Assembly: GCA_045224215.1 (NCBI GenBank)
Contig: JBGVAE010000093.1
Span: 113 to 64,112 of the forward strand
Reading direction: 5' to 3'
DNA length: 64,000 bases
Source of the DNA: Candidatus Cryptobacteroides sp.
Lineage (GTDB): Bacteria; Bacteroidota; Bacteroidia; Bacteroidales; UBA932
Shown here: positions 1 to 64,000 of the stretch, piece by piece
Layout of the letters: the number at the start of each line of letters is the position of its first letter
Position numbering within the stretch: position 1 is the stretch's first letter
The notes under the pieces: generated by a model
The model's database searches: none
Told to the model about the DNA's origin: nothing
Seen by the model: the letters and a program-made list of their open reading frames with translations, nothing else
Made by a program: the position numbers and the translations under genes

Positions 1-43
1 ATAGACTGTACCGCCAATTTGTCTAATCGTCAACTTGCCTTTC

Positions 44-169
44 AGACAAAGTTATTGTTGCCACTTTTCAACCGCCGCTTCGCGGCCCCACCGTTCGCTT
101 CGCTCCGGTCCCCCCTCTTAACGTGCCGAGGGTGGCAGTGGTTGCAAGGTGGCAACAACAACTTTGTCT
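44..169. repeat. REP/MITE-like structured element: 30-bp terminal inverted repeats enclosing three small hairpins
   Basis: 44-73 AGACAAAGTTATTGTTGCCACTTTTCAACC is the reverse complement of 140-169 with 3 mismatches. Inside: GCCGC-TTC-GCGGC (74-86), ACCG...CGGT (91-110), CCCTC...GAGGG (113-132). The structure is seen; the element class is inferred. Confidence 0.75.
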
Positions 170-185
170 ATAGTCCCTTTGGCAT

Positions 186-1004
186 CTACAAGCCTTTGGC
201 TTTGCCTTCGTCCCAGATGGCGTCCATCTCGGCTAGGGTCATGTCGTGAAGGTCGCGGCCTTCGCGGATGGTGTGTTCTTCGAGATAGGTGAAGCGGCGG
301 CGGAACTTGTCACAGGCGCGGTTGAGTGCTGTGTCGGGATTGATTCCATAGAGGCGGGCAGCGTTGATGGTGGCGAACAGGAAGTCTCCGAGTTCTTCCT
401 CCGCCCTTGAATATGCCGCCTCCTTCTCCTCCGGACCCGGAGCCTCGGCCATGGCCTTCAGCTCGGCTTCATATTCCCCAAGCTCCTCCTTGACCTTGTC
501 CCAAACTTGCTCTTTTTCCTCCCAGTCGAAGCCCACTCCCCTCGCCTTGTCCTGCATCGAATATGCCTTCAGCACGGACGGCATGGAGTCAGGTATTCCG
601 GAAAGGATGCGCTTGTTGCCGCCTTTCTCCTTGGCCTTGAGCATCTCCCAGTTGGTCGAAACCTCCTCGGCATCAGCGACCTTGGTCGTAGAGAAGACGT
701 GCGGATGGCGGTAGATCATCTTTTCGCAGAGCTTGTTCATGACGTCAGCGATGTCGTACCGGCCTTCCTCTTCTGCTATCTTGGCATAGAAGATCACGTG
801 CAGGAATACGTCGCCGAGCTCCTTCTCAAGGGCGGCTTCGTCTTTCTTGAGCACTGCATCGCTGAGTTCATAGACCTCTTCGAGGGTCATCGGTCTTAGT
901 GTATCGATGGTCTGGGCGCGGTTCCAAGGGCATTCAGCCCTCAGCCTGTCCATCACGTCAAGCGCCCTTTCGAACGCTTCGAGTTTCTTTTCCTTGTTCA
1001 ACAT
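186..1004 (-). CDS. mazG: MazG nucleoside triphosphate pyrophosphohydrolase
   Basis: LRAECPWNRAQT, EELGD motifs in two MazG-like halves, RHPHVF, DPDTAL-like tail. Start moved to ATG 1004 (ORF track 1046) because a -7 box lies at 1010-1017. Confidence 0.93.
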   Translation of the reverse strand: MLNKEKKLEAFERALDVMDRLRAECPWNRAQTIDTLRPMTLEEVYELSDAVLKKDEAALEKELGDVFLHVIFYAKIAEEEGRYDIADVMNKLCEKMIYRHPHVFSTTKVADAEEVSTNWEMLKAKEKGGNKRILSGIPDSMPSVLKAYSMQDKARGVGFDWEEKEQVWDKVKEELGEYEAELKAMAEAPGPEEKEAAYSRAEEELGDFLFATINAARLYGINPDTALNRACDKFRRRFTYLEEHTIREGRDLHDMTLAEMDAIWDEGKAKGL

Positions 1005-1063
1005 AGGTGCAAAAATACAAAAAAAGCCTATCTTTATAGTCCCCAAATAAAACGAACGGCAAT

Positions 1064-2365
1064 ATGAAAGAAATCCATTTCGTCACCCCCGACGAAGCTG
1101 TCAGCTCAATCGAATCCGGAGACCATATACATCTCGGAAGTTGTGCCAGCGTCCCGCATGTCCTCGTCGATGCCCTTGTCAGGAGGGCGGAAAGGGGCGA
1201 AGTCGAAGACCTGCATTTCCATCACTTCCACACCGAGGGGCCGGCACCGTATTCCTCTCCTGACTATTCAGGAAAGTTCTTCGAGCAGGGTTTCTTCGTC
1301 GGGCAGAACGTCAGGGCGAATGTCAATGCCGGGTACGCCGATTATATTCCCGTCCACCTGATCGACACTCAGAAACTCTACCGAAGCGGTGCAATCAAGC
1401 TGGGGGCAGCCTTGGTTCAGGTTTCCCTGCCGGACGAAAACGGGATGGTTTCGCTCGGGGCATCCGTGGACTGCTCGCCGGCAGCCATCGAGACAGCCAG
1501 GCTCAAGGTCGCCGTGGTCAATCCGAACGTGCCTTTCGCCTACGGGGAATTGATTCCGCTGGAATCTTTCGATTGTTTTGTCAAGGATGACAGTCCGCTC
1601 TTCAGCAAGGAACCGGCGGCGCCGTCGCCGACAGATGAAGCGATCGGAAAGAATTGCGCAGAGCTGGTGCAGGACGGAGCCTGCCTGCAGATGGGCATCG
1701 GAGGGCTTCCGAATGCCATTTGCGCCCAGCTTGCCGGGCACAAGGACCTTGGAATACACACCGAGATGTTCTCGGACGGGGTTCTCGGGCTCATACGCAA
1801 GGGGGTCGTCACGGGCCGGAACAAGAAGATCGACTGCGGGAAGGTCGTGGCTTCATTCCTCCTCGGGTCGCAGGATGTATATTCATTCATAGACCGCAAC
1901 CAGGATGTCAGGATGAGGGAGATCGGGTACGTCAACGATCCATGGAACATCTGCAGGAACCCGAAGATGACATCAGTCAATTCGGCGGTGGAGGTGGACC
2001 TTACAGGACAGGTCTGCGCCGATTCGATCGGGACGAGGATCTTCTCGGGAACCGGAGGACAGCTGGACTTCGTGCGCGGGGCGGTGATGTCGGAGGGCGG
2101 AGTCTCGATGATCGCCCTTTCTTCAAGGACGGCCAAGGGTGCAGCCAAGATAGTACCGGTGCTTCACACAGGAGCCGGAGTGGTCACCCCGAGGGCGGAT
2201 GTCCATTGGATTGTCACAGAATATGGGGCCGTGGATCTTTGGGGACGTTCCCTCCAGGAGCGGGCAAAGCTGCTGGTTTCCATCGCCCACCCGAACGACA
2301 GGGAAAGCCTCGAGCGGGCGGCATTCGAACGCTTCGGCCCGCATCTGGCATACGTCAAGCTTTGA
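1064..2365 (+). CDS. Acetyl-CoA hydrolase/CoA-transferase family protein (4-hydroxybutyrate CoA-transferase-like)
   Basis: LQMGIGGLP, LGIHTEM (catalytic Glu), NSAVEVDLTGQVCADSIG, SGTGGQLDF, VVTEYG motifs. Substrate not determinable. Confidence 0.9.
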   Translation: MKEIHFVTPDEAVSSIESGDHIHLGSCASVPHVLVDALVRRAERGEVEDLHFHHFHTEGPAPYSSPDYSGKFFEQGFFVGQNVRANVNAGYADYIPVHLIDTQKLYRSGAIKLGAALVQVSLPDENGMVSLGASVDCSPAAIETARLKVAVVNPNVPFAYGELIPLESFDCFVKDDSPLFSKEPAAPSPTDEAIGKNCAELVQDGACLQMGIGGLPNAICAQLAGHKDLGIHTEMFSDGVLGLIRKGVVTGRNKKIDCGKVVASFLLGSQDVYSFIDRNQDVRMREIGYVNDPWNICRNPKMTSVNSAVEVDLTGQVCADSIGTRIFSGTGGQLDFVRGAVMSEGGVSMIALSSRTAKGAAKIVPVLHTGAGVVTPRADVHWIVTEYGAVDLWGRSLQERAKLLVSIAHPNDRESLERAAFERFGPHLAYVKL

Positions 2366-3701
2366 CTCCAAGGAGTTTCCAGGAAAGTACAGGAATCAGG
2401 AAGGACAGCAGGCAGGATGCCAGCCAGAAGATGGAGACAGGGGTGAAGTCGAAGCCGTTGCCTCCGATCATGAATCCGCTGACTGCATTCTGGATGCCGG
2501 CGGCGGCGTAACTGGCAAGGCCAACCATTCCGAGGGCTGCGCCGGTAGCCTTCCTCGGGACTATGTCAAGTGCCATCAGACCGGCCACGGTGCAGTACAC
2601 TACACCGATCGAAAGGCTGAACACCGCCACGTAAACTATGTTGAGCACATAGTTTCCCGGAGTCAGTAGGAAGGCTGCCAGGGAGGCAAGGCAGACGATT
2701 CCCGAGACCAGGACCGGGATGAAACGGTTGCCTTTGAACACCCTGTCTGAGAGCCAGCCGGCAAGTACGGTCCCGGCTATACCGAATGCTTCCGAGAAAG
2801 CGATGATCTGGGTGGCGGAAGCCAGGGAATAGTCTTTTCCCTTCTGAAGGAAGAGCACTCCCCACTCGCTCACTGCGTGCTGGGTAATGTACACGAATGC
2901 GCTCGAAAGGGCGATGATCCATATTCCCGGATGCCTGACGACCATTTTCTGAAGTTCCCTGGTCGGCATCGAATCGGTCTTCCGCGGCTGCTCGCCGGAG
3001 AGTTCCTGGACTGACGGCAGGCCGCAGCTTTCAGGGGTGTCGGAGACCATCAGGAGGATCATGGCGGATCCTATGACGCCCGCTATGGCGGAGAATATGA
3101 AGCCATATTCCCATCCTATCCAGCCGACGACGAGGCCGAGGAAGAACACTGAAAGGGACTTCCCGAGGTACGGGGTGGCGCTGAGGATGCTGTAGAAGGT
3201 TCCGCGCCGGCTGAGAGGAAACCATCTGGAAAGGCTTATGACTCCCGGGGGGGCTCCCATGGACTGGCAGAATCCGTTGATTCCCCAGACGACGGCAAAG
3301 ACGATGAAAAGGACAGTGGAGGACATCCCCCACCAGCCTCTTAGCAAGCCGAGGACGCCCATCAGCAGGTTCACCACCGTGGACACCAGCAGTCCGGTGG
3401 CCATGAAGCGCTTTATGTTGCAGTAGTCAGCTATGAAGCCGTTGGCGAACTTGCCGAAGGCATAGACGAAATAGAAGGCGGAGCCTATGAGTCCGAGCTG
3501 TGCCGCCGACAGGATGTTGCCGTCGATGAGAGGCTGCTTGACCACGCTCATCGCCATGCGGCAGACGTAGAACAGGGCATATGCGCCGGTAACTCCCCAG
3601 AAAGTGCTGTCCCTGAGGCGCTTGTATTCCCCACGGACTTTTTCCGGAGCCACCTTCGTCTCCGAAGGCTTGGAAATCCTGTAGAATGAATATAGACTCA
3701 T
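2355..3701 (-). CDS. MFS transporter, OPA family (GlpT/UhpT-like organophosphate transporter)
   Basis: YAFGKFANGFIAD, WGINGFCQSMG..P, SRWFP...RGTFYS, DTPE motifs; many hydrophobic segments. Start ATG 3701 preferred (ORF track 3713). Confidence 0.88.
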   Translation of the reverse strand: MSLYSFYRISKPSETKVAPEKVRGEYKRLRDSTFWGVTGAYALFYVCRMAMSVVKQPLIDGNILSAAQLGLIGSAFYFVYAFGKFANGFIADYCNIKRFMATGLLVSTVVNLLMGVLGLLRGWWGMSSTVLFIVFAVVWGINGFCQSMGAPPGVISLSRWFPLSRRGTFYSILSATPYLGKSLSVFFLGLVVGWIGWEYGFIFSAIAGVIGSAMILLMVSDTPESCGLPSVQELSGEQPRKTDSMPTRELQKMVVRHPGIWIIALSSAFVYITQHAVSEWGVLFLQKGKDYSLASATQIIAFSEAFGIAGTVLAGWLSDRVFKGNRFIPVLVSGIVCLASLAAFLLTPGNYVLNIVYVAVFSLSIGVVYCTVAGLMALDIVPRKATGAALGMVGLASYAAAGIQNAVSGFMIGGNGFDFTPVSIFWLASCLLSFLIPVLSWKLLGVKA

Positions 3702-3741
3702 ACTGCGATGCAAATATAGGATTAATTGTTAAATTAGCGGT

Positions 3742-4836
3742 ATGAAATCTTTAGCACTCACATTGGCATTGTCGCTGGCGATGATTTCAGCGGCCGCCCA
3801 GAACATAACTCCGTCAAACCAGAAGCATTCTTTCCGGGAGGCTTCCGAACTGACGGTCATCGGCAAATTGTTTGACACTCCGGTGCCGTACGCAAGGGTG
3901 GACACCGCCCGGCACAAGGGCTGGAACAAGAGCCAGAACTTCCAGGTCCGCTGCGGATCGGGGATAGCGATAGCTTTCAGGACCAACAGTTCGTCGATAG
4001 TCCTGAAGCCAGAATACGGCCAGCTTTATCACGGGGTGACCACCAACGTACTGGCGCACAGGGGTTTCGACCTCTACATCAAGGATGGCGGCGAGTGGCT
4101 GTGGGCTGCCGCGGCCAGTCCGGCAGAGGGCAAGGAGGACCAGCAGTTCATCCTGGCGGCGAACCTGGACGGACGGATGCACGAGTGCCTGATGTACCTG
4201 CCGCTGTACAGCGAACTGAGGGGCTTGGAGATAGGAGTCGATGAAGGCTCCGTCCTGGAGGCCAGTCCGGCTCCTTTCCGCCACAGGGTAGGAATCTATG
4301 GATCGAGCTACACCCAGGGCGTTTCATGCGGACGCGCCGGGATGACTTACCCTGCCATATTCACCAGGGACACCGGCATCCAGCTGCTGAGTCTCGGAAT
4401 GAGCGGGCAGTGCAAGATGGAGCCTTATGCCGCGGATGCTCTGATGGATGCCGACGTGGAGGCTTTCATATTCGATACTTTCTCGAATCCTTCTCCGGCA
4501 CAGATCAGGGAGAGGCTGTTCCCTTTCATCGAGAAGATGCAGGCTTCGCATCCGGGGGCTCCGCTGATCTTCCAGCGCACGATCTACCGGGAGAACCGTA
4601 ATTTCAACACCAAGGTTGCCTATGACGAGTCAACCAGGATAGAACTGGTGGACAGCCTGATGGCTATAGCCTGCAAGAAGTACAAGGATGTCTATTACAT
4701 CCATCCTGACGCCACGGCCAAGGACCACGAGGCCCAGATCGACGGGATACATCCTTCGAACTACGGCTACCAGCTCTGGGCCAAGTCCATAGAGAAAAAG
4801 GCCTGCAGGATCCTCAAGAAGTACGGGATAAAGTAA
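3742..4836 (+). CDS. Secreted SGNH/GDSL hydrolase with GxDLY N-terminal domain
   Basis: Signal peptide; RGFDLY motif; YGSSYTQG (block I Ser); DGIHPS (block V). Confidence 0.85.
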   Translation: MKSLALTLALSLAMISAAAQNITPSNQKHSFREASELTVIGKLFDTPVPYARVDTARHKGWNKSQNFQVRCGSGIAIAFRTNSSSIVLKPEYGQLYHGVTTNVLAHRGFDLYIKDGGEWLWAAAASPAEGKEDQQFILAANLDGRMHECLMYLPLYSELRGLEIGVDEGSVLEASPAPFRHRVGIYGSSYTQGVSCGRAGMTYPAIFTRDTGIQLLSLGMSGQCKMEPYAADALMDADVEAFIFDTFSNPSPAQIRERLFPFIEKMQASHPGAPLIFQRTIYRENRNFNTKVAYDESTRIELVDSLMAIACKKYKDVYYIHPDATAKDHEAQIDGIHPSNYGYQLWAKSIEKKACRILKKYGIK

Positions 4837-4852
4837 ACTTTCTCAAGGGAAT

Positions 4853-6340
4853 ATGGCCAATCTGAAGTCGCTTGCCAAAGACACCGCGATCTACGGTCTG
4901 AGCAGCATCATCGGGAGGTTCCTGAACTACCTCCTGGTTCCGTTATATACTTATGTCATAAATGCTTCCAGCGGCGGCTACGGAGTGGTGACCAACCTTT
5001 ACGCGTACACCGCCCTGCTGCTGGTCATCCTGACATACGGGATGGAGACGACTTTCTTCAGGTTCGCGAACAAGGAGGGTGAGGATCCGGACAAGGTCTA
5101 TTCCACCATCCTGACTTCCGTCCTGACGACTTCAGCATTGTTCGTCCTGCTGGTGGTGGCATTCATCCGGCCGGTATCTTCGGCGATGGGATATGCCGAC
5201 CATCCGGATTACATTTGGACTATGGCATTGACAGTGGCGATCGACGCTTTCCAATGCATCCCGTATTCCTACTTGAGGTATAAGAAGCGTCCTCTGAAGT
5301 TCGCCGCCCTGAAGCTCGGATTCATATTCCTCAACATACTGCTGAACCTGACGTATTTCGTCTTCCTGCCGAAACTGGGGCTGAATCCTTGGGGAATCTA
5401 CGACAACGGCATACAGGTGGGATGGGTGTTCTACATCAACCTGTTCTGCACGGCGTTCATGACGTTGTTCTTCTTCGATGAGCTGAAGGGCTTCAAGCAT
5501 GGATTCGACTGGAGCCTGATGAAGAGGATGCTGTCCTACAGCTGGCCGATCCTGGTGCTCGGAATCGCCGGTGTGCTGAACCAGACTGCTTCGCAGATCG
5601 TCTTCCCTTATGTCTACAAGGGGGATGACGGGGCTGCCCAGCTGGGAATCTACGGAGCCTGCATCAAGATTGCGATGATCATGGCCATGATCACCCAGGC
5701 GTTCCGCTATGCCTACGAGCCTTTCGTGTTCGGTAGTTCTTCCGAGAAAGACAGCAAGGAGACCTATGCCAAGGCCATGAAGTATTTCATAATATTCACC
5801 CTGCTGGCATTCCTCTGCGTAGTTGGGTATATGGGCATCCTTCAGTACATCATCGGAGCGGATTACCGCGTGGGCCTTAAAGTGGTTCCGATCGTGATGG
5901 TCGCGGAGATAATGATGGGAATTTATTTCAACCTCTCCTTCTGGTACAAGCTCATCGACCAGACTCTCTGGGGAGCATTGTTCTCGGGAATAGGCTGCCT
6001 GGTGCTTTTCGCAATCAATTTCATATTCATTCCCGAACACGGCTACATGGCTTGCGCCTGGGCAGGCGTGGGAGGCTACGGAACTGCTATGCTGCTGTCG
6101 TATTTCGTCGGACAGAAGAAGTACAAGATAGATTATCCGCTCAAGGATATTGCCATCTACACTCTTGCCGCAGCTGTACTGTACGCCGGCATGGTGCTTT
6201 CCAACAAGTATCTTGGCGGCTGGGCGGCACTTGGAGTGAATACGGTCCTGGTACTGCTGTTCTGCGCCCTCATCGTCAAGCGCGACCTTCCGCTTTCTTC
6301 CCTCCCCGTCGTAGGAAAATATTTCAAGAAAGGTAATTGA
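4853..6340 (+). CDS. Polysaccharide biosynthesis protein / Wzx-like flippase (MOP superfamily)
   Basis: KSLAKDTAIYGLSSIIGRFLNYLLVPLYT start, YGMET motif, polytopic hydrophobic profile. Confidence 0.85.
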   Translation: MANLKSLAKDTAIYGLSSIIGRFLNYLLVPLYTYVINASSGGYGVVTNLYAYTALLLVILTYGMETTFFRFANKEGEDPDKVYSTILTSVLTTSALFVLLVVAFIRPVSSAMGYADHPDYIWTMALTVAIDAFQCIPYSYLRYKKRPLKFAALKLGFIFLNILLNLTYFVFLPKLGLNPWGIYDNGIQVGWVFYINLFCTAFMTLFFFDELKGFKHGFDWSLMKRMLSYSWPILVLGIAGVLNQTASQIVFPYVYKGDDGAAQLGIYGACIKIAMIMAMITQAFRYAYEPFVFGSSSEKDSKETYAKAMKYFIIFTLLAFLCVVGYMGILQYIIGADYRVGLKVVPIVMVAEIMMGIYFNLSFWYKLIDQTLWGALFSGIGCLVLFAINFIFIPEHGYMACAWAGVGGYGTAMLLSYFVGQKKYKIDYPLKDIAIYTLAAAVLYAGMVLSNKYLGGWAALGVNTVLVLLFCALIVKRDLPLSSLPVVGKYFKKGN

Positions 6341-7731
6341 CATCATTGAACAAGGAAATATTGCGGCTGGCGCTGCCGAGCATCCTGGCTAACATCACGG
6401 TTCCGCTGGTGGGGATGGTGGACATCGCCGTAGCAGGGCATCTGGACGCTTCTGCCGCGGCATTGATAGGCGGCATCTCGGTCGGCTCGCTGATGTTCGA
6501 CATGCTCTACTGGAACTTCGGCTTCCTTAGGGCCGGAACGGGCGGGATGACTGCCCAGGCTTTCGGCCGGGAGGATTGGGCTGAGTGCAAGTCTCTTCTG
6601 TTCCGAGGGGTGGGCATGGCCCTGCTGGCCTCCTTGCTGATCCTTGCCATCCAGTGGCCGTTCCAAAAATTGATGTTCGTATTCGTCAACTGCTCGGAGG
6701 AGGTCAAGTCTTTGGCCCTCAAGTATTTCTACATAAGGGTGTGGGCTGCTCCGGCCACTTTGAGCCTGATGGCGGTAAGGGGTTGGTTCATTGGGATGCA
6801 GGACACTTTCAGTTCGATGCTGACCGATGTCATTGTGAATGGTGTAAACATCCTTGCCAGCATATTCCTGGCCCTGGGAATTCCTGGAACAGGCTTCAGG
6901 GGCGTCGGTTATGTCGGAATTGCGTGGGGGACGATCCTGGCTCAGTATACGGGCCTGATGTTCGCGGCCGGGGTCATCGCCGTGAAATACAGGCAGAAGG
7001 TGAGACTCCCGGCAGAGCCGGTGCGACCTTCAACCCACGGAAAGGATTCCATGAGGCAGTTCTTCTCGGTGAACGGCGACCTGTTCGTAAGGTCGCTTTG
7101 CCTTATGGCGGTCTATCTGGCTTTTACGGCCATCTCAGCACGCTTCGGGGACGTCCTGCTGGCCATGTGCTCCGTCATGATGAAACTGATGATGATCTTT
7201 TCCTTCTTCACCGACGGCTTCGCTTTTGCCGGAGAAGCCCTGACAGGAAGGTTCATCGGGATGAAGCGGGAGGACCTGCTGCGCGAAGAAGTCCGACGGA
7301 CATTCGCCTGGAGCCTCGGGATAGGGATGCTGTTCGTCCTGATCTATTGGCTGGGCGGGATGGGGATGTTCCGCCTGATGACTTCCGACACTACAGTCGT
7401 CGATGCAGCAAAAGCCTTCCTGCCTTGGCTCGTTCTGATGCCGCTCATCGGCTGCCCCGCCTTCACCTGGGACGGAATATTCATAGGAGCAACGGCGACA
7501 CGCGAACTGAGGGATTCCACCCTGGGCTGCGTAGTCTCATTCTTTGCAATATGGTGCCTTGGCTTCCTTCTTTTCAAGCCGGAAGGTAACGGCCTTGTGC
7601 ACCTCCTGTTTGCGGCATATTACGCCCACCTGATATTCAGGTCACTCTATCTCACGGCCAGATACCAGTCGACCGTCCCTCTCAGGGCCGGCCTGACCGG
7701 CAGGTCTGAAGGATCTCGGCGAAATCCTTGA
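6337..7731 (+). CDS. MATE family efflux transporter (DinF-like)
   Basis: EILRLALPSILANITVPLVGMVD, FGFLRAGTGGMTAQAFG, DGFAFAGE, DGIFIGAT motifs. Confidence 0.9.
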   Translation: MTSLNKEILRLALPSILANITVPLVGMVDIAVAGHLDASAAALIGGISVGSLMFDMLYWNFGFLRAGTGGMTAQAFGREDWAECKSLLFRGVGMALLASLLILAIQWPFQKLMFVFVNCSEEVKSLALKYFYIRVWAAPATLSLMAVRGWFIGMQDTFSSMLTDVIVNGVNILASIFLALGIPGTGFRGVGYVGIAWGTILAQYTGLMFAAGVIAVKYRQKVRLPAEPVRPSTHGKDSMRQFFSVNGDLFVRSLCLMAVYLAFTAISARFGDVLLAMCSVMMKLMMIFSFFTDGFAFAGEALTGRFIGMKREDLLREEVRRTFAWSLGIGMLFVLIYWLGGMGMFRLMTSDTTVVDAAKAFLPWLVLMPLIGCPAFTWDGIFIGATATRELRDSTLGCVVSFFAIWCLGFLLFKPEGNGLVHLLFAAYYAHLIFRSLYLTARYQSTVPLRAGLTGRSEGSRRNP

Positions 7732-9616
7732 CTTTCACCTTGCGGATATTCTCCCCGGTCGCATTGGAGACGGCTTCGGAGAATGTCTTGAGGCAGAGCG
7801 GGCAGGCTGTCACAATCGTGTCAGGATCGTTTGCCACAAGGCTGGAAAGAGCTGATTCCGAAATCTTCGCCCTATCCCTTGCATCCAATGTCAGGCTTCC
7901 CAGGCTTCCGCCGCAGCAAAGGCTTTCGTCATATTCCTTGGAGGCTTTCACAAGGGTTCCTACCTGGCTGATGGCTGCCCTTGGCTCATAATAGACCTTG
8001 CAGCCGCGGCCAAGTTCACAAGGGTCGTGATAGACCATCTTTTCTTCTGTCTTTGAAGGGACCAGCTTTCCGGAAGCGATCAGTTCGTTGAAGAACTGAG
8101 TGTAATGCATGACCTTTATTCCTTCCAAGTGGTATTCTTCCTTGAATATCTTGAAGCAGATAGGGCAGGAGAGGACAAGGGTCTTGCAGCCGGATTCTTC
8201 GATCATCTTCTTGTTGGCGGCAATGGTCTTTGCTGCTGCGTCATTCCTCCCTGCAAGCATCAGGGGCCTTCCGCAGCATATTCCGCCATCCCTGTCAGCG
8301 AAGACATAGCTGACTCCGGCGGCCTTGAAGACTCTTTCCACGGACTTGATTATGCGTGGGGTCAGATGGGTCATGCAACCTGCGAAATACATTACTTCAG
8401 GAGCAGCCGCAGCAAAGCGAGGATGGACTTCGCCGGGCTCGGACTGCTGTCCGGCGACACCATCAAGGTATGCATAATCAAACGGGAGCGAATTGTTGAC
8501 GGTCGCGCGCTGGGCACGGCGCAGAGCCGGAGCATCCACTTCGACAGGACAAAGCGCATGACACTTGTCGCACATCAGGCACTTGTCTGCAATCGCATTG
8601 ATCTTCTTCTCATTATGCCGTCTCAAGAACCTTATGAAATACACCGAAGAATATTTCAGGTTCTTCTTCTGCACATTCATCGGACAGGCATCCAGGCACA
8701 ATCCGCAACTTGAGCAGGCATATATCTCAGCCTCAGCCACACCCTTGCGCGGATGGTTCGGCTTGATCCCGGCGTTGCGGAGCAAGATCCAGAGCACCTC
8801 CGTAAGGATGTGCATGTACCGGCTGAAAGGCATCGCAGCGAAGAAAAGCCCGAGGCAGATGGAATACAACCACCAGCTAGGCATTATCCAAAGCTTGTCT
8901 CCGAATATCAGATGCCAAAGGTGGTTTACAGGGATCGTGAGGAAACTGCCTCCGCTGAGGTCGGCAGTGAAACTCTCGGCAAGAAGCCTCATCGGGAATA
9001 TCAGCCAGAGGCTGTAAAGAGCCACACGGTCTGCGAACGAAGGCTTAGTCGTGTGCTTCATTCCAAGGGCTATGGACCTGAATCTCTTGAAGACCGCAAG
9101 TGCGATTCCGGAGAGGACATACAGGAGGAAGAAGTCCATCAGGAAGAAGAACAGTCCTCCCTTCAAGGTCGTATGGCCAGGATTGATCCAGACGAAGAAA
9201 CGGTAGAATATCGGATAGAAAAGGGCTGTCTTCGACATCCCTAGCCGTTTCGGTACGAATAAGGCCACTTCGATGTGTCCGAGCACTATAAGCATGAACC
9301 ATCCGAAGGCGATCGCACTGTGCATGTACCCCAGAAGCGGTTTGCGCTTCCAGATCTTCACGTGGAAGAGGCAGTCGCAGAACAAGTCTCTGATGTTCTT
9401 GAGGGCGGTCGTCGGGGTTACAAGCGACTTCCAGAGCCTGACCCTGTCCGTATGTGGGATCTTTGCCAGGAGCCTGATGCAACCTACCGTGATCCAGCAA
9501 AGGAAGAAAACGATGCCGACGCAGAAAGGTATGACGAAGTGATTGTATCCGGAAGGGATCCTGTCGATAACCTCCGGCACTTCCTGGGCTGCAAGGATAT
9601 AGGACAGAGGTATCAT
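7682..9616 (-). CDS. Membrane Fe-S oxidoreductase: hydrophobic HdrE/NarI-like N-region + 2x[4Fe-4S] + two CCG domains (HdrD-like)
   Basis: Several TM segments with His residues; CSSCGLCLDACP and CLMCDKCHALCP; FAGC..ICCG..SCPIC and HDPC..LCCG..ACPLC. Confidence 0.85.
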   Translation of the reverse strand: MIPLSYILAAQEVPEVIDRIPSGYNHFVIPFCVGIVFFLCWITVGCIRLLAKIPHTDRVRLWKSLVTPTTALKNIRDLFCDCLFHVKIWKRKPLLGYMHSAIAFGWFMLIVLGHIEVALFVPKRLGMSKTALFYPIFYRFFVWINPGHTTLKGGLFFFLMDFFLLYVLSGIALAVFKRFRSIALGMKHTTKPSFADRVALYSLWLIFPMRLLAESFTADLSGGSFLTIPVNHLWHLIFGDKLWIMPSWWLYSICLGLFFAAMPFSRYMHILTEVLWILLRNAGIKPNHPRKGVAEAEIYACSSCGLCLDACPMNVQKKNLKYSSVYFIRFLRRHNEKKINAIADKCLMCDKCHALCPVEVDAPALRRAQRATVNNSLPFDYAYLDGVAGQQSEPGEVHPRFAAAAPEVMYFAGCMTHLTPRIIKSVERVFKAAGVSYVFADRDGGICCGRPLMLAGRNDAAAKTIAANKKMIEESGCKTLVLSCPICFKIFKEEYHLEGIKVMHYTQFFNELIASGKLVPSKTEEKMVYHDPCELGRGCKVYYEPRAAISQVGTLVKASKEYDESLCCGGSLGSLTLDARDRAKISESALSSLVANDPDTIVTACPLCLKTFSEAVSNATGENIRKVKVKDFAEILQTCRSGRP

Positions 9617-9942
9617 ATCTTTCCGTAGGTTTTATTGATTGAGAGGATGAGGTGCCTGGTGTTGATTCCCCGCGGGCAGACCATAGTGCATTTTCCGCAG
9701 AACTGGCAGGACTTCAACATGGACAGAGCCTTGTCCGGCTGACCGTTGTGGATTGACTCTATCGCTTCACGCAGGCTGGTCGCAGCGTACTTGCCGGCAG
9801 TGCAGACAGCCGTGCAACTGCCGCAAGCCATGCATTTGCGGACATCCGGCTCGACGGCTGCGAGTTCCTCGTACTTGGCCTTGTCGAAGAGGTCGAGGTT
9901 TATCCTTGAACTGGGCACAAGCCCGAAACCGAAATCTACCAT
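9613..9942 (-). CDS. Small 4Fe-4S dicluster protein (HdrC-like)
   Basis: CMACGSCTAVC and CQFCGKCTMVCP motifs in 109 aa. Confidence 0.85.
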   Translation of the reverse strand: MVDFGFGLVPSSRINLDLFDKAKYEELAAVEPDVRKCMACGSCTAVCTAGKYAATSLREAIESIHNGQPDKALSMLKSCQFCGKCTMVCPRGINTRHLILSINKTYGKI

Positions 9943-10991
9943 ATCTCCCTTACCAGATTCTTGTAATGCTTCGCTTCAGGGAATATCTCGGAGAGGTACT
10001 GGTCGATCAGGACGGCAGCGGCACGCGCATCGGCCAAGGTGTCCGGAAGAGTCTTGGGGCCGGTGGCAGCTCCGGCAAGGAATATTCCCGGATGAGGGCT
10101 TCTCTGACCGGAGACGATACCCTCCCTGACGGCGAAATAGCCATCATCCTCAACAGGCATTTCAAGCAGGTCCCCTACCCTGCGGCCTGCTTGCGAAGGA
10201 CGCATCCCGGCCATCAGGACCAGCAGGTCCAGGTTCACCTTCAAAGGCTTGCTGGCAACGGTGTCCTCCGCCTTGACCTGGAGGGATCCGTCCAGATTTT
10301 CTGCGACTTCCGCCACACGTCCGCGGATGAAGCGGATTCCATAATCCTTCTGGGCCCTCAGGTACATGTCTTCATAGTGGCGGCCGAAGAGCCTCAGGTC
10401 CATGTAGAAACAGAAGACGTCGGCATCCGGGAAGGCTTGCTTCATCTCGATGGCCTGCTTGACGGCAGTCGCGCAGCAAACCTTCGAGCAGGAACGGCAT
10501 CCGGACTTCTCGTCACGGGAGCCTACGCAATGGACGAAGCCGATCTTCTTCGGATTCTCGATCCTGCTGTCGAACTTGTTCCTGAAATATGCTTCAAGGT
10601 CGGCATTCGTGATCACCCGATCGTATATTCCGTAGCCATATTCCTCCTTCTTGGAAGCCTCGAACAGGTCGAAGCCGGTGGTCATGAGCACTGCATCGGC
10701 CAGTACGGTGATTCCGTTGGAAAGGATCACGTTATAGGATTTGTCCAAGCGGTTGATGGACTGGATTTCGGTGTCCAGGAAGTACTTCACGCCCTTGATC
10801 CGGTCGGTCATGGAACGGAGGGTGTCCTGGGCGGATACTCCTGTCGGAAAAAGGCGGTCCCACCTGGCCAGATGGCCACCGAGGACGGAAGCCCTCTCGA
10901 TCATTATCACATTGTAACCCAGTCGCTGGAGTTGAGCCGAGGCTTCCAGGCCGGCAGGTCCTGCGCCTACTATAAGTACGTTATTCTTCAT
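9936..10991 (-). CDS. hdrA: Short heterodisulfide reductase subunit A-like FAD/Fe-S protein
   Basis: VLIVGAGPAG FAD motif, ER..VLGGH, HCVGSRD...CSKVCC, DLRLFG, GIRFIRGRVAE, GIFLAG. No ferredoxin CxxCxxCxxxCP motifs. Confidence 0.88.
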   Translation of the reverse strand: MKNNVLIVGAGPAGLEASAQLQRLGYNVIMIERASVLGGHLARWDRLFPTGVSAQDTLRSMTDRIKGVKYFLDTEIQSINRLDKSYNVILSNGITVLADAVLMTTGFDLFEASKKEEYGYGIYDRVITNADLEAYFRNKFDSRIENPKKIGFVHCVGSRDEKSGCRSCSKVCCATAVKQAIEMKQAFPDADVFCFYMDLRLFGRHYEDMYLRAQKDYGIRFIRGRVAEVAENLDGSLQVKAEDTVASKPLKVNLDLLVLMAGMRPSQAGRRVGDLLEMPVEDDGYFAVREGIVSGQRSPHPGIFLAGAATGPKTLPDTLADARAAAVLIDQYLSEIFPEAKHYKNLVREIW

Positions 10992-10992
10992 A

Positions 10993-12057
10993 TCACTTCA
11001 AACATGTGCAAGGAAGAGGCTGGCCAATGTCCTTCCCTCCCTTGCCGAGGTATTTCTTGCTTGGATCGTATTCTATTCCCATCTTGTCCAGGAGAGGCTC
11101 CACTCCCACCTGGTGGGTCTGGAGGCCAAGGTCCCAAGGGTCGTAACCCATCACCAGACCGGCGAGCTCCTCGTACGTGAGCACCGGGATCCCATGACCA
11201 TTCTCTCCGTAGGTCTTGCCTGTGGATTCGGCAATCACATACTGCCACCTGTCCAGGAAATACGGGCATCCGGGGCAATTGGTGATGATGAGGTCCGGCT
11301 TGTAAGGCTCCATGCTTTCGAATTTCTTGTGGGTGTTCGACAGGGAATATCCCCTGTTCCCCTTAACGAAATACTGCCTGAAGCCGAAGCCGCAGCAATG
11401 ACGCCTCTCAGGATAGTCCACGATCTCCCCACCCCAGGCTTCGGCCATGCCGACGAGGACGTAGGGATATTCAGCACCACCGACTCCCTTGGAAGGGAAC
11501 ATCTTGGAGTAGTGGCAGCCGATGTGCTCCACTACACGGAGAGGCTCGCCAGTGTGGATGTTCACAAGTTTGTGGACGGCCTGCTGGGCTATGAGGTTGC
11601 GATACTTGTAGATAAGGTCGCTCGCGTGGATAAGGAACTTCGGCTTGGCGAATTCCAGCTTGCAGGTCTTCCATAGGTTTTCCCTTATCTTCGCCTCCAG
11701 TTCCGGGTATTCACGCCAGGTCTCCATCGTCTCGCAGTAGAGGCCGAAGGACGTTATGCAGGAACAAACATAGTTCTCATAACCGTTCTTAGCCATCAGG
11801 GCGAACTGGCGGGCGATGATGGTCATCACCGTTTCCTGCGGGATGGTGTCGCTGTGATAGGCTATTCCTCCACAGGTAGTGTGATGCTCCGTCTCGAATA
11901 TATCTTTCCCCAGACGGTTCCTGGTAATGTCCAGGAAAGTCGCTTCGGACGCGGGGAAGAAACTCTGCCTGATGCAGCTGCGGACATAGAAATAATGGTC
12001 GTCAGGGATTTCTTTCTGGTAGTCGGACCAGATCTTCTGTTTTCCTTCGTATATCAT
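10993..12057 (-). CDS. hdrB: Heterodisulfide reductase subunit B-like (CCG domains)
   Basis: RSCIR..TTCGG..CSCITS and HIGCH..HCCGFG..NCPGC cysteine pattern. Confidence 0.88.
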   Translation of the reverse strand: MIYEGKQKIWSDYQKEIPDDHYFYVRSCIRQSFFPASEATFLDITRNRLGKDIFETEHHTTCGGIAYHSDTIPQETVMTIIARQFALMAKNGYENYVCSCITSFGLYCETMETWREYPELEAKIRENLWKTCKLEFAKPKFLIHASDLIYKYRNLIAQQAVHKLVNIHTGEPLRVVEHIGCHYSKMFPSKGVGGAEYPYVLVGMAEAWGGEIVDYPERRHCCGFGFRQYFVKGNRGYSLSNTHKKFESMEPYKPDLIITNCPGCPYFLDRWQYVIAESTGKTYGENGHGIPVLTYEELAGLVMGYDPWDLGLQTHQVGVEPLLDKMGIEYDPSKKYLGKGGKDIGQPLPCTCLK

Positions 12058-12060
12058 CTG

Positions 12061-12756
12061 CTAATGATTCAAATGTTTTGGGTCACTGGTATTGTAAACC
12101 ATGCCGATGAATTCCTCCTCGGTCATTCCGAGTTCGGCAGCCTTCCTGAGGCCGGCCGCTCGGACCTTCTCCATCCTTTCGGTCGCACCGGTCTCGTCGA
12201 AGATCGCCTTGAGCTGGTCGAGGTCTTCCTGCGGGATGCGCCGCATTGCTCCCGGCCCAGGGCCGTCCAGGTTGCCTCCCAGACGTTCAAAGACATCATC
12301 CAGATGCTTTTCTTCCCATTCCCATACCTTCCCGGCTTCAGGATGGCCATCGTAGCCGAAACGGCGCGGGTAGACGCAGTAGCCATATTCAAGGACATTG
12401 GAGCACAAGTCCTTGGTGAGCAGGAACTGCTGGCGCCCTTTCTCGGAGTCTATGAAATACCCTAGTTCTATGGAAAGGTTGCGCAGGGCCATGATCACCA
12501 GGCCGGCGGCATTCTTTCTCGGACACCTGGTCACGCAGCTCATGCACTCGCCGCAATACCAGATCGTGTCGCTCTTGAGGAGTCTCTCTATTTCCGCTTC
12601 ATCCTTGCTCTGCACTATGTCTACGATCCGGCGGGGATCATAGCGGTAGAACTCCGCGGCAGGACAGACCGCAGTGCAGGTGCCGCAGTTGATGCACGCA
12701 TTGAGGCCTTCCTTCAGGCGGTAATCCTTCATCAGGAGGTCGTATAACTTACCCAT
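12061..12756 (-). CDS. hdrC: Heterodisulfide reductase subunit C-like
   Basis: CINCGTCTAVCP and IWYCGECMSCVTRCPR; directly upstream of the hdrB-like gene. Confidence 0.88.
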   Translation of the reverse strand: MGKLYDLLMKDYRLKEGLNACINCGTCTAVCPAAEFYRYDPRRIVDIVQSKDEAEIERLLKSDTIWYCGECMSCVTRCPRKNAAGLVIMALRNLSIELGYFIDSEKGRQQFLLTKDLCSNVLEYGYCVYPRRFGYDGHPEAGKVWEWEEKHLDDVFERLGGNLDGPGPGAMRRIPQEDLDQLKAIFDETGATERMEKVRAAGLRKAAELGMTEEEFIGMVYNTSDPKHLNH

Positions 12757-13234
12757 TGTTCTGCTTGTTTAGAGGGTACTTCCTGGCAAGTTCTTCAAGG
12801 TCGCTTCCAGGATTCATGTTCTTTTCCATCTTGGTAAGGGTGGCGACGAAGCCTTCGAGTTCCTCCTTAGGAATGCCGCCTATTATCTTGCCGACAGAAG
12901 AATATGCCAGCCTTGTGACCTTGTCCCGTATGGTCAGGGAATACGGAGTGACCTTTATGAGATTCTGCCGGCGGTCGTCAGGGTTGACGACACGTCTGAC
13001 CAGTTTCCTTGCTTCGAGACCGTCAATCAGCTTGACTATCGAATTCTTGTCCCTCAAGGTGATGTCGGCGATCTGCTGCTGGCTCAGGACCCCTTCCATC
13101 CAGAGGGTGTCTATCACGAGGAACTGTTCCGGGGTGAGATTGTATCCCCCGTTCTTGAATTCATCCGTCATGCACTGTTTCACGTTACTGTGCACGATGT
13201 TCATGAACAGGATGATCTGTTTCTCTAGTACCAT
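12749..13234 (-). CDS. MarR family transcriptional regulator
   Basis: LTPEQFLVI, LSQQQIA, IVKLIDGLEARKLVRR..PDDRRQNLIKVT winged-helix signature. Confidence 0.9.
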   Translation of the reverse strand: MVLEKQIILFMNIVHSNVKQCMTDEFKNGGYNLTPEQFLVIDTLWMEGVLSQQQIADITLRDKNSIVKLIDGLEARKLVRRVVNPDDRRQNLIKVTPYSLTIRDKVTRLAYSSVGKIIGGIPKEELEGFVATLTKMEKNMNPGSDLEELARKYPLNKQNNG

Positions 13235-13239
13235 GTTTT

Positions 13240-13293
13240 ATTGTAATACCTTTTACTATTTACAAAAGTAATACAATATGATGAATGGTGCAA
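13240..13293 (-). promoter_or_regulatory. Promoter of the marR-hdr operon with an overlapping imperfect inverted repeat (candidate MarR operator)
   Basis: Minus-strand TACTTTTG (-7) at 13263-13270 and TTG at 13291-13293 with a 20-nt spacer; ATTGTAATACCTTTT (13240-13254) and AAAAGTAATACAAT (13264-13277) form an imperfect inverted repeat. Confidence 0.6.
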
Positions 13294-13300
13294 GTATTTG

Positions 13301-14251
13301 TTAACGGAATTTCTTGTCCTCTACGAGCATACCCAGATAGGAATTGTATCGCTCGGGTGAGATAATCCCCTGCTCCACAGCCTCTTTTACGGCACATCCC
13401 GGTTCATGGGTATGCGTGCATGGAGTGAAGCGGCAGTTTCTGGAAGCCTTTAGCATCTCCGGGAAATACAAGGCGACTTCTTCTTTCTTTAGATCCACAA
13501 GGCCGAATCCCCTCAGGCCGGGAGAATCGATCAGGAAACCTCCGGAAGAGATAGGATACATCTCATAAAGGGAAGTCGTGTGCTTGCCTTGCAGGTGTGC
13601 AAGCGATATGTCCCCGACCTTCGGATCGAGAGATGGGTCCAAAGCCTTGATTATGGAAGATTTGCCGACCCCGGACTCGCCTGAGAAAAGGCACACGCGT
13701 CCCTCTTCAGGGGAACCGGTGGCAACCCGAAGGGCATCTATTCCCTCTCCCGTAAGGGCGGATGTCTCAATCACCTGATAGCCTGCTCCTTCGTAAATCC
13801 TATGGAAAGCTTCAAGCTCTTCCGGGAACTCTTCCTTGAATATGTCCAGCTTGTTGAGAACGATGGTGGCCGGTATGCCATAGACCTCGCAGGTGACCAG
13901 AAGACGGTCCAGGAAAGGAAGCTTTATCTCGGGGAAATACAATGTCACAACGAGGAAGGCCCTGTCCAGGTTCGCTGCGATCACGTGAGCCTGCCTGGAG
14001 AGGTTGGTGGAGCGGCGGATGAGGTAGTTCTTCCGCTCGAGGACCTTGACAATGGAAGCCGGGTGTTCGAGGGAGGGCTCCCGGGAAGCCTCATAGGTAA
14101 CCCGGTCTCCGACTGCGACGGGATTGGTGGCTTCGCTTCCGGAAAGGCGCACCTTGCCTTTCAAGACCGCAGGGAAAGGCTTCCACTGCGGTAGTTCGGA
14201 CAGCAGGAAATGGCTGCCCGCATTCTTGACAACTGTTGCTTCTCCGGTCAT
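13301..14251 (-). CDS. rsgA: Ribosome small subunit-dependent GTPase A
   Basis: AVGDRV, IAANLD, LNKLD, SGESGVGKSS, GKHTT, IDSPG, CRFTPCTHTHEPGC zinc motif. Confidence 0.95.
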   Translation of the reverse strand: MTGEATVVKNAGSHFLLSELPQWKPFPAVLKGKVRLSGSEATNPVAVGDRVTYEASREPSLEHPASIVKVLERKNYLIRRSTNLSRQAHVIAANLDRAFLVVTLYFPEIKLPFLDRLLVTCEVYGIPATIVLNKLDIFKEEFPEELEAFHRIYEGAGYQVIETSALTGEGIDALRVATGSPEEGRVCLFSGESGVGKSSIIKALDPSLDPKVGDISLAHLQGKHTTSLYEMYPISSGGFLIDSPGLRGFGLVDLKKEEVALYFPEMLKASRNCRFTPCTHTHEPGCAVKEAVEQGIISPERYNSYLGMLVEDKKFR

Positions 14252-14320
14252 CCCGATGGCAAATTTACCAAAAATGACTATATTTACAAGACTGAAAACA
14301 TAACTTCCATCAAACTGAAC

Positions 14321-15304
14321 ATGGTAAGACAGGAAACCATCGATGCTGCCATACGGAACCTATTCAAGGACATTAAGTTTCCTTCCGAACCGGCAGGACT
14401 CTACGACCCACTCGGATACATGATAGCCATAGGCGGGAAAAGGCTCCGCCCAAAGCTTTGCCTGACGACATATTCACTGTACAAGGACAGTTTCGACGAG
14501 GGAATCCTGGAGCCTGCCGCAGGATTGGAGGTTTTCCACAGCTTCACCCTCATCCACGATGACATAATGGACCGTTCCGAGCTGAGGCGCGGAGTGGACA
14601 CCGTCTGGAAGAAATGGAATCCGGACACTGCGATCCTGTCCGGTGACGTGATGTGCATAGACAGCTATTCAAGGATAGCCAAATGCCCAGCAGCTTCATT
14701 ACCGGAAGTATTGGCCCTCTTTTCCAAGACTGCTGCGGAAGTCTGCGAAGGGCAGCAGTATGACATGGATTTCGAGAGCAGGGAGACTGTCAGCATGGAA
14801 GAATACACTAGGATGATCGGTCTTAAGACCGGTGTCCTCATTGCTTGTTCGGCAAAGATGGGCGCCTTGATCGCAGGAGCTCTGAAGAAGGATTGCGACA
14901 GCATTTATGACTACGGCTACTCCCTCGGCCTGGCTTTCCAGGTGGCGGACGATTACCTGGATGCCTTCGGAGACGAGAAGGTTTTCGGCAAGCCGATCGG
15001 AGGGGACATCCTGAACGAAAAGAAGAGCTGGCTCACGATAAGGGCTTGTGAGAAGGCGTCGGAGGAGGAACGCAAGGAATTGCTTGAGGCATTCACCTCC
15101 GCGGCGGGAACCCAGGAAGAGAAGGCTGCAAAGATCGCCCGCGTCAAGGAGATGTACATCCGCCTGGGGGTCGGCGAGGATGCCCAGGAAATGATCCGTG
15201 AATATACGAGGATCGCCCTCAGGCACGCAGCAAAAGCGTGTGAGGGCGTCCGTTTCGAAACTCTGAGGAGGTTCGCCGACAAGCTGGTCGGAAGGACCAG
15301 CTGA
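14321..15304 (+). CDS. Polyprenyl diphosphate synthase family protein
   Basis: GGKRLRP, HDDIMDRSELRRG, CEGQQYD, KTG, FQVADDYLD, GGDILNEKK. Start ATG 14321 (ORF track 14210). Confidence 0.92.
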   Translation: MVRQETIDAAIRNLFKDIKFPSEPAGLYDPLGYMIAIGGKRLRPKLCLTTYSLYKDSFDEGILEPAAGLEVFHSFTLIHDDIMDRSELRRGVDTVWKKWNPDTAILSGDVMCIDSYSRIAKCPAASLPEVLALFSKTAAEVCEGQQYDMDFESRETVSMEEYTRMIGLKTGVLIACSAKMGALIAGALKKDCDSIYDYGYSLGLAFQVADDYLDAFGDEKVFGKPIGGDILNEKKSWLTIRACEKASEEERKELLEAFTSAAGTQEEKAAKIARVKEMYIRLGVGEDAQEMIREYTRIALRHAAKACEGVRFETLRRFADKLVGRTS

Positions 15305-15307
15305 CGG

Positions 15308-18300
15308 CTACCTGTAATCCACTACAATGGCTGAGCAAGGACCGACTACAGTAGAATCGGTCACGGTCATCATTTCTCCGGTAATCACATTCTTCCCTTC
15401 TCCAAGGTCTGAAGCGATTTCCGCATAATGTGACCAAGGGACGGTCTTCTCGTCCAGGGAGTTGTTTATGAAAACGAATACCTTCCCTGTTTCATTGTAA
15501 CGGAAGAACGCATAGGTGTTGTCCCTTGTGAGGAAATGCATGGTCTTTCCGTTATGGATGACGTCGTTGTCCTTCCTCCATCGGAATAGATTGGCTGCAT
15601 AGTCGTGAAGATCGGCATCAGTCCCCTGCCTGCCTTCTTCTGAGAAGAGATTCTTAGCGTCTCCCTTCCATCCGCCCGGGAAGTCCATCCTGAGCTCGCC
15701 GTCGCTCTTGTAGTTCTTGCCGGTTGCGAACATCATCTCGTCGCCATAGAAAAGCTGCGGGATGCCACGGACGGTGGCCAGGAGAGTGTATGCAAGCTTC
15801 ATCTTGTCAGGATCCTGGTGCCATGAATCAGCCACACGGTAGTGGTCATGATTGGAGAGGAAGATCATCATCTTGGATATGTCGTGGTAGGTGGCATCGT
15901 GGGACAGGGCATTGTAGACCCTCATCATTCCATTATCCCAGCCTGCCTCATTCTCGCAGAGGGCTGCGTTGATGGCCGACTGGAGAGCGAAGTCCATGAT
16001 TGAAGGAAGGTTGGAGTCGAATCCGTCCGGATTGGCATTGCCGCCCTGCCAGTAGGCAACCTGGTCGTAGTTTACGTCCCAGCATTCCCCTACTATGTTG
16101 AAGTCAGGGTATTCGTTCAGCACGGCTGCGCACCACTTGCTCATCGGTACCTTCTCGTTGTATGGATAGGTGTCCACTCGTAGACCGTCAAGGCCGGAAT
16201 ACTCGGCCCACCAGATGGCCCACTGCTGGAAATACTTGAGCAAGAATTCGTTGTCAAGGTTCATATCGGGCATCGAAGGGACGAACCAGCCGCTTTCCTG
16301 GAGGTTCAGGTCGTACTTCGAGGCATTCGGGTCCATGAGGGTGGAGAACTGGAAGTTGGAGCCTGTATATTCAGGGAACTGGTGGATCCAGTCATTGAAA
16401 GGAAGGTCCTCCATCCACCAGTGGGCGGTGCCGCAATGGTTGGTCACGATGTCCATAATAACCTTCAGGCCCTTCTCATGTGCCTTCTTCACATATTCCT
16501 TGAAAAGGGAGTTGCTGCCGAAGCGAGGATCGATCTTGTAATAGTCGCCGCAGGCGTAGCCATGATAGGACTCGTGTTCCTGGTCATCAAGGAGGAGCGG
16601 GGTGCACCAGATCGCAGTGGCACCGAGGTCGGCGATGTAGTCGAGATGGTCGATGATTCCCTGGAGGTCACCTCCATGGCGGCCGAAAGGTTCGTTCCTG
16701 GCAGCCTTTTCCTGGGTGTCAAGCGTATTGTCGTTGCCTGGGTCTGCATTGGCGAAACGGTCGGGACAGATGAGATAGATGAAGTCGGAGGTTGTAAAAC
16801 TCTGCCTTGAAGCCGAGCCTTCTTCCCTGGCCGAAATCTTGTAAGGCCACCTGAAGGATTCCGTTCCATTAGTGAACACAAGGTCGTAAATCCCTGGCTT
16901 GACGGAGTTTCCAATGGTAACATCGACAAAAAGATAGTTAGGGCTTTCGGCCTTCTGGACCTTGGCAACCTTAAGGCCGGCTCCTTCAATCGCTACATCA
17001 TATTCCGAGATGTTTTCGCCATGGATAAGGAGCTGAAGGTCTGTCTTCATTCCGGTCCACCAGCAAGGCGGCTCAACCTGGGAGATCCTGGATTCAGGAA
17101 CGGTGATGCTCCAGTTCCAAGGGGATTTAAGGCCGACGCAGACCTTCACGGTGTCGCCTTCGAGGAATCTGTTGAAGGTGAAGACGCTGTCATTGGCAGC
17201 AAGGATCTCTATCGCCTCGTTGTCGCTTCTCAGGGCCTTGTGGGAATGCTTCAGGGAGGCAAGATAGGAATAGAAGTCCGTGGTCGCATTGTGATGCCAG
17301 TCCGGCATAGGATCTTTCTCGAAGAACTCGAAGCGATGGTCCAGGCCGACTTCCTGTCCGGTGTAGATGAGCGGCTGGGAGCCAGGGAGGGTCCAGCAGA
17401 GTACGCTCATGGCCTGCCAGGCATCGCCCATCCTTTCATACTCGGTGCCGTTCCAGGAATTCTCGTCGTGGTTGGAGGTGAACATGAGGCGGTGTGCGTT
17501 GCCATATTCCTTTGCATTCCAGGAGAGATAACTTGCGAGGCTGTCCCCGGTAGCCTTCCCCTGGGCAAGGTCGTTCAGAAGATGATGGAGCTTCCAGGCG
17601 TAGGTGCAGTCGAAGCCGGCTTCATGGAGGAAGGTTTCTTCTCCTTCAGCAAGGAAGAAGAGCTGCCTTGGATAATCCTTGCGGAACGCGCTGAAGGCAT
17701 CGGCCCAGAAGTCCTGCGGGACCTGGAAGGCCACGTCGCAGCGGAATCCGTCGATGCCGCGGTCCAGCCAAAAACGCATGCTGGAGACCATCGCGGCACG
17801 CATGTCTTGATTGGAATAATTCAATTTTGCAATATCTGTCCAGTCGTACTCCACCACTGTCTTTCCGGTGATGGAATCGCGGACATACCAGCTTGGGTCC
17901 TTCCCGGTGACCCATGGATGGTCCGGAGAGGTGTGGTTAGCCACCCAGTCCAGGATCACCTTGAGTCCAAGACCATGGGCCGTTTCAAGGAAATGGTCAA
18001 AGTCGCTGAGCGTTCCGAATTCAGGATTCACGTCGCAATAGTCCTTGATGGCATAATAAGAACCAAGGGTTCCTTTGCGGCCTTCTTCTCCGATAGGATA
18101 GATAGGCATGAGCCAGACCACGTCCACACCGAGTTCCTTCAGTTCCGGAAGTTTCTTCTCGGCTGCGGCGAAGGTGCCTTCGGCGGTTGCCTGCCTGGTG
18201 TTGAGTTCATAGATAACGGCTTCAGCCGTCCAGTCATCACCCGCTACGGGAGATTGAGACTGATTCTGTTCCACGGCCTTCGGCTTGCAAGCGAAGACGG

Positions 18301-18337
18301 CCAGGAGGATGGCTGATAGTGCAAGTGTACGTTTCAT
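15308..18337 (-). CDS. Lipoprotein with two tandem GH13 domains (alpha-amylase-like + SusA/neopullulanase-like)
   Basis: Lipobox LAVFAC. Domain 1 has GFRCDVA / LAEGE / SNHDE. Domain 2 starts VEPPCWWTGM (cyclomaltodextrinase N domain) and has GLRVDTY / VGECW / SNHDH. Confidence 0.88.
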   Translation of the reverse strand: MKRTLALSAILLAVFACKPKAVEQNQSQSPVAGDDWTAEAVIYELNTRQATAEGTFAAAEKKLPELKELGVDVVWLMPIYPIGEEGRKGTLGSYYAIKDYCDVNPEFGTLSDFDHFLETAHGLGLKVILDWVANHTSPDHPWVTGKDPSWYVRDSITGKTVVEYDWTDIAKLNYSNQDMRAAMVSSMRFWLDRGIDGFRCDVAFQVPQDFWADAFSAFRKDYPRQLFFLAEGEETFLHEAGFDCTYAWKLHHLLNDLAQGKATGDSLASYLSWNAKEYGNAHRLMFTSNHDENSWNGTEYERMGDAWQAMSVLCWTLPGSQPLIYTGQEVGLDHRFEFFEKDPMPDWHHNATTDFYSYLASLKHSHKALRSDNEAIEILAANDSVFTFNRFLEGDTVKVCVGLKSPWNWSITVPESRISQVEPPCWWTGMKTDLQLLIHGENISEYDVAIEGAGLKVAKVQKAESPNYLFVDVTIGNSVKPGIYDLVFTNGTESFRWPYKISAREEGSASRQSFTTSDFIYLICPDRFANADPGNDNTLDTQEKAARNEPFGRHGGDLQGIIDHLDYIADLGATAIWCTPLLLDDQEHESYHGYACGDYYKIDPRFGSNSLFKEYVKKAHEKGLKVIMDIVTNHCGTAHWWMEDLPFNDWIHQFPEYTGSNFQFSTLMDPNASKYDLNLQESGWFVPSMPDMNLDNEFLLKYFQQWAIWWAEYSGLDGLRVDTYPYNEKVPMSKWCAAVLNEYPDFNIVGECWDVNYDQVAYWQGGNANPDGFDSNLPSIMDFALQSAINAALCENEAGWDNGMMRVYNALSHDATYHDISKMMIFLSNHDHYRVADSWHQDPDKMKLAYTLLATVRGIPQLFYGDEMMFATGKNYKSDGELRMDFPGGWKGDAKNLFSEEGRQGTDADLHDYAANLFRWRKDNDVIHNGKTMHFLTRDNTYAFFRYNETGKVFVFINNSLDEKTVPWSHYAEIASDLGEGKNVITGEMMTVTDSTVVGPCSAIVVDYR

Positions 18338-19752
18338 TTGCAATATTGTTTTATACTATTGATTTTCGCAGTGAAGAAATTGTTGCCGCCCATTTCCAGC
18401 AGGCGGTACTCTCCGTGGCTGCTCCATGACGCCGGCCTGTCGGATAAGGACATATCTTCACCCGTATCGTTCGGCACGAAAAGCCGGATCATGTTCTGAA
18501 GATTGCGGATCCGGTCTGCACTGGCGGAGGGATTCAGGTAAGTGTTGCTTTCAGAGGCAAGCTCCAGCAGGTAATCCTTGTATTTCCGTCTCCAGTCTTC
18601 CACCTGGAGGATTTTATTGATCAGGGGGTTCATCTTCGAATCCCCCCAGTTCAGAGGGTCATGACGGCCGGCATCGCTCTGGACTCCGCACCAGGAGGTG
18701 GTGCCCAGGGTGTTGTCATAGTCATATGGGATGAAGTAGAACTTGTAGCTCTGAGGCTCGGTGGAGTTGAAATAGATGTAGAAATTGTTGCAGTTGTTCC
18801 AGTAGTCGTCCCACATTCCCACTGCAACGTTGACAGCGTATGTCCTGAGGAGGAGATCCACGTCGCAATGGGTTGAGAACCAGGACCTGAATTCCTGGCC
18901 CTGGAGCCTCAAGGTCTTGTTTATGAAGTCCTTGAGCTGGGCCTGCGCATTCTCGAAATCCTCGACGTTCGTCTTCAGTTCATAGGTATATTCCTTTCCG
19001 TTGTCCAGGTCCGGTCCCATGTTGGCCGAAACGGTATTGAACCTGGCGCCCCAGCGGCATCGCCAGAGATATCCGCCGTCGAAGCCGAACATATCCTCGG
19101 AGTCACGCACTTTCAGGTAGTCGTCAGCCACGGGCTCTATCATGTCGTATATTCCGAGATAATATTCCTTGGAATCCCCTTGCACTTTTATGAACAAGCG
19201 GGCATATGCAGTGTGGGACGCCGTCCAGACTCCGAAGCGGCGGAAGAGGTCGTAGCAGAAATTTTCCCTTACATATGCCGGGTCGTCCTTGTACCACTTG
19301 AAGGATATCCTTTCAGCCCCGTGGAGCTTATGCTCGGCGTCCTTATGCCACTTGTGGAAGTTGATGTCATAATGGCAATGGCGCCATTTCGGGTTGGTGG
19401 CCGAATGAAGTTGGCCGCTCTCGCCTTCCGGACGCCTTCTGGACGTGTTTCCCTTGAGCCTCAGGCCCGCTTCCTTGATGACGGTGGTGTCCTTGAGCTT
19501 GATGTAGGTAACGTCGCACTTGATGTGTTCCTTCGTTCCTGAATCCTTGTCGTAGGCCTTCAGGAGAGTGTTCCACTGCCCGAGAGAGACTTGGATGTGT
19601 ACTTCCGGAATCGTACGTCCGTCATAGACGTAGTTGACTCCGTGGTTGTCGATCGGCTCGTCGGTGACCAGGATATCATCCCCGCCCGCGTTGCATCCGA
19701 AGAAGCAACCGAGGGCGAGGATCAGGTAAACCGGGAACCGCCGCGGTCTCAT
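18334..19752 (-). CDS. CotH kinase family lipoprotein
   Basis: Lipobox CFFGC; LRLKGNTSR, ENFCYDLFRRFGV, GIYDMIEPV, WDDYWNNCNNFYIY, IPYDYDNTLG match CotH-family blocks. Confidence 0.8.
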   Translation of the reverse strand: MRPRRFPVYLILALGCFFGCNAGGDDILVTDEPIDNHGVNYVYDGRTIPEVHIQVSLGQWNTLLKAYDKDSGTKEHIKCDVTYIKLKDTTVIKEAGLRLKGNTSRRRPEGESGQLHSATNPKWRHCHYDINFHKWHKDAEHKLHGAERISFKWYKDDPAYVRENFCYDLFRRFGVWTASHTAYARLFIKVQGDSKEYYLGIYDMIEPVADDYLKVRDSEDMFGFDGGYLWRCRWGARFNTVSANMGPDLDNGKEYTYELKTNVEDFENAQAQLKDFINKTLRLQGQEFRSWFSTHCDVDLLLRTYAVNVAVGMWDDYWNNCNNFYIYFNSTEPQSYKFYFIPYDYDNTLGTTSWCGVQSDAGRHDPLNWGDSKMNPLINKILQVEDWRRKYKDYLLELASESNTYLNPSASADRIRNLQNMIRLFVPNDTGEDMSLSDRPASWSSHGEYRLLEMGGNNFFTAKINSIKQYCK

Positions 19753-21998
19753 TGCAGGAATACCACGGATGAATTCGCTTCAAGGATAAGCTGGCCGCCC
19801 TTGAGGGCTGCCGAACCAAGGATAGCGATCGGCTTGGACATGTCTCCGGAAACGGAGAGAGTCTTGGCCGAAGAAGCCACATTATGGATTACCAGGACTT
19901 TCTGTCCGTCGGATGAGGTCATGTACCAGGAAAGGATGGTAGAGCCTGAGATATTCGCTGCGCTCATCTTTCCGCTTGCAAGGGCCGGATAGGTGTTACG
20001 TACCTGGGAGAAGGTCTTGTAGACATTCATCAGGGAGTTGGCATCGGCGGACTGCGCTTCCACCGAGATGCTTGCAGTAAGCATGCTGTTGTCCACCTTG
20101 CCTCCGAGCCTGCCGGAAGCCACAGTGCCGGTCTTTGTCCATTTCATTGGGGTTCGGACATATTCATCACCACCGTCCTTCACTCCCCAGTAGCCGAGCT
20201 CCTCGCCCTGGTAGACGAAAGGCTTGCCTTCCGCCGTGAGAAGGATGGCTGCAGCCTGCTTTTCCTTCGCATCGGACCTACCCAGGTCGCTTGCAGCACG
20301 GTTCTCGTCATGGTTTGTAAGCTTGATGGCCGGAACGGCGTCCGAACGGTTGCTCAGGTAGCTGGAACGCCAGCTGATCAGGTTGTTCACGAAGGAGCCC
20401 GCGGACCTGTTGTTCAGTACGTCCTTGAGTCCCCACCAGAAACTGAATTCGAAGACTGAAGGAAGGCCTTTGTAATAGCTGAAGGTCTTGGAAGCTTCGC
20501 TGAATACCTCACCTACCATGTATATGTCTCCGCTATTGCCGGCGGCCTTGTAGGTGGCGTTGCAATGCTGGTACCACTTATCCAGGAAAGTCGGGTTCTC
20601 GTCGCTGGTCTCGCTCCAGTAGATGTGCTTAACTGCATCCAGGCGCAAACCCTTCACTCCCATGTTGATCCATTTATCGGCCGAGGCCGCCAGGTCCTTG
20701 AATGCCGGAGATGTCTCGCTCGTCGAGGCAGCTCCATAATTGAAATCGGCGAACCAGTCGGTCCAGAGGTGCGAATGGTACATCAGTGAGTTCATCCCCG
20801 GAAGGAGGATGTCGGCAGCATCGGTATTGGAAAGGGTAAGTTCCTGCCCCCAGACCAACTGATGGTTGCTGCTCGGTGCCCCGTACTTGTAGGAATCCCA
20901 CTGGGTCTGGCTGGTCCTGACGAGGACACCCCAGGAACTGGAAATATCCAGGGAAAGGGTGCAGGTCGAACCGCCTGTGGTATAGAACTGGGCCATCTTG
21001 CCGTCTCCGTAATAGAGCCAGATCCCTGAAGTCTGGGAGCCAGTATTGGCGATCTCCTCCACCTGCTCGATCTTCAGGGTCTTAGGCTTCCCCGCCCCGT
21101 CGAGAGTCAGGGTGAACTTGACTTTCATCGAGGTTGCAGAACCGCTGACGCATGAGAACCACTGGCCGGAATCATAGCCGTTCTTCGGGAACATTGCAAG
21201 CCTGCCTGCGGAGATGTCGGCCGCCGGGTCGCTCGAGAATATGAAATAGTCGCGGTAAGGGCTGTCCTCGGAAGCCTTGGCGCTCAGGAACCAAGGGTGG
21301 TCCTTGCCGGCATGGTTGAGTACATAGTCCAGATAGATGTCTATCCCCTTTGCCTTGGCTTTAGCGAGCAAGTTCTTGAAATCCTCTTCGGTACCATATT
21401 CAGAATTGACTGAATAATAATCTTTTACATCATAGCCATGATAGGACATCGCAGGATGGATAGGGCTGAGCCACAAGGCGCTCACGCCCATCTCATCGAG
21501 ATAGTCCAGCTTGGAGGCTATTCCGTTGAAATCCCCTATCCCGTCACCGTTGCTGTCGGCGAAGGAATATACCAGGAGCTGATAAGCGGTTCCGGCCCTC
21601 TTCTTGCCATCGAAGGCTGCCGGCTCGGCCACCAGGTAGGTCACCTTGTTCCCGCTCTGGGTCACCTTTACCGTAGCATCCTGGGCTCCTTTGACGGATA
21701 TGCTGCCCTCACGGTCATCTCCGTCATTCGCGGAAACGGTAACTGAAAGAGAGGCATTGCCGCTGCCGGAAGTCTTGTCGAGGTGGATCCAGTCCGAGGA
21801 TGCGGAAGCAGTCCAGGCAGCAGTGGACTTGACGCTGAACAGCCTGGTGGAAGCATCTTCGGCCGTAAAGGCCAGCTCCGTAGGTGAAACGGAGAGAGTG
21901 TCCGGCTCCTTCTGGTTTTTATCACCACAGGAGACAACCAGCATGACTGCTGAAAATGCTGCAAGCAGCAGGAAATGGAATTTCTTTGTCATAGCCAT
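19749..21998 (-). CDS. susG: SusG-like outer-membrane alpha-amylase (BACON domain + GH13 with CBM58-like insert)
   Basis: Lipobox LVVSC; BACON-like N domain; YQLLVYSFADSNGDGIGD, GLRLDAVKHIY, VGEVF, TNHDE; internal LYYG..WGVLVRTS..KYGA insert resembling SusG CBM58. Start 21998 or 21992. Confidence 0.85.
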   Translation of the reverse strand: MAMTKKFHFLLLAAFSAVMLVVSCGDKNQKEPDTLSVSPTELAFTAEDASTRLFSVKSTAAWTASASSDWIHLDKTSGSGNASLSVTVSANDGDDREGSISVKGAQDATVKVTQSGNKVTYLVAEPAAFDGKKRAGTAYQLLVYSFADSNGDGIGDFNGIASKLDYLDEMGVSALWLSPIHPAMSYHGYDVKDYYSVNSEYGTEEDFKNLLAKAKAKGIDIYLDYVLNHAGKDHPWFLSAKASEDSPYRDYFIFSSDPAADISAGRLAMFPKNGYDSGQWFSCVSGSATSMKVKFTLTLDGAGKPKTLKIEQVEEIANTGSQTSGIWLYYGDGKMAQFYTTGGSTCTLSLDISSSWGVLVRTSQTQWDSYKYGAPSSNHQLVWGQELTLSNTDAADILLPGMNSLMYHSHLWTDWFADFNYGAASTSETSPAFKDLAASADKWINMGVKGLRLDAVKHIYWSETSDENPTFLDKWYQHCNATYKAAGNSGDIYMVGEVFSEASKTFSYYKGLPSVFEFSFWWGLKDVLNNRSAGSFVNNLISWRSSYLSNRSDAVPAIKLTNHDENRAASDLGRSDAKEKQAAAILLTAEGKPFVYQGEELGYWGVKDGGDEYVRTPMKWTKTGTVASGRLGGKVDNSMLTASISVEAQSADANSLMNVYKTFSQVRNTYPALASGKMSAANISGSTILSWYMTSSDGQKVLVIHNVASSAKTLSVSGDMSKPIAILGSAALKGGQLILEANSSVVFLQ

Positions 21999-22058
21999 GT
22001 TTCGATAATTAGCAAGCCGGAGTCCGGTCAGGGACTCCGGCCCGAAAAAAGTCACCGA

Positions 22059-24650
22059 TTACTCGATGGTGATGGTCTCAGCCACTGAATCGTAGATGAT
22101 GCTGAAGGTCTCCTTGTCGGAAACATTGATGTTGTCTCCTCCAGGGACAGCAGTGAAAGCAGCACCGGAAGTGTAGGTACCACCCCTGTTGACATCCCAG
22201 CCGGATCCCTGACGGACCTTCCAGCCGCCGGAGATTGTCTGGTTGTATGCCACCCACTTGCCTGCACCGTCATACATCATGAAGACGTCTCCGCCCCAGC
22301 TGTTGAAGTCACCGATGACGCCCCAGAACTGATTGCTGAGGGTGACGGTTTCAGCAGCAGGATCATAGACGACCATATAGGTACCGTCTGCAGGAGCCTT
22401 GAAGTTGTTTCCGCCGTTGGTGACTGCAAAGGCCTCGTTGACAGCAGCGCAGTCGCCGCCGCGGTTGTTGTCCCAACCTGCATTCTCACGGACCTTGATC
22501 TCGTCGGTAGCTGTAAGGTAAACAGGTATCGAATACCACTTGCCGTCGGCACCGAGGTTCATTGGAACGTCATTGTTCCAGCTGAATCCGGCGATGCTGG
22601 CGATGGAACCTACGACACCCCACTGAAGGGTACCGATGGTCTCATTGTTGGCATTGTAAACCACCTTGAAGGTTCCGAGGAGGTTGACGTTGTCACCGCC
22701 TTGGACGGCCTTGACGAACTCACCCTGCTTGGATGGGGTCGCACCTCCGCGGTTGACGTCCCAACCCTTGTCGAAGCGGACTTTCCAGCCACCCTTCTCG
22801 ACGGTGATCATATCACTGACCCAGATGCCTGGCATGACTTCGGTCATTGCGACATCGGTGTTCCAGTCATCGTTGACTCCGATGACGCTCCAGGTCTTCT
22901 TGGCGTTGACGACGGTAATAGTCTGTGCGGACGGATCGTAAGTCACGACATAAGTCCCGTCTGAAGCGATCGCGATATTGTCACCGCCGGCAACGGCTGC
23001 GAAAGGCTGGCCGAGTTCGGCCATGGTTCCTCCTACGTTCTCAGCCCAGTCGTGGTTGTGACGGATCTTCAGGCCTCCGGCCGTGATGGCAGTCTCAGGG
23101 CTTACCCACTTGCCGTCGACAAGTTCCATGTCAACGTCACCGCCCCAACTGTTGAAGTCACCGATGAGGGACCATACGTCGCCGTTGGAAACGGTGATGG
23201 TGAGGTCGTTGGTATTCAGGACAACCTTGTAGAAGCCTGCTCCGATCTTGATGTTGTCGCCACCTGCGACGGCTGCGAACGGCTGACCGAGTTCGACCAG
23301 GGTGCCACCATAGTTCTCGTCCCAACCGGCATCCTTGCGCCACTTGAACTCAGTGTCGCCTTCAGCGGTGATGTATGCAGTCCAGACTCCGTCCTTCTCG
23401 GATGCGAGGACGTCGTTGTCCCAGTCACCATTGAGACCGATGATGTTCCAACCGGTGACAACCTCAGGCTCCGGCTCGTCACCTCCACCGATGATGGTAC
23501 TGACCTTTGCTCCTGAAGTTTCCACAACCTTGGCAGTTCCGGCATCCGGGTTCACGAAGAGGTCATAGACGCCTTCGGTTCCCACCACGATGTTAGGTCC
23601 ATCCTGGGTGACGCTGAACTCATTGTCAAGTCCACCGAATTCACCACCGAGGTTGACGGCCCAATCCAGGTCCTTGCGGAACTTGAACTCATCTGCGGCC
23701 GCAATCGAAACGCCGAGGGCTACATGGTTGCTTCCGTCGGAAATCATGGCGATGTCGCCGTCCCAGCTGATTCCATGCTTGGAAAGGGCTCCGATGACGG
23801 TCCATGCGCTGGATTCGGTGTATTCAGGATAAGGGTTGTATGCCTCGGTAACCTTTGCGGTTCCTGCGTTCGAATCGAACCAGATGTCATAGGTTCCGGC
23901 TGCGCCGACCTTGATGTTAGGTCCGTCCTGGGTGACGCTGAAATCATTGTCAAGTCCACCGAAGTCGCCACCCATGTTGACGGCCCAATCCAGGTCCTTG
24001 CGGAACTTGAATTCATCGTCTGCGGTGAGCCTGACAGCAGCAGCCACGAAGTTTCCGTTGCCGTCGGTCCACATGTTGAGGTCATTGTCCCATGAGATTC
24101 CATATTCACTGAGCGCACCGGTGATCGACCACTTTTCGTCGCTGTCCTGGGCGTTGGTGGTGTACTCTTCATAAGGGCTGCCCGCAGGGATCACCACCTC
24201 GAATCCGTTGATAGTGATGCGGCCTTCGGAATCAACGTGTCCGTTACGTCCGTTGTCACGGGCGACTTCCTGCATTGAAGCACGTACGACGAGTTCTACG
24301 TCTACAAACGAGCCTTCAGTGTACCCATATGAAAGGAGGGCTTTTGAGAGAGTCCCTACGGAAAGGGAGAGGGTGCCGTCCTTGGCCGTGGAGGAAAGGG
24401 TCTTGCTGACAGTCCTTCCGTCTACGGAGACAAGGGCGAGGGAATGGTTGACAGGCATCTGCTCATTGAAGCCCATCTTGAAGGTACCCGGGGTATAGGT
24501 TGCAGTGATGGCTTTCTCGCCGATCTCATAGCTTCCAAGTACCGGGGCCGTGGCCTGGGAAGGATCGAAACTCTTCAGGTCCTCCTGGACGCAGGACACT
24601 GCGCTGAAAAGCAGCAGTCCGGCAGATATGATTGAAAATAATTTCTTCAT
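22059..24650 (-). CDS. SusE/SusF-like starch-binding lipoprotein with seven CBM-like repeats
   Basis: Lipobox SAVSC; seven ~95-aa units W.(I/V)IG...W..D..M....(FK/WK).R....W..N.GG...G.N; position directly after susD. Confidence 0.85.
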   Translation of the reverse strand: MKKLFSIISAGLLLFSAVSCVQEDLKSFDPSQATAPVLGSYEIGEKAITATYTPGTFKMGFNEQMPVNHSLALVSVDGRTVSKTLSSTAKDGTLSLSVGTLSKALLSYGYTEGSFVDVELVVRASMQEVARDNGRNGHVDSEGRITINGFEVVIPAGSPYEEYTTNAQDSDEKWSITGALSEYGISWDNDLNMWTDGNGNFVAAAVRLTADDEFKFRKDLDWAVNMGGDFGGLDNDFSVTQDGPNIKVGAAGTYDIWFDSNAGTAKVTEAYNPYPEYTESSAWTVIGALSKHGISWDGDIAMISDGSNHVALGVSIAAADEFKFRKDLDWAVNLGGEFGGLDNEFSVTQDGPNIVVGTEGVYDLFVNPDAGTAKVVETSGAKVSTIIGGGDEPEPEVVTGWNIIGLNGDWDNDVLASEKDGVWTAYITAEGDTEFKWRKDAGWDENYGGTLVELGQPFAAVAGGDNIKIGAGFYKVVLNTNDLTITVSNGDVWSLIGDFNSWGGDVDMELVDGKWVSPETAITAGGLKIRHNHDWAENVGGTMAELGQPFAAVAGGDNIAIASDGTYVVTYDPSAQTITVVNAKKTWSVIGVNDDWNTDVAMTEVMPGIWVSDMITVEKGGWKVRFDKGWDVNRGGATPSKQGEFVKAVQGGDNVNLLGTFKVVYNANNETIGTLQWGVVGSIASIAGFSWNNDVPMNLGADGKWYSIPVYLTATDEIKVRENAGWDNNRGGDCAAVNEAFAVTNGGNNFKAPADGTYMVVYDPAAETVTLSNQFWGVIGDFNSWGGDVFMMYDGAGKWVAYNQTISGGWKVRQGSGWDVNRGGTYTSGAAFTAVPGGDNINVSDKETFSIIYDSVAETITIE
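23589..24017. repeat. Intragenic direct repeat of ~105 bp (23589-23693 and 23913-24017, 324 bp apart)
   Basis: GATGTTAGGTCC...CTTGCGGAACTTGAA.TCATC is nearly identical in both copies; encodes DEFKFRKDLDWAVN..GGLDN.FSVTQDGPNI. Confidence 0.85.
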
Positions 24651-24662
24651 TGCTGATAACTG

Positions 24663-26243
24663 TTAATAACCCGGATTCTGTTCAAGGTTGGAGTTGGCAA
24701 GACGGTCGCTGTCAGGAATCGGGAAGAGGGTCCTGTAGGAATCCACATCCCTTCCATCCTTGACTTCTCCCTTCCACTGCCAGGTGTAACCGGAAGTGAA
24801 CTTCCCGAAGCGGATAAGGTCGCTGCGGCGCCAGCACTCCTGATAGAGTTCACGTCCACGCTCGTCGAGGATCTCGTCGAGGCTGAGAGCCGACACTGCA
24901 GGCAAGCCGGCACGTGCACGGACCTGGTTGAAAGCAGCGAGTCCTTCGATCGAAGCACCGCGTGCCTGGCACTCGGCTGCCATCAGGAGGACGTCGGCGT
25001 AACGCATCATAGGGAAGTCGGTGTTGACGAAACCAGGGTTGTTCCAAGTGTCTTTCTCCTCATCATAGACCCTGTTAGGGATCTCGCCGTCGCTCTGGAC
25101 GTTGCGGAACTTCATGAAGGCGTAACCGTTGCTGAACTCTCCGATATCGTCGATGTCCTTGGTCTGGGTAGCGGTGTAGAAGAGGTTGCGGGCGTCATTG
25201 GAGGCGAACTTGTCATAGAACTGAGGAGTGGTGCGCAGACCGCCCCATCCTGAGGAGATACCCATCTGTGCGGGATCCATCGAACCGCCTGTAGAGGCGA
25301 AGATGATGTAGTTGGTCACACCGTAGCTCTGGGTATAGATTCCGTCCTGCTCCACGGCGAAGATGATCTCGTCGGTGCACTTGTCATTGTCTGCGAGGAA
25401 GAGCTCCTGATAGGCGTTGAAGTTGCCTGCAGACGAGGTGTGAAGGCTGTAACCTGCGCTCATGAGGTCCTTGAGGACGTTTGCGCAGTCGTTCCAGCGG
25501 GCAGTGCCGGTGTAAACCTCGGCGTTGAGATAAAGCTTGGCGAGGAGGAACTGTGCGGCACCCATGCTGACATGGCCGTAGGTGACAGCGTTCTTTCCAG
25601 GGAGGTAGCCGTCGGCAATGATGTCCTTGAGCTCGTTTTCCAGCCATTCGAAGAGGTCAGCCCTCTTGATCTGGGTAGGGACGACGCCCACCACGGAATT
25701 CTCGTCGGCGAACGGGACGTTGCCGAAGTTATCCAGGGCATGATAGTATGCGATGGCACGGAGTACCCTTGCCTCGTCGATGTAGCGGTTCTGCACGGAA
25801 GCGTCGAAGCTCAGGCCCTTCACTTCGCGGATGAACTCGTTGGCTGCAGAGACCTGCATGAAGATACGTGAATAGAACGCATAGATGAAGGTGTCGTCAG
25901 TCGTCCAGTTCATGTAATGGAAGTTCTTGATGGTCTGGTCGTTCCAACCGCAGACGCTCTCGTCGGTGGTAAGTTCGCTCAGGTGGTAGAGTCCACGGAC
26001 GTACTGTGAAGCTCCGCCGTCAAGACCGGAAATCGAAGCCGATCCATTCGGACCGTAATAACCGGATGTGGCGAATCCAAGATACACGCCGGAGATGTAG
26101 GAATCAAGGGCGGACTGGCTGGTGAGTGCCTTGTCAGCGGTGTTCGCATTAGGATCGATAGGGGTCACGTCGAGATCGCCCACGCAGGAACTCAGGGCAG
26201 CGGCGGCTGCGAGGATTCCGAGAATATATATTACCTTTTTCAT
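24663..26243 (-). CDS. susD: SusD/RagB family nutrient-binding lipoprotein
   Basis: Lipobox ALSSC; EARVLRAIAYY..LDNFGNVP, MRYADVLLMAAE, ILDERGRELYQECWRRSDLIRFG, FPIP..NLEQNPGY. Confidence 0.93.
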   Translation of the reverse strand: MKKVIYILGILAAAAALSSCVGDLDVTPIDPNANTADKALTSQSALDSYISGVYLGFATSGYYGPNGSASISGLDGGASQYVRGLYHLSELTTDESVCGWNDQTIKNFHYMNWTTDDTFIYAFYSRIFMQVSAANEFIREVKGLSFDASVQNRYIDEARVLRAIAYYHALDNFGNVPFADENSVVGVVPTQIKRADLFEWLENELKDIIADGYLPGKNAVTYGHVSMGAAQFLLAKLYLNAEVYTGTARWNDCANVLKDLMSAGYSLHTSSAGNFNAYQELFLADNDKCTDEIIFAVEQDGIYTQSYGVTNYIIFASTGGSMDPAQMGISSGWGGLRTTPQFYDKFASNDARNLFYTATQTKDIDDIGEFSNGYAFMKFRNVQSDGEIPNRVYDEEKDTWNNPGFVNTDFPMMRYADVLLMAAECQARGASIEGLAAFNQVRARAGLPAVSALSLDEILDERGRELYQECWRRSDLIRFGKFTSGYTWQWKGEVKDGRDVDSYRTLFPIPDSDRLANSNLEQNPGY

Positions 26244-26256
26244 ATTCAATCCCATA

Positions 26257-29223
26257 TTAGAAGTTGAGTTTCACACCTGCCACAAAGGTACGCGGACGTG
26301 GATAGACGGTGCCGTCGATTCCTCCGTAGACCTCAGGGTCGATGCCTGAGTACTTGGTGAGAGTGCAGATGTTCTGGACCGTACCGAAGATGTTAAGCGA
26401 TGCATAACGGTTGGTGACGATCTGGAAAAGCTTAGGGAAGGTATAGCCCAGGGTGAAGTTGTCGAGCTTCAGGAATGAGCCATCCTCGAGATAGTAGTCA
26501 GACAGGTACTGGGCCTGGGTGAACATCGTACGCGGAGCCGATGAAACACGGTTGCTGACGAACTGGTTGGTCCAGAGGTCGGCGAGCATCTCGGTGTCGG
26601 AAGCCACGTTGTTGTAAACCCAGTTGCCGATGGAGGCGTGTCCCGAAAGGGCCGCAGTCCAGTTCTTGTAGTTGAACTTGGTGTTGAAACCGAAGGTGTA
26701 GTCAGCATCTGCATGATGGGACATGTACTTGTCGTCTGCAGTGATCTGGCCGTCGTTGTTGCGGTCCACATAGACGCCGTTCACAGGAGCTCCGTCCTCG
26801 TCGTAAACCTGCTGGTAGAGGTAGAAGGTACGCATCGGATAACCGACCTGGATCAGCTGGACGTTGTTTCCGGTACCTCCGGAGATTCCACCGGTCTCGA
26901 TGCCGGCTGCGTCCTCGTCGGAAGCGGTCAGCTTGGTGACCTTGTTCTGGTTGTAAGCCATGTTGACTCCGAAGGTCCAGCTCATGTCCTTCTTCTCGAT
27001 GAGGATGGAGTTGAGGTCGAGCTCGATACCCTTGTTGGTCATCGTACCGATGTTGGTGTTCAGGTAGTTGGTGAGGTTGGAAAGGCCAGGGACTGGGATG
27101 TAGTTGAGAATGTCGCGGGTGTCTCTCTTGTAAACGTCAGCGCTGAGGGTCAGGCGGTCACCGAACCAACCGAAGTCCATACCTGCATTGTAGGTAGTTG
27201 TGGTCTCCCACTTCAGGTCGGCGCTGTAACCCAGGGCCACGATAGGAGCCGAGTAGTCACTGCCGTTGACGAAGTAGTAAGAACCAGGAGTGTTGATGGT
27301 GAGGAACTGTGCGAAGGTGTCGTAGTAGCCTCCGACTTCCTGCTGACCGGTCTCTCCCCAGCTCAGACGGAGCTTCAAGGTCGAGAACAGGTCTGAGTTC
27401 TTCATGAACGGCTCATTCTTGATGTTCCAAGCGAAGGCCACTGAAGGGAAGATACCCCACTTGTGGTTCTGGAAGCGGGAGGTACCGTCGGCACGGAGGG
27501 TGGCGGTGATAAGGTAGCGGTCTGCGAAGCTGTAGTTCGCGCGGCCGAAGAAGGAGACGAGATAGAGCTCACCCTTGCCCTCGGTGTTGCTCAGCTCGAG
27601 ATTGTCGGAAATCCTGTAGCTGTAGTTGTGGCTGTTGCTCCAGAAGTGCTGCCAGGAATATCCTGCCATCAGGTCGATGTTGTGCAGGTCGGCGAAAGTC
27701 TTGTTGAAATCACCGTAGAATTCCAGGGTAGTATTGCGGCGGGTGTAGTCGTAGTCGGTGTGGGAACCGCCGCCTGACTGTGTCGTGTTGTGGTAAGAAG
27801 CCTCGGAACCCTTCGCGAGTTCGGAGACGCCGTCTGACTTAGCCCAGTCGATACCCAGATTGAGGTTGAACCTCAGGGCCTCGAAACCGTGGACCTTGTA
27901 GTCGAACTGGGTGTTACCGATGAAACGGTAGGAGTCCGCATAGTCGGTCTTCGCGTCAAGGAGGGCCACAGGGTTCATGGTAGCCATGGAGTTGATGTTG
28001 CCCGAAGCGTCGAACCAAGTGGTATAGCCATTCAGTCCGGCAGAGTCATAGACAGGCTTGGTAGGGTCGTAGTGATTGGCGGCTCCGATGGCATCCTGGT
28101 TTGCATAGAAGTTCTTCGCATAGACACCCTTTCCGTTAAGGTTGACGGTGAGGTGGTTGTCGAAGAAGGTCGGAGAAAGGTTGAGGGAAACGGTTCCCCT
28201 GTTCATCTTGGAACCCTTGAGGGTACCGTTCTGGCTCGTCAGGCCTCCGGAAACACGGTAAGGCAGGAAGCCGGCGCGTCCGTTGATGCTGACGTTTCCG
28301 TCATAGGTCTGGGCGGTGTGGTAGATCTGCTTCTGCCAGTCAGTGTTGTCGTTTCCGAGGGCAGCCTCTGCAGCTGAGTTGACTCCGTAGAAATCACGGA
28401 TCAGCGCACGGATGCCGTCAGCGTCGAGTACATCGTTGTACTTGGCGATGGTATTGGCAGATGCGGTGAAATCAACAGCGACCTGAGGGATCTTGGAAGC
28501 GGTCTTGGAGCCCTTCTTGGTGGTGATCACGATGACACCGTTGGACGCGCGGGAACCGTAGATGGCGGTTGCGGAAGCATCCTTGAGGACAGTGAAGCTC
28601 TCGATGTCTTCAGGGTTGATGGAAGAAAGAGGGTCGGACATACCGGAGATTCCGTCGTTGGAGACAGGCAGACCGTCGATGACGATCAGAGGGTCGTTGG
28701 AGGCGTTGATGGATGAACCACCACGGATCCTGATGGTAGCGCCTGAACCAGGCATACCGCTACCGGCAGTGACGACGACACCTGCGCTCTTGCCACGGAG
28801 GAGGTCCGCAGGAGAAGTGATGACACCCTTGTTGATCTCATCGGCCTTGACGGTAGCGATGGATCCGGTCATGTCACTCTTCTTCACGGTACCGTAACCG
28901 ATGACCACGACATCATCGAGGAACTCGGAGTCTTCGACGATGGTAAGGCTTGCAGGGACTGCAGAAGCCTTGAATGACTGTGTCGTGTAGCCGATGCAAC
29001 TGATGACAACAATCGCATCAGGACTGGAAACGTTGAGCATGTAGTCTCCGTCGAGTCCGGTCGAAGTACCGTTCGTAGTACCCTGTTCCATGACAGTGGC
29101 ACCGATCACGGGACCGGATGCGTCGACTACAACTCCTTTCACCAGATACCCGCTCTGAGCGGATACGGTAGTGCCGGCCAAGCCAAACAGCAAGGCCGCC
29201 ACAGCAGCTATAATCCTTTTCAT
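26257..29223 (-). CDS. susC: SusC/RagA family TonB-dependent transporter
   Basis: VVVIGYG, IRIRGGSS..NDPLIVIDG, INPEDIESFTVLKDASATAIYGSRASNGVIVITTKKG, LKWETTTTYNAG, C-terminal YPRPRTFVAGVKLNF. Start 29223 (ORF track 29253). Confidence 0.95.
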   Translation of the reverse strand: MKRIIAAVAALLFGLAGTTVSAQSGYLVKGVVVDASGPVIGATVMEQGTTNGTSTGLDGDYMLNVSSPDAIVVISCIGYTTQSFKASAVPASLTIVEDSEFLDDVVVIGYGTVKKSDMTGSIATVKADEINKGVITSPADLLRGKSAGVVVTAGSGMPGSGATIRIRGGSSINASNDPLIVIDGLPVSNDGISGMSDPLSSINPEDIESFTVLKDASATAIYGSRASNGVIVITTKKGSKTASKIPQVAVDFTASANTIAKYNDVLDADGIRALIRDFYGVNSAAEAALGNDNTDWQKQIYHTAQTYDGNVSINGRAGFLPYRVSGGLTSQNGTLKGSKMNRGTVSLNLSPTFFDNHLTVNLNGKGVYAKNFYANQDAIGAANHYDPTKPVYDSAGLNGYTTWFDASGNINSMATMNPVALLDAKTDYADSYRFIGNTQFDYKVHGFEALRFNLNLGIDWAKSDGVSELAKGSEASYHNTTQSGGGSHTDYDYTRRNTTLEFYGDFNKTFADLHNIDLMAGYSWQHFWSNSHNYSYRISDNLELSNTEGKGELYLVSFFGRANYSFADRYLITATLRADGTSRFQNHKWGIFPSVAFAWNIKNEPFMKNSDLFSTLKLRLSWGETGQQEVGGYYDTFAQFLTINTPGSYYFVNGSDYSAPIVALGYSADLKWETTTTYNAGMDFGWFGDRLTLSADVYKRDTRDILNYIPVPGLSNLTNYLNTNIGTMTNKGIELDLNSILIEKKDMSWTFGVNMAYNQNKVTKLTASDEDAAGIETGGISGGTGNNVQLIQVGYPMRTFYLYQQVYDEDGAPVNGVYVDRNNDGQITADDKYMSHHADADYTFGFNTKFNYKNWTAALSGHASIGNWVYNNVASDTEMLADLWTNQFVSNRVSSAPRTMFTQAQYLSDYYLEDGSFLKLDNFTLGYTFPKLFQIVTNRYASLNIFGTVQNICTLTKYSGIDPEVYGGIDGTVYPRPRTFVAGVKLNF

Positions 29224-29273
29224 TTGGAAATTTTGAATTGTTGGAATTTGCATTCTATATCTGTGTGTAATTA

Positions 29274-30617
29274 TTAAGCAGTTTTCTTCTCGGTCACGAA
29301 ATGGACGCTGAGGGCACCCAGGACAAGCAGGACACCTGCGATGATGAGCATGTTGGCCTGAATTCCGCCGACAGCCTTGAGGACAAGTCCTCCAAGGGCT
29401 GCAGCCACGATCTGTGGCAGGCAGATGGTGCAGTTGAACAGACCGAGATAGCTGCCCATGTGCTCGCCGTGGAGGGAATTGGTCAGCAGGGTGAACGGAA
29501 GCGCGAGCATTGCCGCCCAGGCCGCACCGATCATGAAGTAGGAAAGGAAGAGTACGTACTGGTTGTGTACGAAGGCAACGGATATGAAGCCCACGGCTCC
29601 GATGAGGAGACTCACTACATAGGCGAGTTTGAGGGACTTGAACTTAGGGATTACGATTGCCCAGAGGATGGAGCCCACGGCCTGCAGGGCGAAAACGACC
29701 CCTACCCAGTTGCCTGCTGCCTGATAACCGGCTGATGCTGTGTCTGTCGCATTCCAGCAGTTGGCAGCGATGGCTCCGTTGGAATATGTCCACATGTACA
29801 TGAACGCGGCCCAGCAGAAGAACTGCACGAGGCCTACCGTCCAGAAAGTCTTCGGAGCATGGAGCAGGAGTTTGAAGAGGCCCGGCTTGCCGGCCGCCTT
29901 CTCTTCTTCCTGCTGCTTCTGAAGGTCTATTCCGTGGAATTCCGCATATTCCTGAGGATTCATTTCCTTGACTTTCAGGAAAGTGTAGAGCACGCATAGG
30001 ATGAGGATGGCTGCTCCGCAGTAGAAACTCCAGATCACGGATGGAGGGATCTGACCCTTAGGGGCGGTGTTGGCTATTCCTATCCATGTGAAGAAGATCG
30101 GGAAGAGATAGCCAACGAGGCTCCCTGCGTTGCAAAGGAGCGACTGGAGGGAATATGCCTCAGCCTTCTGCTCTTCGCTCACCATGTCGCCCACCATCAT
30201 CTTGAAAGGCTGCATCGCTACGTTGATGGAGGTGTCCAGGAATATCAGTGAGAACAGCCCGAACCACATCGCGCCGTTGAGGCCCAGCATCAGCCTGTCG
30301 GAGAAATTAAGGTTCCCAGCATTTGGAAGGAATATCATCACCAGCACTGCAACGATGGCGCCGACCAGCAGATAAGGCTTCCTGCGGCCCATCTTGCACC
30401 AGGTCCTGTCGGAATATTTTCCAATCAAAGGCTGGACGATCATTCCCATGAGAGGAGGGAGTATCCAGAAGAAACTCAGCTGGTGCGGATCGGCGCCCAG
30501 GGTCGCGAAAATCCTGCTTATGTTTGCGCTCTGGAGGGCGTATGCTATCTGCACGCCGAAGAACCCGAAACTCAGGTTCCACATATCCCAGAAAGATAAT
30601 TTACGTTTGTCCTGCAT
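29274..30617 (-). CDS. MFS sugar transporter (maltose/sucrose-type, SLC45-like)
   Basis: WNLSFGFFGVQIAYALQ, QPLIGKYSDRT..GRRKPY, DTSINVAMQPF, MGSYLGLFN..ICLPQI; first gene of the sus operon. Confidence 0.88.
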   Translation of the reverse strand: MQDKRKLSFWDMWNLSFGFFGVQIAYALQSANISRIFATLGADPHQLSFFWILPPLMGMIVQPLIGKYSDRTWCKMGRRKPYLLVGAIVAVLVMIFLPNAGNLNFSDRLMLGLNGAMWFGLFSLIFLDTSINVAMQPFKMMVGDMVSEEQKAEAYSLQSLLCNAGSLVGYLFPIFFTWIGIANTAPKGQIPPSVIWSFYCGAAILILCVLYTFLKVKEMNPQEYAEFHGIDLQKQQEEEKAAGKPGLFKLLLHAPKTFWTVGLVQFFCWAAFMYMWTYSNGAIAANCWNATDTASAGYQAAGNWVGVVFALQAVGSILWAIVIPKFKSLKLAYVVSLLIGAVGFISVAFVHNQYVLFLSYFMIGAAWAAMLALPFTLLTNSLHGEHMGSYLGLFNCTICLPQIVAAALGGLVLKAVGGIQANMLIIAGVLLVLGALSVHFVTEKKTA

Positions 30618-30652
30618 TATGAGGTTATGAGTTTTAAATGCTGTTAATCGTT

Positions 30653-30660
30653 CAAAATTA
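30653..30660 (-). promoter_or_regulatory. -7 promoter box (TAATTTTG) of the MFS-sus operon
   Basis: CAAAATTA on + reads TAATTTTG on -, 36 nt upstream of the MFS ATG. No good TTTG -33 box seen. Confidence 0.65.
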
Positions 30661-30692
30661 GCAAATCAATATTAATTAAATAACGCGCGCAC

Positions 30693-30740
30693 GACGAAAG
30701 GCACGGAAACCCGGACGAATTGCGAGGTTTTAATGACGAA
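30693..30740. promoter_or_regulatory. Three GACGAA direct repeats at 21-bp period (candidate LytTR binding array)
   Basis: GACGAA at 30693, 30714 and 30735, immediately upstream of a LytS/LytTR operon. Confidence 0.65.
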
Positions 30741-30783
30741 CTGAAAGATATTTTTCTTAACTTGCGATGATTCGGAACCTGAC

Positions 30784-32160
30784 ATGAAACAAATCCGTAC
30801 ATCCAGCATAATCCACGGATTCGCACTGCTTCACTTCGCTGCGGCCGCTCTGTGCCGCCTCTGCAACGTCGAAGACGAACTGGTGCTGACCACTCTGACC
30901 ATAATCCTCTCCGTCATCCTCTGCTTCCGGTACAGGCAGAGCATGGAATTCTCGGCCATCGTCATCATCATCGCGAACATTTTCGGATTCCTCCTGGGTA
31001 ACGGAACGGCATACATCGTGAAGCTCATAACCAGCCACCCTATCCTCTATCCGGCGATAGCCACTTTCCTGACCACTGAGATCATGGGCTGGGCCCTCGT
31101 AGGCTTCATGAACCATTATATCGGCAGAGGGGCGGACGACCGAAGTGCCGGAAACGTAGAAAAGACCTGGCTTGTAATAGCCATTGCCCTGATACTTCTT
31201 ATCCGAGTGATAATCAGGCTTTTCAAGTCCACTCTTTTCTCAGGGGGCTCAATGACAGAAGCCCTCGTGGATTTCTCGGGTAATTCCATCGCCCTGCTGT
31301 TCATGGTCTGCATCACGATATTCTTCATATCTTTCAGGAAGAATCACCCGCAAGCCTCCCCGCACATTCTGAAAAGTATCGGCGACGCCGTCCTTTTCTT
31401 CATCCTGACATCAAGCCTCTCAGCTTTGATAGTCGGTTACAGTTTCCCGTTCCACCTGGACAAAGGCCTGACGGCAAGGCACTACATGGAGCTGCTTCTG
31501 GTCGCCTTAATATGCGAAGCTTTGATATATTCTATCATATATATGATTGAATATGCCATTACGGCCAGAAGGAAGGCTGAAAATGAGAAGAGCAGGGCCG
31601 ACCTTGCCAAGTTCCAGTACCTCAACCTGAAGCAGCAGGTCAATCCGCATTTCCTATTCAATTCCCTGAACATCCTGGATGCACTTGTTCTGGATGGGAA
31701 AGACCAGGAAGCCAGCACATACATCCACAAACTCGCCGGGTTGTACCGATACATGCTGAAGAACGAGGAAGAGGCCACGGTCTCCCTCAGGGATGAGATG
31801 ACTTATGTGGATATGTACAGCGACTTGCTGAAAGTGCGCTTCCAGGAGGGTTTCGTCCTGGATTCAGCCGTCCGGGAAGAGGATATGGCGAGATATGTCA
31901 TTCCTTGTTCGATCCAGCTGCTCATCGAAAACGCCACCAAGCATAATGCTGTGTCCCCTGAAAGGCCACTGTACGTCAGGATAACCTCCGACGGGGAGAG
32001 CGTGACCGTGACAAACAACCTCATCCCGAGAGTCACGAAATCCCAGTCCAGCGGGCTGGGGCTCAACTATATACGAAAGCAATACATGGAACGGTCCGGT
32101 AAGGGAATAGAGATAGAAAAGACCGAAGGGGCCTATACAGTTAAACTTCCGCTGCTATGA
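30784..32160 (+). CDS. LytS-type sensor histidine kinase, polytopic membrane sensor
   Basis: LKQQVNPHFLFNSLN H-box, SLRDEM, IQLLIENATKHN, SSGLGLNYI; about 9 hydrophobic segments in the N-terminal region. Confidence 0.92.
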   Translation: MKQIRTSSIIHGFALLHFAAAALCRLCNVEDELVLTTLTIILSVILCFRYRQSMEFSAIVIIIANIFGFLLGNGTAYIVKLITSHPILYPAIATFLTTEIMGWALVGFMNHYIGRGADDRSAGNVEKTWLVIAIALILLIRVIIRLFKSTLFSGGSMTEALVDFSGNSIALLFMVCITIFFISFRKNHPQASPHILKSIGDAVLFFILTSSLSALIVGYSFPFHLDKGLTARHYMELLLVALICEALIYSIIYMIEYAITARRKAENEKSRADLAKFQYLNLKQQVNPHFLFNSLNILDALVLDGKDQEASTYIHKLAGLYRYMLKNEEEATVSLRDEMTYVDMYSDLLKVRFQEGFVLDSAVREEDMARYVIPCSIQLLIENATKHNAVSPERPLYVRITSDGESVTVTNNLIPRVTKSQSSGLGLNYIRKQYMERSGKGIEIEKTEGAYTVKLPLL

Positions 32161-32930
32161 GAGTATTGATCATCGAAGACGAGACCATGGCCCGCAGGAG
32201 CCTGGAAAAGATCCTGGAGAACAACTTTCCCGACATCGCGATAGTCGGGGAATGTGGTTCCGTCAAGGATTCAGTGGAATGGTTGAGAGAGAATCCAGGA
32301 AAAGCTGATGTGATTTTCATGGATGTGGAACTCTCGGATGGAGAGTGTTTCGAGATATTCCGGAAAGTGGAGGTCAAGTCGCATGTGGTGATGACAACTG
32401 CCTATGACAATTATGCCGTCAAGGCCTTCGAGGCAGGGAGCGTGGATTATCTGCTGAAACCGATCGACATAGGTCCGCTCAAGAGAGCCATGGAACGTTG
32501 CAGGACTGTTCCGGCAAGCCTGGATGTGGAAAGGATCCTTGGGGCATTGGCTTCGGAGCAGCATAAGAACGGGTACAAAGAGCGTTTCCTGGTGCATTTC
32601 AACGACAGGATCGTCCCTATAAAAGCGGATGAGATAGCCTTTTTCTATTCGGAGGACAAGAACAACCACGTCGTCACCCACGAAGGGTCGGTGTACATCG
32701 TGGACAATACGATGGACAGCCTGATGACCGGACTCGATCCGGAAAGGTTCTTCAAGATATCGAGAAGCTGCATATTCTCGAAAGACGCTATCGACAGCGT
32801 GACGAAACTTATGGGAGGACGTCTCAGGATAACGCCGAAGACAATAATGACGTTGGACAGAGGATCGGCTCCTGACCTCACCGTAAGCCGGTCAAGGTCA
32901 GAGGAATTCCTGGAGTGGCTGGAAGGATAA
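32157..32930 (+). CDS. LytTR family response regulator
   Basis: IIEDE, DVIFMDVEL, TTAYDNYA, DYLLKP receiver motifs; FFKISRSCI and VSRSR LytTR motifs; ATGA overlap with the kinase. Confidence 0.93.
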   Translation: MRVLIIEDETMARRSLEKILENNFPDIAIVGECGSVKDSVEWLRENPGKADVIFMDVELSDGECFEIFRKVEVKSHVVMTTAYDNYAVKAFEAGSVDYLLKPIDIGPLKRAMERCRTVPASLDVERILGALASEQHKNGYKERFLVHFNDRIVPIKADEIAFFYSEDKNNHVVTHEGSVYIVDNTMDSLMTGLDPERFFKISRSCIFSKDAIDSVTKLMGGRLRITPKTIMTLDRGSAPDLTVSRSRSEEFLEWLEG

Positions 32931-32933
32931 GTA

Positions 32934-33467
32934 TCAGAGCAAGCCGAGACGGTAATGCCAGAGAATCACTCCGACGCAGACGGAAATATTCAGGGAGTGC
33001 TTGGTGCCGTACTGAGGGACCTCGATGGAAAAATCTGACATATCCACAACCTCCTGGCTCACACCATCGACTTCATTGCCGAAGACGAAGGCATATTTCT
33101 TTCCATCCTCAGGAGAGTATTTTTCAAGGCTCAACGAATTGACTGTCTGCTCAATGCTGACAATGGTATAGCCCTTTGAGCGCAGCCTTTCCAGAGCTTC
33201 CTCAGTATCGCCTACATATTCCCAAGGGACAGACTCTTCAGCACCGAGGCCGGTCTTGTGGATTTCTGCAGACGGTGGCACGGCACAAATACCGCAGAGC
33301 CAGACCTTGTCGATGCCGAAGGAATCGCACGTCCTGAAAACAGAGCCGACATTGTGGGCGCTGCGGATATTGTCAAGCACGACAACGGCCCCTGTTTCCG
33401 GCCTCAGACGGTACTCTTCAGGGGTCATCCTGCCCAGTTCTATATTCAATAGTTTCCGGTCCTTCAC
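32934..33467 (-). CDS. SpoU/TrmH family RNA methyltransferase
   Basis: VVLDNIRSAHNVGSVFRT, FVFGNEVDGV, IEVPQYGTKHSLNISV. GTG start 33467 inferred from the -7 box at 33489-33496 (ORF track 33500). Confidence 0.9.
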   Translation of the reverse strand: MKDRKLLNIELGRMTPEEYRLRPETGAVVVLDNIRSAHNVGSVFRTCDSFGIDKVWLCGICAVPPSAEIHKTGLGAEESVPWEYVGDTEEALERLRSKGYTIVSIEQTVNSLSLEKYSPEDGKKYAFVFGNEVDGVSQEVVDMSDFSIEVPQYGTKHSLNISVCVGVILWHYRLGLL

Positions 33468-33571
33468 TTGTTCAACCTTTTGTTGAGACAAATATAGCAA
33501 AAATGGTTTTTTAATCTTATCTTTGCTTTCGTGTTCGGAATTGATCCGAATGACGACTAACTGCAGAATTT

Positions 33572-34900
33572 ATGAAACAAGACCTCCAGATTTTCGATCT
33601 GATTAGAAATGAAAGGGAAAGGCAATCTTCCGGACTTGAACTGATTGCATCAGAGAACTATGTAAGTGACAACGTTCTCGAAGCCATGGGCTCCATCTGC
33701 ACGAACAAGTATGCAGAAGGCTATCCTGGCAAGAGATATTATGGCGGCTGCCAGATCGTTGACCAGATCGAGCAACTGGCCATCGACCGTATCTGCAAGA
33801 TTTACGATGCGGAATACGCCAATGTCCAGCCTCATTCAGGAGCACAGGCCAACATGGCCGTGATCATGGCTTGCCTGAAGCCAGGAGATACCTTCATGGG
33901 ACTCGATCTCTCACAGGGAGGACACCTCACACATGGTTCACCTGTCAATGCATCCGGAATCCTCTACCACGCTGTAGCCTATGGCCTGAACGAGGAGACC
34001 GGAATGATCGACTACGACAAGATGGAGGAAACCGCTCTCGAATGCAAGCCGAAACTCATCATCGGTGGCGCTTCAGCTTATTCCCGCGAATGGGATTATG
34101 AGAGGATGCGTGAGATTGCCGACAAGGTCGGAGCATTGCTCTGGATCGACATGGCTCATACAGCCGGTCTGATCGCCGCCGGTCTTCTTAAGAATCCTGT
34201 AAAGTACGCTCATATCGTCACTTCCACGACTCACAAGACCCTGCGCGGACCACGCGGAGGTATCATCCTCATCGGCAAGGATTTCGACAATCCATGGGGG
34301 CTCAAGACTCCGAAGGGCGAAATCAAGAAGATGAGCGCCATCATCAACTCAAGCGTCTTCCCTGGCGTCCAGGGTGGTCCTCTCGAGCATGTTATCGCTG
34401 CCAAGGCTGTGGCATTCTACGAGGCAATGCAGCCTGAGTTCGTAGATTACCAGAAACAGGTCATGTCCAATGCGAAGACCATGGCTAATGCTTTCATCGA
34501 GAAGGGTTACAAAGTCGTTTCCGGAGGTACTGACAACCATCTGATGCTGATCGACCTCAGGACCAAGTTCCCTGATGTAACCGGAAGGATGGCTGAGAAA
34601 GAGCTCGAGAAAGCCGAAATCACCATCAACAAGAACATGGTACCTTTCGATTCGAGAACGCCATTCAAGACATCCGGCCTGAGGATTGGAACTCCTGCAG
34701 TCACTTCACGCGGATTCGTCGAGAAAGACATGCTGGACATCGTCGAACTGATCGACACGGTCCTCACTGCAGTTGCCAAGTATGCAGATGTAGTGAACGG
34801 TGTCACCGAGGAGGGTAAGGATGAATATGAGAAGGTCCTGGAGACTGTAAGGCACAAGGTACACAACATGACTGCCGGAAGGCCTCTCAACAGGTACTAG
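33572..34900 (+). CDS. glyA: Serine hydroxymethyltransferase
   Basis: [55 protein letters not shown]. Confidence 0.98.
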
Positions 34901-34946
34901 CCGATTCAGGAATATCAGCAATTATTCTCCGAAATCAGAGAAAAAT

Positions 34947-34975
34947 AGAGGTCGATCCGGAATGGGTCGACCTCT
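34947..34975 (-). terminator. Intrinsic terminator hairpin between convergent glyA and ompA
   Basis: AGAGGTCGATCC-GGAAT-GGGTCGACCTCT; T-run follows on the minus strand. Confidence 0.8.
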
Positions 34976-34999
34976 CATATTATGAGACTGTAGGTAGTC

Positions 35000-36202
35000 T
35001 TAGTTGTTCTTTCCGGAATTGATCAACCAGTTCCAGTAGTCCATGTTGCTGATACGCTCGATGACAACCTTACGATCGCCACGGCGGATGTCATGAGACT
35101 CGCCGTAAGGAACTGTGGTAGCCTTCTTGCCGAAGCCGTACCAGTAGATCTGGCTCTTTGCGACTCCCCTGTCTACGAGAGCATCGTAAACTGCCTTTGC
35201 ACGACGGCGGGAAAGGTCGATGTTGTAGTCGTATCCGCCACGTACATCGGTGTAACCGGCGATGAGGAAGTGCTGGTTAGGATAGTTCTTGAGGACGGTA
35301 GCTACAGTGTCGAGAACTTCCTGGGACTGCTGGGTGAGGACATCCTTGTCGAAATCGAAGGTAACATTGTCAAGCATGACAGTAAGGAGCTTGTCAGGAC
35401 CCTGGACCTCGACTGTGTCGTGGACTTCCTTGATGACCTCTACCGGCTTGTCGATGTAAGTTACGACAGGAGCAGGGAGGACAGAGCTGAAGCGGTTGAA
35501 ATTGGTCCTTCCAAGATTCAGGATAAGGCCTGCGGTGATGGACGGCATGAATGCGAAAATGTCGTTCTCGCCAACCCAAGGGGAAACCTCGAGAACCTCG
35601 TTACGGATGCTGAGGACGCTGAGGTCCAAGCTGAGGCTGAGCCTGTTGCAAAGACGGAATGTGTTCAGGATTCCGGCAGCGGCGCCCCACTCGTCATTAA
35701 CCTCGTCATAGCCCTCGCGGTCCTTGTAGGAAGGATCCTTGAGACCTACCCAGCCGGCTCCGATGTAAGGAACCACATTCCAGAAACGGGTCTCCTTGTA
35801 ACCGAACAAGGTGTTCGTGATGTTCCAGAGGAGATCGGTATGGATGTACTGGAAATAATCGAAGTTACCGTTACCATTGTCGATAAGGGTAGTGTGGCCG
35901 CTCTTAAGGTCAAAAGAGTTGTTGAGACCATGGAAACCTACGCGGAAACCGACGGCTGGAGTGAACCACTTGCCGAAATGGATATCGATTGCAGGGCCTC
36001 CGAAGCTGAACTTCGTCTCCTTGGAAACGGTGAAGTTAGCACCACCGGCTGCTCCAACGAACCAATTGTCCCAGAATCCATTGGTAAGATAAGGACCCCT
36101 AACGACAGCACCGTTCTCGTCACGGTTGTTGTCTTCCTGAGCGTACGCTGAAGTGATGGCTACTAGCGCAATCGCTACGATACTTAAGATCTTTTTCATC
36201 AA
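35000..36202 (-). CDS. OmpA family outer-membrane protein (beta-barrel + peptidoglycan-binding domain)
   Basis: Signal peptide; Bacteroidales OmpA-type N-terminus FWDNWFVG; FDFDKD, IAGYTD, NIDLSRRRAKAV, DRKV. Confidence 0.9.
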   Translation of the reverse strand: MMKKILSIVAIALVAITSAYAQEDNNRDENGAVVRGPYLTNGFWDNWFVGAAGGANFTVSKETKFSFGGPAIDIHFGKWFTPAVGFRVGFHGLNNSFDLKSGHTTLIDNGNGNFDYFQYIHTDLLWNITNTLFGYKETRFWNVVPYIGAGWVGLKDPSYKDREGYDEVNDEWGAAAGILNTFRLCNRLSLSLDLSVLSIRNEVLEVSPWVGENDIFAFMPSITAGLILNLGRTNFNRFSSVLPAPVVTYIDKPVEVIKEVHDTVEVQGPDKLLTVMLDNVTFDFDKDVLTQQSQEVLDTVATVLKNYPNQHFLIAGYTDVRGGYDYNIDLSRRRAKAVYDALVDRGVAKSQIYWYGFGKKATTVPYGESHDIRRGDRKVVIERISNMDYWNWLINSGKNN

Positions 36203-36295
36203 TTAACTGATATTTTTTATTACAAATAAATATCTATACAAGTGCCAATTATACGATAAATGGTACAACGGGCAAATATAGACATTTAATTTGAA

Positions 36296-39200
36296 TTAAT
36301 TGCAAATTGGTTGCAAAATAAACTTAAATTCACGAGGTTGCGCATGAAGCCTATATTTCTCCAGAGGAAGGGCTCCCCATGAGTCGATGCCACCGAGACC
36401 CATCTGGATAAGGTCGAAATTGACGTAGGTAGTACCGTTCGATCTGTCGTTCTCATGAGCCAAAGCCTTGAGATTCAGCGAGTGACGCGGGTAACCCACT
36501 CCCTTGTTCGTCTTGTTGGCGCGTTCTGGAGTCCCGTCAACCGTGCAATCCAGATCCTTGATGGAGAACGGAAGCACAGAACCGGAGAAATTGACATCTG
36601 ACGTGATTGCCAGGCCGGTTCCATCCGGATCCATGACCTTGAGATAGCGCAGGTCGGTGTGGGTGCCGGATTCCTGGGAACGGACATAGCCATAATGGTA
36701 CTGCTCGTTGACAGTCTGGCGGTAAAGCCCGATCATCGCTGAAGTATTCCTGTCGAGATAATTTTCCCAAGGCCCACGGCCGAAGAATTCGATGTCGGAG
36801 AAATTGCCGGGCATCGCCAGTTTCATTCCGAACCGGAACAGGTCCGGTGCTTTGTCAAGCCCGCCGGCATCGGACATCGTTTCCTTGCCCAGGATAGTGC
36901 CGTCGCTACCGATGATATACACCATATTCACGGCCGCTGCACCATCGGCGATCGGCTTGTAGGCCACGGAGACCTTGTAGCAATCTCCTTCCTTAGTGAC
37001 ATCCATGGATCGAGGGACGAACTCAGGGTACCTCCAGACCTTGGATTTGTCATTGAGGCGTGCTCCCATGTCGTTCTCGGTCACCGCACGGGCGAATTCA
37101 GGCAGGAGCGGCTCTGACAGCACTTCCCTGCCACCGATCTTGTAACTTGCCAAGGCTCCGTCAGATGTCTTGAATGTCGCCTCCCAAGGCAAGACCCTGT
37201 CGCCGGCAGTACCGCAATGGCGGAAATGACCAGAGAAACGATGGGCGGAAATGTCAGAAGAGTCGTATGAGACCTGATCTCCCGCCACGGAGTCCCTGCC
37301 TACCATGGCTGCAATATCCCTGGAAGATGACTCCCGGATCGGAATCTGGTCGTATGCTATTTCGGTCCCTGCAGGCAGCAGTCCTTCACGAGTCTTGAGG
37401 ACATAGGAAACATTCAGGAACACTTCTTCGTCTCCTGGATAGTCCGAAGGGATGCCAATGGATATCCTTTCCGTCTTCTGCGGTGATACTTTAAGGTTCT
37501 CAACCACTCCGCTATGGGTCTTCTCGCCACCGACGGTAACGTCCCAGACCATGCGGTAATTGCTCAGATCCTTGAAGAAGAACTCGTTGGTAACGACCAG
37601 CTTACCGGCACCGCCATCTGCCGCGCCGGTCAGGATGTTCCTGTACTGATAGCGGATCTCGTAGGCGTGAGGATGCCAGGTGCGGTCGGCAGCTATAATT
37701 CCATTGCAGTTGAAAGAAGCGTCGGATGGGTCGAAATCATTGAAATCTCCACCGAATGCGAATATATGGTCGGTACCGCCTTCGTTTGAAGGCCAGCGCA
37801 GGGCCTGGTCCACGAAATCCCAGATGAAACCGCCCTGGAAGGACGGGTATTTCCTTATGATATCCCAATAATCCTTGAAATTCCCCACAGAGTTACCCAT
37901 CGCATGGGCATATTCGCAGAGGATCAGCGGCTTAGGTGGGTTGTTGGCGGCCTCCCTCTCGCAAGCTTCCGGAGTGGTGTACATAGGGCAGTGGATGTCA
38001 GTGTTCCTTCCCCCGCCGGTCCTTTCGTACTGCACCGGACGGGATGGATCATATGCCTTGATCCAGTCGTAGCAGACTGAGAAATTCTCTCCGTCTCCTG
38101 CCTCGTTACCCATGCTCCAGACTATTACTGAAGGGTGGTTGATGTCGCGGAGGACCATCCTCTGGTCCCTGATGAGGTGAGCGGCTTGGAAATCAGGCCT
38201 CTTGGCAAGAGTCTCCTTGCCGTAGCCCATTCCGTGGGATTCGATGTTGCCTTCGTCAACCAGGTAGAGACCGTATTTGTCGCAGAGTGCCAGCCAGACC
38301 GGGTCGTCAGGATAGTGGCAGGTACGGACTGCGTTGATGTTCAGCTCCTTCATGATGCGGATATCGCGGATCATGTCTGCCTCGGACACGACATATCCCT
38401 TGTATGGGTTCATTTCGTGACGGTCTGCTCCCTTGATGAGGATCGGTTTGCCATTGACGAGGAGCTGGGAGTTCTTGATTTCCACCGTTCGGAAGCCGAA
38501 ATCCACATCGGCAGATTCAATCAAGTCCTTCCTGCCGTAAGCTGCTACCTTAAGTGTGTATAATTCAGGAGTTTCCGCAGACCAGAGCCTTGGGTTCCCC
38601 ACGCTGCCGGAAACTACAGCCATCGATTTGCGAGGAGTTGCGGTTCCGGAATAAACGGACTTGCCTGCCTTGTCGACAATCTCGAATCTGACTTCCCTGA
38701 CTCCGGAAGTTACCAGAGCGGTGGCAGTGAATTTACCGTCCATCCCGGCTACGATATTGATGTCCTCAACCCTGTCTTTCTCGCGGGTATATACATACAT
38801 CCCGCGGGCGATTCCGGCAAAGCGGTTGAAGTCCTGGTCCTCGAGATAGGTGCCGTCGCACCAGCGGAATATCTCCATCGCAATCAGGTTCTCGCCCGGC
38901 TTTACGTATTTCGTGAGGTCGAAACGGGCTTCCAGCTTGCTGTCCTCGCTGTATCCGACCATCTTTCCGTTGACCCAGACCCGGACGTTGGAAGTAGCGG
39001 ATCCGATGCAAAGGCATATCTGCTTCCCGTTCCAGGAATCGTCCACGTTGAAGGTGCGCCTGTACTGACCAACGTAATTGTGCTCGGTGGCAGGATATGG
39101 CGGATTGTTCTGATAGTGACCGCGCCAAGGATAACCGATGTTAAGGTACATCGGATCCCCGTAGCCATTCAGTTCCCACATTCCCGGGACCGGCATCTCA

Positions 39201-39445
39201 CCCCAATCGGAATCATCGTAGGAAAGAGCCTCGAAGCCCTTGGTCCTGCCTTCTATGGACTCGTTCCAGTTGAACTTCCAGACTCCGTTCAAGGACAGGG
39301 TCTGCTGCTGATGGGTGACGAAAGTGGCGCGCATCGGCATCCTGTTCTCCTCATACACGTTGGGATCCTGCCAAGGCTCCATCTTCTGGGCGGAGAGCGG
39401 CAAGAAGGCTGCCAAAGCCATTACAAGCAAAAATAACTTCTTCAT
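36296..39445 (-). CDS. GH2 beta-galactosidase (LacZ-like), secreted
   Basis: LNGVWKF, GYSEDSK, KGADRHE, NAVRTCHYP, WSMGNEAG (acid/base), CEYAHAMGNS (nucleophile), GGFIWDFVDQ. Confidence 0.93.
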   Translation of the reverse strand: MKKLFLLVMALAAFLPLSAQKMEPWQDPNVYEENRMPMRATFVTHQQQTLSLNGVWKFNWNESIEGRTKGFEALSYDDSDWGEMPVPGMWELNGYGDPMYLNIGYPWRGHYQNNPPYPATEHNYVGQYRRTFNVDDSWNGKQICLCIGSATSNVRVWVNGKMVGYSEDSKLEARFDLTKYVKPGENLIAMEIFRWCDGTYLEDQDFNRFAGIARGMYVYTREKDRVEDINIVAGMDGKFTATALVTSGVREVRFEIVDKAGKSVYSGTATPRKSMAVVSGSVGNPRLWSAETPELYTLKVAAYGRKDLIESADVDFGFRTVEIKNSQLLVNGKPILIKGADRHEMNPYKGYVVSEADMIRDIRIMKELNINAVRTCHYPDDPVWLALCDKYGLYLVDEGNIESHGMGYGKETLAKRPDFQAAHLIRDQRMVLRDINHPSVIVWSMGNEAGDGENFSVCYDWIKAYDPSRPVQYERTGGGRNTDIHCPMYTTPEACEREAANNPPKPLILCEYAHAMGNSVGNFKDYWDIIRKYPSFQGGFIWDFVDQALRWPSNEGGTDHIFAFGGDFNDFDPSDASFNCNGIIAADRTWHPHAYEIRYQYRNILTGAADGGAGKLVVTNEFFFKDLSNYRMVWDVTVGGEKTHSGVVENLKVSPQKTERISIGIPSDYPGDEEVFLNVSYVLKTREGLLPAGTEIAYDQIPIRESSSRDIAAMVGRDSVAGDQVSYDSSDISAHRFSGHFRHCGTAGDRVLPWEATFKTSDGALASYKIGGREVLSEPLLPEFARAVTENDMGARLNDKSKVWRYPEFVPRSMDVTKEGDCYKVSVAYKPIADGAAAVNMVYIIGSDGTILGKETMSDAGGLDKAPDLFRFGMKLAMPGNFSDIEFFGRGPWENYLDRNTSAMIGLYRQTVNEQYHYGYVRSQESGTHTDLRYLKVMDPDGTGLAITSDVNFSGSVLPFSIKDLDCTVDGTPERANKTNKGVGYPRHSLNLKALAHENDRSNGTTYVNFDLIQMGLGGIDSWGALPLEKYRLHAQPREFKFILQPICN

Positions 39446-39452
39446 ATTCAGA

Positions 39453-41339
39453 TCATTGATTAATATTCAACAAAGTCACGGTTCCATCCATGGTCGAGGC
39501 AAGAATAAATATGCTTCCATCCTTTTCCCATGCCTCCAAAGGGTTGACCAGTGCTGCCGAGATCTTGCGCACCCACAGAGGTTTGCCATCAGAAGCATCG
39601 AAGGACAGCAGATTGCCTTTGTCGGTAGGCATCAGCACTTCCCCGCCAACCCTTTCGATGGAAGTAGGGGAAATGTCGTATCCGGCTCCTGTTTCCACGC
39701 TCCAGTCCATTTCCAGGGACGCTGCATCGATTGAAGATATCTTGTGGAACATGGACTTACAATATACCTTCCTGCCGTCGGGAGAAATGCCCACCGACTC
39801 GCGGCAGCTCCTCTCAAAGGTCTTGACTTCCCTGCCGGTGGCAGCGTCAAGTACGTAAAGCGTCCTGTCCGGCACTGCAATGAATATCCTGCCTTCCGAC
39901 TTCACGGGCCATACGGCAGCCGGGGAATACATCCGGGACGGCTTCTCACATTCCCAGACCCATTGCAGGCTTCCATCGCCAGGATCAAGGGAATATAACT
40001 TGTTCCCCCAGGTGCCGAACACGACCTGTGTGTCGTCGGCATAAGGCCGGCATTCCACGAAGCCTTCCACCCTGCCATATTCCCACAATGTCTTCCCGTT
40101 CTTCAGTTCCAGGGCCCTGAAACATCCATCCGAGGCTCCGATGAAAACGGTTCCTTTATATATTACAGGACTTGCGACGATTGACTTTCCTGTCCCATGC
40201 TTCCACCTCAACCTGCCGCTGTGCGGATTGAGAGCATAAACGTTCCCATCTGTGCATCCGAACACCAGATACCTGCCACAGACAGCTGGAGTGGAGAATA
40301 TCTTTCCCGGGAACTTCCTGGTCCACAGGATCTTCCCGTCTTTCAACGAAATGCACCGGACGTAACCCGAGGCTGTCGTGTACCAGGCCTTGCCTCCCTT
40401 CCTGGCGAATCCGGCAACGATGTTTGCGTTGTCGCTGAACTTCCATACCTCCGACACTTCCTCGCCGGAAGGAGATCGGCGGTCATTCACATCGTAACGC
40501 ATCCACGGATAGGCGGAAGGAAGGCCATGGGAATCATATCCCACCGTGTCAGCGACCGGGAGGAGCCTTTTGGCGAACCACGGTTCAAGCAGCACAGCCC
40601 CGCCCGGGTACAGACGTCTTTCGGACACGGTGACGCTGTCCTCCAGGATAGAGAATACAGAGTAACCAGGCTCCTTGCCAGTTGAAAGAGTGGACCTGCC
40701 GAGTACTCCCGGGATGCCACCGTAGTCCAGTACGGTATTCCTATGCCAGTGACCTCCGATGGCGAACCGTGTACCTAGTCTCTTGAGTTCCCTGGTGACA
40801 TCGAAGTAATTCAGAACCGATGAATCCTGAGGATAATGATTCACGAATATAGTCCTGTCACTCGGGCCGAGACCTTTCAGCCATTCCATACTCTCGCGCG
40901 GGATCAGTGCTGGGGCCATCCTCATGTCCGGGCCGCAATTGCAGCCTATGAAGCGCCAGCCCTTGCATTCAAACTCGAAACTCTCATAGCCAAAGACCTC
41001 CTTGAAGGTATTGCAACCACTCTCGGACCATTTCGCATCGTGGTTCCCGGCTACGACATAATAGCGAAGCTTGAGGGAATCCAACATCTTCTTTACGGAG
41101 GAGATCTCTTCATCCGCACCGAAATCCGTAAGGTCCCCGCCTATGAGGATGAAGTCCAAACCACCAAGGGAATTTACGTCGGCGATGCATCTCCTCAGAT
41201 CCTCCACCGATCTGCCACCTTCCGAATAATGGAGGTCGGTAAGGAGGGCGAACCTTAGCGTCTCTTCCTGGGCTGAAGAGACGGAGGCAGAGATAGTTAA
41301 GGCGGAAATGAACGCCGCTACGAGGAACTTAAGGTTCAT
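39453..41339 (-). CDS. Secreted calcineurin-like metallophosphoesterase fused to a PQQ-like beta-propeller
   Basis: DLH, GGDLTD, GNHD, GGHWH motifs, followed by repeated (V/F)YAL....G...W propeller blades. Confidence 0.85.
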   Translation of the reverse strand: MNLKFLVAAFISALTISASVSSAQEETLRFALLTDLHYSEGGRSVEDLRRCIADVNSLGGLDFILIGGDLTDFGADEEISSVKKMLDSLKLRYYVVAGNHDAKWSESGCNTFKEVFGYESFEFECKGWRFIGCNCGPDMRMAPALIPRESMEWLKGLGPSDRTIFVNHYPQDSSVLNYFDVTRELKRLGTRFAIGGHWHRNTVLDYGGIPGVLGRSTLSTGKEPGYSVFSILEDSVTVSERRLYPGGAVLLEPWFAKRLLPVADTVGYDSHGLPSAYPWMRYDVNDRRSPSGEEVSEVWKFSDNANIVAGFARKGGKAWYTTASGYVRCISLKDGKILWTRKFPGKIFSTPAVCGRYLVFGCTDGNVYALNPHSGRLRWKHGTGKSIVASPVIYKGTVFIGASDGCFRALELKNGKTLWEYGRVEGFVECRPYADDTQVVFGTWGNKLYSLDPGDGSLQWVWECEKPSRMYSPAAVWPVKSEGRIFIAVPDRTLYVLDAATGREVKTFERSCRESVGISPDGRKVYCKSMFHKISSIDAASLEMDWSVETGAGYDISPTSIERVGGEVLMPTDKGNLLSFDASDGKPLWVRKISAALVNPLEAWEKDGSIFILASTMDGTVTLLNINQ

Positions 41340-41486
41340 CCGTGAAATGGATATTGGTTATTTCAGTCTGGAACTACAAATTTACAGAAAAAACATCACA
41401 TGATGAAAGTCCAACCACTTAAAAACGATCATCTATCCCAGTCCTCCGACTCAGATGCCGACGAGTTCGGCATTTAGCCCAAATAA

Positions 41487-41517
41487 TTTGCGGATAAAAG
41501 AAAAAACACTATATTTG
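41487..41517 (+). promoter_or_regulatory. Canonical Bacteroidota promoter for tRNA-Cys
   Basis: TTTG (41487-41490), 19-nt spacer, TATATTTG (41510-41517). Confidence 0.8.
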
Positions 41518-41533
41518 CAGTCCAACGAATATT

Positions 41534-41604
41534 GGTGCTTTGGCCGAGCGGTTAGGCACAGGTCTGCAAAACCTGCTACAGCGGTTCGATTCCGCTAGGC
41601 ACCT
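41534..41604 (+). tRNA. tRNA-Cys (GCA)
   Basis: Acceptor GGTGCTT/AGGCACC, anticodon arm CAGGT-CTGCAAA-ACCTG, T-arm GCGG-TTCGATT-CCGC, discriminator U; CCA not encoded. Confidence 0.95.
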
Positions 41605-41675
41605 CAGAACAAGATGCGAACTCCGTATCGACACCGGAAATACAGACTATCTATTTGAAAGAAGACCGATTCTAA

Positions 41676-42875
41676 CTACTCCACGTACAGTAGCAGTCCT
41701 TTGAGGTACTCGCCTTCGGGGTGGTAGATGTTCACTGCGTGGTCGGCAGGCTGGTTGAGGCGGTCGAGGATACGGACGGAACGGCCTGTCTGGGCCGCGG
41801 CAGAGAATACTGCCAATGCGAAAGCCTCCTTGTCAACAACCTGCGAGCAGCTGAAAGTGAATACAAGACCTCCGGGCGCCACTTTGGAAATAGCGGCAGC
41901 GTTGAGCCTCTGATAAGCCCTCAATGCATTGTTAAGCGATCCCCTATGCTTGGCGAATGCAGGCGGATCGACTATTATCAGATCATATTTGTCCTCCGGA
42001 ACGTCGTGGAGGAACTCAATGGCGTCGGCACAATAGCCTGTGTGGAGGGACGGATCGAAGCCATTCAGAGCGATATTCCTTTCAACCATCTCAACTGCCT
42101 TCTTCGAACTGTCCACCGAATCACAGTGGACGGCACCTGCTGCCAGGGCATACACGGAGAAGCCTCCGGTATAGCAGAAAAGATTCAGGACATTCCTGCC
42201 GGAGGAATACTTGCCTACGAGGGCACGGTTATCCCTCTGGTCGAGGAAGAAACCTGTTTTCTGGCCTTCGGTCCAGTTGACATAGAACTTGTTGGAATTC
42301 TCAAGCACAACCTGCTCGTCATCCGAGAATCCGGGAGCCTTGTACAGGTAGCCGTCCACCAGTTCCAGTCCGGCCTTGAAAGGTGCAGTTCCGGAACTCT
42401 TGTCGTAAACAGCCTTAAGGGAATCCCCATATACCTTCTTCAGGGCATCGCAGATGGCGCTCTTTGCCCTGAACATACCCACCGAATGGGCCTGAAGCAC
42501 GCAAACCCCGTCGTAATAGTCGATGATAAGGCCCGGCAGGCCGTCGCCTTCCCCATGGACGAGGCGGTAGCAGTTGGTAGGACCCGTACCGGAAGCAAGC
42601 CCTGAAGACTGCCGTACCTTGAGGGCACGGGAAATCATATTCACCCAAAAATCAGGTCCCAGGACATCCTCGCCGGAAAAACTGAGTATCCTTACGGCAA
42701 TCGAGCCTATCTGGTAATGCCCGTATGCAAGGAATTCTCCTTCCTGGGAAAAGACTCCCACGATGTCACCTTCAGCCGGCTCTCCGACTATCTGGGCGAT
42801 TGCACCGGAGAATACCCACGGATGGTAGCGACGCAGGGACTCATCCCTGCCTCTTTTCAGGATTATCTTTGTCAT
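41676..42875 (-). CDS. rlmI: RlmI-like 23S rRNA m5C methyltransferase
   Basis: HPWVFSGAI PUA domain, HGEGDGLPGL, GQKTGFFLDQRDNR, LNLFCYTGGF, DPPAF, FSCS, EGEYLK. Confidence 0.9.
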   Translation of the reverse strand: MTKIILKRGRDESLRRYHPWVFSGAIAQIVGEPAEGDIVGVFSQEGEFLAYGHYQIGSIAVRILSFSGEDVLGPDFWVNMISRALKVRQSSGLASGTGPTNCYRLVHGEGDGLPGLIIDYYDGVCVLQAHSVGMFRAKSAICDALKKVYGDSLKAVYDKSSGTAPFKAGLELVDGYLYKAPGFSDDEQVVLENSNKFYVNWTEGQKTGFFLDQRDNRALVGKYSSGRNVLNLFCYTGGFSVYALAAGAVHCDSVDSSKKAVEMVERNIALNGFDPSLHTGYCADAIEFLHDVPEDKYDLIIVDPPAFAKHRGSLNNALRAYQRLNAAAISKVAPGGLVFTFSCSQVVDKEAFALAVFSAAAQTGRSVRILDRLNQPADHAVNIYHPEGEYLKGLLLYVE

Positions 42876-43512
42876 TGTTCTGGTTTTTAGGAGGATTCGG
42901 GAGCATCTGTTCAGGAGTGAGAGGATGCTTCTCGGAAGAGAGCAATTTCAAGTACATCTCCCTGCACACCCAGGCGTCGGTTGCAGCATAAGCCTGCTGT
43001 GCATCGGACAGTTTTTCGGCTTCCCAGTTGGAAAGCTGCTGGGTCTTAGAAATCCTTATGTCCATGATTATCGCAGACATCTTCTTGACGCTCTTGTCCT
43101 TGATCCCATACTCCCAGACGTTTTTCTGGAGGTCCACGAATGCCTTCGGAGTGAAATCGTGATGCTTTTCCAATCCGCGGACATCATCATTCACGGCTGC
43201 CCCGACCTTTATGATATTCTCATCGGAAAGTATTTTCCTCAAGGCTTTAGGAATGTCACCCATCAGCTTTATCCTGAACAGGAAGGCTCTCTCCTTTCCG
43301 GACAGTTGGAGCAGCGAAACTCCGTAATGCGGCTGTCCCGGGGAGAAACACGGTCTGGACTCGGTGTCAAAACCGATGACTGTCTGTCTCTTAAGATATC
43401 TGATAGCTCGGAAGAAGTCGAGTCCGATGCTATCGATGACTTCGATCTTTCCGGGAAAACTTGCCGGTGGCAGCTGCTCTATCTCTTCAGGACTAATGCT
43501 TATCTTGTACAT
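42841..43512 (-). CDS. 3'-5' exonuclease domain protein (WRN/RNase D-like DEDDy)
   Basis: IGFDTESRP, LLQL, KVGAAVNDD, SNWE...LSDAQQAYAATDAW. Confidence 0.88.
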   Translation of the reverse strand: MYKISISPEEIEQLPPASFPGKIEVIDSIGLDFFRAIRYLKRQTVIGFDTESRPCFSPGQPHYGVSLLQLSGKERAFLFRIKLMGDIPKALRKILSDENIIKVGAAVNDDVRGLEKHHDFTPKAFVDLQKNVWEYGIKDKSVKKMSAIIMDIRISKTQQLSNWEAEKLSDAQQAYAATDAWVCREMYLKLLSSEKHPLTPEQMLPNPPKNQNNDKDNPEKRQG

Positions 43513-44260
43513 GTGAGATAAAGGTGTTTGGAGCTATTACTCCTACAGTGTCAGGGAATGAAGCCGGAACAAGCCTCTCGTTGAAGCGGATGGCCATCAG
43601 AGAGGAGTTGTCAATGTCCGGGATGGTCATCATCAGCTTGGCGGAAGGATAGGCGATATTATGTGTGAACATCTTCTTGTCCCGCATCAAAGTAAAGCAG
43701 GCATCGGTGAATGAATATGATGTGTCCGTGGAATACAGGACCGGGACATCGCAGTTCAACTTTTCAAAAAGCTCGCTCACGTCATCACCTCCGTTTTCAG
43801 CGAGCAGTGGTGAGCAGAGGATCAGCAACTTGCAGCTGACTGAAGTGTCAATGGCGGCAAGGGCATTCCTGACCGCGGTTTCCCTTAGGAATAACCTTCC
43901 CTCTTCAGTGCCGGGAACGGAGTCGTATGGTGCATTGACGAAATCCAGGATCGTAACGATGGTCTCTCCTGCAAAATCCGGAAGGCCGTCCTCCACGCGC
44001 CTGGCATCGACGTTGTCAAAATCATCTGAAAGCATCATCTTTTCACTGAGCTGGAGACCCAGTTTCGGATCTCCTGCTATCACGATCGGGCCGGAAGTCT
44101 TGCCTGCCAGACGTACCATTCTCTGAAGGTCAGCGGAAGGATCCGAAACAAGTTCCTCTACAAGCCCGAGAGTGTCGGAAGTGGTCTCCACCTTCCTGCC
44201 ACAACCTGCCGGCGCAAGGAAAATGGCAAGGAACAATATTGCCGTTATTAATCTCTTCAC
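43493..44260 (-). CDS. Hypothetical lipoprotein, possibly a degenerate Asp/Glu racemase N-domain
   Basis: Lipobox APAGC; PIVIAGD..LGL, DGLPDFAGETIVTILDFVNAPY and KLLILCS are spaced like racemase blocks. Function inferred only. Confidence 0.6.
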   Translation of the reverse strand: MKRLITAILFLAIFLAPAGCGRKVETTSDTLGLVEELVSDPSADLQRMVRLAGKTSGPIVIAGDPKLGLQLSEKMMLSDDFDNVDARRVEDGLPDFAGETIVTILDFVNAPYDSVPGTEEGRLFLRETAVRNALAAIDTSVSCKLLILCSPLLAENGGDDVSELFEKLNCDVPVLYSTDTSYSFTDACFTLMRDKKMFTHNIAYPSAKLMMTIPDIDNSSLMAIRFNERLVPASFPDTVGVIAPNTFISHVQDKH

Positions 44261-44319
44261 TGTGTCTAAATGTCTGGAATATCTGCAAAGGTAAAAAAAT
44301 CTTCACTATCTTTGAAGAT

Positions 44320-45447
44320 ATGAGAGCAATAATCGCTATGGATTCCTTCAAGGGCTGCCTTTCTTCCTCCGAGGCGGGGGACGCCGCCCTCAGGGCATTC
44401 CCGGAGAACGAGGCCATGACAATCCCTGTGTCCGATGGAGGAGAAGGCTTCTCCATGGTCCTCACAGACTTACTTGGAGGAGAATACAGGAAAGTCCGGT
44501 GCTCAGATCCACTTGGCCGTCCTGTGGAAGCCTCTTACGGACTGGTTCGGAACGGGCACATCGCCGTGATTGAAACGGCGGCTGCCAGCGGACTCGGAAG
44601 GCTCCTTCCCGAGGAACGGAATCCTTTGGCTGCCAGCACATTCGGAACCGGAGAACTGATGGCGGACGCTCTGGACGAGGGTGTAGATGAAATCTGGCTG
44701 GGGTTGGGAGGCAGCGCTACTTGCGACGGCGGTACAGGCCTTCTACAAGCCCTTGGATACCGTTTCATCACCTCCGGAGGCATCCTTGAAGACGGGCACA
44801 CAGTTCTCGGGAATATCATCCAGATAGATTCTTCCCATCGACACAAAGCCTTGCCCAGATGCAGGATAAAGGGATTCTACGATGTCTCCGTACCGTTCTG
44901 TGGCACAGGAGGTTCCGCCCCCATGTTCGCACCTCAGAAAGGAGCCGGAGAAGGGATGGTCGAGGCTCTGGACGGATGGATGAGCCGGTTATGCGATGTC
45001 TATTCACGTTTCTCGGGAAGGGAGATAAGGTCTACTCCCGGATCGGGAGCGGCAGGTGGTCTTGGTGGTGCACTGAGAGCGATGCTTGGGGCTTCGATGA
45101 CTCCTGGAATATGGCAAGTCCTGGAGACTTCCGATATAGGAAGGGCTCTCGATACCTGCGACCTGGTGATAACGGGCGAAGGAAAATCAGACATACAGAC
45201 CTTGTGCGGCAAGGTCCCTTTCGGAGTTCTTGAATATGTCCGGAGATATGATCATGAGTGTGGCGGTCAAAGACGGACGAAGGTCATCTTGCTGGCAGGC
45301 CAGATATCTGACAGACAGGAACTTCTGGATGCCGGATTCGACGAGGTCCTGCAATCCACTCCGCAGGGGATGCCGCTGGAAGAAGCGCTGGAACCAAGGA
45401 CGGCGATGAAAAACATCACTTCAGCATTGAGCGGATCTTTGGGATGA
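44320..45447 (+). CDS. Glycerate kinase (class I, GlxK/GarK family)
   Basis: IIAMDSFKG, PVSDGGEG, ETAAASGL, STFGTGE, GLGGSATCDGG, GAAGGLG, ITGEG. Start 44320 (ORF track 44239). Confidence 0.92.
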   Translation: MRAIIAMDSFKGCLSSSEAGDAALRAFPENEAMTIPVSDGGEGFSMVLTDLLGGEYRKVRCSDPLGRPVEASYGLVRNGHIAVIETAAASGLGRLLPEERNPLAASTFGTGELMADALDEGVDEIWLGLGGSATCDGGTGLLQALGYRFITSGGILEDGHTVLGNIIQIDSSHRHKALPRCRIKGFYDVSVPFCGTGGSAPMFAPQKGAGEGMVEALDGWMSRLCDVYSRFSGREIRSTPGSGAAGGLGGALRAMLGASMTPGIWQVLETSDIGRALDTCDLVITGEGKSDIQTLCGKVPFGVLEYVRRYDHECGGQRRTKVILLAGQISDRQELLDAGFDEVLQSTPQGMPLEEALEPRTAMKNITSALSGSLG

Positions 45448-46027
45448 GGAGGCTGTGGATGTATTCCTCCTCCATGAAATGAGTCCCGTCATAAACTGTC
45501 CAGGTACCCTCTCCGAAACACTTTTTCCATTTCCTGATGGACACAACACCGTACTTCCTGTAATGGTCGCGTGTCCCGAAGAACGCGTAGTAATAATCAT
45601 TGCTGTCAAAGACAAGCGGCTTCCATTTAAGCAAGGTCCTGCGATCGAAATGGAGGGCCTGGCGGTCGCCTTCCTTGGGATGGAAATGCCTGTCGAAGAA
45701 AGCCGTCACCCCGGGGATCCAGGCGATTGCCGCAATGATCCTGAAAAATATCGGAGCATTCAGGGATGGGGAAACCAGCAAATGGGGATAGCCTCTCAAA
45801 GCTATGGCATGGATGGCACCCATGCTCTCCCCTATTACGAGGTCGGGTTTGGTTTCTTCCGCCCAAGCCGATAACTGCCGGCCGGCAACCTGAGGGTCAA
45901 AGTCGTAAGTCCTGATAACCACCCGGAAACCATTTCCAAGATTGTCTCGCAGGATGGACGGAATGCGGCTGTCGCCTCCCCCGCCCATTCCGTGGACATA
46001 AAGGATTGTCTTAGGCTCACCCATCAA
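45416..46027 (-). CDS. Alpha/beta-hydrolase, YqiA-like esterase
   Basis: ILYVHGMGG, GESMG nucleophile elbow, LLVSPS, D and H in the C-terminal part. Confidence 0.75.
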   Translation of the reverse strand: MMGEPKTILYVHGMGGGGDSRIPSILRDNLGNGFRVVIRTYDFDPQVAGRQLSAWAEETKPDLVIGESMGAIHAIALRGYPHLLVSPSLNAPIFFRIIAAIAWIPGVTAFFDRHFHPKEGDRQALHFDRRTLLKWKPLVFDSNDYYYAFFGTRDHYRKYGVVSIRKWKKCFGEGTWTVYDGTHFMEEEYIHSLLIPKIRSMLK

Positions 46028-46743
46028 TTACGAGCGAAAGGGAGGGACGCCAGATTGATGACGATGTATCCCGTAAAGGCTATCAGGAGAACCAGCGACC
46101 AGTGCAAGCCTGCGATTGCAGTAACCAGGATACCCAGAAGGCCGATCACCACGAAAGCCACCCTTTTAACTATATCAACCCTGGAGGCTTCCTTCCCTCC
46201 TCCGAATTTCATCGAGAACATCGGAATCTCACTGATGAGCAATGCAGAGAGGATGATCGTGAGAGGGACGATGAAAAGAGGGCTGTCGCACCAACGGGAA
46301 ACCGGAGAAAGCGGCAGGGCGGCCGCGAAACAGGCCAGCGACCCGCAGACCATCGCACAAGCAGGAGTAGGCAGGCCGATGAAGGAATCATGCTGCCGCT
46401 CGTCCAGGTTGAACTTGGCAAGCCTGAGTGCAGAGAAAGCAGCTATGAGCAGAGGGAAGAATCTGAGTAGCTGTGACTGGGTTCCGAAGACGCAGTATAG
46501 CATCACTGAAGGAAGGACGCCGAAAGTGACCACGTCTGCCAGGGAATCCAACTCCTTGCCTATGTCGGAATATGCCTTCAGAAGCCTGGCGGAAAGTCCG
46601 TCGCAAAAATCGAAGGCTGCTCCGCAAAGCATCAGGATGAAAGCCGTCTCCAACTTGCCGTTCAAGGAGAATATCACCCCCAGAACTCCGCAGAGGAGGT
46701 TCATGGAGGTGATACTGTTAGGAATATGCTTCCGGAAGCCCAT
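46024..46743 (-). CDS. pssA: CDP-diacylglycerol--serine O-phosphatidyltransferase
   Basis: IPNSITSMNL, FDFCDGLSAR..SDIGKELDSLADVVTFG, ALRLAKFN, FIGLPTP. Confidence 0.9.
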   Translation of the reverse strand: MGFRKHIPNSITSMNLLCGVLGVIFSLNGKLETAFILMLCGAAFDFCDGLSARLLKAYSDIGKELDSLADVVTFGVLPSVMLYCVFGTQSQLLRFFPLLIAAFSALRLAKFNLDERQHDSFIGLPTPACAMVCGSLACFAAALPLSPVSRWCDSPLFIVPLTIILSALLISEIPMFSMKFGGGKEASRVDIVKRVAFVVIGLLGILVTAIAGLHWSLVLLIAFTGYIVINLASLPFARN

Positions 46744-47945
46744 TACTTGATGCCGAGCTTCTTCTTGATGTCCTTAGGAACTGCATCCTTGTGGACCATG
46801 ATATCGAGGGACTTTCCGCGGACGAAAGCATCGGAAGCGTACCAGATGCCCTTGTACTTGCCGGTCTCACCCCAGGAGTTCTTTACCATGAAGTAGGTGG
46901 TCCCGTTCTGGTCCTTCGCGATACCGTAGATGTGCATTCCGTGGTCGTCAGTCGTAGTCTTGTTGTCAAAGCCCTCCTGACGGTATTCCTGAGTCGGAAC
47001 GATCTCCTTAGGGAGTTCCTTGGCAGGAGCTTCCTTCTTCTCGACTTCCTTGCCTACCCAGTGTTCCTGGTCTGATCCGGCCTGAGGCTTCTTTGTCTCG
47101 TCAAGAAGGACTGCGAGTCCGTTCCTTGTGAAGCCCTTTTCGCTGACATCGGTTCCCCAAGCTGCGGTGTAACCGTTTTCGATTGCATTGTAGAGAACCT
47201 GCATGAACTCATCGATAGGAAGGTTGTAAGCCTCATCCCAGCGCCAGTTGTCGGATACCTCGATTGCAAACTTCGTGTAGAATGGGTGGTGGGTGAATGA
47301 AGTGATGGTAATGTAGTCGTCAGGGACGATCTTCATCGCATCCCTGTAGGTCTCAGGGGTATAGGTCTTGCCGTCGATCTCGAAAGACTCAGGGCACTCT
47401 CCGAGGAAGGTGTCGATGACGCCGTCAAAGCCCTTCTTCCAAGTGGTGGAAAGGGTTCCTTTCCTGGTGACGCCTGCGATAGCTTCGATGTAACCCTTGG
47501 CTGCGGCGTCCAGTTCTCCGTGGTTAGGAAGAGCCTGGATGCCAGGCATTGCCGACTGAGGGACGAGACCGTAGTCCTTGATGACATGGAGAACGTCGTC
47601 TGCCTCTGATCCTGCGCTGAAACCGAGTTTGCCATCCACGCGGATGTACTTGTCTGCCCTGTCCTTGTAAGAGTGGGAAACCACGAACATCTCGGAGAAA
47701 TCAGGATAAGCCGCCGCATCCTTGATCTTGTTGATACGGATAGCTTCGGACTCCAGGAAACTGATGGTGGAGAAGCACCAGCAGGTACCGGAACGGAACT
47801 GGTTCTTAATGGAGGTGATAGGGTTCTCCTTCACTACCGTGAACTGGTATTCAGGTTCCGGTGCAGGCTTCTGCTGAGGCTGAGCCGAAATCGACAAAGG
47901 AAGGATGACTGCAGCGAGAGCTGCCAGAATGATGTGTTTTTTCAT
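46743..47945 (-). CDS. pepC: Aminopeptidase C (peptidase C1B-like), secreted
   Basis: KNQFRSGTCWCFS, DDHGMHIYG, KNSWG catalytic blocks; signal peptide from ATG 47945. Confidence 0.9.
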   Translation of the reverse strand: MKKHIILAALAAVILPLSISAQPQQKPAPEPEYQFTVVKENPITSIKNQFRSGTCWCFSTISFLESEAIRINKIKDAAAYPDFSEMFVVSHSYKDRADKYIRVDGKLGFSAGSEADDVLHVIKDYGLVPQSAMPGIQALPNHGELDAAAKGYIEAIAGVTRKGTLSTTWKKGFDGVIDTFLGECPESFEIDGKTYTPETYRDAMKIVPDDYITITSFTHHPFYTKFAIEVSDNWRWDEAYNLPIDEFMQVLYNAIENGYTAAWGTDVSEKGFTRNGLAVLLDETKKPQAGSDQEHWVGKEVEKKEAPAKELPKEIVPTQEYRQEGFDNKTTTDDHGMHIYGIAKDQNGTTYFMVKNSWGETGKYKGIWYASDAFVRGKSLDIMVHKDAVPKDIKKKLGIK

Positions 47946-47971
47946 AAACTTGGAAGATTTGATATCGTTTT

Positions 47972-48511
47972 CTAATAATTTTCTGCCTTGAGCTGGAAAT
48001 ATTTCTGAGGATGCTTGCAGACCGGGCAAAGCTCTGGAGCCTTCTTTCCGATCACGATGTGGCCGCAGTTCGAGCACTCCCAGATAGCATCATCTTCGCT
48101 TGAGAACACGATTCCTTCACGCACATTCTCGAGAAGTTTCCTGTAGCGCTCTTCGTGAGCCTTCTCAATAGCTCCTACACCTTCGAAGAGGAAAGCGATC
48201 TGATCGAAGCCCTCTTCCCTGGCTGTCTTTGCGAAGCCGTCATACATGTCGGTCCACTCGAAGTTCTCGCCATCGGCTGCGTCAAGGAGATTCTCTTCAG
48301 TAGTAGGCATTTCTCCGCCGTGAAGAAGCTTGAACCAGATCTTGGCATGCTCTTTTTCGTTCTTAGCGGTCTCTTCGAAGAGCTTGCCGATCTGGACATA
48401 TCCGTCCTTCACCGCCCTCGATGCATAATACAGGTACTTGGTGTGAGCCTGACTCTCGCCCGCAAAAGCGGTGCGGAGATTCTGTTCGGTTTTTGATCCT
48501 TTGAGTTCCAT
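47972..48511 (-). CDS. rbr: Rubrerythrin
   Basis: [15 protein letters not shown] diiron motifs, WECSNCG..CPVC rubredoxin domain. Start 48511. Confidence 0.95.
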
Positions 48512-48590
48512 ATCTACGTCGTTTATTACATTTCTCAATTTGACAAATATAAAGAAAAATATCTACTTTTGTGACCAGCTTGGAAGGAAT

Positions 48591-49388
48591 ATGTCAACTT
48601 CACCGAAAAAGAAGAAAAGAAGGAAGCAAAAGCCTCGCAAAGTGAAGGTGGGCGCATGGACTGCCGTAGCGATAGCGGCTGCCCTGCTGCTCCTGCCGCT
48701 CGTTTTCCATCACTGGGGCGGTGGCAATGCCGCCGAGGCAGGGGCAAAGGTTCCTTCCGGAAACTGGCGGTACGGGATCGACATTTCGCACAACAACGAA
48801 GGCAGGATCGTCTGGGACTCACTATTCGTCATGACAGACTCCAGGGGCCGGACCGTAAGGGATCCTTTCAAGGCCAAGGACATCAAACCTGTGAGTTTCG
48901 TCATCATCAAGGCCACGGAGGGAGCCAATTTCAAGGATAAGGATTTCAAGGATAACTGGAAGGCCGCAGGACGCTCCGGGTTGCGGCGCGGAGCGTATCA
49001 TTTCTTCCGCAGCTCGAAGGACGGAGAGCTCCAGGCCAAACATTTCATCAAAACAGTCGGTGAACTGCGGCACAAGGACCTTCCGCCAGTCCTCGACATC
49101 GAGACCATCCACGTCGGATGTTCGAAGGAATTGCTGAACCAAAGGGCCCTGCAATGGCTGAAGGTTGTCGAGAAGAGATACGGAAAGAAGCCGATAATAT
49201 ATGCCAGCGCCTCTTTCGTGAAGGATAACCTTTCCAGGGAAATCACCGACAATTACCCGATCTGGGTCGCACACTACGAAAAAGACAGGCCCGGCCTGGA
49301 AGGCTGGACCTGGTGGCAATTCACCGACAAGGCCGTGGTCAAGGGAGTCCCGGGCCGTGTCGATCTCAGCGTGATGAAAGTCGATTAA
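48591..49388 (+). CDS. GH25 muramidase with basic N-tail and membrane anchor
   Basis: YGIDISH, IKATEG, GAYHFF, PPVLDIE, WVAHY, WQFTD..G..GRVD. Start 48591 follows the -7 box at 48564-48571. Confidence 0.9.
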   Translation: MSTSPKKKKRRKQKPRKVKVGAWTAVAIAAALLLLPLVFHHWGGGNAAEAGAKVPSGNWRYGIDISHNNEGRIVWDSLFVMTDSRGRTVRDPFKAKDIKPVSFVIIKATEGANFKDKDFKDNWKAAGRSGLRRGAYHFFRSSKDGELQAKHFIKTVGELRHKDLPPVLDIETIHVGCSKELLNQRALQWLKVVEKRYGKKPIIYASASFVKDNLSREITDNYPIWVAHYEKDRPGLEGWTWWQFTDKAVVKGVPGRVDLSVMKVD

Positions 49389-50482
49389 GGCTTTTCGAAC
49401 GGGTGTCCAGGATCCCCGGTCCATCGATAAAGACGGACGCGGGAGTACTGAATGCCGCTATCCGGATCCTTTCCGTTCTCGGAGAAATAAAAAAGCCCGT
49501 TGCCCAGCGGGCACATTCCGGTGGTACCGTACTTGAACCTGGCTCCAAGGACAGGATTCGCTGAGGTTCCGATCACCGGATGCTTCGACGTGTCGTAATC
49601 AACCCCTTCAAGAGACCGTTTGACAGGCTTGGCCGTGATGTCGAACATATACATCCCGTGATTGGCGAAGCGCTCTTTCTTTCCCTTGTAGACAGCCATG
49701 ATCATCTTGCCGGAAGCTTTGTCATAAGCAAGGTTCTGCACGCCCCAGTTTGTGTTTCCCGTGAATACGAAAGTCTTGTCAAGAGGTTTCTTCGGCCCCT
49801 TGTCGTAGAAGTCTCCGAACTTCACCACGCCTGCATATTCGTTCAGGTCCTTGATGTCGTAGCGAAGGAGGACCTGGTAGTCATTGTCGTCGCGCAGGAC
49901 ATCACCATAGATTCCATAGGCAACGTAAAGATATTCCTTCCCGCCTTTCTTCCCGAGTTTCGGAGCGATGGTGACACCATCGATGCCCGAGCAGCCGTAG
50001 AGGTGCTCATATTCCCTTCCATCGCTGCCGAAGCCGGTCACATGGTAGTCCCTTGTGGCTTCCTTGACGCAGACGATCTTGAAGGCCTCGTTGTTTTCGG
50101 AGTCCATACCCATGGATGTCACCTTGTCCACGTCTATTATAGCTATGTAGAACATTGAGCGGCCCTTGGCGAAATCGGAAAGTCCCTGACCGATCACATC
50201 GTCCTTGCACTCGAGTGAAGCATAGACTTTCCTGTCCACAGGATTGAAGGTCATAGCTCCGAGATGTCCCTGGATGCGGTCTATAGATGCGATGACGTTA
50301 CCTTCCATATCGGTCTTGAGGAAACTCGTAGTGAAAGAGAGGTACATCAGGTCGGCCTGGGAGTCATAAGCAATTCCCTGGACATGGTTCTTGCCCCACT
50401 GAACATACAGTTCGGGAGTCTGTGCCATTGCGGATGAAAGTCCCGCAAACGACACAAGGATGGTGATAAGAATCCTTTTCAT
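49385..50482 (-). CDS. Secreted hypothetical protein (possible beta-propeller)
   Basis: Signal peptide; HVQGIAYD, GHLGAMTFN, SGIDGVT, GVQNLAYD repeated strand-like motifs; packed between co-oriented neighbours. Confidence 0.7.
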   Translation of the reverse strand: MKRILITILVSFAGLSSAMAQTPELYVQWGKNHVQGIAYDSQADLMYLSFTTSFLKTDMEGNVIASIDRIQGHLGAMTFNPVDRKVYASLECKDDVIGQGLSDFAKGRSMFYIAIIDVDKVTSMGMDSENNEAFKIVCVKEATRDYHVTGFGSDGREYEHLYGCSGIDGVTIAPKLGKKGGKEYLYVAYGIYGDVLRDDNDYQVLLRYDIKDLNEYAGVVKFGDFYDKGPKKPLDKTFVFTGNTNWGVQNLAYDKASGKMIMAVYKGKKERFANHGMYMFDITAKPVKRSLEGVDYDTSKHPVIGTSANPVLGARFKYGTTGMCPLGNGLFYFSENGKDPDSGIQYSRVRLYRWTGDPGHPFEKP

Positions 50483-51651
50483 ATCTGAAGTTGTTTAATT
50501 TCTTCGATCATCGCGCTTGCTACGGCAGCGGAAGCTCCGGCCCCTCCAAGGGATTCCCTGATTTCGCCGTAGCCATCAAGCATGGTACGGCGATACTCTT
50601 CGTCTTCAATCATCCTCCGTACCTCATGCAGGACATTATCCGGAGTGAAATATCCCTGAAGGAGCTCCCTGAAGCAATTCCTCTCCAAGATGAGGTTCCC
50701 GAGACTGACGTAACGCACTTTTATTATGCTTTTTGCTATCACATAATTCATCTCGGAGCCCTTGTAAGCCACAACCTGAGGGGTCCCGATTAGGGCACAT
50801 TCAAGGGATGCGGTACCGGAATTAACTACGGCGGCCACAGAATTGCGCATCACGGCATAACTCTCCCCGAAAAGTACGTGCACATATTCCCGACCTCCAA
50901 CGTACTTGGAATAATCCGACAGGGACCGAGATGGTGCGGCAGCAACAACAAACTGGAAACCAGAATATTCCGGCATCGCATGCATCCTGTCGGCAAATTC
51001 CATGAACACCGGCATCATCGAGCTGATCTCGCCTGTCCTGGAACCTGCCAGCAGTGCAATGGAAGGCTTGTCCGGGAGGCCGGTACGGGAGAGGAATTCC
51101 AACCTTGTCTCATGCAGGGCCGGTGAATTATCGATGGCATCCACGAGAGGATTCCCTTTGTAGATGAAATCCACTCCTCTCTCCCGGAAATACGGAATTT
51201 CGAACGGGAATATGATGAAAAGCTTGTCTACGTAAGCCTTGAGCTTCTTGACTCGACTCTCACGGGAAGCCCACACTTTAGGTGCTATGTAGTAGAAAAC
51301 CTTGAAACCGGCCTTGTGGGCGAATTCAGCTACCCGGAAATTGAATCCGGGATAGTCAATCAGGATGACAACGTCCGGATTCCAGGCCTGGATGTCTCTA
51401 GTACAGTCGGAAAAACGCTTCGCGAAAGCCCTCCAATGAAGGATGATCTGAGTGAAACCCATCACAGCCCCATCCTTGTAGTCACGCACGAGGCCTTTCC
51501 CTTCCTGGTGTTCATGGAACACCGCATCCATGAGTCCACCTCCCCAGAATCGTATGTCAGCATCCGGATCCTCGGAATACAACCCTCGCATCAGGTTGGA
51601 CCCGTGAAGGTCTCCGGAGGCCTCTCCCGCTATGATGTAATACTTCGCCAT
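50479..51651 (-). CDS. lpxB: Lipid-A-disaccharide synthase
   Basis: IAGEASGDLHG, IDYPGFN, YYIAPKVWA, IFPFE, GNPL, LLAGSR, SGTASLE. Confidence 0.95.
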   Translation of the reverse strand: MAKYYIIAGEASGDLHGSNLMRGLYSEDPDADIRFWGGGLMDAVFHEHQEGKGLVRDYKDGAVMGFTQIILHWRAFAKRFSDCTRDIQAWNPDVVILIDYPGFNFRVAEFAHKAGFKVFYYIAPKVWASRESRVKKLKAYVDKLFIIFPFEIPYFRERGVDFIYKGNPLVDAIDNSPALHETRLEFLSRTGLPDKPSIALLAGSRTGEISSMMPVFMEFADRMHAMPEYSGFQFVVAAAPSRSLSDYSKYVGGREYVHVLFGESYAVMRNSVAAVVNSGTASLECALIGTPQVVAYKGSEMNYVIAKSIIKVRYVSLGNLILERNCFRELLQGYFTPDNVLHEVRRMIEDEEYRRTMLDGYGEIRESLGGAGASAAVASAMIEEIKQLQI

Positions 51652-52472
51652 CAGAGATTGGTTTCCATGAGGCCTGAAAGACGGGAAAGCTCTACATAGT
51701 CGGTGCGGTCATATGTCTGCGGCACTATCGACACATAGCCGTCACGTATCGCATGATGGTCGGCTTCGATATCGGAGTCAGGAGCATCATCGACGAATTG
51801 CCCGCGCATGACGTAGAAGGCTTCACCTTCGTCTCCGTTATGGAAGCCGAATTCATCAACATCCATCGGGTCGAGTTCCTTGGTCCAGTGCCCGGCTCCC
51901 TGGTGGCAGACTCTAAGCCCTCTCACAGGGATGGATGAAGGAGGGAAATTGACGTTGTATGATATTCCGTGACGGTCAGGCCAGTTCTCCATAAGGCGTT
52001 CGAAAATCCTTGGGAAATATTTCACAACGGAAGAAAAGTCAGCATCCTCGCCATATTCGCAAAGTGAAACACCTATGGCCGGGATTCCGTTGATGGCAGC
52101 TTCCTCTGCGGCCCCCATGGTTCCAGAATAGTTCGTGGCGACTGAAGAATTCGCACCGTGGTTGATACCGCAGACCACGACATCGCAACGGCGGTCCGGA
52201 AGCACCTGGTCCAGAGCGAACTTAACGCAGCTGGCAGGGGTTCCGTTCACATATGCCCACGAAACCCCGTCCTTATCATCCAGCTTCTTGTAGGCTATGG
52301 CCTTGCTTCCCAATGTGAGTGCTACGGACATTCCTGACTGGTGAGTCTTCGGGGCAATCACCGTTATACGCCCGAACGGACGCATTATATCAACAAGTGT
52401 CCGGATGCCTTTTGAGGTGTATCCATCATCGTTGGTAATCAATATATCCAGGTCTTTGGTCATATCTGCCAT
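51651..52472 (-). CDS. surE: 5'/3'-nucleotidase SurE
   Basis: ILITNDDG, QSGMS, GTPASCV, GINHGAN, YSGTMGAA, NVNFP. Confidence 0.95.
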   Translation of the reverse strand: MADMTKDLDILITNDDGYTSKGIRTLVDIMRPFGRITVIAPKTHQSGMSVALTLGSKAIAYKKLDDKDGVSWAYVNGTPASCVKFALDQVLPDRRCDVVVCGINHGANSSVATNYSGTMGAAEEAAINGIPAIGVSLCEYGEDADFSSVVKYFPRIFERLMENWPDRHGISYNVNFPPSSIPVRGLRVCHQGAGHWTKELDPMDVDEFGFHNGDEGEAFYVMRGQFVDDAPDSDIEADHHAIRDGYVSIVPQTYDRTDYVELSRLSGLMETNL

Positions 52473-52584
52473 TTTTATTAAGCAAATATATATCAAATTC
52501 CGCATTTTTTTGGTAATTTTGCACCGCTTTTGCAGTAATGCCTGAGCGATTAGTTAGCAGATTGTATTTTAACTTATTTAATAA

Positions 52585-53589
<1,005 letters not shown>

Positions 53590-53619
53590 TAATCCGGATT
53601 TTTTTATATTTGCGATAGT

Positions 53620-53648
53620 AAGGCCAAGCCCGAAGGCTTGGCCTTTTT
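53620..53648 (+). terminator. Intrinsic terminator after gap
   Basis: AAGGCCAAGCC-CGAA-GGCTTGGCCTT followed by TTT. Confidence 0.85.
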
Positions 53649-53709
53649 GGGAATAATAAATGCAAATAACTGATATTTAAAGGCTTATCATCATTTTAAC
53701 TACTACATT

Positions 53710-54393
53710 ATGAAGAAAATTGTTCTTACATTCCTCTGCGCAGCAATGGTATTCTCAGGCTGTGCAAACATGAGCAAGACAGGTAAAGGTACCCTTCTGG
53801 GTTCCGGAGCAGGTGCAGCTATCGGTGCCGGTATCGGTGCAGCTATCGGTGATGGCAAGGGTGCAGCCATCGGTGCAGCTATCGGAACTGCAGTAGGTGC
53901 AGGTGCTGGTGCTATCATCGGAAAGAAGATGGACAAGAAGGCTGAGGAACTCGAGCAGCTCGAGAACGCCCAGATCGAGAAGGTCGAGGACCAGAACGGT
54001 CTCGAGGCCATCAAGGTCACCTTCAACAGCGGTATCCTCTTCGACACCAACAAGTCAGACCTCAAGCAGGCTTCCAAGAACGAGCTTTCCCAGTTCGCTG
54101 CAAAGATGCATGACATGCAGGACACTGACATCACCATCTACGGACACACCGACAACACCGGATCTGATGCTGTCAACGAGAGGCTGTCCAACGAGAGGGC
54201 TCAGTCAGTCGCCAACTACTTGAAGAACTGCGGTATCGCTACTTCACGCATGACCACTGAAGGCAAGTCTTACTCAATGCCTGTCGCAAGCAATGAGACA
54301 AAGGAAGGCAGGGCTCAGAACCGCCGCGTCGAGATCTACATCACAGCCAACGAGAAGATGATCGAGAAGGCTGAGAACGGAACCCTCGAATAG
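53710..54393 (+). CDS. OmpA family lipoprotein with glycine zipper
   Basis: Lipobox FSGC; GAAIG repeats; ILFDTNKS, YGHTDNTG, NERLSNERA, QNRRVEI. Confidence 0.92.
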   Translation: MKKIVLTFLCAAMVFSGCANMSKTGKGTLLGSGAGAAIGAGIGAAIGDGKGAAIGAAIGTAVGAGAGAIIGKKMDKKAEELEQLENAQIEKVEDQNGLEAIKVTFNSGILFDTNKSDLKQASKNELSQFAAKMHDMQDTDITIYGHTDNTGSDAVNERLSNERAQSVANYLKNCGIATSRMTTEGKSYSMPVASNETKEGRAQNRRVEIYITANEKMIEKAENGTLE

Positions 54394-54413
54394 TCTTTGA
54401 CCCAATGAAATGC

Positions 54414-54445
54414 AAAGAGGATGGCCCATATGACCATCCTCTTTT
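54414..54445. terminator. Bidirectional intrinsic terminator
   Basis: AAAGAGGATGG-N9-CCATCCTCTTT between convergent ompA and yggS. Confidence 0.85.
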
Positions 54446-54463
54446 CTTATATTCCTGCCTCAA

Positions 54464-55126
54464 TCAATAGATTCGGGGACCGAAAATGGCGGTGCCGATG
54501 CGGACGATGGTGGCACCATGACGGACGGCAATGGGCCAGTCGTCAGACATTCCGATGGAAAGTTCCTTGAAGTCCTTCAATGCCGGGAATATGTCGTCCA
54601 GCCGATGCTTGAAATCCTCAATTCGCTTGAAATCCGCCTCTATGACGGATTCGTCATCGGTGTTCGTAGCCATGCCCATAAGGCCGCAGAAACGTACATG
54701 GGGATAACAACCCTTACAGGCATTCCCGAGCACATCCACGATCTCACTTTCATGGAATCCTCCCTTGGTTACCTCGGCTCCAAGATGAAGCTCCAGCAAG
54801 ACGTTTACCGTCCTGTCATTGAGACTTCCCCAATTCTCGATGCTCTCCAGCAGATGGATTGAGTCGACAGACTCGACCAGCGATGCATAAGGCAAGACCA
54901 GTTTGAGCTTGTTTGTCTGCAAATGCCCGATGAAATGCCACTCAATGTCCTGTGGAAGTTGAAGAGCCTTTGAGGCGAATTCCTGCGGGCGGTTCTCTCC
55001 AAAAACTCTCTGTCCGGCCTGATAAGCAGAAAGGATTTCTTCGAACGGGTGGAATTTGGAAACTGCCACCAGTTTTACACCTGGCGGCAGCTCTCCGTAT
55101 ATTCTTTTAAGATTATCTTCTACCAT
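54464..55126 (-). CDS. yggS: PLP homeostasis protein (YggS family)
   Basis: LVAVSKFH, FGENRPQE, WHFIGHLQTNK, GLMGMA, LSIGMSDD, VRIGTAIFG. Confidence 0.95.
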   Translation of the reverse strand: MVEDNLKRIYGELPPGVKLVAVSKFHPFEEILSAYQAGQRVFGENRPQEFASKALQLPQDIEWHFIGHLQTNKLKLVLPYASLVESVDSIHLLESIENWGSLNDRTVNVLLELHLGAEVTKGGFHESEIVDVLGNACKGCYPHVRFCGLMGMATNTDDESVIEADFKRIEDFKHRLDDIFPALKDFKELSIGMSDDWPIAVRHGATIVRIGTAIFGPRIY

Positions 55127-56990
55127 TCTTCTTTGCCTGTTCTTTCTGCATCTGGGCCTGCATCTTCTGGGCTTCTTCCAGACGCTGCTGCCACTTGCTC
55201 TTCGGCTGCTTCTTGCCTTCAGTTGCCTTAAGCTTGGCCTGGATCTCCTCCGGATGAACGAACCATTTCTTGATCACCCATGTCTCGATCATCGTGATGA
55301 GGTTGGAAAGCAGGTAGTAGTAGCTCAATCCTGATGAAAGGTTGTTACAGATGAAGAACATCATGATCGGCATCATCCACACACTCATGAATCGCATGGA
55401 AGCCATCTGAGGATCGTTGCTTCCCGGCTGCGAGGCCGTCGTGAGCTTGGAATAGAAGAACATCGACACGGCCATCAGCAAGGCAAAGAGCGAGATATGG
55501 TCTCCGAGGAGAGGGATCCTGGTACCGAAATTCAGGATGGAATCATATGCACTGAGGTCCTCCGCCCAGAGGAAAGACTGCTGACGGAGCTCTATGGATG
55601 CAGGGAAGAACCTGAACATCGCCCACAGGATCGGGAACTGGAGCAACATAGGGAGACAACCACCCATAGGGCTGATGCCGGCCCTCTTGTAGAGGTCCAT
55701 CTGAGCCTGCTGTTTCTTCATCGCATCCTGCTCGCGAGGGTATTTCTCGTTCAGCTTGTCGATCTCAGGCTTTATGGCCTGCATCTTCGCAGATGAAGAA
55801 TATGACTTGTAAGCGAACGGGAGCACGACCAACTTGATGACGAGGGTCATAAGAAGTATGATCAATCCGAAGTTCGAGATGAACCTGTGAAGGAAATCGA
55901 AGAGCGGGATGATGACGTACTTAGTGAACCAACCTACGAGCCAGCCACCGAGAGGGATGATCTTCTCATACTTCTGGTCGAAGGACTTGAGGGTTCGGTA
56001 ATGGTTGGGACCGAAGTAGAATTCGAAAGGAACCGCAATCTCATGCTGGCCCGGCTGGAAATCCGCCCTCATCTTGGCCTGGCATGCCATCAAGTCATGG
56101 CTCTCATCGTCTTCCGGAATGAACTTGAGGTCGAAATCAGCAGAAGAGAATTCTTTCTGTGCCCTCATGATGTAAGAGAAGAACTGCTGCTGGAAAGCGA
56201 ACCAGGAAACCCTGTTGTCAACTCTCTTCGAAGCATTCCTTCCCCTACCCATCTCCACTGGCTTCTTCTCACCGGTGAAGTAGTAGTCCATCTTGGAATA
56301 TTGGACTTCGTTCTTGTAGCCCTTCTCCATCCTCGGCATCGTTACGAAGCAATCGATGTCGAATGAGAATACATTCTTCGGGATTATATCCTCCATTCCG
56401 ATGAAGGACAAGGTGTTCTTCACGGCATAAGACCCATCCTCGATTGAATAGCGCTGCTCGATATAGCCGCCTCCGGCGAAAGGAAGACGCATGGACAGTG
56501 AGCTGTCTGTCTTCTCTGCGACTGTGAAGTTAAAGTCGGAAGTATTGATGTTCTCGCCTGCGTAGATCTGGATCCCGAGATGTGCATCTCCAGGTTCGAA
56601 GATGTAAAGGTCGTCTCCGCCATACTTCTTGTAGTCCTTGATCAGGACGGAATATGGCTGAGCACCCTTGGTGGTGAAAGCCACTTCGAACTTGTCGTTG
56701 GAAAGAGTGACTATCTCGCCTTCAGCATCATGTGCCTTGCCGAGCAAGGAGTCTTTGTACACCGGGACGGCGGCCGCCGGAGCAATTGCCAGGGAGTCCG
56801 TCACGGTAGTGTCCCTTAGAGCAGCCTCGGCAGCAGCTATGGAATCTGCACGGAAACGCTCGACGGCAGCTATCGAGTCGAGCTGAGCCTGGAATTCCTG
56901 CTGTTTCTGGTACTGTTTGTTCTGGTAGAAGGTAAACCCGAAGAGGAGAAGCCCCATCAGGATTATACCTGTCAAAGTGTTTCTATCCAT
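55113..56990 (-). CDS. yidC: Membrane protein insertase YidC
   Basis: N-terminal TM, periplasmic domain, FGLIILLMTLVIKL, GGCLPMLLQFPIL, FLWAEDLS, GLSYYY. Confidence 0.95.
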   Translation of the reverse strand: MDRNTLTGIILMGLLLFGFTFYQNKQYQKQQEFQAQLDSIAAVERFRADSIAAAEAALRDTTVTDSLAIAPAAAVPVYKDSLLGKAHDAEGEIVTLSNDKFEVAFTTKGAQPYSVLIKDYKKYGGDDLYIFEPGDAHLGIQIYAGENINTSDFNFTVAEKTDSSLSMRLPFAGGGYIEQRYSIEDGSYAVKNTLSFIGMEDIIPKNVFSFDIDCFVTMPRMEKGYKNEVQYSKMDYYFTGEKKPVEMGRGRNASKRVDNRVSWFAFQQQFFSYIMRAQKEFSSADFDLKFIPEDDESHDLMACQAKMRADFQPGQHEIAVPFEFYFGPNHYRTLKSFDQKYEKIIPLGGWLVGWFTKYVIIPLFDFLHRFISNFGLIILLMTLVIKLVVLPFAYKSYSSSAKMQAIKPEIDKLNEKYPREQDAMKKQQAQMDLYKRAGISPMGGCLPMLLQFPILWAMFRFFPASIELRQQSFLWAEDLSAYDSILNFGTRIPLLGDHISLFALLMAVSMFFYSKLTTASQPGSNDPQMASMRFMSVWMMPIMMFFICNNLSSGLSYYYLLSNLITMIETWVIKKWFVHPEEIQAKLKATEGKKQPKSKWQQRLEEAQKMQAQMQKEQAKKNGRR

Positions 56991-56993
56991 CCT

Positions 56994-58883
56994 TTATTTC
57001 TCCTCCTCGCTCTCCTCAACCTTGCGGATCTTGTCCTCAAGGTCCTTCAGTTCCTGCTTTGCGGCTTCGATGCGCTCCTGCATCTGCTGGATCAGAGGGG
57101 CGGAATTCTTGGAAGCCGAGAAGAATCCGATGTTGTTCTCGTAGGTATCGATGTCCTGCTGGAGTTTGTTGTATTGCTGTACGAGACGATCCTTTTCGCT
57201 CAACGGCCTTCTGGAAGTGCCGGCATTCCGGCTGCCGGTGTTCCTGGAAGCCCTTGGTGAGAAATCAGGGAATTTAGCCTGCATTGCTTCGGAATATGCC
57301 TTCTGGATGTTTTCCTTCTCTTTGTAAGGAACGAATCCGATAGCGCGCCATTTCTCGTTGAACTCCTGAGCTGCAGCCTGATCCGCCTCAGCATCCTTGT
57401 GCTCATAGGCATAGATCTCCTCGATCAAAGCCTTCTTGGCCTTCAGGTTGCCGTAATAGTCGTTCTCAGGCTTGGCATTCTTGTCCCTCTCGTCAAAGAA
57501 GGCATCGCAAGCTGCACGGAAACGCTTCCAGAGCATCTCTGACTTCTTGCGAGGTACAGCACCGATCTCCTTCCACTGCTTCTGGAGGGCGATGAGAGCC
57601 TCGGTGGTCTTCTTCCACTCCTTGCTATCCTTGAGGGCCTCTGCCTGCTCGATGAGGGAGATCTTTTTCTCCATATTCTCGTTCATGGAATCCTTGAACT
57701 GGGAATAGTAGTCGCGCTTGCGGGAGAAGAACTTGTCGCATGCTGCGCGGAAGCGGTCGTAAATCTTCTGGTTCTCCTTCTTGGTAGCGAATCCAATGGT
57801 TCTCCACTTCTTCTGGATTTCCTCGATCTCACTTGTCAGCTGGTTCCACTCGTTGGAAGACTTGACCTCCTTCTCAGCGATGGCCTCAACTTGCTCGCAA
57901 AGCTTCTCCTTCTCAACAAGGTTCTCCTGCTGCTTCTCTTTCTGGCCCTCGAAATAGGCTTGGTATTTCTTATTGATGACAGCAGTGGCAGCCTTGAAAC
58001 GCTCCCAGATGGAATCGCGGAATTCCTTAGCTACTGGGCCATATTCCTTCCACTGCTCGTGGAGTTTCTGGAGCTCGCGGAAAGCATCCACTACATTCTC
58101 CTGCTCGGCGAGCTTCTCGGCCTCCTCGCAGAATTCCTGCTTGGCTTCAAGATTCTTCTTGAAATCGAGGTCCCTGAGGTCCCTGTTGATCTTCACCATG
58201 TCGTAGAACTTCTCGACATAGAACTGGTAGGTGTCATTAAGGTTGCGGAACTTCGTGGCAGGGACCGGTCCGATCTCCCTCCAGCGGTTCTGGAGCTCGC
58301 GGAATGCAGGGAAGGTCGAACTGACGTCTTCCTGCTTCTCGACGAGATTCTTAAGATCCTCGATTACAGCCTGTTTCTTGACAAAATTATCTTCCCGCTG
58401 AGCATCCTGCTGGCGGTTATATTCAGCACGCTCCTTCTTGTAGTTGGCATAGACACCCTTGAAAGCCATTTCAATGGCCTCGAAAGGATTGTCTCTTTCC
58501 TCTGCCTGAGGTGCCGGAGCGACGTCCTCGATAACATCCTCGCGGGAAGATGGTTCATCCACCTTCGCCCCCAGGCCGGCATCTGCCTTCTCCTTGGAAA
58601 GCCTCTTATAGAATGCCGACTTGATTGCTTCGGCTTCCTTGTATCTTCTCATTCTGTTCTCGTCCTGGGACAGTTTGTCGAACATGTCGGACAACTCGGC
58701 AAGCGTCAAGCTTCCGAGGTCCACCGGAGTTTCTTCAACTACGTCTTCGACTACCTCTTCAACGACCTCTTCTACTTTTTCCTCTGCCTTTACTGCGGTC
58801 TCTTCAACCTCGGGCTTGATGGTCTCAGGAGTTTCCACTACATCTGGAGTCTGGTTGACTACAGGAACATTTTCTTCGCTCAT
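56994..58883 (-). CDS. DUF349 domain-containing helical repeat protein
   Basis: Repeated K..L.E..E.L....W....Q.W..IG.V..W.RF.AA..F units; acidic N-terminal tail. Confidence 0.85.
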   Translation of the reverse strand: MSEENVPVVNQTPDVVETPETIKPEVEETAVKAEEKVEEVVEEVVEDVVEETPVDLGSLTLAELSDMFDKLSQDENRMRRYKEAEAIKSAFYKRLSKEKADAGLGAKVDEPSSREDVIEDVAPAPQAEERDNPFEAIEMAFKGVYANYKKERAEYNRQQDAQREDNFVKKQAVIEDLKNLVEKQEDVSSTFPAFRELQNRWREIGPVPATKFRNLNDTYQFYVEKFYDMVKINRDLRDLDFKKNLEAKQEFCEEAEKLAEQENVVDAFRELQKLHEQWKEYGPVAKEFRDSIWERFKAATAVINKKYQAYFEGQKEKQQENLVEKEKLCEQVEAIAEKEVKSSNEWNQLTSEIEEIQKKWRTIGFATKKENQKIYDRFRAACDKFFSRKRDYYSQFKDSMNENMEKKISLIEQAEALKDSKEWKKTTEALIALQKQWKEIGAVPRKKSEMLWKRFRAACDAFFDERDKNAKPENDYYGNLKAKKALIEEIYAYEHKDAEADQAAAQEFNEKWRAIGFVPYKEKENIQKAYSEAMQAKFPDFSPRASRNTGSRNAGTSRRPLSEKDRLVQQYNKLQQDIDTYENNIGFFSASKNSAPLIQQMQERIEAAKQELKDLEDKIRKVEESEEEK

Positions 58884-58993
58884 AAAGCATTAAAATTAAG
58901 AGTTACACTTCATTGCAATTCTTGTTGCAGTTTACAAATATACCTAAAAAAACAATTAAAAAACCTATTTTTGCAAAAAGGTATTTTAATAAT

Positions 58994-59692
58994 ATGCGTA
59001 TAGATATCCTGACTGTCGTTCCAGAGCTGCTGGAAAGCCCTTTGAGCCATTCCATTGTGGGAAGGGCCATAAAGAAAGGATTGGTGGAAATACACGTCCA
59101 GAACATACGGAAATTCGGCATCGGTCCGAGAGCGACGGTTGATGATTACAGTTACGGCGGCGATGCCGGAATGGTCATGATGGTCGAACCCGTGGAGAAA
59201 ATGATAGAATCCTTGAAGAACGAGAGGGAATATGACGAAATAATCTACATGTCCCCTGACGGAGAGAGGCTGACTCAGGGAATATCCAACCAGCTCTCCT
59301 TATGCGGGAACATCATGATTCTCTGCGGACATTACAAAGGCATCGACCACAGGATCAGGGAGCATCTGATAACCAGGGAGATATCTGTCGGAGACTATGT
59401 AGTCAGCGGCGGAGAGATCCCGGCCGCCCTGCTCGCTGATTCAATCGTCAGGCTGATCCCGGGAGCTCTTTCCGATGAGACCTCAGCCCTGAGCGACAGT
59501 TTCCAGGACGGTCTCCTCTCCCCTCCTGTCTATACCAGGCCAGCCGACTACAAAGGATGGAAGGTCCCTGAAGTTCTCTTGAGCGGAAATCCCAAACTCA
59601 TCCAGGCCTGGCAGGACGAGCAGGCACTGGAACGTACGAAGAGATTACGCCCGGAATTATTGGAAGGTCTTGATAGTCAATCGAAAAAGTAG
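58994..59692 (+). CDS. trmD: tRNA (guanine37-N1)-methyltransferase
   Basis: [48 protein letters not shown]. Start 58994. Confidence 0.97.
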
Positions 59693-59731
59693 AATCGGTC
59701 ATAAAACGTTTAAAAGTTTCCGTCCCAAACC

Positions 59732-59762
59732 TTGGTTTAAACGTTTTTTTACCTTACTTTTG
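59732..59762 (+). promoter_or_regulatory. Bacteroidota-type promoter with no downstream + strand CDS
   Basis: TTG (59732-59734), 20-nt spacer, TACTTTTG (59755-59762). Confidence 0.65.
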
Positions 59763-59767
59763 CAGTG

Positions 59768-59866
59768 AGAAAAGAGTATCACTCTAACGACTACACCTTC
59801 TTAATATAGAATAAGGTAATACACTACTAACTAACCGAAACAAGCCCGCAGAGATGCGGGCTTGCT
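59768..59866 (+). ncRNA. Candidate ~100-nt small RNA
   Basis: Lies between the promoter above and the 59841-59864 hairpin; internal hairpins AGAGT/ACTCT and ACCTT/AAGGT; A/C-rich unpaired stretch. Ends are approximate; inferred. Confidence 0.5.
59841..59864. terminator. GC-rich hairpin (terminator of the SEC-C gene and/or the candidate sRNA)
   Basis: CAAGCCCGCA-GAGA-TGCGGGCTTG; TTT follows on the minus strand only. Confidence 0.75.
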
Positions 59867-59884
59867 GCGTATAATACTCCCTCG

Positions 59885-61036
59885 TCAGTTCATGATGCGG
59901 CCGTGGCAGAACCTGTACGAAAGTCCGGATCCGCAAGGACAGAGATCGTCCGGTGCCGCAGGTGGAACGAAAAGGCCGAGTAGAGGATTCTTCCTGATAA
60001 TGGCTCCCAACTGATCCTCGTCAGGCTGGAGGATTACCTTGAGACACTTGGCTTCGTTGGCTGAATAACCGCTCAGCAGCCACTTCGGGAGGGTGTTCGC
60101 ATAGGCAGCTACGATATCCATGCAGGCATTGTATTGCTCGAATGTGAGGATATCATCCTGCTTGGCAGTCACAGCAGCGAATATCGCCTCGGCAGCATCG
60201 TTGTCCCCGCACATCTGGGAATGCATCCATATTTCATGTTCCTCGCGCACAAGGTCGTCTCCGGAATAACCAAGGTCGGAAAGCATGCGGACCAAATCCT
60301 TACCCTCAGGTGTATCAAGACCGAAAACGAAATAAGGTGCACCGGTCCCCGCTTCAACGGCCTGGCATGGAGAGAAGCGCTTCATGTCCCGTACGGAATC
60401 GAATTCCGTACGACCTGACAAGATCGACTCCGGCTCATATATCGCCGGCGAGAAGATGTAACGCATCCCCTCGTGGTCGAAACTGCAAAGTTTCAGCAAA
60501 GGACTTTCGTAAACCATGTCCGTAAACTTGTCCAGCCCCTGCTTCTTGGATGACTCCCAATAATCGAGCATAAGGTCGAAAAACTCCTCGATTGCCAGGA
60601 CCCCGTAAATGGAAAGATATCCAAGGGCCGCCCTTTCCACCTCGAACGCTCCACTCGACTCCCCTTCCTTTATCGCTTCGTCAATATGAGGAGCGACTAC
60701 ATCATAAAGGTCTTTGGGAATCCAGACACTGCGACAGGACGGATCGGAAGTATCAGAACCTATCAGGCGCACAGTCTCAAGCACTGAAGGATAATCGGGA
60801 TACCCCAGGGTAAGGGGTACCTCCGGACCTGCATCGACCAGTCTGGAGAGCAGTCTCAAATCCCTCTCCAGCATCTTGGACAGCCACTGAGAGGGTTTTG
60901 TGACGATATATCCCCCCAATTTCTCTACAAGATCTTTCTTGCGCACGTGCATCGGGACATCAGCTCCGAAATAGCGCCTGATGTCTTCCAATTCCGCCTT
61001 CAGGAAAGTGTCGAGTATGTCGTAGATGGTATTCAC
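59885..61036 (-). CDS. Hypothetical protein with C-terminal SEC-C motif
   Basis: C-terminal DDLCPCGSGLSYRFCHG; remainder not recognised. Confidence 0.8.
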   Translation of the reverse strand: MNTIYDILDTFLKAELEDIRRYFGADVPMHVRKKDLVEKLGGYIVTKPSQWLSKMLERDLRLLSRLVDAGPEVPLTLGYPDYPSVLETVRLIGSDTSDPSCRSVWIPKDLYDVVAPHIDEAIKEGESSGAFEVERAALGYLSIYGVLAIEEFFDLMLDYWESSKKQGLDKFTDMVYESPLLKLCSFDHEGMRYIFSPAIYEPESILSGRTEFDSVRDMKRFSPCQAVEAGTGAPYFVFGLDTPEGKDLVRMLSDLGYSGDDLVREEHEIWMHSQMCGDNDAAEAIFAAVTAKQDDILTFEQYNACMDIVAAYANTLPKWLLSGYSANEAKCLKVILQPDEDQLGAIIRKNPLLGLFVPPAAPDDLCPCGSGLSYRFCHGRIMN

Positions 61037-61038
61037 TG

Positions 61039-61767
61039 TCAGATCTCAATCATCTTCATTTCGATGTCGTCGACAGGCCGGTCGCCGCGGCCGGTGGCAG
61101 ATGCCTGGATCATTTCCACGACATCGAGTCCTTCCTCAACTTCACCGAAAACAGTATACTGACCGTCCAGATGAGGAGTTCCACCTATGGTCGAGTACAA
61201 TGCTATCTGGTCTGAGTTCAGTCCGGCATCTTCAGCCTTCAGCTCAGCCTCGGAAGCAAGTTTCTCCTGAAGAGCCTGAAGACCCGCATTGTCCCTGTCA
61301 CGGCGCATCTGCAGTATCTCCGAGCGGCGGGCAAGAGCCAGTTCATTGAATATTTCCTGGGCCCTCTGCATCTTGAGCTGCCTGGAGAACTGCTTGAGCT
61401 GTCCTTCATTATAAACCTGTCCCCAGACTATATAGAACTGGGAGCCGCTGCTCCTGCGCTCGGGATTGACCTCGTCACCTTGCCTTGCAGCAGCAAGCGC
61501 TCCCCGCTTATGGAATATTCCCTCCTTGATTTCAGCTTCGATGGTAAATCCAGGTCCGCCTGTGCCGAGCATCTTGCCGGCAGGAGCTCCCTTTGATTCA
61601 GGATCTCCGCCCTGGATCATGAAGTCCTTGATCACCCGATGGAAGATAGTGCCGTCGTAATACCCTTCCCTGACAAGTTTGATGAAGTTGTCCCTGTGAA
61701 GAGGAGTCTCATCGTAAAGGCGAACGATGATGTCGCCAAGAGTAGTCTGTATCTTTACCTTAGACAT
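61039..61767 (-). CDS. Cyclophilin-type peptidyl-prolyl isomerase
   Basis: LYDETPLHRDNF, FHRVIKDFMIQGGD, HKRGALAAAR, SSGSQFYIV, HLDGQYTVFGEV. Confidence 0.93.
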   Translation of the reverse strand: MSKVKIQTTLGDIIVRLYDETPLHRDNFIKLVREGYYDGTIFHRVIKDFMIQGGDPESKGAPAGKMLGTGGPGFTIEAEIKEGIFHKRGALAAARQGDEVNPERRSSGSQFYIVWGQVYNEGQLKQFSRQLKMQRAQEIFNELALARRSEILQMRRDRDNAGLQALQEKLASEAELKAEDAGLNSDQIALYSTIGGTPHLDGQYTVFGEVEEGLDVVEMIQASATGRGDRPVDDIEMKMIEI

Positions 61768-61833
61768 GATTTCTTTTATTAGATGGCAAATATAGCAATA
61801 GAACGGAAATAATCCGTAATTTTGCGGTTGCCG

Positions 61834-63003
61834 ATGCAGAAGAAAAGATACATCATACTCGATGCCCTCCGAGGCTTCGCGATCCTGGGAATCATACTTG
61901 CGAATTTCCCTGAATTCTCGCTCTGGACTTTCTCCTCCCCTGCCACATGGACTACTTCGGATCGGATTACCAGGGCGATACTGACATTCTTCGTGGACGG
62001 AAAATTCTATACCCTGTTCTCACTGCTCTTCGGAATGGGGTTTTCCATCCAGCTCGCCAATGCAGAAGGTAAACTTAAGACATTCTACAGGAGGATGACT
62101 GTGCTGATGGTGATCGGCCTCCTGCACCTATGCTTCCTTTGGAGCGGCGACATCCTGATGCTGTACGCCCTCTGCGGGATGATCCTTCCTCTTTTCAGGA
62201 AACTTCCCACAAAAAAGATACTCCTCGCTGCTGGAATATTCTTCATCCTGCCCGTAATAAGCGACGCCATGTTCGGGAATATGCTTTCAGCACCCCTGGA
62301 GGAGAAGCAATGGCAGATATGCAGCCTCTATGGAATAACTCAGGAGAATTTCGGGAGTTGGCTCTCGGATGCAGGTTCTTACCGACAAGTACTGCAATTC
62401 CTCCATCAGGGAGCAGTAGAGAGGATGTGGGAATTCGTATCCGGGCACAGGTACTTCAAGGTTCTGGGACTTTTCCTTACAGGATACGCCGTTGGCAGGG
62501 AAAGGGTGTATGCAGAACTGGATACGTTCAGGCCGCTCCTAAAAAAAGTTGCTACTCTCGGATTCACTTTGGGCATTCCTTTCGGCATCCTTTATACCTG
62601 GAGCGTGGTCTGTGGAAGGCCATGGGGAGATGTCGCCCACAGCATCCTCTACCTTGTAAGCGTATATCCCATGGGGTTTGCCTACGCTGCTCTGTTCTGC
62701 CTGCTGTTTGAAAAGAGAGCTGACGGCAGCGGCTGGAAGTTGCTTTCCTACCCTGGCCGGATGGCCTGCACCAACTACCTTGGCCAGTCGGTCTTCGGAA
62801 TCATTATTTTCTACGGCATCGGTTTCGGACTCGGCGGCAAGGTCGGGCTCCTGGGTACGACACTGATCGCACTGGCAGTATATGCCTTTCAGGTCTGTTT
62901 CAGCCACCTTTGGATGAAGCATTTCGCCTTCGGCCCCGTGGAGTGGGTCTGGCGTATGCTCACTTACGGCAAGATCCTCCCGATCAAGAAATTACAGGGA
63001 TAG
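61834..63003 (+). CDS. DUF418 (YeiB-like) membrane protein
   Basis: LDALRGFAILGI, GKFYTLFSLLFGMGF, GDILMLYA, GRMACTNYLGQS, FGPVEWVWR. Start 61834 follows the -7 box at 61817-61824. Confidence 0.9.
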   Translation: MQKKRYIILDALRGFAILGIILANFPEFSLWTFSSPATWTTSDRITRAILTFFVDGKFYTLFSLLFGMGFSIQLANAEGKLKTFYRRMTVLMVIGLLHLCFLWSGDILMLYALCGMILPLFRKLPTKKILLAAGIFFILPVISDAMFGNMLSAPLEEKQWQICSLYGITQENFGSWLSDAGSYRQVLQFLHQGAVERMWEFVSGHRYFKVLGLFLTGYAVGRERVYAELDTFRPLLKKVATLGFTLGIPFGILYTWSVVCGRPWGDVAHSILYLVSVYPMGFAYAALFCLLFEKRADGSGWKLLSYPGRMACTNYLGQSVFGIIIFYGIGFGLGGKVGLLGTTLIALAVYAFQVCFSHLWMKHFAFGPVEWVWRMLTYGKILPIKKLQG

Positions 63004-63159
63004 CTGGCATATAAATCGCTGGGAATTCCGCCGAACATCGTAATGAAATGGACGGGCCACAGCGATTATTCTTCCATGAAACCCTATATCGACATCGTGG
63101 ATGATATCAAGGCCACCTCGATGACGAAGTTCAATGACTTGTTAGAGAAAAATGATTAA
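63004..63159 (+). pseudogene. 3' stub of a tyrosine recombinase/integrase
   Basis: Translates LAYKSLGIPPNIVMKWTGHSDYSSMKPYIDIVDDIKATSMTKFNDLLEKND*. LG....VMKWTGH..Y..M.PY resembles the box II / catalytic-Tyr end of Bacteroidales integrases. No upstream part is present. Confidence 0.8.
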
Positions 63160-63180
63160 TTTCGCATAAAAGAACGCGCT

Positions 63181-64000
63181 ATGGCAAAGAAGACAAGTAA
63201 TATTACTGTGAATACTAATGGGCCAGAGGTGGTAACAAATTGTGACCACCTCGAACTGGAGCCTGTAGAAAGCCGCATTTTGAGCATTCGCGGTATTCAA
63301 GTAATAGTCGATAGAGATCTTGCTGATCTGTATGGTGTAGAAACGAAATCTCTGAATCAAGCTGTCAAGAGAAATATAGATAGATTCCCGGAATCGTTCA
63401 GGTTTCAGATGTCAAAAGAAGAGGTTGATAAGGTGGTAACAAATTGTGACCGCCTCTCGGTTTTAAAGTTCTCACCTAATAAACCCTATGCTTTTACCGA
63501 ACAAGGAGTTGCAATGCTGGCATCAGTTCTTCATAGTCCATCAGCAGTCCAAATCAGTGTAAAGATCATAGAGGCATTCGTCGCTATGCGCCATTTCCTA
63601 TTGTCGAATGCGCAAGTGTTCCAGAGACTGGACCGTATTGAGTATAAACAACTTGAGACTGATCATAAGATTGAGCAGATCTTCGACAAGTTGGAAGAGC
63701 GGGCTGTCGTTCCTAAGCAGAACATCTTCTACGATGGACAAATCTTCGATGCCTATCGGTTTGTCGCCGGGCTCATCAAAAGCGCAAAGAAGGAGATAGT
63801 TCTGATTGACAATTATGTAGATGAGACTGTATTGACGATGCTTGATAAACGGGGGCCTTCCGTGAAAGCAACGATCTACACCAAGCAAGTTTCCGCACAG
63901 TTCCAACTGGATATTAACAGGCACAATGCACAGTATTCTCCCATCGAAGTCCAAGCTTTTAACAAAGCCCACGACAGGTTCCTGATCATTGATGAAAAAG
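63181..64000 (+). CDS. ORF6N domain DNA-binding protein (partial, runs off the window)
   Basis: My translation from ATG 63181 has no stop: IRGIQVIVDRDLADLYGVETKSLNQAVKRNIDRFP, PYAFTEQGVAMLASVL, IFYDGQIFDAY, LIDNYVD, HDRFLIID. Absent from the ORF track, probably because it has no stop in the window. Confidence 0.9.
   Translation, partial: MAKKTSNITVNTNGPEVVTNCDHLELEPVESRILSIRGIQVIVDRDLADLYGVETKSLNQAVKRNIDRFPESFRFQMSKEEVDKVVTNCDRLSVLKFSPNKPYAFTEQGVAMLASVLHSPSAVQISVKIIEAFVAMRHFLLSNAQVFQRLDRIEYKQLETDHKIEQIFDKLEERAVVPKQNIFYDGQIFDAYRFVAGLIKSAKKEIVLIDNYVDETVLTMLDKRGPSVKATIYTKQVSAQFQLDINRHNAQYSPIEVQAFNKAHDRFLIIDEK
63226..63456. repeat. Two copies of a 27-bp near-perfect palindrome inside the ORF6N gene
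   Basis: GAGGTGGTAACAAATTGTGACCACCTC (63226-63252) and AAGGTGGTAACAAATTGTGACCGCCTC (63430-63456). Confidence 0.9.

Follow-up and report, generated by a model that had tools for sequence, protein, structure and literature searches.

A MarR-headed operon of Bacteroidales encoding a putative membrane-anchored Hdr-like complex with a possible role in sulfite supply for sulfonolipids

A six-gene operon from an uncultured gut or rumen Bacteroidales bacterium combines a soluble core of the sHdr type with a single-chain membrane protein related to HdrDE and EtfD. The reading that we prefer, with confidence just short of an even call, is that a MarR-controlled, membrane-anchored hybrid of these systems oxidizes reduced sulfur to sulfite for sulfonolipids and passes the electrons to menaquinone. 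Such a complex may supply the sulfite that these anaerobes require for sulfonate lipids. It is uncharacterised and widespread in Bacteroidales. No publication on the module was found in the literature searched.

The window, that is, the whole 64,000-nucleotide stretch of DNA that was analysed, carries the operon on its minus strand at 7682-13234. An open reading frame check returns six overlapping or abutting genes, with coordinates exactly as first read. In order of transcription, the features are:

13240..13270, minus strand: promoter and operator region (coordinates computed; conservation across MarR-headed relatives)
12749..13234, minus strand: marR, MarR-family winged-helix regulator, 161 aa (PF12802, 39.7 bits; PF01047, 39.0 bits)
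12061..12756, minus strand: hdrC-like gene, HdrC1-like electron-transfer subunit, 231 aa (Fer4_8 and related families)
10993..12057, minus strand: hdrB-like gene, HdrB1-like putative catalytic subunit, 354 aa (CCG families, structure matches)
9936..10991, minus strand: short hdrA-like gene, flavoprotein, 351 aa (PDB 6TJR match; Pyr_redox_2, best HdrA/HdrA2)
9613..9942, minus strand: small 2x[4Fe-4S] ferredoxin, 109 aa (Fer4 dicluster families)
7682..9616, minus strand: HdrE/HdrD-like (EtfD/EMO-fold) single-chain membrane subunit, a membrane/HdrD-like fusion, 644 aa (families, 9ojn, AF2 model)

From marR to the membrane gene, the junctions measure -8, +3, +1, -7 and -4 bp, the first being an 8-bp overlap of marR with the hdrC-like gene. 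A Bacteroidetes-type -7 box, TACTTTTG (TAnnTTTG), lies at 13263-13270. An operator-like palindrome, ATAGTAAA-N-TTAC(A/T)AT, occupies 13240-13259 and ends 5 nt ahead of the marR ATG. Both elements fall between the rsgA stop codon and the marR start codon, and both are kept in nearly all MarR-headed relatives, at about 28 other loci where the upstream DNA is unrelated. Within the cluster, the minus strand shows no terminator-like site. The original prediction had described six tightly coupled minus-strand genes behind one promoter in a Bacteroidales-type genome. All six reading frames, with gaps from -8 to +3 bp, and the conserved elements 5' of marR agree with this description, and the record names of the nearest homologues and loci support Bacteroidales.

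The marR product exceeds the cut-offs of both of its families in a Pfam search, and probably represses its own operon by way of the palindrome. A MarR gene heads the cluster in 27 of 80 related loci. An OhrR-type one-cysteine sensor was considered and rejected: the position of the protein's single cysteine, Cys21, varies among 30 orthologues (C in 11/30, Y in 11/30, another residue in 8/30). A thiol-switch regulator is unlikely because this sole cysteine is not conserved. A survey of synteny and gene families, proposed earlier as a check, finds the five structural genes in the order hdrC-B-A-fd-membrane in essentially all of about 80 Bacteroidales species loci and in 13 further genomes. The HdrA marker is present in 105 of 301 sampled genomes and in 81 of 208 genera of the order.

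Type I sHdr clusters are organized as shdrC1B1AHC2B2 and type II clusters as shdrC1B1AHB3-etfAB-emo, with hosts that include Hyphomicrobium denitrificans, Aquifex and Sulfobacillus, among others. The operon has the same C1-B1-A order with gaps of 1-3 bp, and type II clusters from the same phylum are ordered alike. The HdrC-like protein carries two CxxCxxCxxxCP motifs that could hold two cubane [4Fe-4S] clusters; HdrC models are its best NCBIfam matches (86-89 bits, under the equivalog cut-offs). The predicted HdrA-like protein has a thioredoxin-reductase-like FAD-binding fold and a single putative [4Fe-4S] site, and its gene is single copy in the genome. At 351 aa, it is of the short sHdrA form (~340-350 aa): the top PDB match, over its full length, is 6TJR, the sHdrA of H. 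denitrificans (5-327 against 4-334, E 5e-58), and the equivalents of Cys155, Cys168, Cys172 and Cys173 are retained.

The HdrB-like protein is the most conserved subunit, with 57-94% identity across the order, and HdrB models are its best family matches (CCG, Pfam/NCBIfam). Its C-terminal CCG site is complete (C181, C221, C222, C261, C264); like the first CCG site of sHdrB1, the N-terminal one is non-canonical (C28, T61-C62, C100). In an alignment of Bacteroidales HdrB-like proteins with three type II sHdrB1 sequences, C28, T-C62 and C100-x-T-S-F-G are invariant, and the pattern C / T-C / C-x-T-S-[FY]-G is common to the HdrB-like proteins and sHdrB1 from genuine type II clusters of the same phylum. 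In methanogen HdrB, CC and CxxC replace the non-canonical residues of this first site. Scores follow the same division, with 137-139 bits against type II sHdrB1 versus 104 bits against methanogen HdrB. A C-terminal tail carries C350 and C352, and this tail has cysteines in 66 of 79 loci.

The methanogen HdrABC-MvhAGD system is related through HdrB, HdrC and the thioredoxin-reductase-like core of HdrA. However, methanogen HdrA aligns with the HdrA-like protein over residues ~96-327 only, which is this core. The HdrA-like protein is half as long and lacks the N-terminal and ferredoxin domains, while the operon adds a membrane anchor and has no MvhD, hydrogenase or formate dehydrogenase partner. 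A methanogen-type bifurcating HdrABC was rejected on these grounds, together with the lack of any MvhD/FlpD (PF02662) match genome-wide. There is also no NIR_SIR family member in the genome, and DsrAB is therefore absent. The earlier statement that mvhD/flxD and dsr genes are missing from the window thus extends to the whole genome. The proposed coupling of a soluble HdrABC-like module to a membrane HdrDE-like one is upheld as an architecture, with the soluble part reassigned from the methanogen HdrABC type to the sHdr type (C1-B1-short A).

The canonical sHdr pathway was rejected as well. LbpA, TusA, DsrE and sHdrH are described as constant companions of sHdr (PMC11094781), and the 98%-complete genome lacks all four along with a clustered etfAB. 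TusA (PF01206) and DsrE (PF02635) give no match in it. No dedicated LbpA was found: only one GcvH-family gene exceeds the Pfam cut-off, and it belongs to a gcvT-H-PA-PB operon and has the score of a GcvH. A further GcvH-family match in the genome falls short of the cut-off, at 21 bits. Because these companions are absent, the chemistry may differ from that of sHdr. As in sHdr clusters, a second Fe-S arm follows hdrA. However, neither an sHdrH-C2B2 nor an sHdrB3-etfAB-emo arm is in the cluster, and the slot holds the ferredoxin and the membrane-fused HdrD-like protein; EtfAB homologues are encoded on another contig. The ferredoxin has eight cysteines in two motifs, weakly matches HdrC and HdrA-inserted-ferredoxin models, and fills this slot, which belongs to sHdrH or sHdrC2 in sHdr clusters, in 74 of 80 loci. 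It is presumed to wire HdrA to the membrane subunit. The operon also lacks lipoate-maturation genes and a rhodanese set, retains CxxC in the HdrB-like C-terminal site, and has a MarR regulator in place of the ArsR-type sHdrR. Its hosts are strict anaerobic fermenters, whereas sHdr hosts are sulfur lithotrophs.

In Pfam and NCBIfam searches, the N-terminal ~290 residues of the membrane subunit are unannotated and are followed by Fer4 and two CCG domains. An AF2 model (pLDDT 88.6, pTM 0.84) predicts about five TM helices that superpose on the EtfD membrane domain. The top Foldseek match of the model is M. smegmatis EtfD, 9ojn, aligned at full length (761 columns, E 3.8e-19, TMq 0.69, TMt 0.60); sequence comparison with the same entry gives E 1.5e-24. 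This EtfD is a haem b/menaquinone protein. The modelled subunit shares with it, and with EMO of Syntrophus aciditrophicus, the whole-chain fold, the order of TM, cubane and noncubane domains in a single chain, and presumably a link to menaquinone. Haem b and menaquinone binding would be expected, and MenA is encoded in the genome. As in type II sHdr systems, a putative NarI-type membrane CCG protein hints at menaquinone as electron sink. The membrane, possibly quinone-linked, HdrDE-like module that had been predicted is supported by the EtfD superposition, the two cubane and two CCG motifs, and MenA.

EtfD, EMO and sHdrB3 are electron wires in which the HdrD/HdrB-type cysteines are partly or wholly lost (PMC13083937; bioRxiv 10.64898/2026.08.18.745454). 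In contrast, the membrane subunit has cubane motifs at C301-311 and C346-356 and two complete CCG motifs (C414/447/448/484/487 and C533/567/568/605/608), the combination found in HdrD. All 18 cluster cysteines are invariant among 73 homologues, and all ten HdrD-type CCG cysteines are kept. In EMO proteins from type II sHdr clusters, the first-site cysteines are missing; like sHdrB3, these proteins have one degenerate and one 4-Cys site. The distal cluster of EtfD and EMO is altered and shielded ([3Fe-4S] or [4Fe-5S]), whereas both sites are canonical here. Four TM histidines (85, 99, 114 and 269) are invariant among the 73 homologues, versus two haem ligands in EtfD, and identity to EtfD is a mere 17%. 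The electron donor of EtfD and EMO is EtfAB, while the membrane subunit neighbours HdrA and a ferredoxin. With both CCG sites complete and no adjoining etfAB in about 80 loci, identity with EtfD or EMO was rejected.

These relatives nevertheless suggest a non-sulfur enzyme, namely an EtfD/EMO- or Lut/Glc/GlpC-like module that links a dehydrogenase or organic substrate to menaquinone, or a flavin-based bifurcating complex. CCG domains are purely electron-transferring in EtfD, EMO, GlpC, GlcF and LutA; LdhH, TfrB, GlcF and GlpC models score 60-113 bits against the membrane subunit, in its C-terminal half, and LutA is also among the Foldseek matches. We consider this reading of the operon highly improbable. 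No gene for a dehydrogenase, ETF or substrate-binding flavoprotein is in or adjoining the conserved cluster, and HdrA is of the sHdrA type, without the ferredoxin domains and MvhD partner of bifurcation. The top conservation of HdrB is expected of a catalytic subunit, and the operon co-occurs with sulfite-dependent enzymes (see below).

A reductive enzyme like HdrDE is a stronger competitor, though still an unlikely one. HdrDE of Methanosarcina reduces the disulfide CoM-S-S-CoB; its membrane domain is a five-helix b-type cytochrome, to which the about five modelled TM helices and four invariant histidines of the membrane subunit may correspond. Two cubane motifs and two canonical CCG sites are shared and, by analogy, the coupling of a quinone-like membrane carrier to S-S chemistry might be too. 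Here both parts form a single chain that would be joined to an HdrCBA-like soluble module, the bacterial protein would use menaquinone in place of methanophenazine, and a CoM/CoB pathway appears to be absent. CoM-S-S-CoB itself was rejected as substrate: the host is a bacterium whose genome has no sulfopyruvate decarboxylase over the cut-off. In the reductive scheme, menaquinol, or some donor acting via HdrA, would be the source of electrons, and the membrane subunit, HdrB or both would reduce an S-S bond at canonical CCG sites. Substrates could include a low-molecular-weight disulfide, persulfide/polysulfide, or S-sulfonate/thiosulfate, the last two of which would also yield sulfite. The overall HdrDE-like build and the retention of all ten HdrD/HdrB-type cysteines, bridging ones included, speak for reduction; these catalytic-type sites would suit a terminus that reduces disulfides no less than an electron wire. 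S-SO3 cleavage would still account for the link to sulfite enzymes. However, menaquinol (~ -74 mV) is a weak reductant for disulfides or thiosulfate without added energy, and the soluble core is nearest to the oxidative sHdr type. Thiol-cofactor biosynthesis genes are not linked, ComDE is absent, and MarR lacks a conserved sensing cysteine.

Sulfite is the product when sHdr systems oxidize sulfane sulfur, and for type II systems menaquinone has been proposed as the electron acceptor (PMC11094781). In the oxidative reading that we prefer, the five proteins would form a single complex. Reduced sulfur, most likely sulfane sulfur or a persulfide, would react in the HdrB-like protein, at its non-canonical site for a noncubane cluster. 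From there, electrons could enter the two cubane clusters of HdrC, move on to HdrA with its Fe-S cluster and FAD, and cross the small ferredoxin to the 644-aa protein, whose noncubane and cubane clusters would lead them to its haem b membrane domain and on to menaquinone. The fermentative respiratory chain would re-oxidize the menaquinol. The product, sulfite, would feed cysteate synthase and sulfonolipid synthesis in an organism with no APS/PAPS reductase. From textbook standard potentials, oxidation of S(0) to sulfite with menaquinone is estimated to be about thermoneutral, and removal of the product would be needed. A more specific proposal, which we regard as distinctly speculative, is that the operon represents a third sHdr-like type, membrane-anchored and menaquinone-linked, which does without lipoate-binding and sulfur-carrier proteins, uses the cysteine tail of HdrB as a sulfur arm and makes sulfite for assimilation.

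Gene neighbourhoods connect the operon to sulfite use. In 27 of about 73 loci of relatives, spread over several HdrB subclades, the next gene downstream on the same strand encodes cysteate synthase. These proteins score 449-485 bits with TIGR03844 (cut-off 325) and match PDB 9k3c (E 4e-166). In a family-balanced sample, the adjacency occurs in the window's own family only; within this family, Hdr and cysteate synthase are found together in three genomes and are both missing from one. The window's genome encodes cysteate synthase (424 bits) on another contig than the operon, as well as a SulA-like cysteate acyltransferase (7u7h, E 1e-134). Members of the PAPS_reduct family, and thus CysH, are absent from this genome, as is sulfite reductase. 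The original prediction had the module act on an unknown disulfide or persulfide and knew of no characterised substrate in the phylum. No characterised orthologue was found, and comparative genomics favours a role in making sulfite and sulfonolipid precursors over one on a generic disulfide; the substrate itself, like the electron path and its direction and the sulfite product, is inferred.

An alternative is that the operon serves energy metabolism or detoxification, either by oxidizing sulfide-derived sulfane sulfur or a thiol for a menaquinone/fumarate reductase chain or by removing reactive sulfur, with the sulfonate link secondary or ecological. Cysteate synthase is missing from 73 of 105 Hdr-positive genomes, and 21 of 105 have neither it nor ComA, another sulfite-using enzyme that is unrelated to cysteate synthase. 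Free-living lineages with genomes of 4-6 Mb carry the cluster too, and in the window the operon stands alone with its own regulator. Even so, this alternative appears improbable. Cysteate synthase shares the operon in several subclades, sulfite would be toxic if left as the end product and has no evident sink, and enrichment among CysH-negative genomes is strong. In raw counts that ignore phylogeny, 14 of the 32 genomes of this group with Hdr encode cysteate synthase, against 5 of the 70 without it. Counted likewise without regard to phylogeny, cysteate synthase or ComA is present in 84/105 Hdr-positive versus 92/196 Hdr-negative genomes (OR 4.5), and in 21/32 versus 10/70 when only CysH-negative genomes are considered (OR 11.5). 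Hdr is missing from 10 of the 31 CysH-negative genomes that have a sulfite consumer.

If the third-type proposal is true, the enzyme would feed cysteate synthase or ComA, as alternative entries to sulfonolipid precursors, where sulfate cannot be reduced, and sulfide-derived sulfane sulfur would be the source of assimilatory sulfite in anaerobic Bacteroidales. Across the order, cysteate synthase and ComA are nearly exclusive of each other.

Six minus-strand open reading frames (ORFs) fill window positions 7682-13234 exactly, and the ORF listing gives junctions of -8, +3, +1, -7 and -4 bp between them. Pfam and NCBIfam assign the products as follows, where CCG stands for the noncubane-cluster motif CX(n)CCGX(n)CXXC.

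Products of the hdr operon (window 7682-13234).
MarR regulator, minus strand, 161 aa
HdrC-like di-cubane protein, minus strand, 231 aa
HdrB-like CCG protein, minus strand, 354 aa
HdrA-like flavoprotein, minus strand, 351 aa
2x[4Fe-4S] ferredoxin, minus strand, 109 aa
644-aa protein, minus strand, with a hydrophobic, unannotated N-terminal region of ~290 residues, a di-cubane domain and two CCG domains

The 66-bp gap preceding marR contains a Bacteroidetes -7 box, TACTTTTG, at 13263-13270. Downstream of this box lies an operator-like palindrome (13240-13259) whose end is 5 nt short of the marR ATG. Both elements are found again in nearly all other MarR-headed loci, and the DNA farther upstream is dissimilar. 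No terminator-like site was found on the minus strand within the cluster. The original prediction of six tightly coupled genes served by a single promoter is therefore upheld by the ORF arrangement, the conserved -7 box and palindrome, and the result of the terminator search. Of the 80 best loci, 27 are headed by MarR, and these fall mostly in a single clade of the HdrB tree. The regulator was rejected as a thiol switch; because its Cys21 is not conserved, a one-cysteine redox mechanism is unlikely. Neighbouring genes are unrelated to the hdr cluster, with rsgA and a polyprenyl synthase on one side and a convergent MATE transporter on the other. The polyprenyl diphosphate synthase gene (14210-15304, plus strand), two genes away from the operon, could serve the menaquinone side chain and has no demonstrated tie to the cluster.

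Among 301 evenly drawn Bacteroidales genomes, 105 carry the HdrA marker of this cluster and are referred to here as Hdr-positive; they represent 81 of 208 genera. HdrB relatives are found by pattern scan in at least 584 species genomes, the best 80 of which are all uncultured Bacteroidales from gut, rumen or digester. A synteny survey, proposed as a check alongside the original prediction, recovers the five structural genes in the same order in 80 loci and 13 further genomes, with one rearranged exception. A complete genome (G487) carries a rearranged module, hdrC-fd-membrane subunit followed by hdrB-hdrA, such that the five genes remain together despite the changed order. No cultured, named carrier was found; the closed genomes, too, are MAGs, Breznakibacter sp. 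and 'Bacteroidota bacterium' among them. Source databases give these proteins no names other than 'heterodisulfide reductase subunit A/B' and 'FAD-dependent oxidoreductase'. With the marker in about one-third of sampled Bacteroidales genomes, the 'heterodisulfide reductase subunit' annotation misleads metabolic reconstructions from rumen and gut metagenomes.

Clustering of flanking genes reveals one recurrent neighbour: in 27 of ~73 loci, the next gene downstream, on the same strand, encodes a PLP enzyme. This protein is a bona fide cysteate synthase (449-485 bits for TIGR03844, cut-off 325; E 4e-166 to PDB 9k3c), and in seven loci it is followed by a SulP permease. The adjacency occurs in several subclades of the HdrB tree, both with and without MarR. 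Cysteate synthases condense phosphoserine with sulfite, a reaction that opens the sulfonolipid pathway of Bacteroidetes.

In the window's genome (2.41 Mb, 98% complete), cysteate synthase is encoded on a different contig (424 bits). This genome also carries a SulA-like cysteate acyltransferase (E 1e-134 to 7u7h; E 7e-129 to 28eh, 'cysteate-C-fatty acyltransferase'). The SulA-like gene is cut by the end of its contig (C83:26-1882) and is followed by a 273-aa ORF that might encode a ketocapnine reductase. No member of the PAPS_reduct family, and hence no CysH or CysD, was found in the genome, nor was an NIR_SIR sulfite reductase. The host thus needs sulfite but lacks a recognised means of producing it. 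Synthesis of a CoM-like thiol cofactor from cysteate was ruled out, as no sulfopyruvate decarboxylase was found.

Co-occurrence was assessed throughout in the same 301 genomes, with no correction for shared ancestry. Across all genomes, the association of cysteate synthase with Hdr has an odds ratio (OR) of only 1.8, and 73 of the 105 Hdr-positive genomes lack the synthase, which rules out one-to-one coupling. A signal becomes visible only when genomes are stratified by CysH (APS/PAPS reductase) and when phosphosulfolactate synthase (ComA, PF02679), a second sulfite-consuming enzyme that is unrelated to cysteate synthase, is added. Where CysH is missing, 14 of 32 Hdr-positive genomes have cysteate synthase versus 5 of 70 Hdr-negative genomes (OR 10, p 3e-5), and these 14 represent nine families; CysH-positive genomes show no association (OR 0.9). 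Either cysteate synthase or ComA is present in 84 of 105 Hdr-positive and 92 of 196 Hdr-negative genomes (OR 4.5, p 2e-8), and in 21 of 32 versus 10 of 70 when only CysH-negative genomes are counted (OR 11.5, p 4e-7). ComA family members occur in 106 of the 301 genomes and cysteate synthase in 71, with both in one genome only, a near mutual exclusivity that, uncorrected for phylogeny, points to two alternative ways of making sulfonate precursors, both dependent on sulfite. In the family to which the window's genome belongs, Hdr and cysteate synthase occur together in three genomes and are both missing from one. ComA adjoining the hdr cluster was rejected as a pattern; the single case (G438) is a loose one, in which truA and a TPR gene separate the two. 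These co-occurrence numbers are supportive of a sulfite connection, not proof of one.

The best-supported reading, which we hold tentatively, is an oxidative one. Sulfane sulfur would be converted at HdrB, and the sulfite product would be handed to cysteate synthase. Four electrons would pass through HdrC, the HdrA FAD, the ferredoxin and the HdrD/E-type subunit and finally reach menaquinone. MenA is encoded in the window's genome, which makes menaquinone available. Oxidation of S(0) to sulfite with menaquinone is approximately thermoneutral by our estimate from textbook potentials, and the reaction would depend on sulfite being removed and menaquinol being re-oxidised. A solely dissimilatory role of the complex, or one in detoxification, is less likely than both this reading and the reductive rival described below.

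The soluble subunits resemble those of sulfur-oxidising heterodisulfide-reductase-like (sHdr) systems. Along its whole length, the short HdrA can be aligned with PDB 6TJR (E 5e-58), which we take to be the sHdrA subunit of the sulfur-oxidising complex from Hyphomicrobium denitrificans. In contrast, its match to methanogen HdrA proteins is confined to their thioredoxin-reductase-like core. The sHdrA structure of Ernst et al. is among the references of PMC11094781. Genuine type II sHdr clusters from three loci in other genomes of the same phylum, with the gene order shdrC1-B1-A-B3-etfBA-emo, served as a reference set. In the alignment, their HdrB1 and the window's HdrB have a common signature, in which the first CCG site is reduced to C28, T-C62 and C100-x-T-S-[FY]-G, whereas the corresponding residues of methanogen HdrB are CC and CxxC. 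Across the order, identity is highest for HdrB (57-94%), compared to 39-80% for HdrA and 36-80% for the membrane subunit, a degree of conservation that fits HdrB as the putative catalytic subunit. In 66 of 79 loci, the last six residues of HdrB (gene end, window 10993-11060) include one or two cysteines, in variants such as PCTCLK, KCC, KCF and CPSCIK. Type II sHdrB1 lacks these cysteines. This conserved tail is reminiscent of DsrC, with its cysteine-bearing arm, and might act as a built-in sulfur carrier.

An AlphaFold2 model of the 644-aa protein, built with 43 homologues (pLDDT 88.6, pTM 0.84), matches best the complete EtfD chain of M. smegmatis (9ojn; E 3.8e-19, TMq 0.69). The next matches, HdrB chains and LutA, cover the C-terminal half. 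EtfD and Syntrophus EMO are HdrDE-like, NarI-type haem b proteins in which electrons from ETF reach menaquinone by way of noncubane and cubane clusters (PMC13083937; bioRxiv 10.64898/2026.08.18.745454). For the hdr complex, a non-sulfur electron-transfer role is less likely than both the oxidative reading and the reductive rival. Aligned by sequence, the membrane domain shows no significant match to EtfD and yields no assignment of haem ligands. Four transmembrane histidines (85, 99, 114 and 269), eight cubane cysteines and ten CCG cysteines are invariant in 73 homologues. The protein thus keeps all CCG cysteines, whereas the distal cluster of EtfD and EMO is altered, and in EMO and sHdrB3 of type II clusters the first CCG domain has no cysteines and the second has four. 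Cysteine content rules out orthology to type II EMO, and a fused HdrE/HdrD-type subunit is the most fitting description of the protein. Its fully canonical CCG sites favour the main rival, reductive cleavage of an S-S bond, for example in a disulfide, persulfide or S-sulfonate. However, menaquinol would give this reaction a weak driving force, and the soluble core is of the sHdr type.

Even with such a core, the system is not a canonical sHdr pathway, which was ruled out by the lack of the lipoate-binding protein LbpA, TusA, DsrE and sHdrH. No LbpA was found in the window's genome, where the sole GcvH-family gene above the Pfam cut-off sits in a gcvT-H-PA-PB operon, and TusA and DsrE family members were likewise not found. 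LbpA and sulfur transferases are reported as constant companions of sHdr systems (PMC11094781), which sets the present system apart from them. HdrA is single-copy in the genome, and no MvhD/FlpD bifurcation partner was found there. The published sHdr survey does not list the window's architecture. For work on the mechanism of sHdr enzymes, a pared-down system that dispenses with LbpA and sulfur-carrier proteins would suit study of noncubane-cluster sulfur chemistry.

Gut Bacteroidales (Alistipes, Odoribacter and relatives) make sulfonolipids with immunological activity. The first enzyme of sulfonolipid synthesis is sulfite-dependent, and many producers are strict anaerobes without APS/PAPS reductase. 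The sulfonolipid literature checked names no source for this sulfite, and searches on heterodisulfide reductase with Bacteroidales, cysteate and sulfonolipid found no description of Hdr-like genes tied to Bacteroidales sulfonate metabolism. A dedicated, regulated, quinone-linked sulfite-forming complex, if true, would fill this gap and link the synthesis of membrane lipids to sulfide in gut and rumen.

Near-identical Bacteroidales hdr contigs are present in MAGs (loci L030, L035, L037, L049 and L051) labelled Lachnospiraceae, Methanomethylophilaceae, Eggerthellaceae or Candidatus Egerieisoma (filed under Clostridiaceae). Probably, these contigs are mis-binned or the labels are wrong.

Within the genus, the cluster occupies different sites. 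A genus-mate (G406) carries an hdr cluster without MarR, flanked by rlmD and cysteate synthase. In the window's genome these two genes abut convergently (C37:4840-8553) with no hdr genes between them, and the sole hdr cluster is MarR-headed and belongs to another HdrB clade. Its rsgA/MATE context is common to a more distant relative. Exactly one cluster is therefore kept per genome in this comparison, consistent with MarR-headed and non-MarR versions being interchangeable.

Follow-up and report, generated by a model that had tools for sequence, protein, structure and literature searches.

A conserved three-box array as predicted LytTR operator of a starch PUL in Candidatus Cryptobacteroides

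In a 64,000-nucleotide stretch of DNA from Candidatus Cryptobacteroides sp. (hereafter the window), three direct repeats with a period of 21 bp separate a starch PUL from a divergent gene pair encoding a LytS-type kinase and a LytTR regulator. The existence of this operator, its uniqueness in the genome, its conservation, its fixed geometry and its linkage to LytTR genes were demonstrated. Probably, these boxes are bound by the LytTR regulator in its phosphorylated form, which would thereby switch on the PUL; that it binds, that it activates and does not repress, and which signal it answers are inferences. PULs are the main glycan-feeding route of gut and rumen Bacteroidota, and the established PUL switches are SusR, hybrid two-component systems, ECF sigma/anti-sigma pairs and a few one-component regulators. 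An earlier note on this DNA had proposed LytS/LytTR control of the PUL, a reading that the conserved synteny and 21-bp array described below now support. It had also known of no description of such control for starch PULs, and our full-text literature searches likewise found no paper describing it.

The box array and the genes on either side

Re-reading of the sequence placed the starts of GACGAA at 30693, 30714 and 30735 on the + strand, and the 166-bp gap between the divergent MFS and kinase genes (30618-30783) holds all three boxes, both exactly as the earlier note had stated. Each GACGAA belongs to a 9-mer ending in G. Box 1, GACGAAAGG (30693..30701, +), is the nearest to the PUL promoter, box 2, GACGAATTG (30714..30722, +), lies 21 bp from it, and box 3, GACGAACTG (30735..30743, +), is distal to the PUL promoter and adjoins the kinase promoter. 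LytTR sites are repeats of 9-11 nt situated 11-13 nt apart (PMC4847170, PMC4064291), a form shared by these three 9-mers with their 12-nt spacers and 21-bp period. An equally spaced triple of any hexamer appeared in 0.4% of first-order Markov shuffles of the gap. Also, the pattern GAYGAA-N15-GAYGAA-N15-GAYGAA, with at most one mismatch in total, had a single match on both strands of the 2.41-Mb genome, which was the window site, and no second operator was found in this genome even by searching for two boxes plus a -7 box. The uniqueness of the array argues against a global regulator.

On the - strand, the operon opens with an MFS sugar permease of the GPH/sucrose-like type (29274-30617; PF07690, PF13347, weak TIGR01301), whose orthologues adjoin the operator, mostly with 62-97% identity and, at a few loci, with 39-41%. 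The downstream part of the operon (15308..29253, -) encodes a TonB-dependent SusC (26257-29253), a SusD of the SusD_RagB type (24663-26255), an 863-aa protein in the SusE/F position (22059-24650), a SusG-like GH13 with CBM58 (SusG_CBM58) and SusG_C (19749-22055), a CotH-family protein (18334-19752) and a double GH13 with cyclomaltodextrinase N and C domains (15308-18343), all on the - strand. Intergenic gaps do not exceed 20 nt, and the operon counts seven genes with the MFS gene. Adjacent SusC/SusD and alpha-glucan-type GH13s in one operon identify it as a Sus-like starch PUL.

On the other side, the first gene encodes a LytS/YehU-type histidine kinase of 458 aa (30784..32160, +; PF06580 at 8.9e-23). 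The PF06580 match, the conserved His and the ATPase motifs place it in this class: the H-box NPHFLFNSLN, the N-box LIENATKHN and GLGL are intact, and HATPase_c gave a weak match (E = 0.1). In the hydropathy profile, the residues up to 255 form about seven transmembrane helices; neither this profile nor the sequence shows a periplasmic loop of appreciable size. Neither 5TMR-LYT (PF07694) nor GAF matched at E up to 5. The lack of a periplasmic kinase domain for sensing starch products was counted against PUL activation by this pair.

The second gene, which starts 4 nt before the end of the kinase stop codon, encodes a REC + LytTR response regulator of 257 aa (32157..32930, +). PF00072 scored 2.7e-16 and PF04397 2.8e-13 (50 bits for a cut-off of 22.6 bits). 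Residues D8, D56, T80 and K101 were invariant in 20 orthologues, and the phospho-acceptor residues are intact. By sequence, the regulator matched PDB entries in its receiver domain only, and its LytTR domain was recovered by fold search. In the AlphaFold2 model (pLDDT 83.7), strands run through residues 143-227; Foldseek retrieved full-length ComE (4cbv) at 8e-11 and the LytTR domain 3d6w with a target-normalised TM-score of 0.87. The receiver with its Asp, the LytTR domain and the all-beta fold in the model are those of a LytTR-family response regulator. Both proteins look functional, because the phospho-acceptor residues, the ComE-like fold and the H and N boxes are intact. An assignment of the pair as a BtsS/YpdA orthologue was rejected on the missing PF07694 and GAF domains and on the regulator score (92.7 bits against a BtsR cut-off of 246); the regulator fell far below both the BtsR and LytR equivalog cut-offs.

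Conservation of the array and its geometry at the PUL promoter

The comparison took in 75 loci evaluable for synteny and, without redundancy, 56 orthologous gaps; the Candidatus Cryptobacteroides genomes concerned come from rumen and hindgut metagenomes. Exact GAYGAA triples at 21/21 bp were present in 40/56 gaps, and in 52/56 when one box was allowed one mismatch, with spacers that had diverged. Among the box-pair lags (n = 147), all but about 9-12 were 21 or 42 bp, those off the period being three of 22, three of 43 and six scattered. The genus consensus of boxes 1 and 2 is the 9-mer GAYGAAYKG, with G at +8 in 98% of gaps for box 1 and 100% for box 2; conservation of box 3 is restricted to the hexamer. 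In an unanchored MAFFT alignment of the gaps (57% mean identity), the invariant columns were the boxes and two -7 regions. Thus, by comparison of sequences, the box array is a real, conserved element.

The divergent arrangement of MFS-susC and kinase-regulator genes was found in 71/75 evaluable loci, a count curated by hand for seven loci with split kinase matches or partial MFS genes. The earlier note had asked whether synteny and array persist in related genomes, and both do. In 3/75 loci the kinase/regulator pair has no upstream MFS gene, which was counted against PUL activation. The regulator is absent from four genomes of the same genus, two of them at least 94% complete, and there the MFS gene is absent too. 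In the genome G012, the MFS gene is present and SusC, kinase, regulator and boxes are missing. In this distribution, the boxes, the regulator and the PUL are gained and lost together.

The position of the boxes relative to the PUL promoter is equally constrained. A perfect Bacteroidetes -7 box, TAATTTTG (30653..30660, -; CAAAATTA on the + strand), lies 32 nt from box 1 in the window, and the transcript start is predicted, from sequence alone, near 30646. Box 1 is therefore expected at about -45 to -53, which fits the 46-51 nt that the earlier note had estimated between the predicted start and the nearest repeat. A -7-like box is found 31-33 nt from box 1 in 50/52 orthologous gaps. The earlier note had remarked on the lack of a good -33 box here, in agreement with our observation of TTTG in the -33 zone of just 3/50 gaps. 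The boxes thus stand just upstream of the predicted core promoter of the PUL.

Spacing is looser on the kinase side. A conserved block made of a T-run and TAACTTGC (30745..30765, +) contains the putative -7 region of the kinase/regulator promoter; TAACTTGC begins 23 nt past the start of box 3 in the window, and the block is invariant in the alignment of the window's clade. The distance from box 3 to the kinase -7 box is 11-14, 23, 32, 39-43, 53 or 63 nt, depending on the clade. The kinase promoter may also be affected, perhaps negatively, since its -33 zone lies under box 3 in the window's clade. About 20 nt upstream of its -7 box, the kinase promoter of the larger clade carries a TTG of its own.

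Rearranged loci separate the two promoters. In the locus L084, the order is kinase, regulator, operator, MFS and SusC, and the boxes precede the PUL in the same orientation with a 31-nt spacing; none precede the kinase. In the families f2 and f134, kinase and regulator are followed by two boxes, N32, a -7 box, and pullulanase or SusC, so that the kinase promoter is without boxes and the PUL promoter retains them. Boxes 1 and 2 are the core pair common to f2 and f134, and box 3 is an extra present in Candidatus Cryptobacteroides and missing from these two-box operators. The proposal that the kinase membrane domain is unconserved between families was rejected, as its first ~100 residues are 29-35% identical in f2, where the counterpart of roughly the first 105 residues is a separate ORF for a small membrane protein of 122 aa and the kinase itself is shorter. 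Because of the fixed 31-33 nt spacing, the absence of a -33 element and the way in which the boxes track the promoter in rearrangements, the array is a component of the predicted PUL promoter, which points to PUL activation as its main role. Autoregulation of the kinase and regulator would be secondary at most.

A search of 401 genomes for a composite of a -7 box, N32 and two 9-mers at 21 bp gave 13 matches; the control with the reversed pattern gave 2. Among the 13, eight adjoin a PF06580 kinase and a LytTR regulator, and 4 of these 8 head unrelated LytS/LytTR operons in four further families. A strict three-box pattern with YKG required in box 1 was dropped for the composite one in these 401 genomes. 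The window site itself escapes the strict pattern through the AGG ending of its box 1, and the matches of this pattern outside the genus were tandem or low-complexity repeats plus two sites without nearby LytTR or PUL genes.

Proposed mechanism and alternative explanations

We propose that the polytopic LytS-type kinase would phosphorylate the regulator in response to an alpha-glucan-related signal. Regulator molecules would then bind the head-to-tail 9-mers, with boxes 1 and 2 as core pair and box 3 as an additional upstream site. The bound boxes, centred near -49, -70 and -90, would recruit RNA polymerase to a PUL promoter that has no -33 element, and the seven-gene MFS-susC-susD-amylase operon would be switched on. 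The kinase/regulator operon, with its own promoter by box 3, may be modulated as a side effect.

The same protein could bind the same boxes with a different main output, either its own operon or repression of the PUL until the signal arrives. Box 3 adjoins the kinase promoter and covers its -33 zone in the window's clade, the 39-43 nt from the start of box 3 to the kinase -7 box in the larger clade roughly mirror the PUL side, and in the four other families the operons preceded by the two-box geometry include the kinase and regulator genes. Nevertheless, we consider this unlikely: kinase-side spacing varies widely by clade whereas PUL-side spacing is fixed, L084, f2 and f134 keep boxes at the PUL promoter and none at the kinase promoter, and the larger-clade kinase promoter has a TTG of its own. 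Moreover, boxes upstream of a core promoter without a -33 element have the anatomy of activator dependence, not that of an operator blocking the polymerase.

The factor that binds the boxes might also be encoded elsewhere (LacI-family, SusR-like or a global carbon regulator), the LytS/LytTR pair being a mere syntenic neighbour. As the earlier note had reported, no SusR, LacI, HTCS or ECF regulator was present among the scanned ORFs of the window, a scan that took in part of the small ORFs, and the sole regulator seen there besides the pair was a MarR (12749-13234). A SusR-regulated sus locus was rejected on the same ground. Three LacI-family genes occur elsewhere in the genome, beside an SDR and a PTS-GAT permease, an H+-pyrophosphatase, and another SusCD pair, respectively; the one LuxR-HTH protein of SusR-like size (532 aa) is encoded on another contig beside porin and LTD protein genes. 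These distal regulators were counted against the activation of the PUL by the LytS/LytTR pair. However, none of the four genes has alpha-glucan genes beside it. LacI and LuxR-type regulators typically bind palindromes, unlike these 21-bp head-to-tail repeats, and the motif and its geometry recur beside LytTR regulators, at unrelated operons, in four further families. With the joint gain and loss of boxes, regulator and PUL, a distal factor is very improbable. As for a chance arrangement or a neutral remnant without function, the hexamer triple was indeed picked by eye from a 64-kb window, and a few similar triples exist in its coding regions. This explanation is hardly conceivable, since it is contradicted by the exact period in 52/56 diverged gaps, the fixed spacing to the promoter, the uniqueness of the array in the genome and its recurrence in other families.

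Relation to known systems and significance

Activation of the PUL by the LytS/LytTR pair has its nearest parallels in E. coli YpdA/YpdB and BtsS/BtsR (YehU/YehT), which likewise combine a PF06580 LytS-class kinase with a REC-LytTR regulator. These nutrient-sensing systems resemble the one predicted here in their use of direct repeats, in the activation of one local target that encodes a transporter, and in a very small regulon. YpdB, for example, binds two direct repeats of GGCATTTCAT at the yhjX promoter (PMC4847170), and yhjX encodes an MFS protein (PMC6545925). In contrast, the kinase described here is without 5TMR-LYT or GAF, the box sequence differs, a third box is added to the two, and the predicted target is a Bacteroidales operon of seven genes for outer-membrane glycan import and amylases, presumably read from a -7/-33-type promoter.

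In Firmicutes, operators of the AgrA/ComE/PlnC type are imperfect direct repeats of 9 bp separated by 12 bp (PMC4064291, PMC4847170), with the same 21-bp period and the same place immediately before the core promoter as in our array, and the full-length structure of ComE was the best fold match of our regulator model. However, those systems respond to peptide pheromones and regulate genes for quorum sensing or bacteriocins, whereas a carbohydrate-utilisation locus is concerned here, and the third box is extra. GACGAACGG, a variant within the genus consensus GAYGAAYKG and among the most frequent versions of boxes 1 and 2 there, gives on its opposite strand exactly the core 9-mer of Pseudomonas aeruginosa AlgR, CCGTTCGTC (PMC4064291); in the window, box 3 differs from the AlgR 9-mer at one position and boxes 1 and 2 at two.

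With the sus locus of B. thetaiotaomicron, the PUL shares SusC/SusD, a SusG-like GH13 with CBM58, further GH13s and an adjacent regulator gene. It differs in having the two-component LytS/LytTR pair in place of a SusR-type gene and an MFS permease that opens the operon. The word LytTR is absent from the reconstruction of polysaccharide regulation in B. thetaiotaomicron (PMC3878776).

We also considered a broader hypothesis, possible but doubtful at present, in which GAYGAAnnG-N12-GAYGAAnnG placed 32 nt from a -7 box would be the shared activation module of a Bacteroidales LytS/LytTR clade, with the starch systems as one branch. The kinase might then sense sugar import by way of the MFS permease encoded with it, or within the membrane, and it may not read a periplasmic ligand, unlike SusR and the hybrid two-component systems.

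The array and its spacing provide a sequence-defined operator and promoter geometry for a predicted LytS/LytTR-controlled starch PUL, with an operator conserved across Candidatus Cryptobacteroides and at least two other Bacteroidales families. They might serve to predict from sequence the starch responsiveness of uncultured rumen taxa, or supply Bacteroides engineering with a small inducible module of promoter and regulator. The LytS/LytTR systems of Bacteroidales are a very abundant signalling family that is almost unstudied, and the LytS/LytTR family of Bacteroidota, large and uncharacterised, apparently gains here its first model of a DNA site that can be put to the test.

The divergent locus and its box array

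A 166-bp gap separates two divergent units and contains all three GACGAA boxes. The unit on its left is a starch-utilisation operon (PUL) of seven genes on the - strand, with intergenic gaps of no more than 20 nt: an MFS permease (29274-30617), SusC (26257-29253), SusD (24663-26255), an 863-aa protein (22059-24650), a SusG-like GH13 with CBM58 (19749-22055), a penultimate CotH-family protein (18334-19752) and, last, a 1011-aa double GH13 with amylase and cyclomaltodextrinase-type halves (15308-18343). The domain content of the last two was confirmed by Pfam and NCBIfam. The unit on its right comprises a histidine kinase of the PF06580 family (30784-32160) and a response regulator with REC and LytTR domains (32157-32930).

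Boxes 1, 2 and 3, numbered outward from the PUL promoter, start at 30693, 30714 and 30735 on the + strand, which confirms the 21-bp period described in the earlier note, and all of them extend to 9-mers with a final G. Any hexamer repeated three times at equal spacing was obtained in 0.4% of Markov shuffles of the gap, and the three-box array (one mismatch allowed in total) occurs a single time in the 2.41-Mb assembly, at this site. On the - strand, positions 30653-30660 (CAAAATTA) read TAATTTTG, which matches the Bacteroidetes -7 box perfectly and lies 32 nt from box 1. Between the two, roughly at -36 to -43, lies an alternating ACGCGCG tract (30684-30691). Roughly one in three orthologous gaps has this tract (L051, L053, L083, L087, L089, L094, L101 and L123 among them), with both clades represented; it may serve as a second site or have a structural role.

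Conservation among related loci

We compared 20 same-genus loci and 80 loci from a collection of species-representative genomes; the names attached to them were Candidatus Cryptobacteroides, 'Alistipes sp. CAG:514' and many rumen or hindgut Bacteroidales MAGs. In the set of 80, the divergent SusC-MFS / kinase-regulator layout was found in 71 of the 75 loci reaching far enough, the exceptions being one colinear locus and three lacking the MFS gene. The 72 usable gaps formed 56 clusters at <85% identity; of these, 40 have three exact GAYGAA boxes spaced 21/21 bp, and 52 do when one box may have one mismatch. Both the synteny and the array thus persist in relatives, as the earlier note had proposed to check. 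Pairs of exact boxes lay 21 bp (90 pairs) or 42 bp (45 pairs) apart, the remainder being at 22 bp (3), 43 bp (3) and six scattered singletons. The consensus of boxes 1 and 2 is GAYGAAYKG, with the G at +8 kept in 98-100% of gaps; conservation of box 3 is limited to the hexamer. Of the two spacers (30702-30734 and gap consensus), which are otherwise variable, the first is rich in A (RAAnA) and the second has a conserved TTTT run; this asymmetry suggests that the array is intrinsically bent. When 16 gaps were aligned without anchoring on the motif (57% mean identity), the columns that stayed invariant were those of the three boxes, the PUL -7 box and, on the kinase side, a T-run with a TAAnTTGC block.

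A kinase/regulator pair without MFS-SusC genes upstream is also seen at a few loci of the genus (L080:4726-5136, L103:4694-5104). The DNA upstream of such pairs shows degenerate GACGG/ACGAC remnants only, or no boxes, and these pairs may be decayed or re-targeted systems.

The promoter probably served by the boxes

The distance from box 1 to the PUL -7 box is 31-33 nt in 50 of 52 anchored gaps; that from box 3 to the best kinase-side -7-like box differs between clades, being 11-14, 23, 32, 39-43, 53 or 63 nt. The poor -33 box noticed earlier in the sus promoter proved to be general, as TTTG was found in the -33 zone of only 3 of 50 PUL promoters, and the missing element gives them the look of activator-dependent promoters. 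Natural rearrangements agree with the PUL-side control suggested by these spacing and -33 data. At locus L084, where the order is GH77, kinase, regulator, operator, MFS and SusC, three boxes (one degenerate) precede the MFS gene in unchanged orientation with a -7 box at 31 nt, and no boxes precede the kinase. Genomes G037 and G290, from two other Bacteroidales families (f2 and f134), have the order kinase, regulator, two boxes, 32 nt, -7 box, pullulanase, MFS, SusC, SusD. At least 11 f2 loci in two genera show two boxes, 32 nt and a -7 box, the sites being 3' of the regulator gene and 5' of a pullulanase or SusC gene.

The adjacent pair as the candidate regulator

LytTR sites are described as 9-11-nt repeats with 11-13-nt spacers (PMC4847170), or as imperfect 8-13-bp direct repeats about 12 bp apart (PMC4064291). 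In reverse complement, the AlgR 9-mer CCGTTCGTC (PMC4064291) reads GACGAACGG, which is one frequent form of boxes 1 and 2 in the genus. A composite pattern (-7 box, N32, two 9-mers at 21 bp) gave 13 matches in 401 genomes of the order versus 2 for the reversed control. A PF06580 kinase and a LytTR regulator adjoin 8 of the 13: the window, one same-genus genome, the G037 and G290 starch loci, and four operons of other families. No LytTR gene was found near the other 5, a number somewhat above the chance level of 2 set by the reversed control. The LytTR-linked matches in the four non-starch operons make the link between motif and LytTR regulators independent of the starch PUL.

In those four other Bacteroidales families, the two-box, 32-nt and -7-box geometry heads unrelated operons (L180:8004-12606, L181:3713-8105, L182:8030-10667, L188:2398-5068). 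Two consist of the operator, a CarboxypepD_reg-like 790-aa protein, the kinase and the LytTR regulator; in the other two a LiaF-like membrane protein takes the second place.

Same-genus genomes without the regulator (G020, G023, G022, G033; two at least 94% complete) also lack the MFS gene, and in G012 the MFS gene stands in a different context, SusC, kinase, regulator and boxes all being absent. The REC residues of the regulator are invariant, and its AlphaFold2 model (pLDDT 83.7) best matched full-length ComE and a LytTR domain. The kinase, with about seven transmembrane helices, lacks a periplasmic loop of any appreciable size as well as 5TMR-LYT and GAF domains. Family f2 encodes the equivalent of roughly the first 105 kinase residues, a membrane module with the motif TEIxGW, in an ORF of its own; this 122-aa ORF overlaps, in a different frame, the 5' end of the kinase ORF, which is shorter there (L166:14404-15856, G037). 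This offset, seen again in L205, L206 and L208-L211, means either that the sensor is split/fused or that a frameshift is conserved.

The window ORFs that were scanned include one further regulator, a MarR, and, in agreement with the earlier note, no susR, LacI, HTCS or ECF regulator. Elsewhere, the genome encodes three LacI-family proteins and one 532-aa protein of SusR-like size whose sole domain is a C-terminal LuxR-type HTH (contig C100, 5944-7542), none adjoining alpha-glucan genes. Such distal proteins could conceivably provide extra inputs, but they leave the head-to-tail 21-bp array unexplained. Downstream of the LuxR-HTH gene come a phosphate-selective-porin-family gene and one for an LTD-domain protein, and an ECF sigma/FecR/TonB-receptor set is nearby.

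The conserved array, its fixed PUL-side spacing, the rearranged loci and the LytTR-linked matches support in silico the LytS/LytTR control first proposed in the earlier note. A full-text literature search found no paper in which a PUL promoter of Bacteroidota is tied to a LytTR regulator, in line with the view that this mode is undescribed for starch PULs; one preprint calls the Bacteroides LytS/LytTR pairs putative and reports that their promoters gave no induction. Judging from these comparisons, the adjacent LytTR regulator most likely activates the starch PUL through boxes 1 and 2, the putative operator, to which box 3 would be an extra box, seen in Candidatus Cryptobacteroides.
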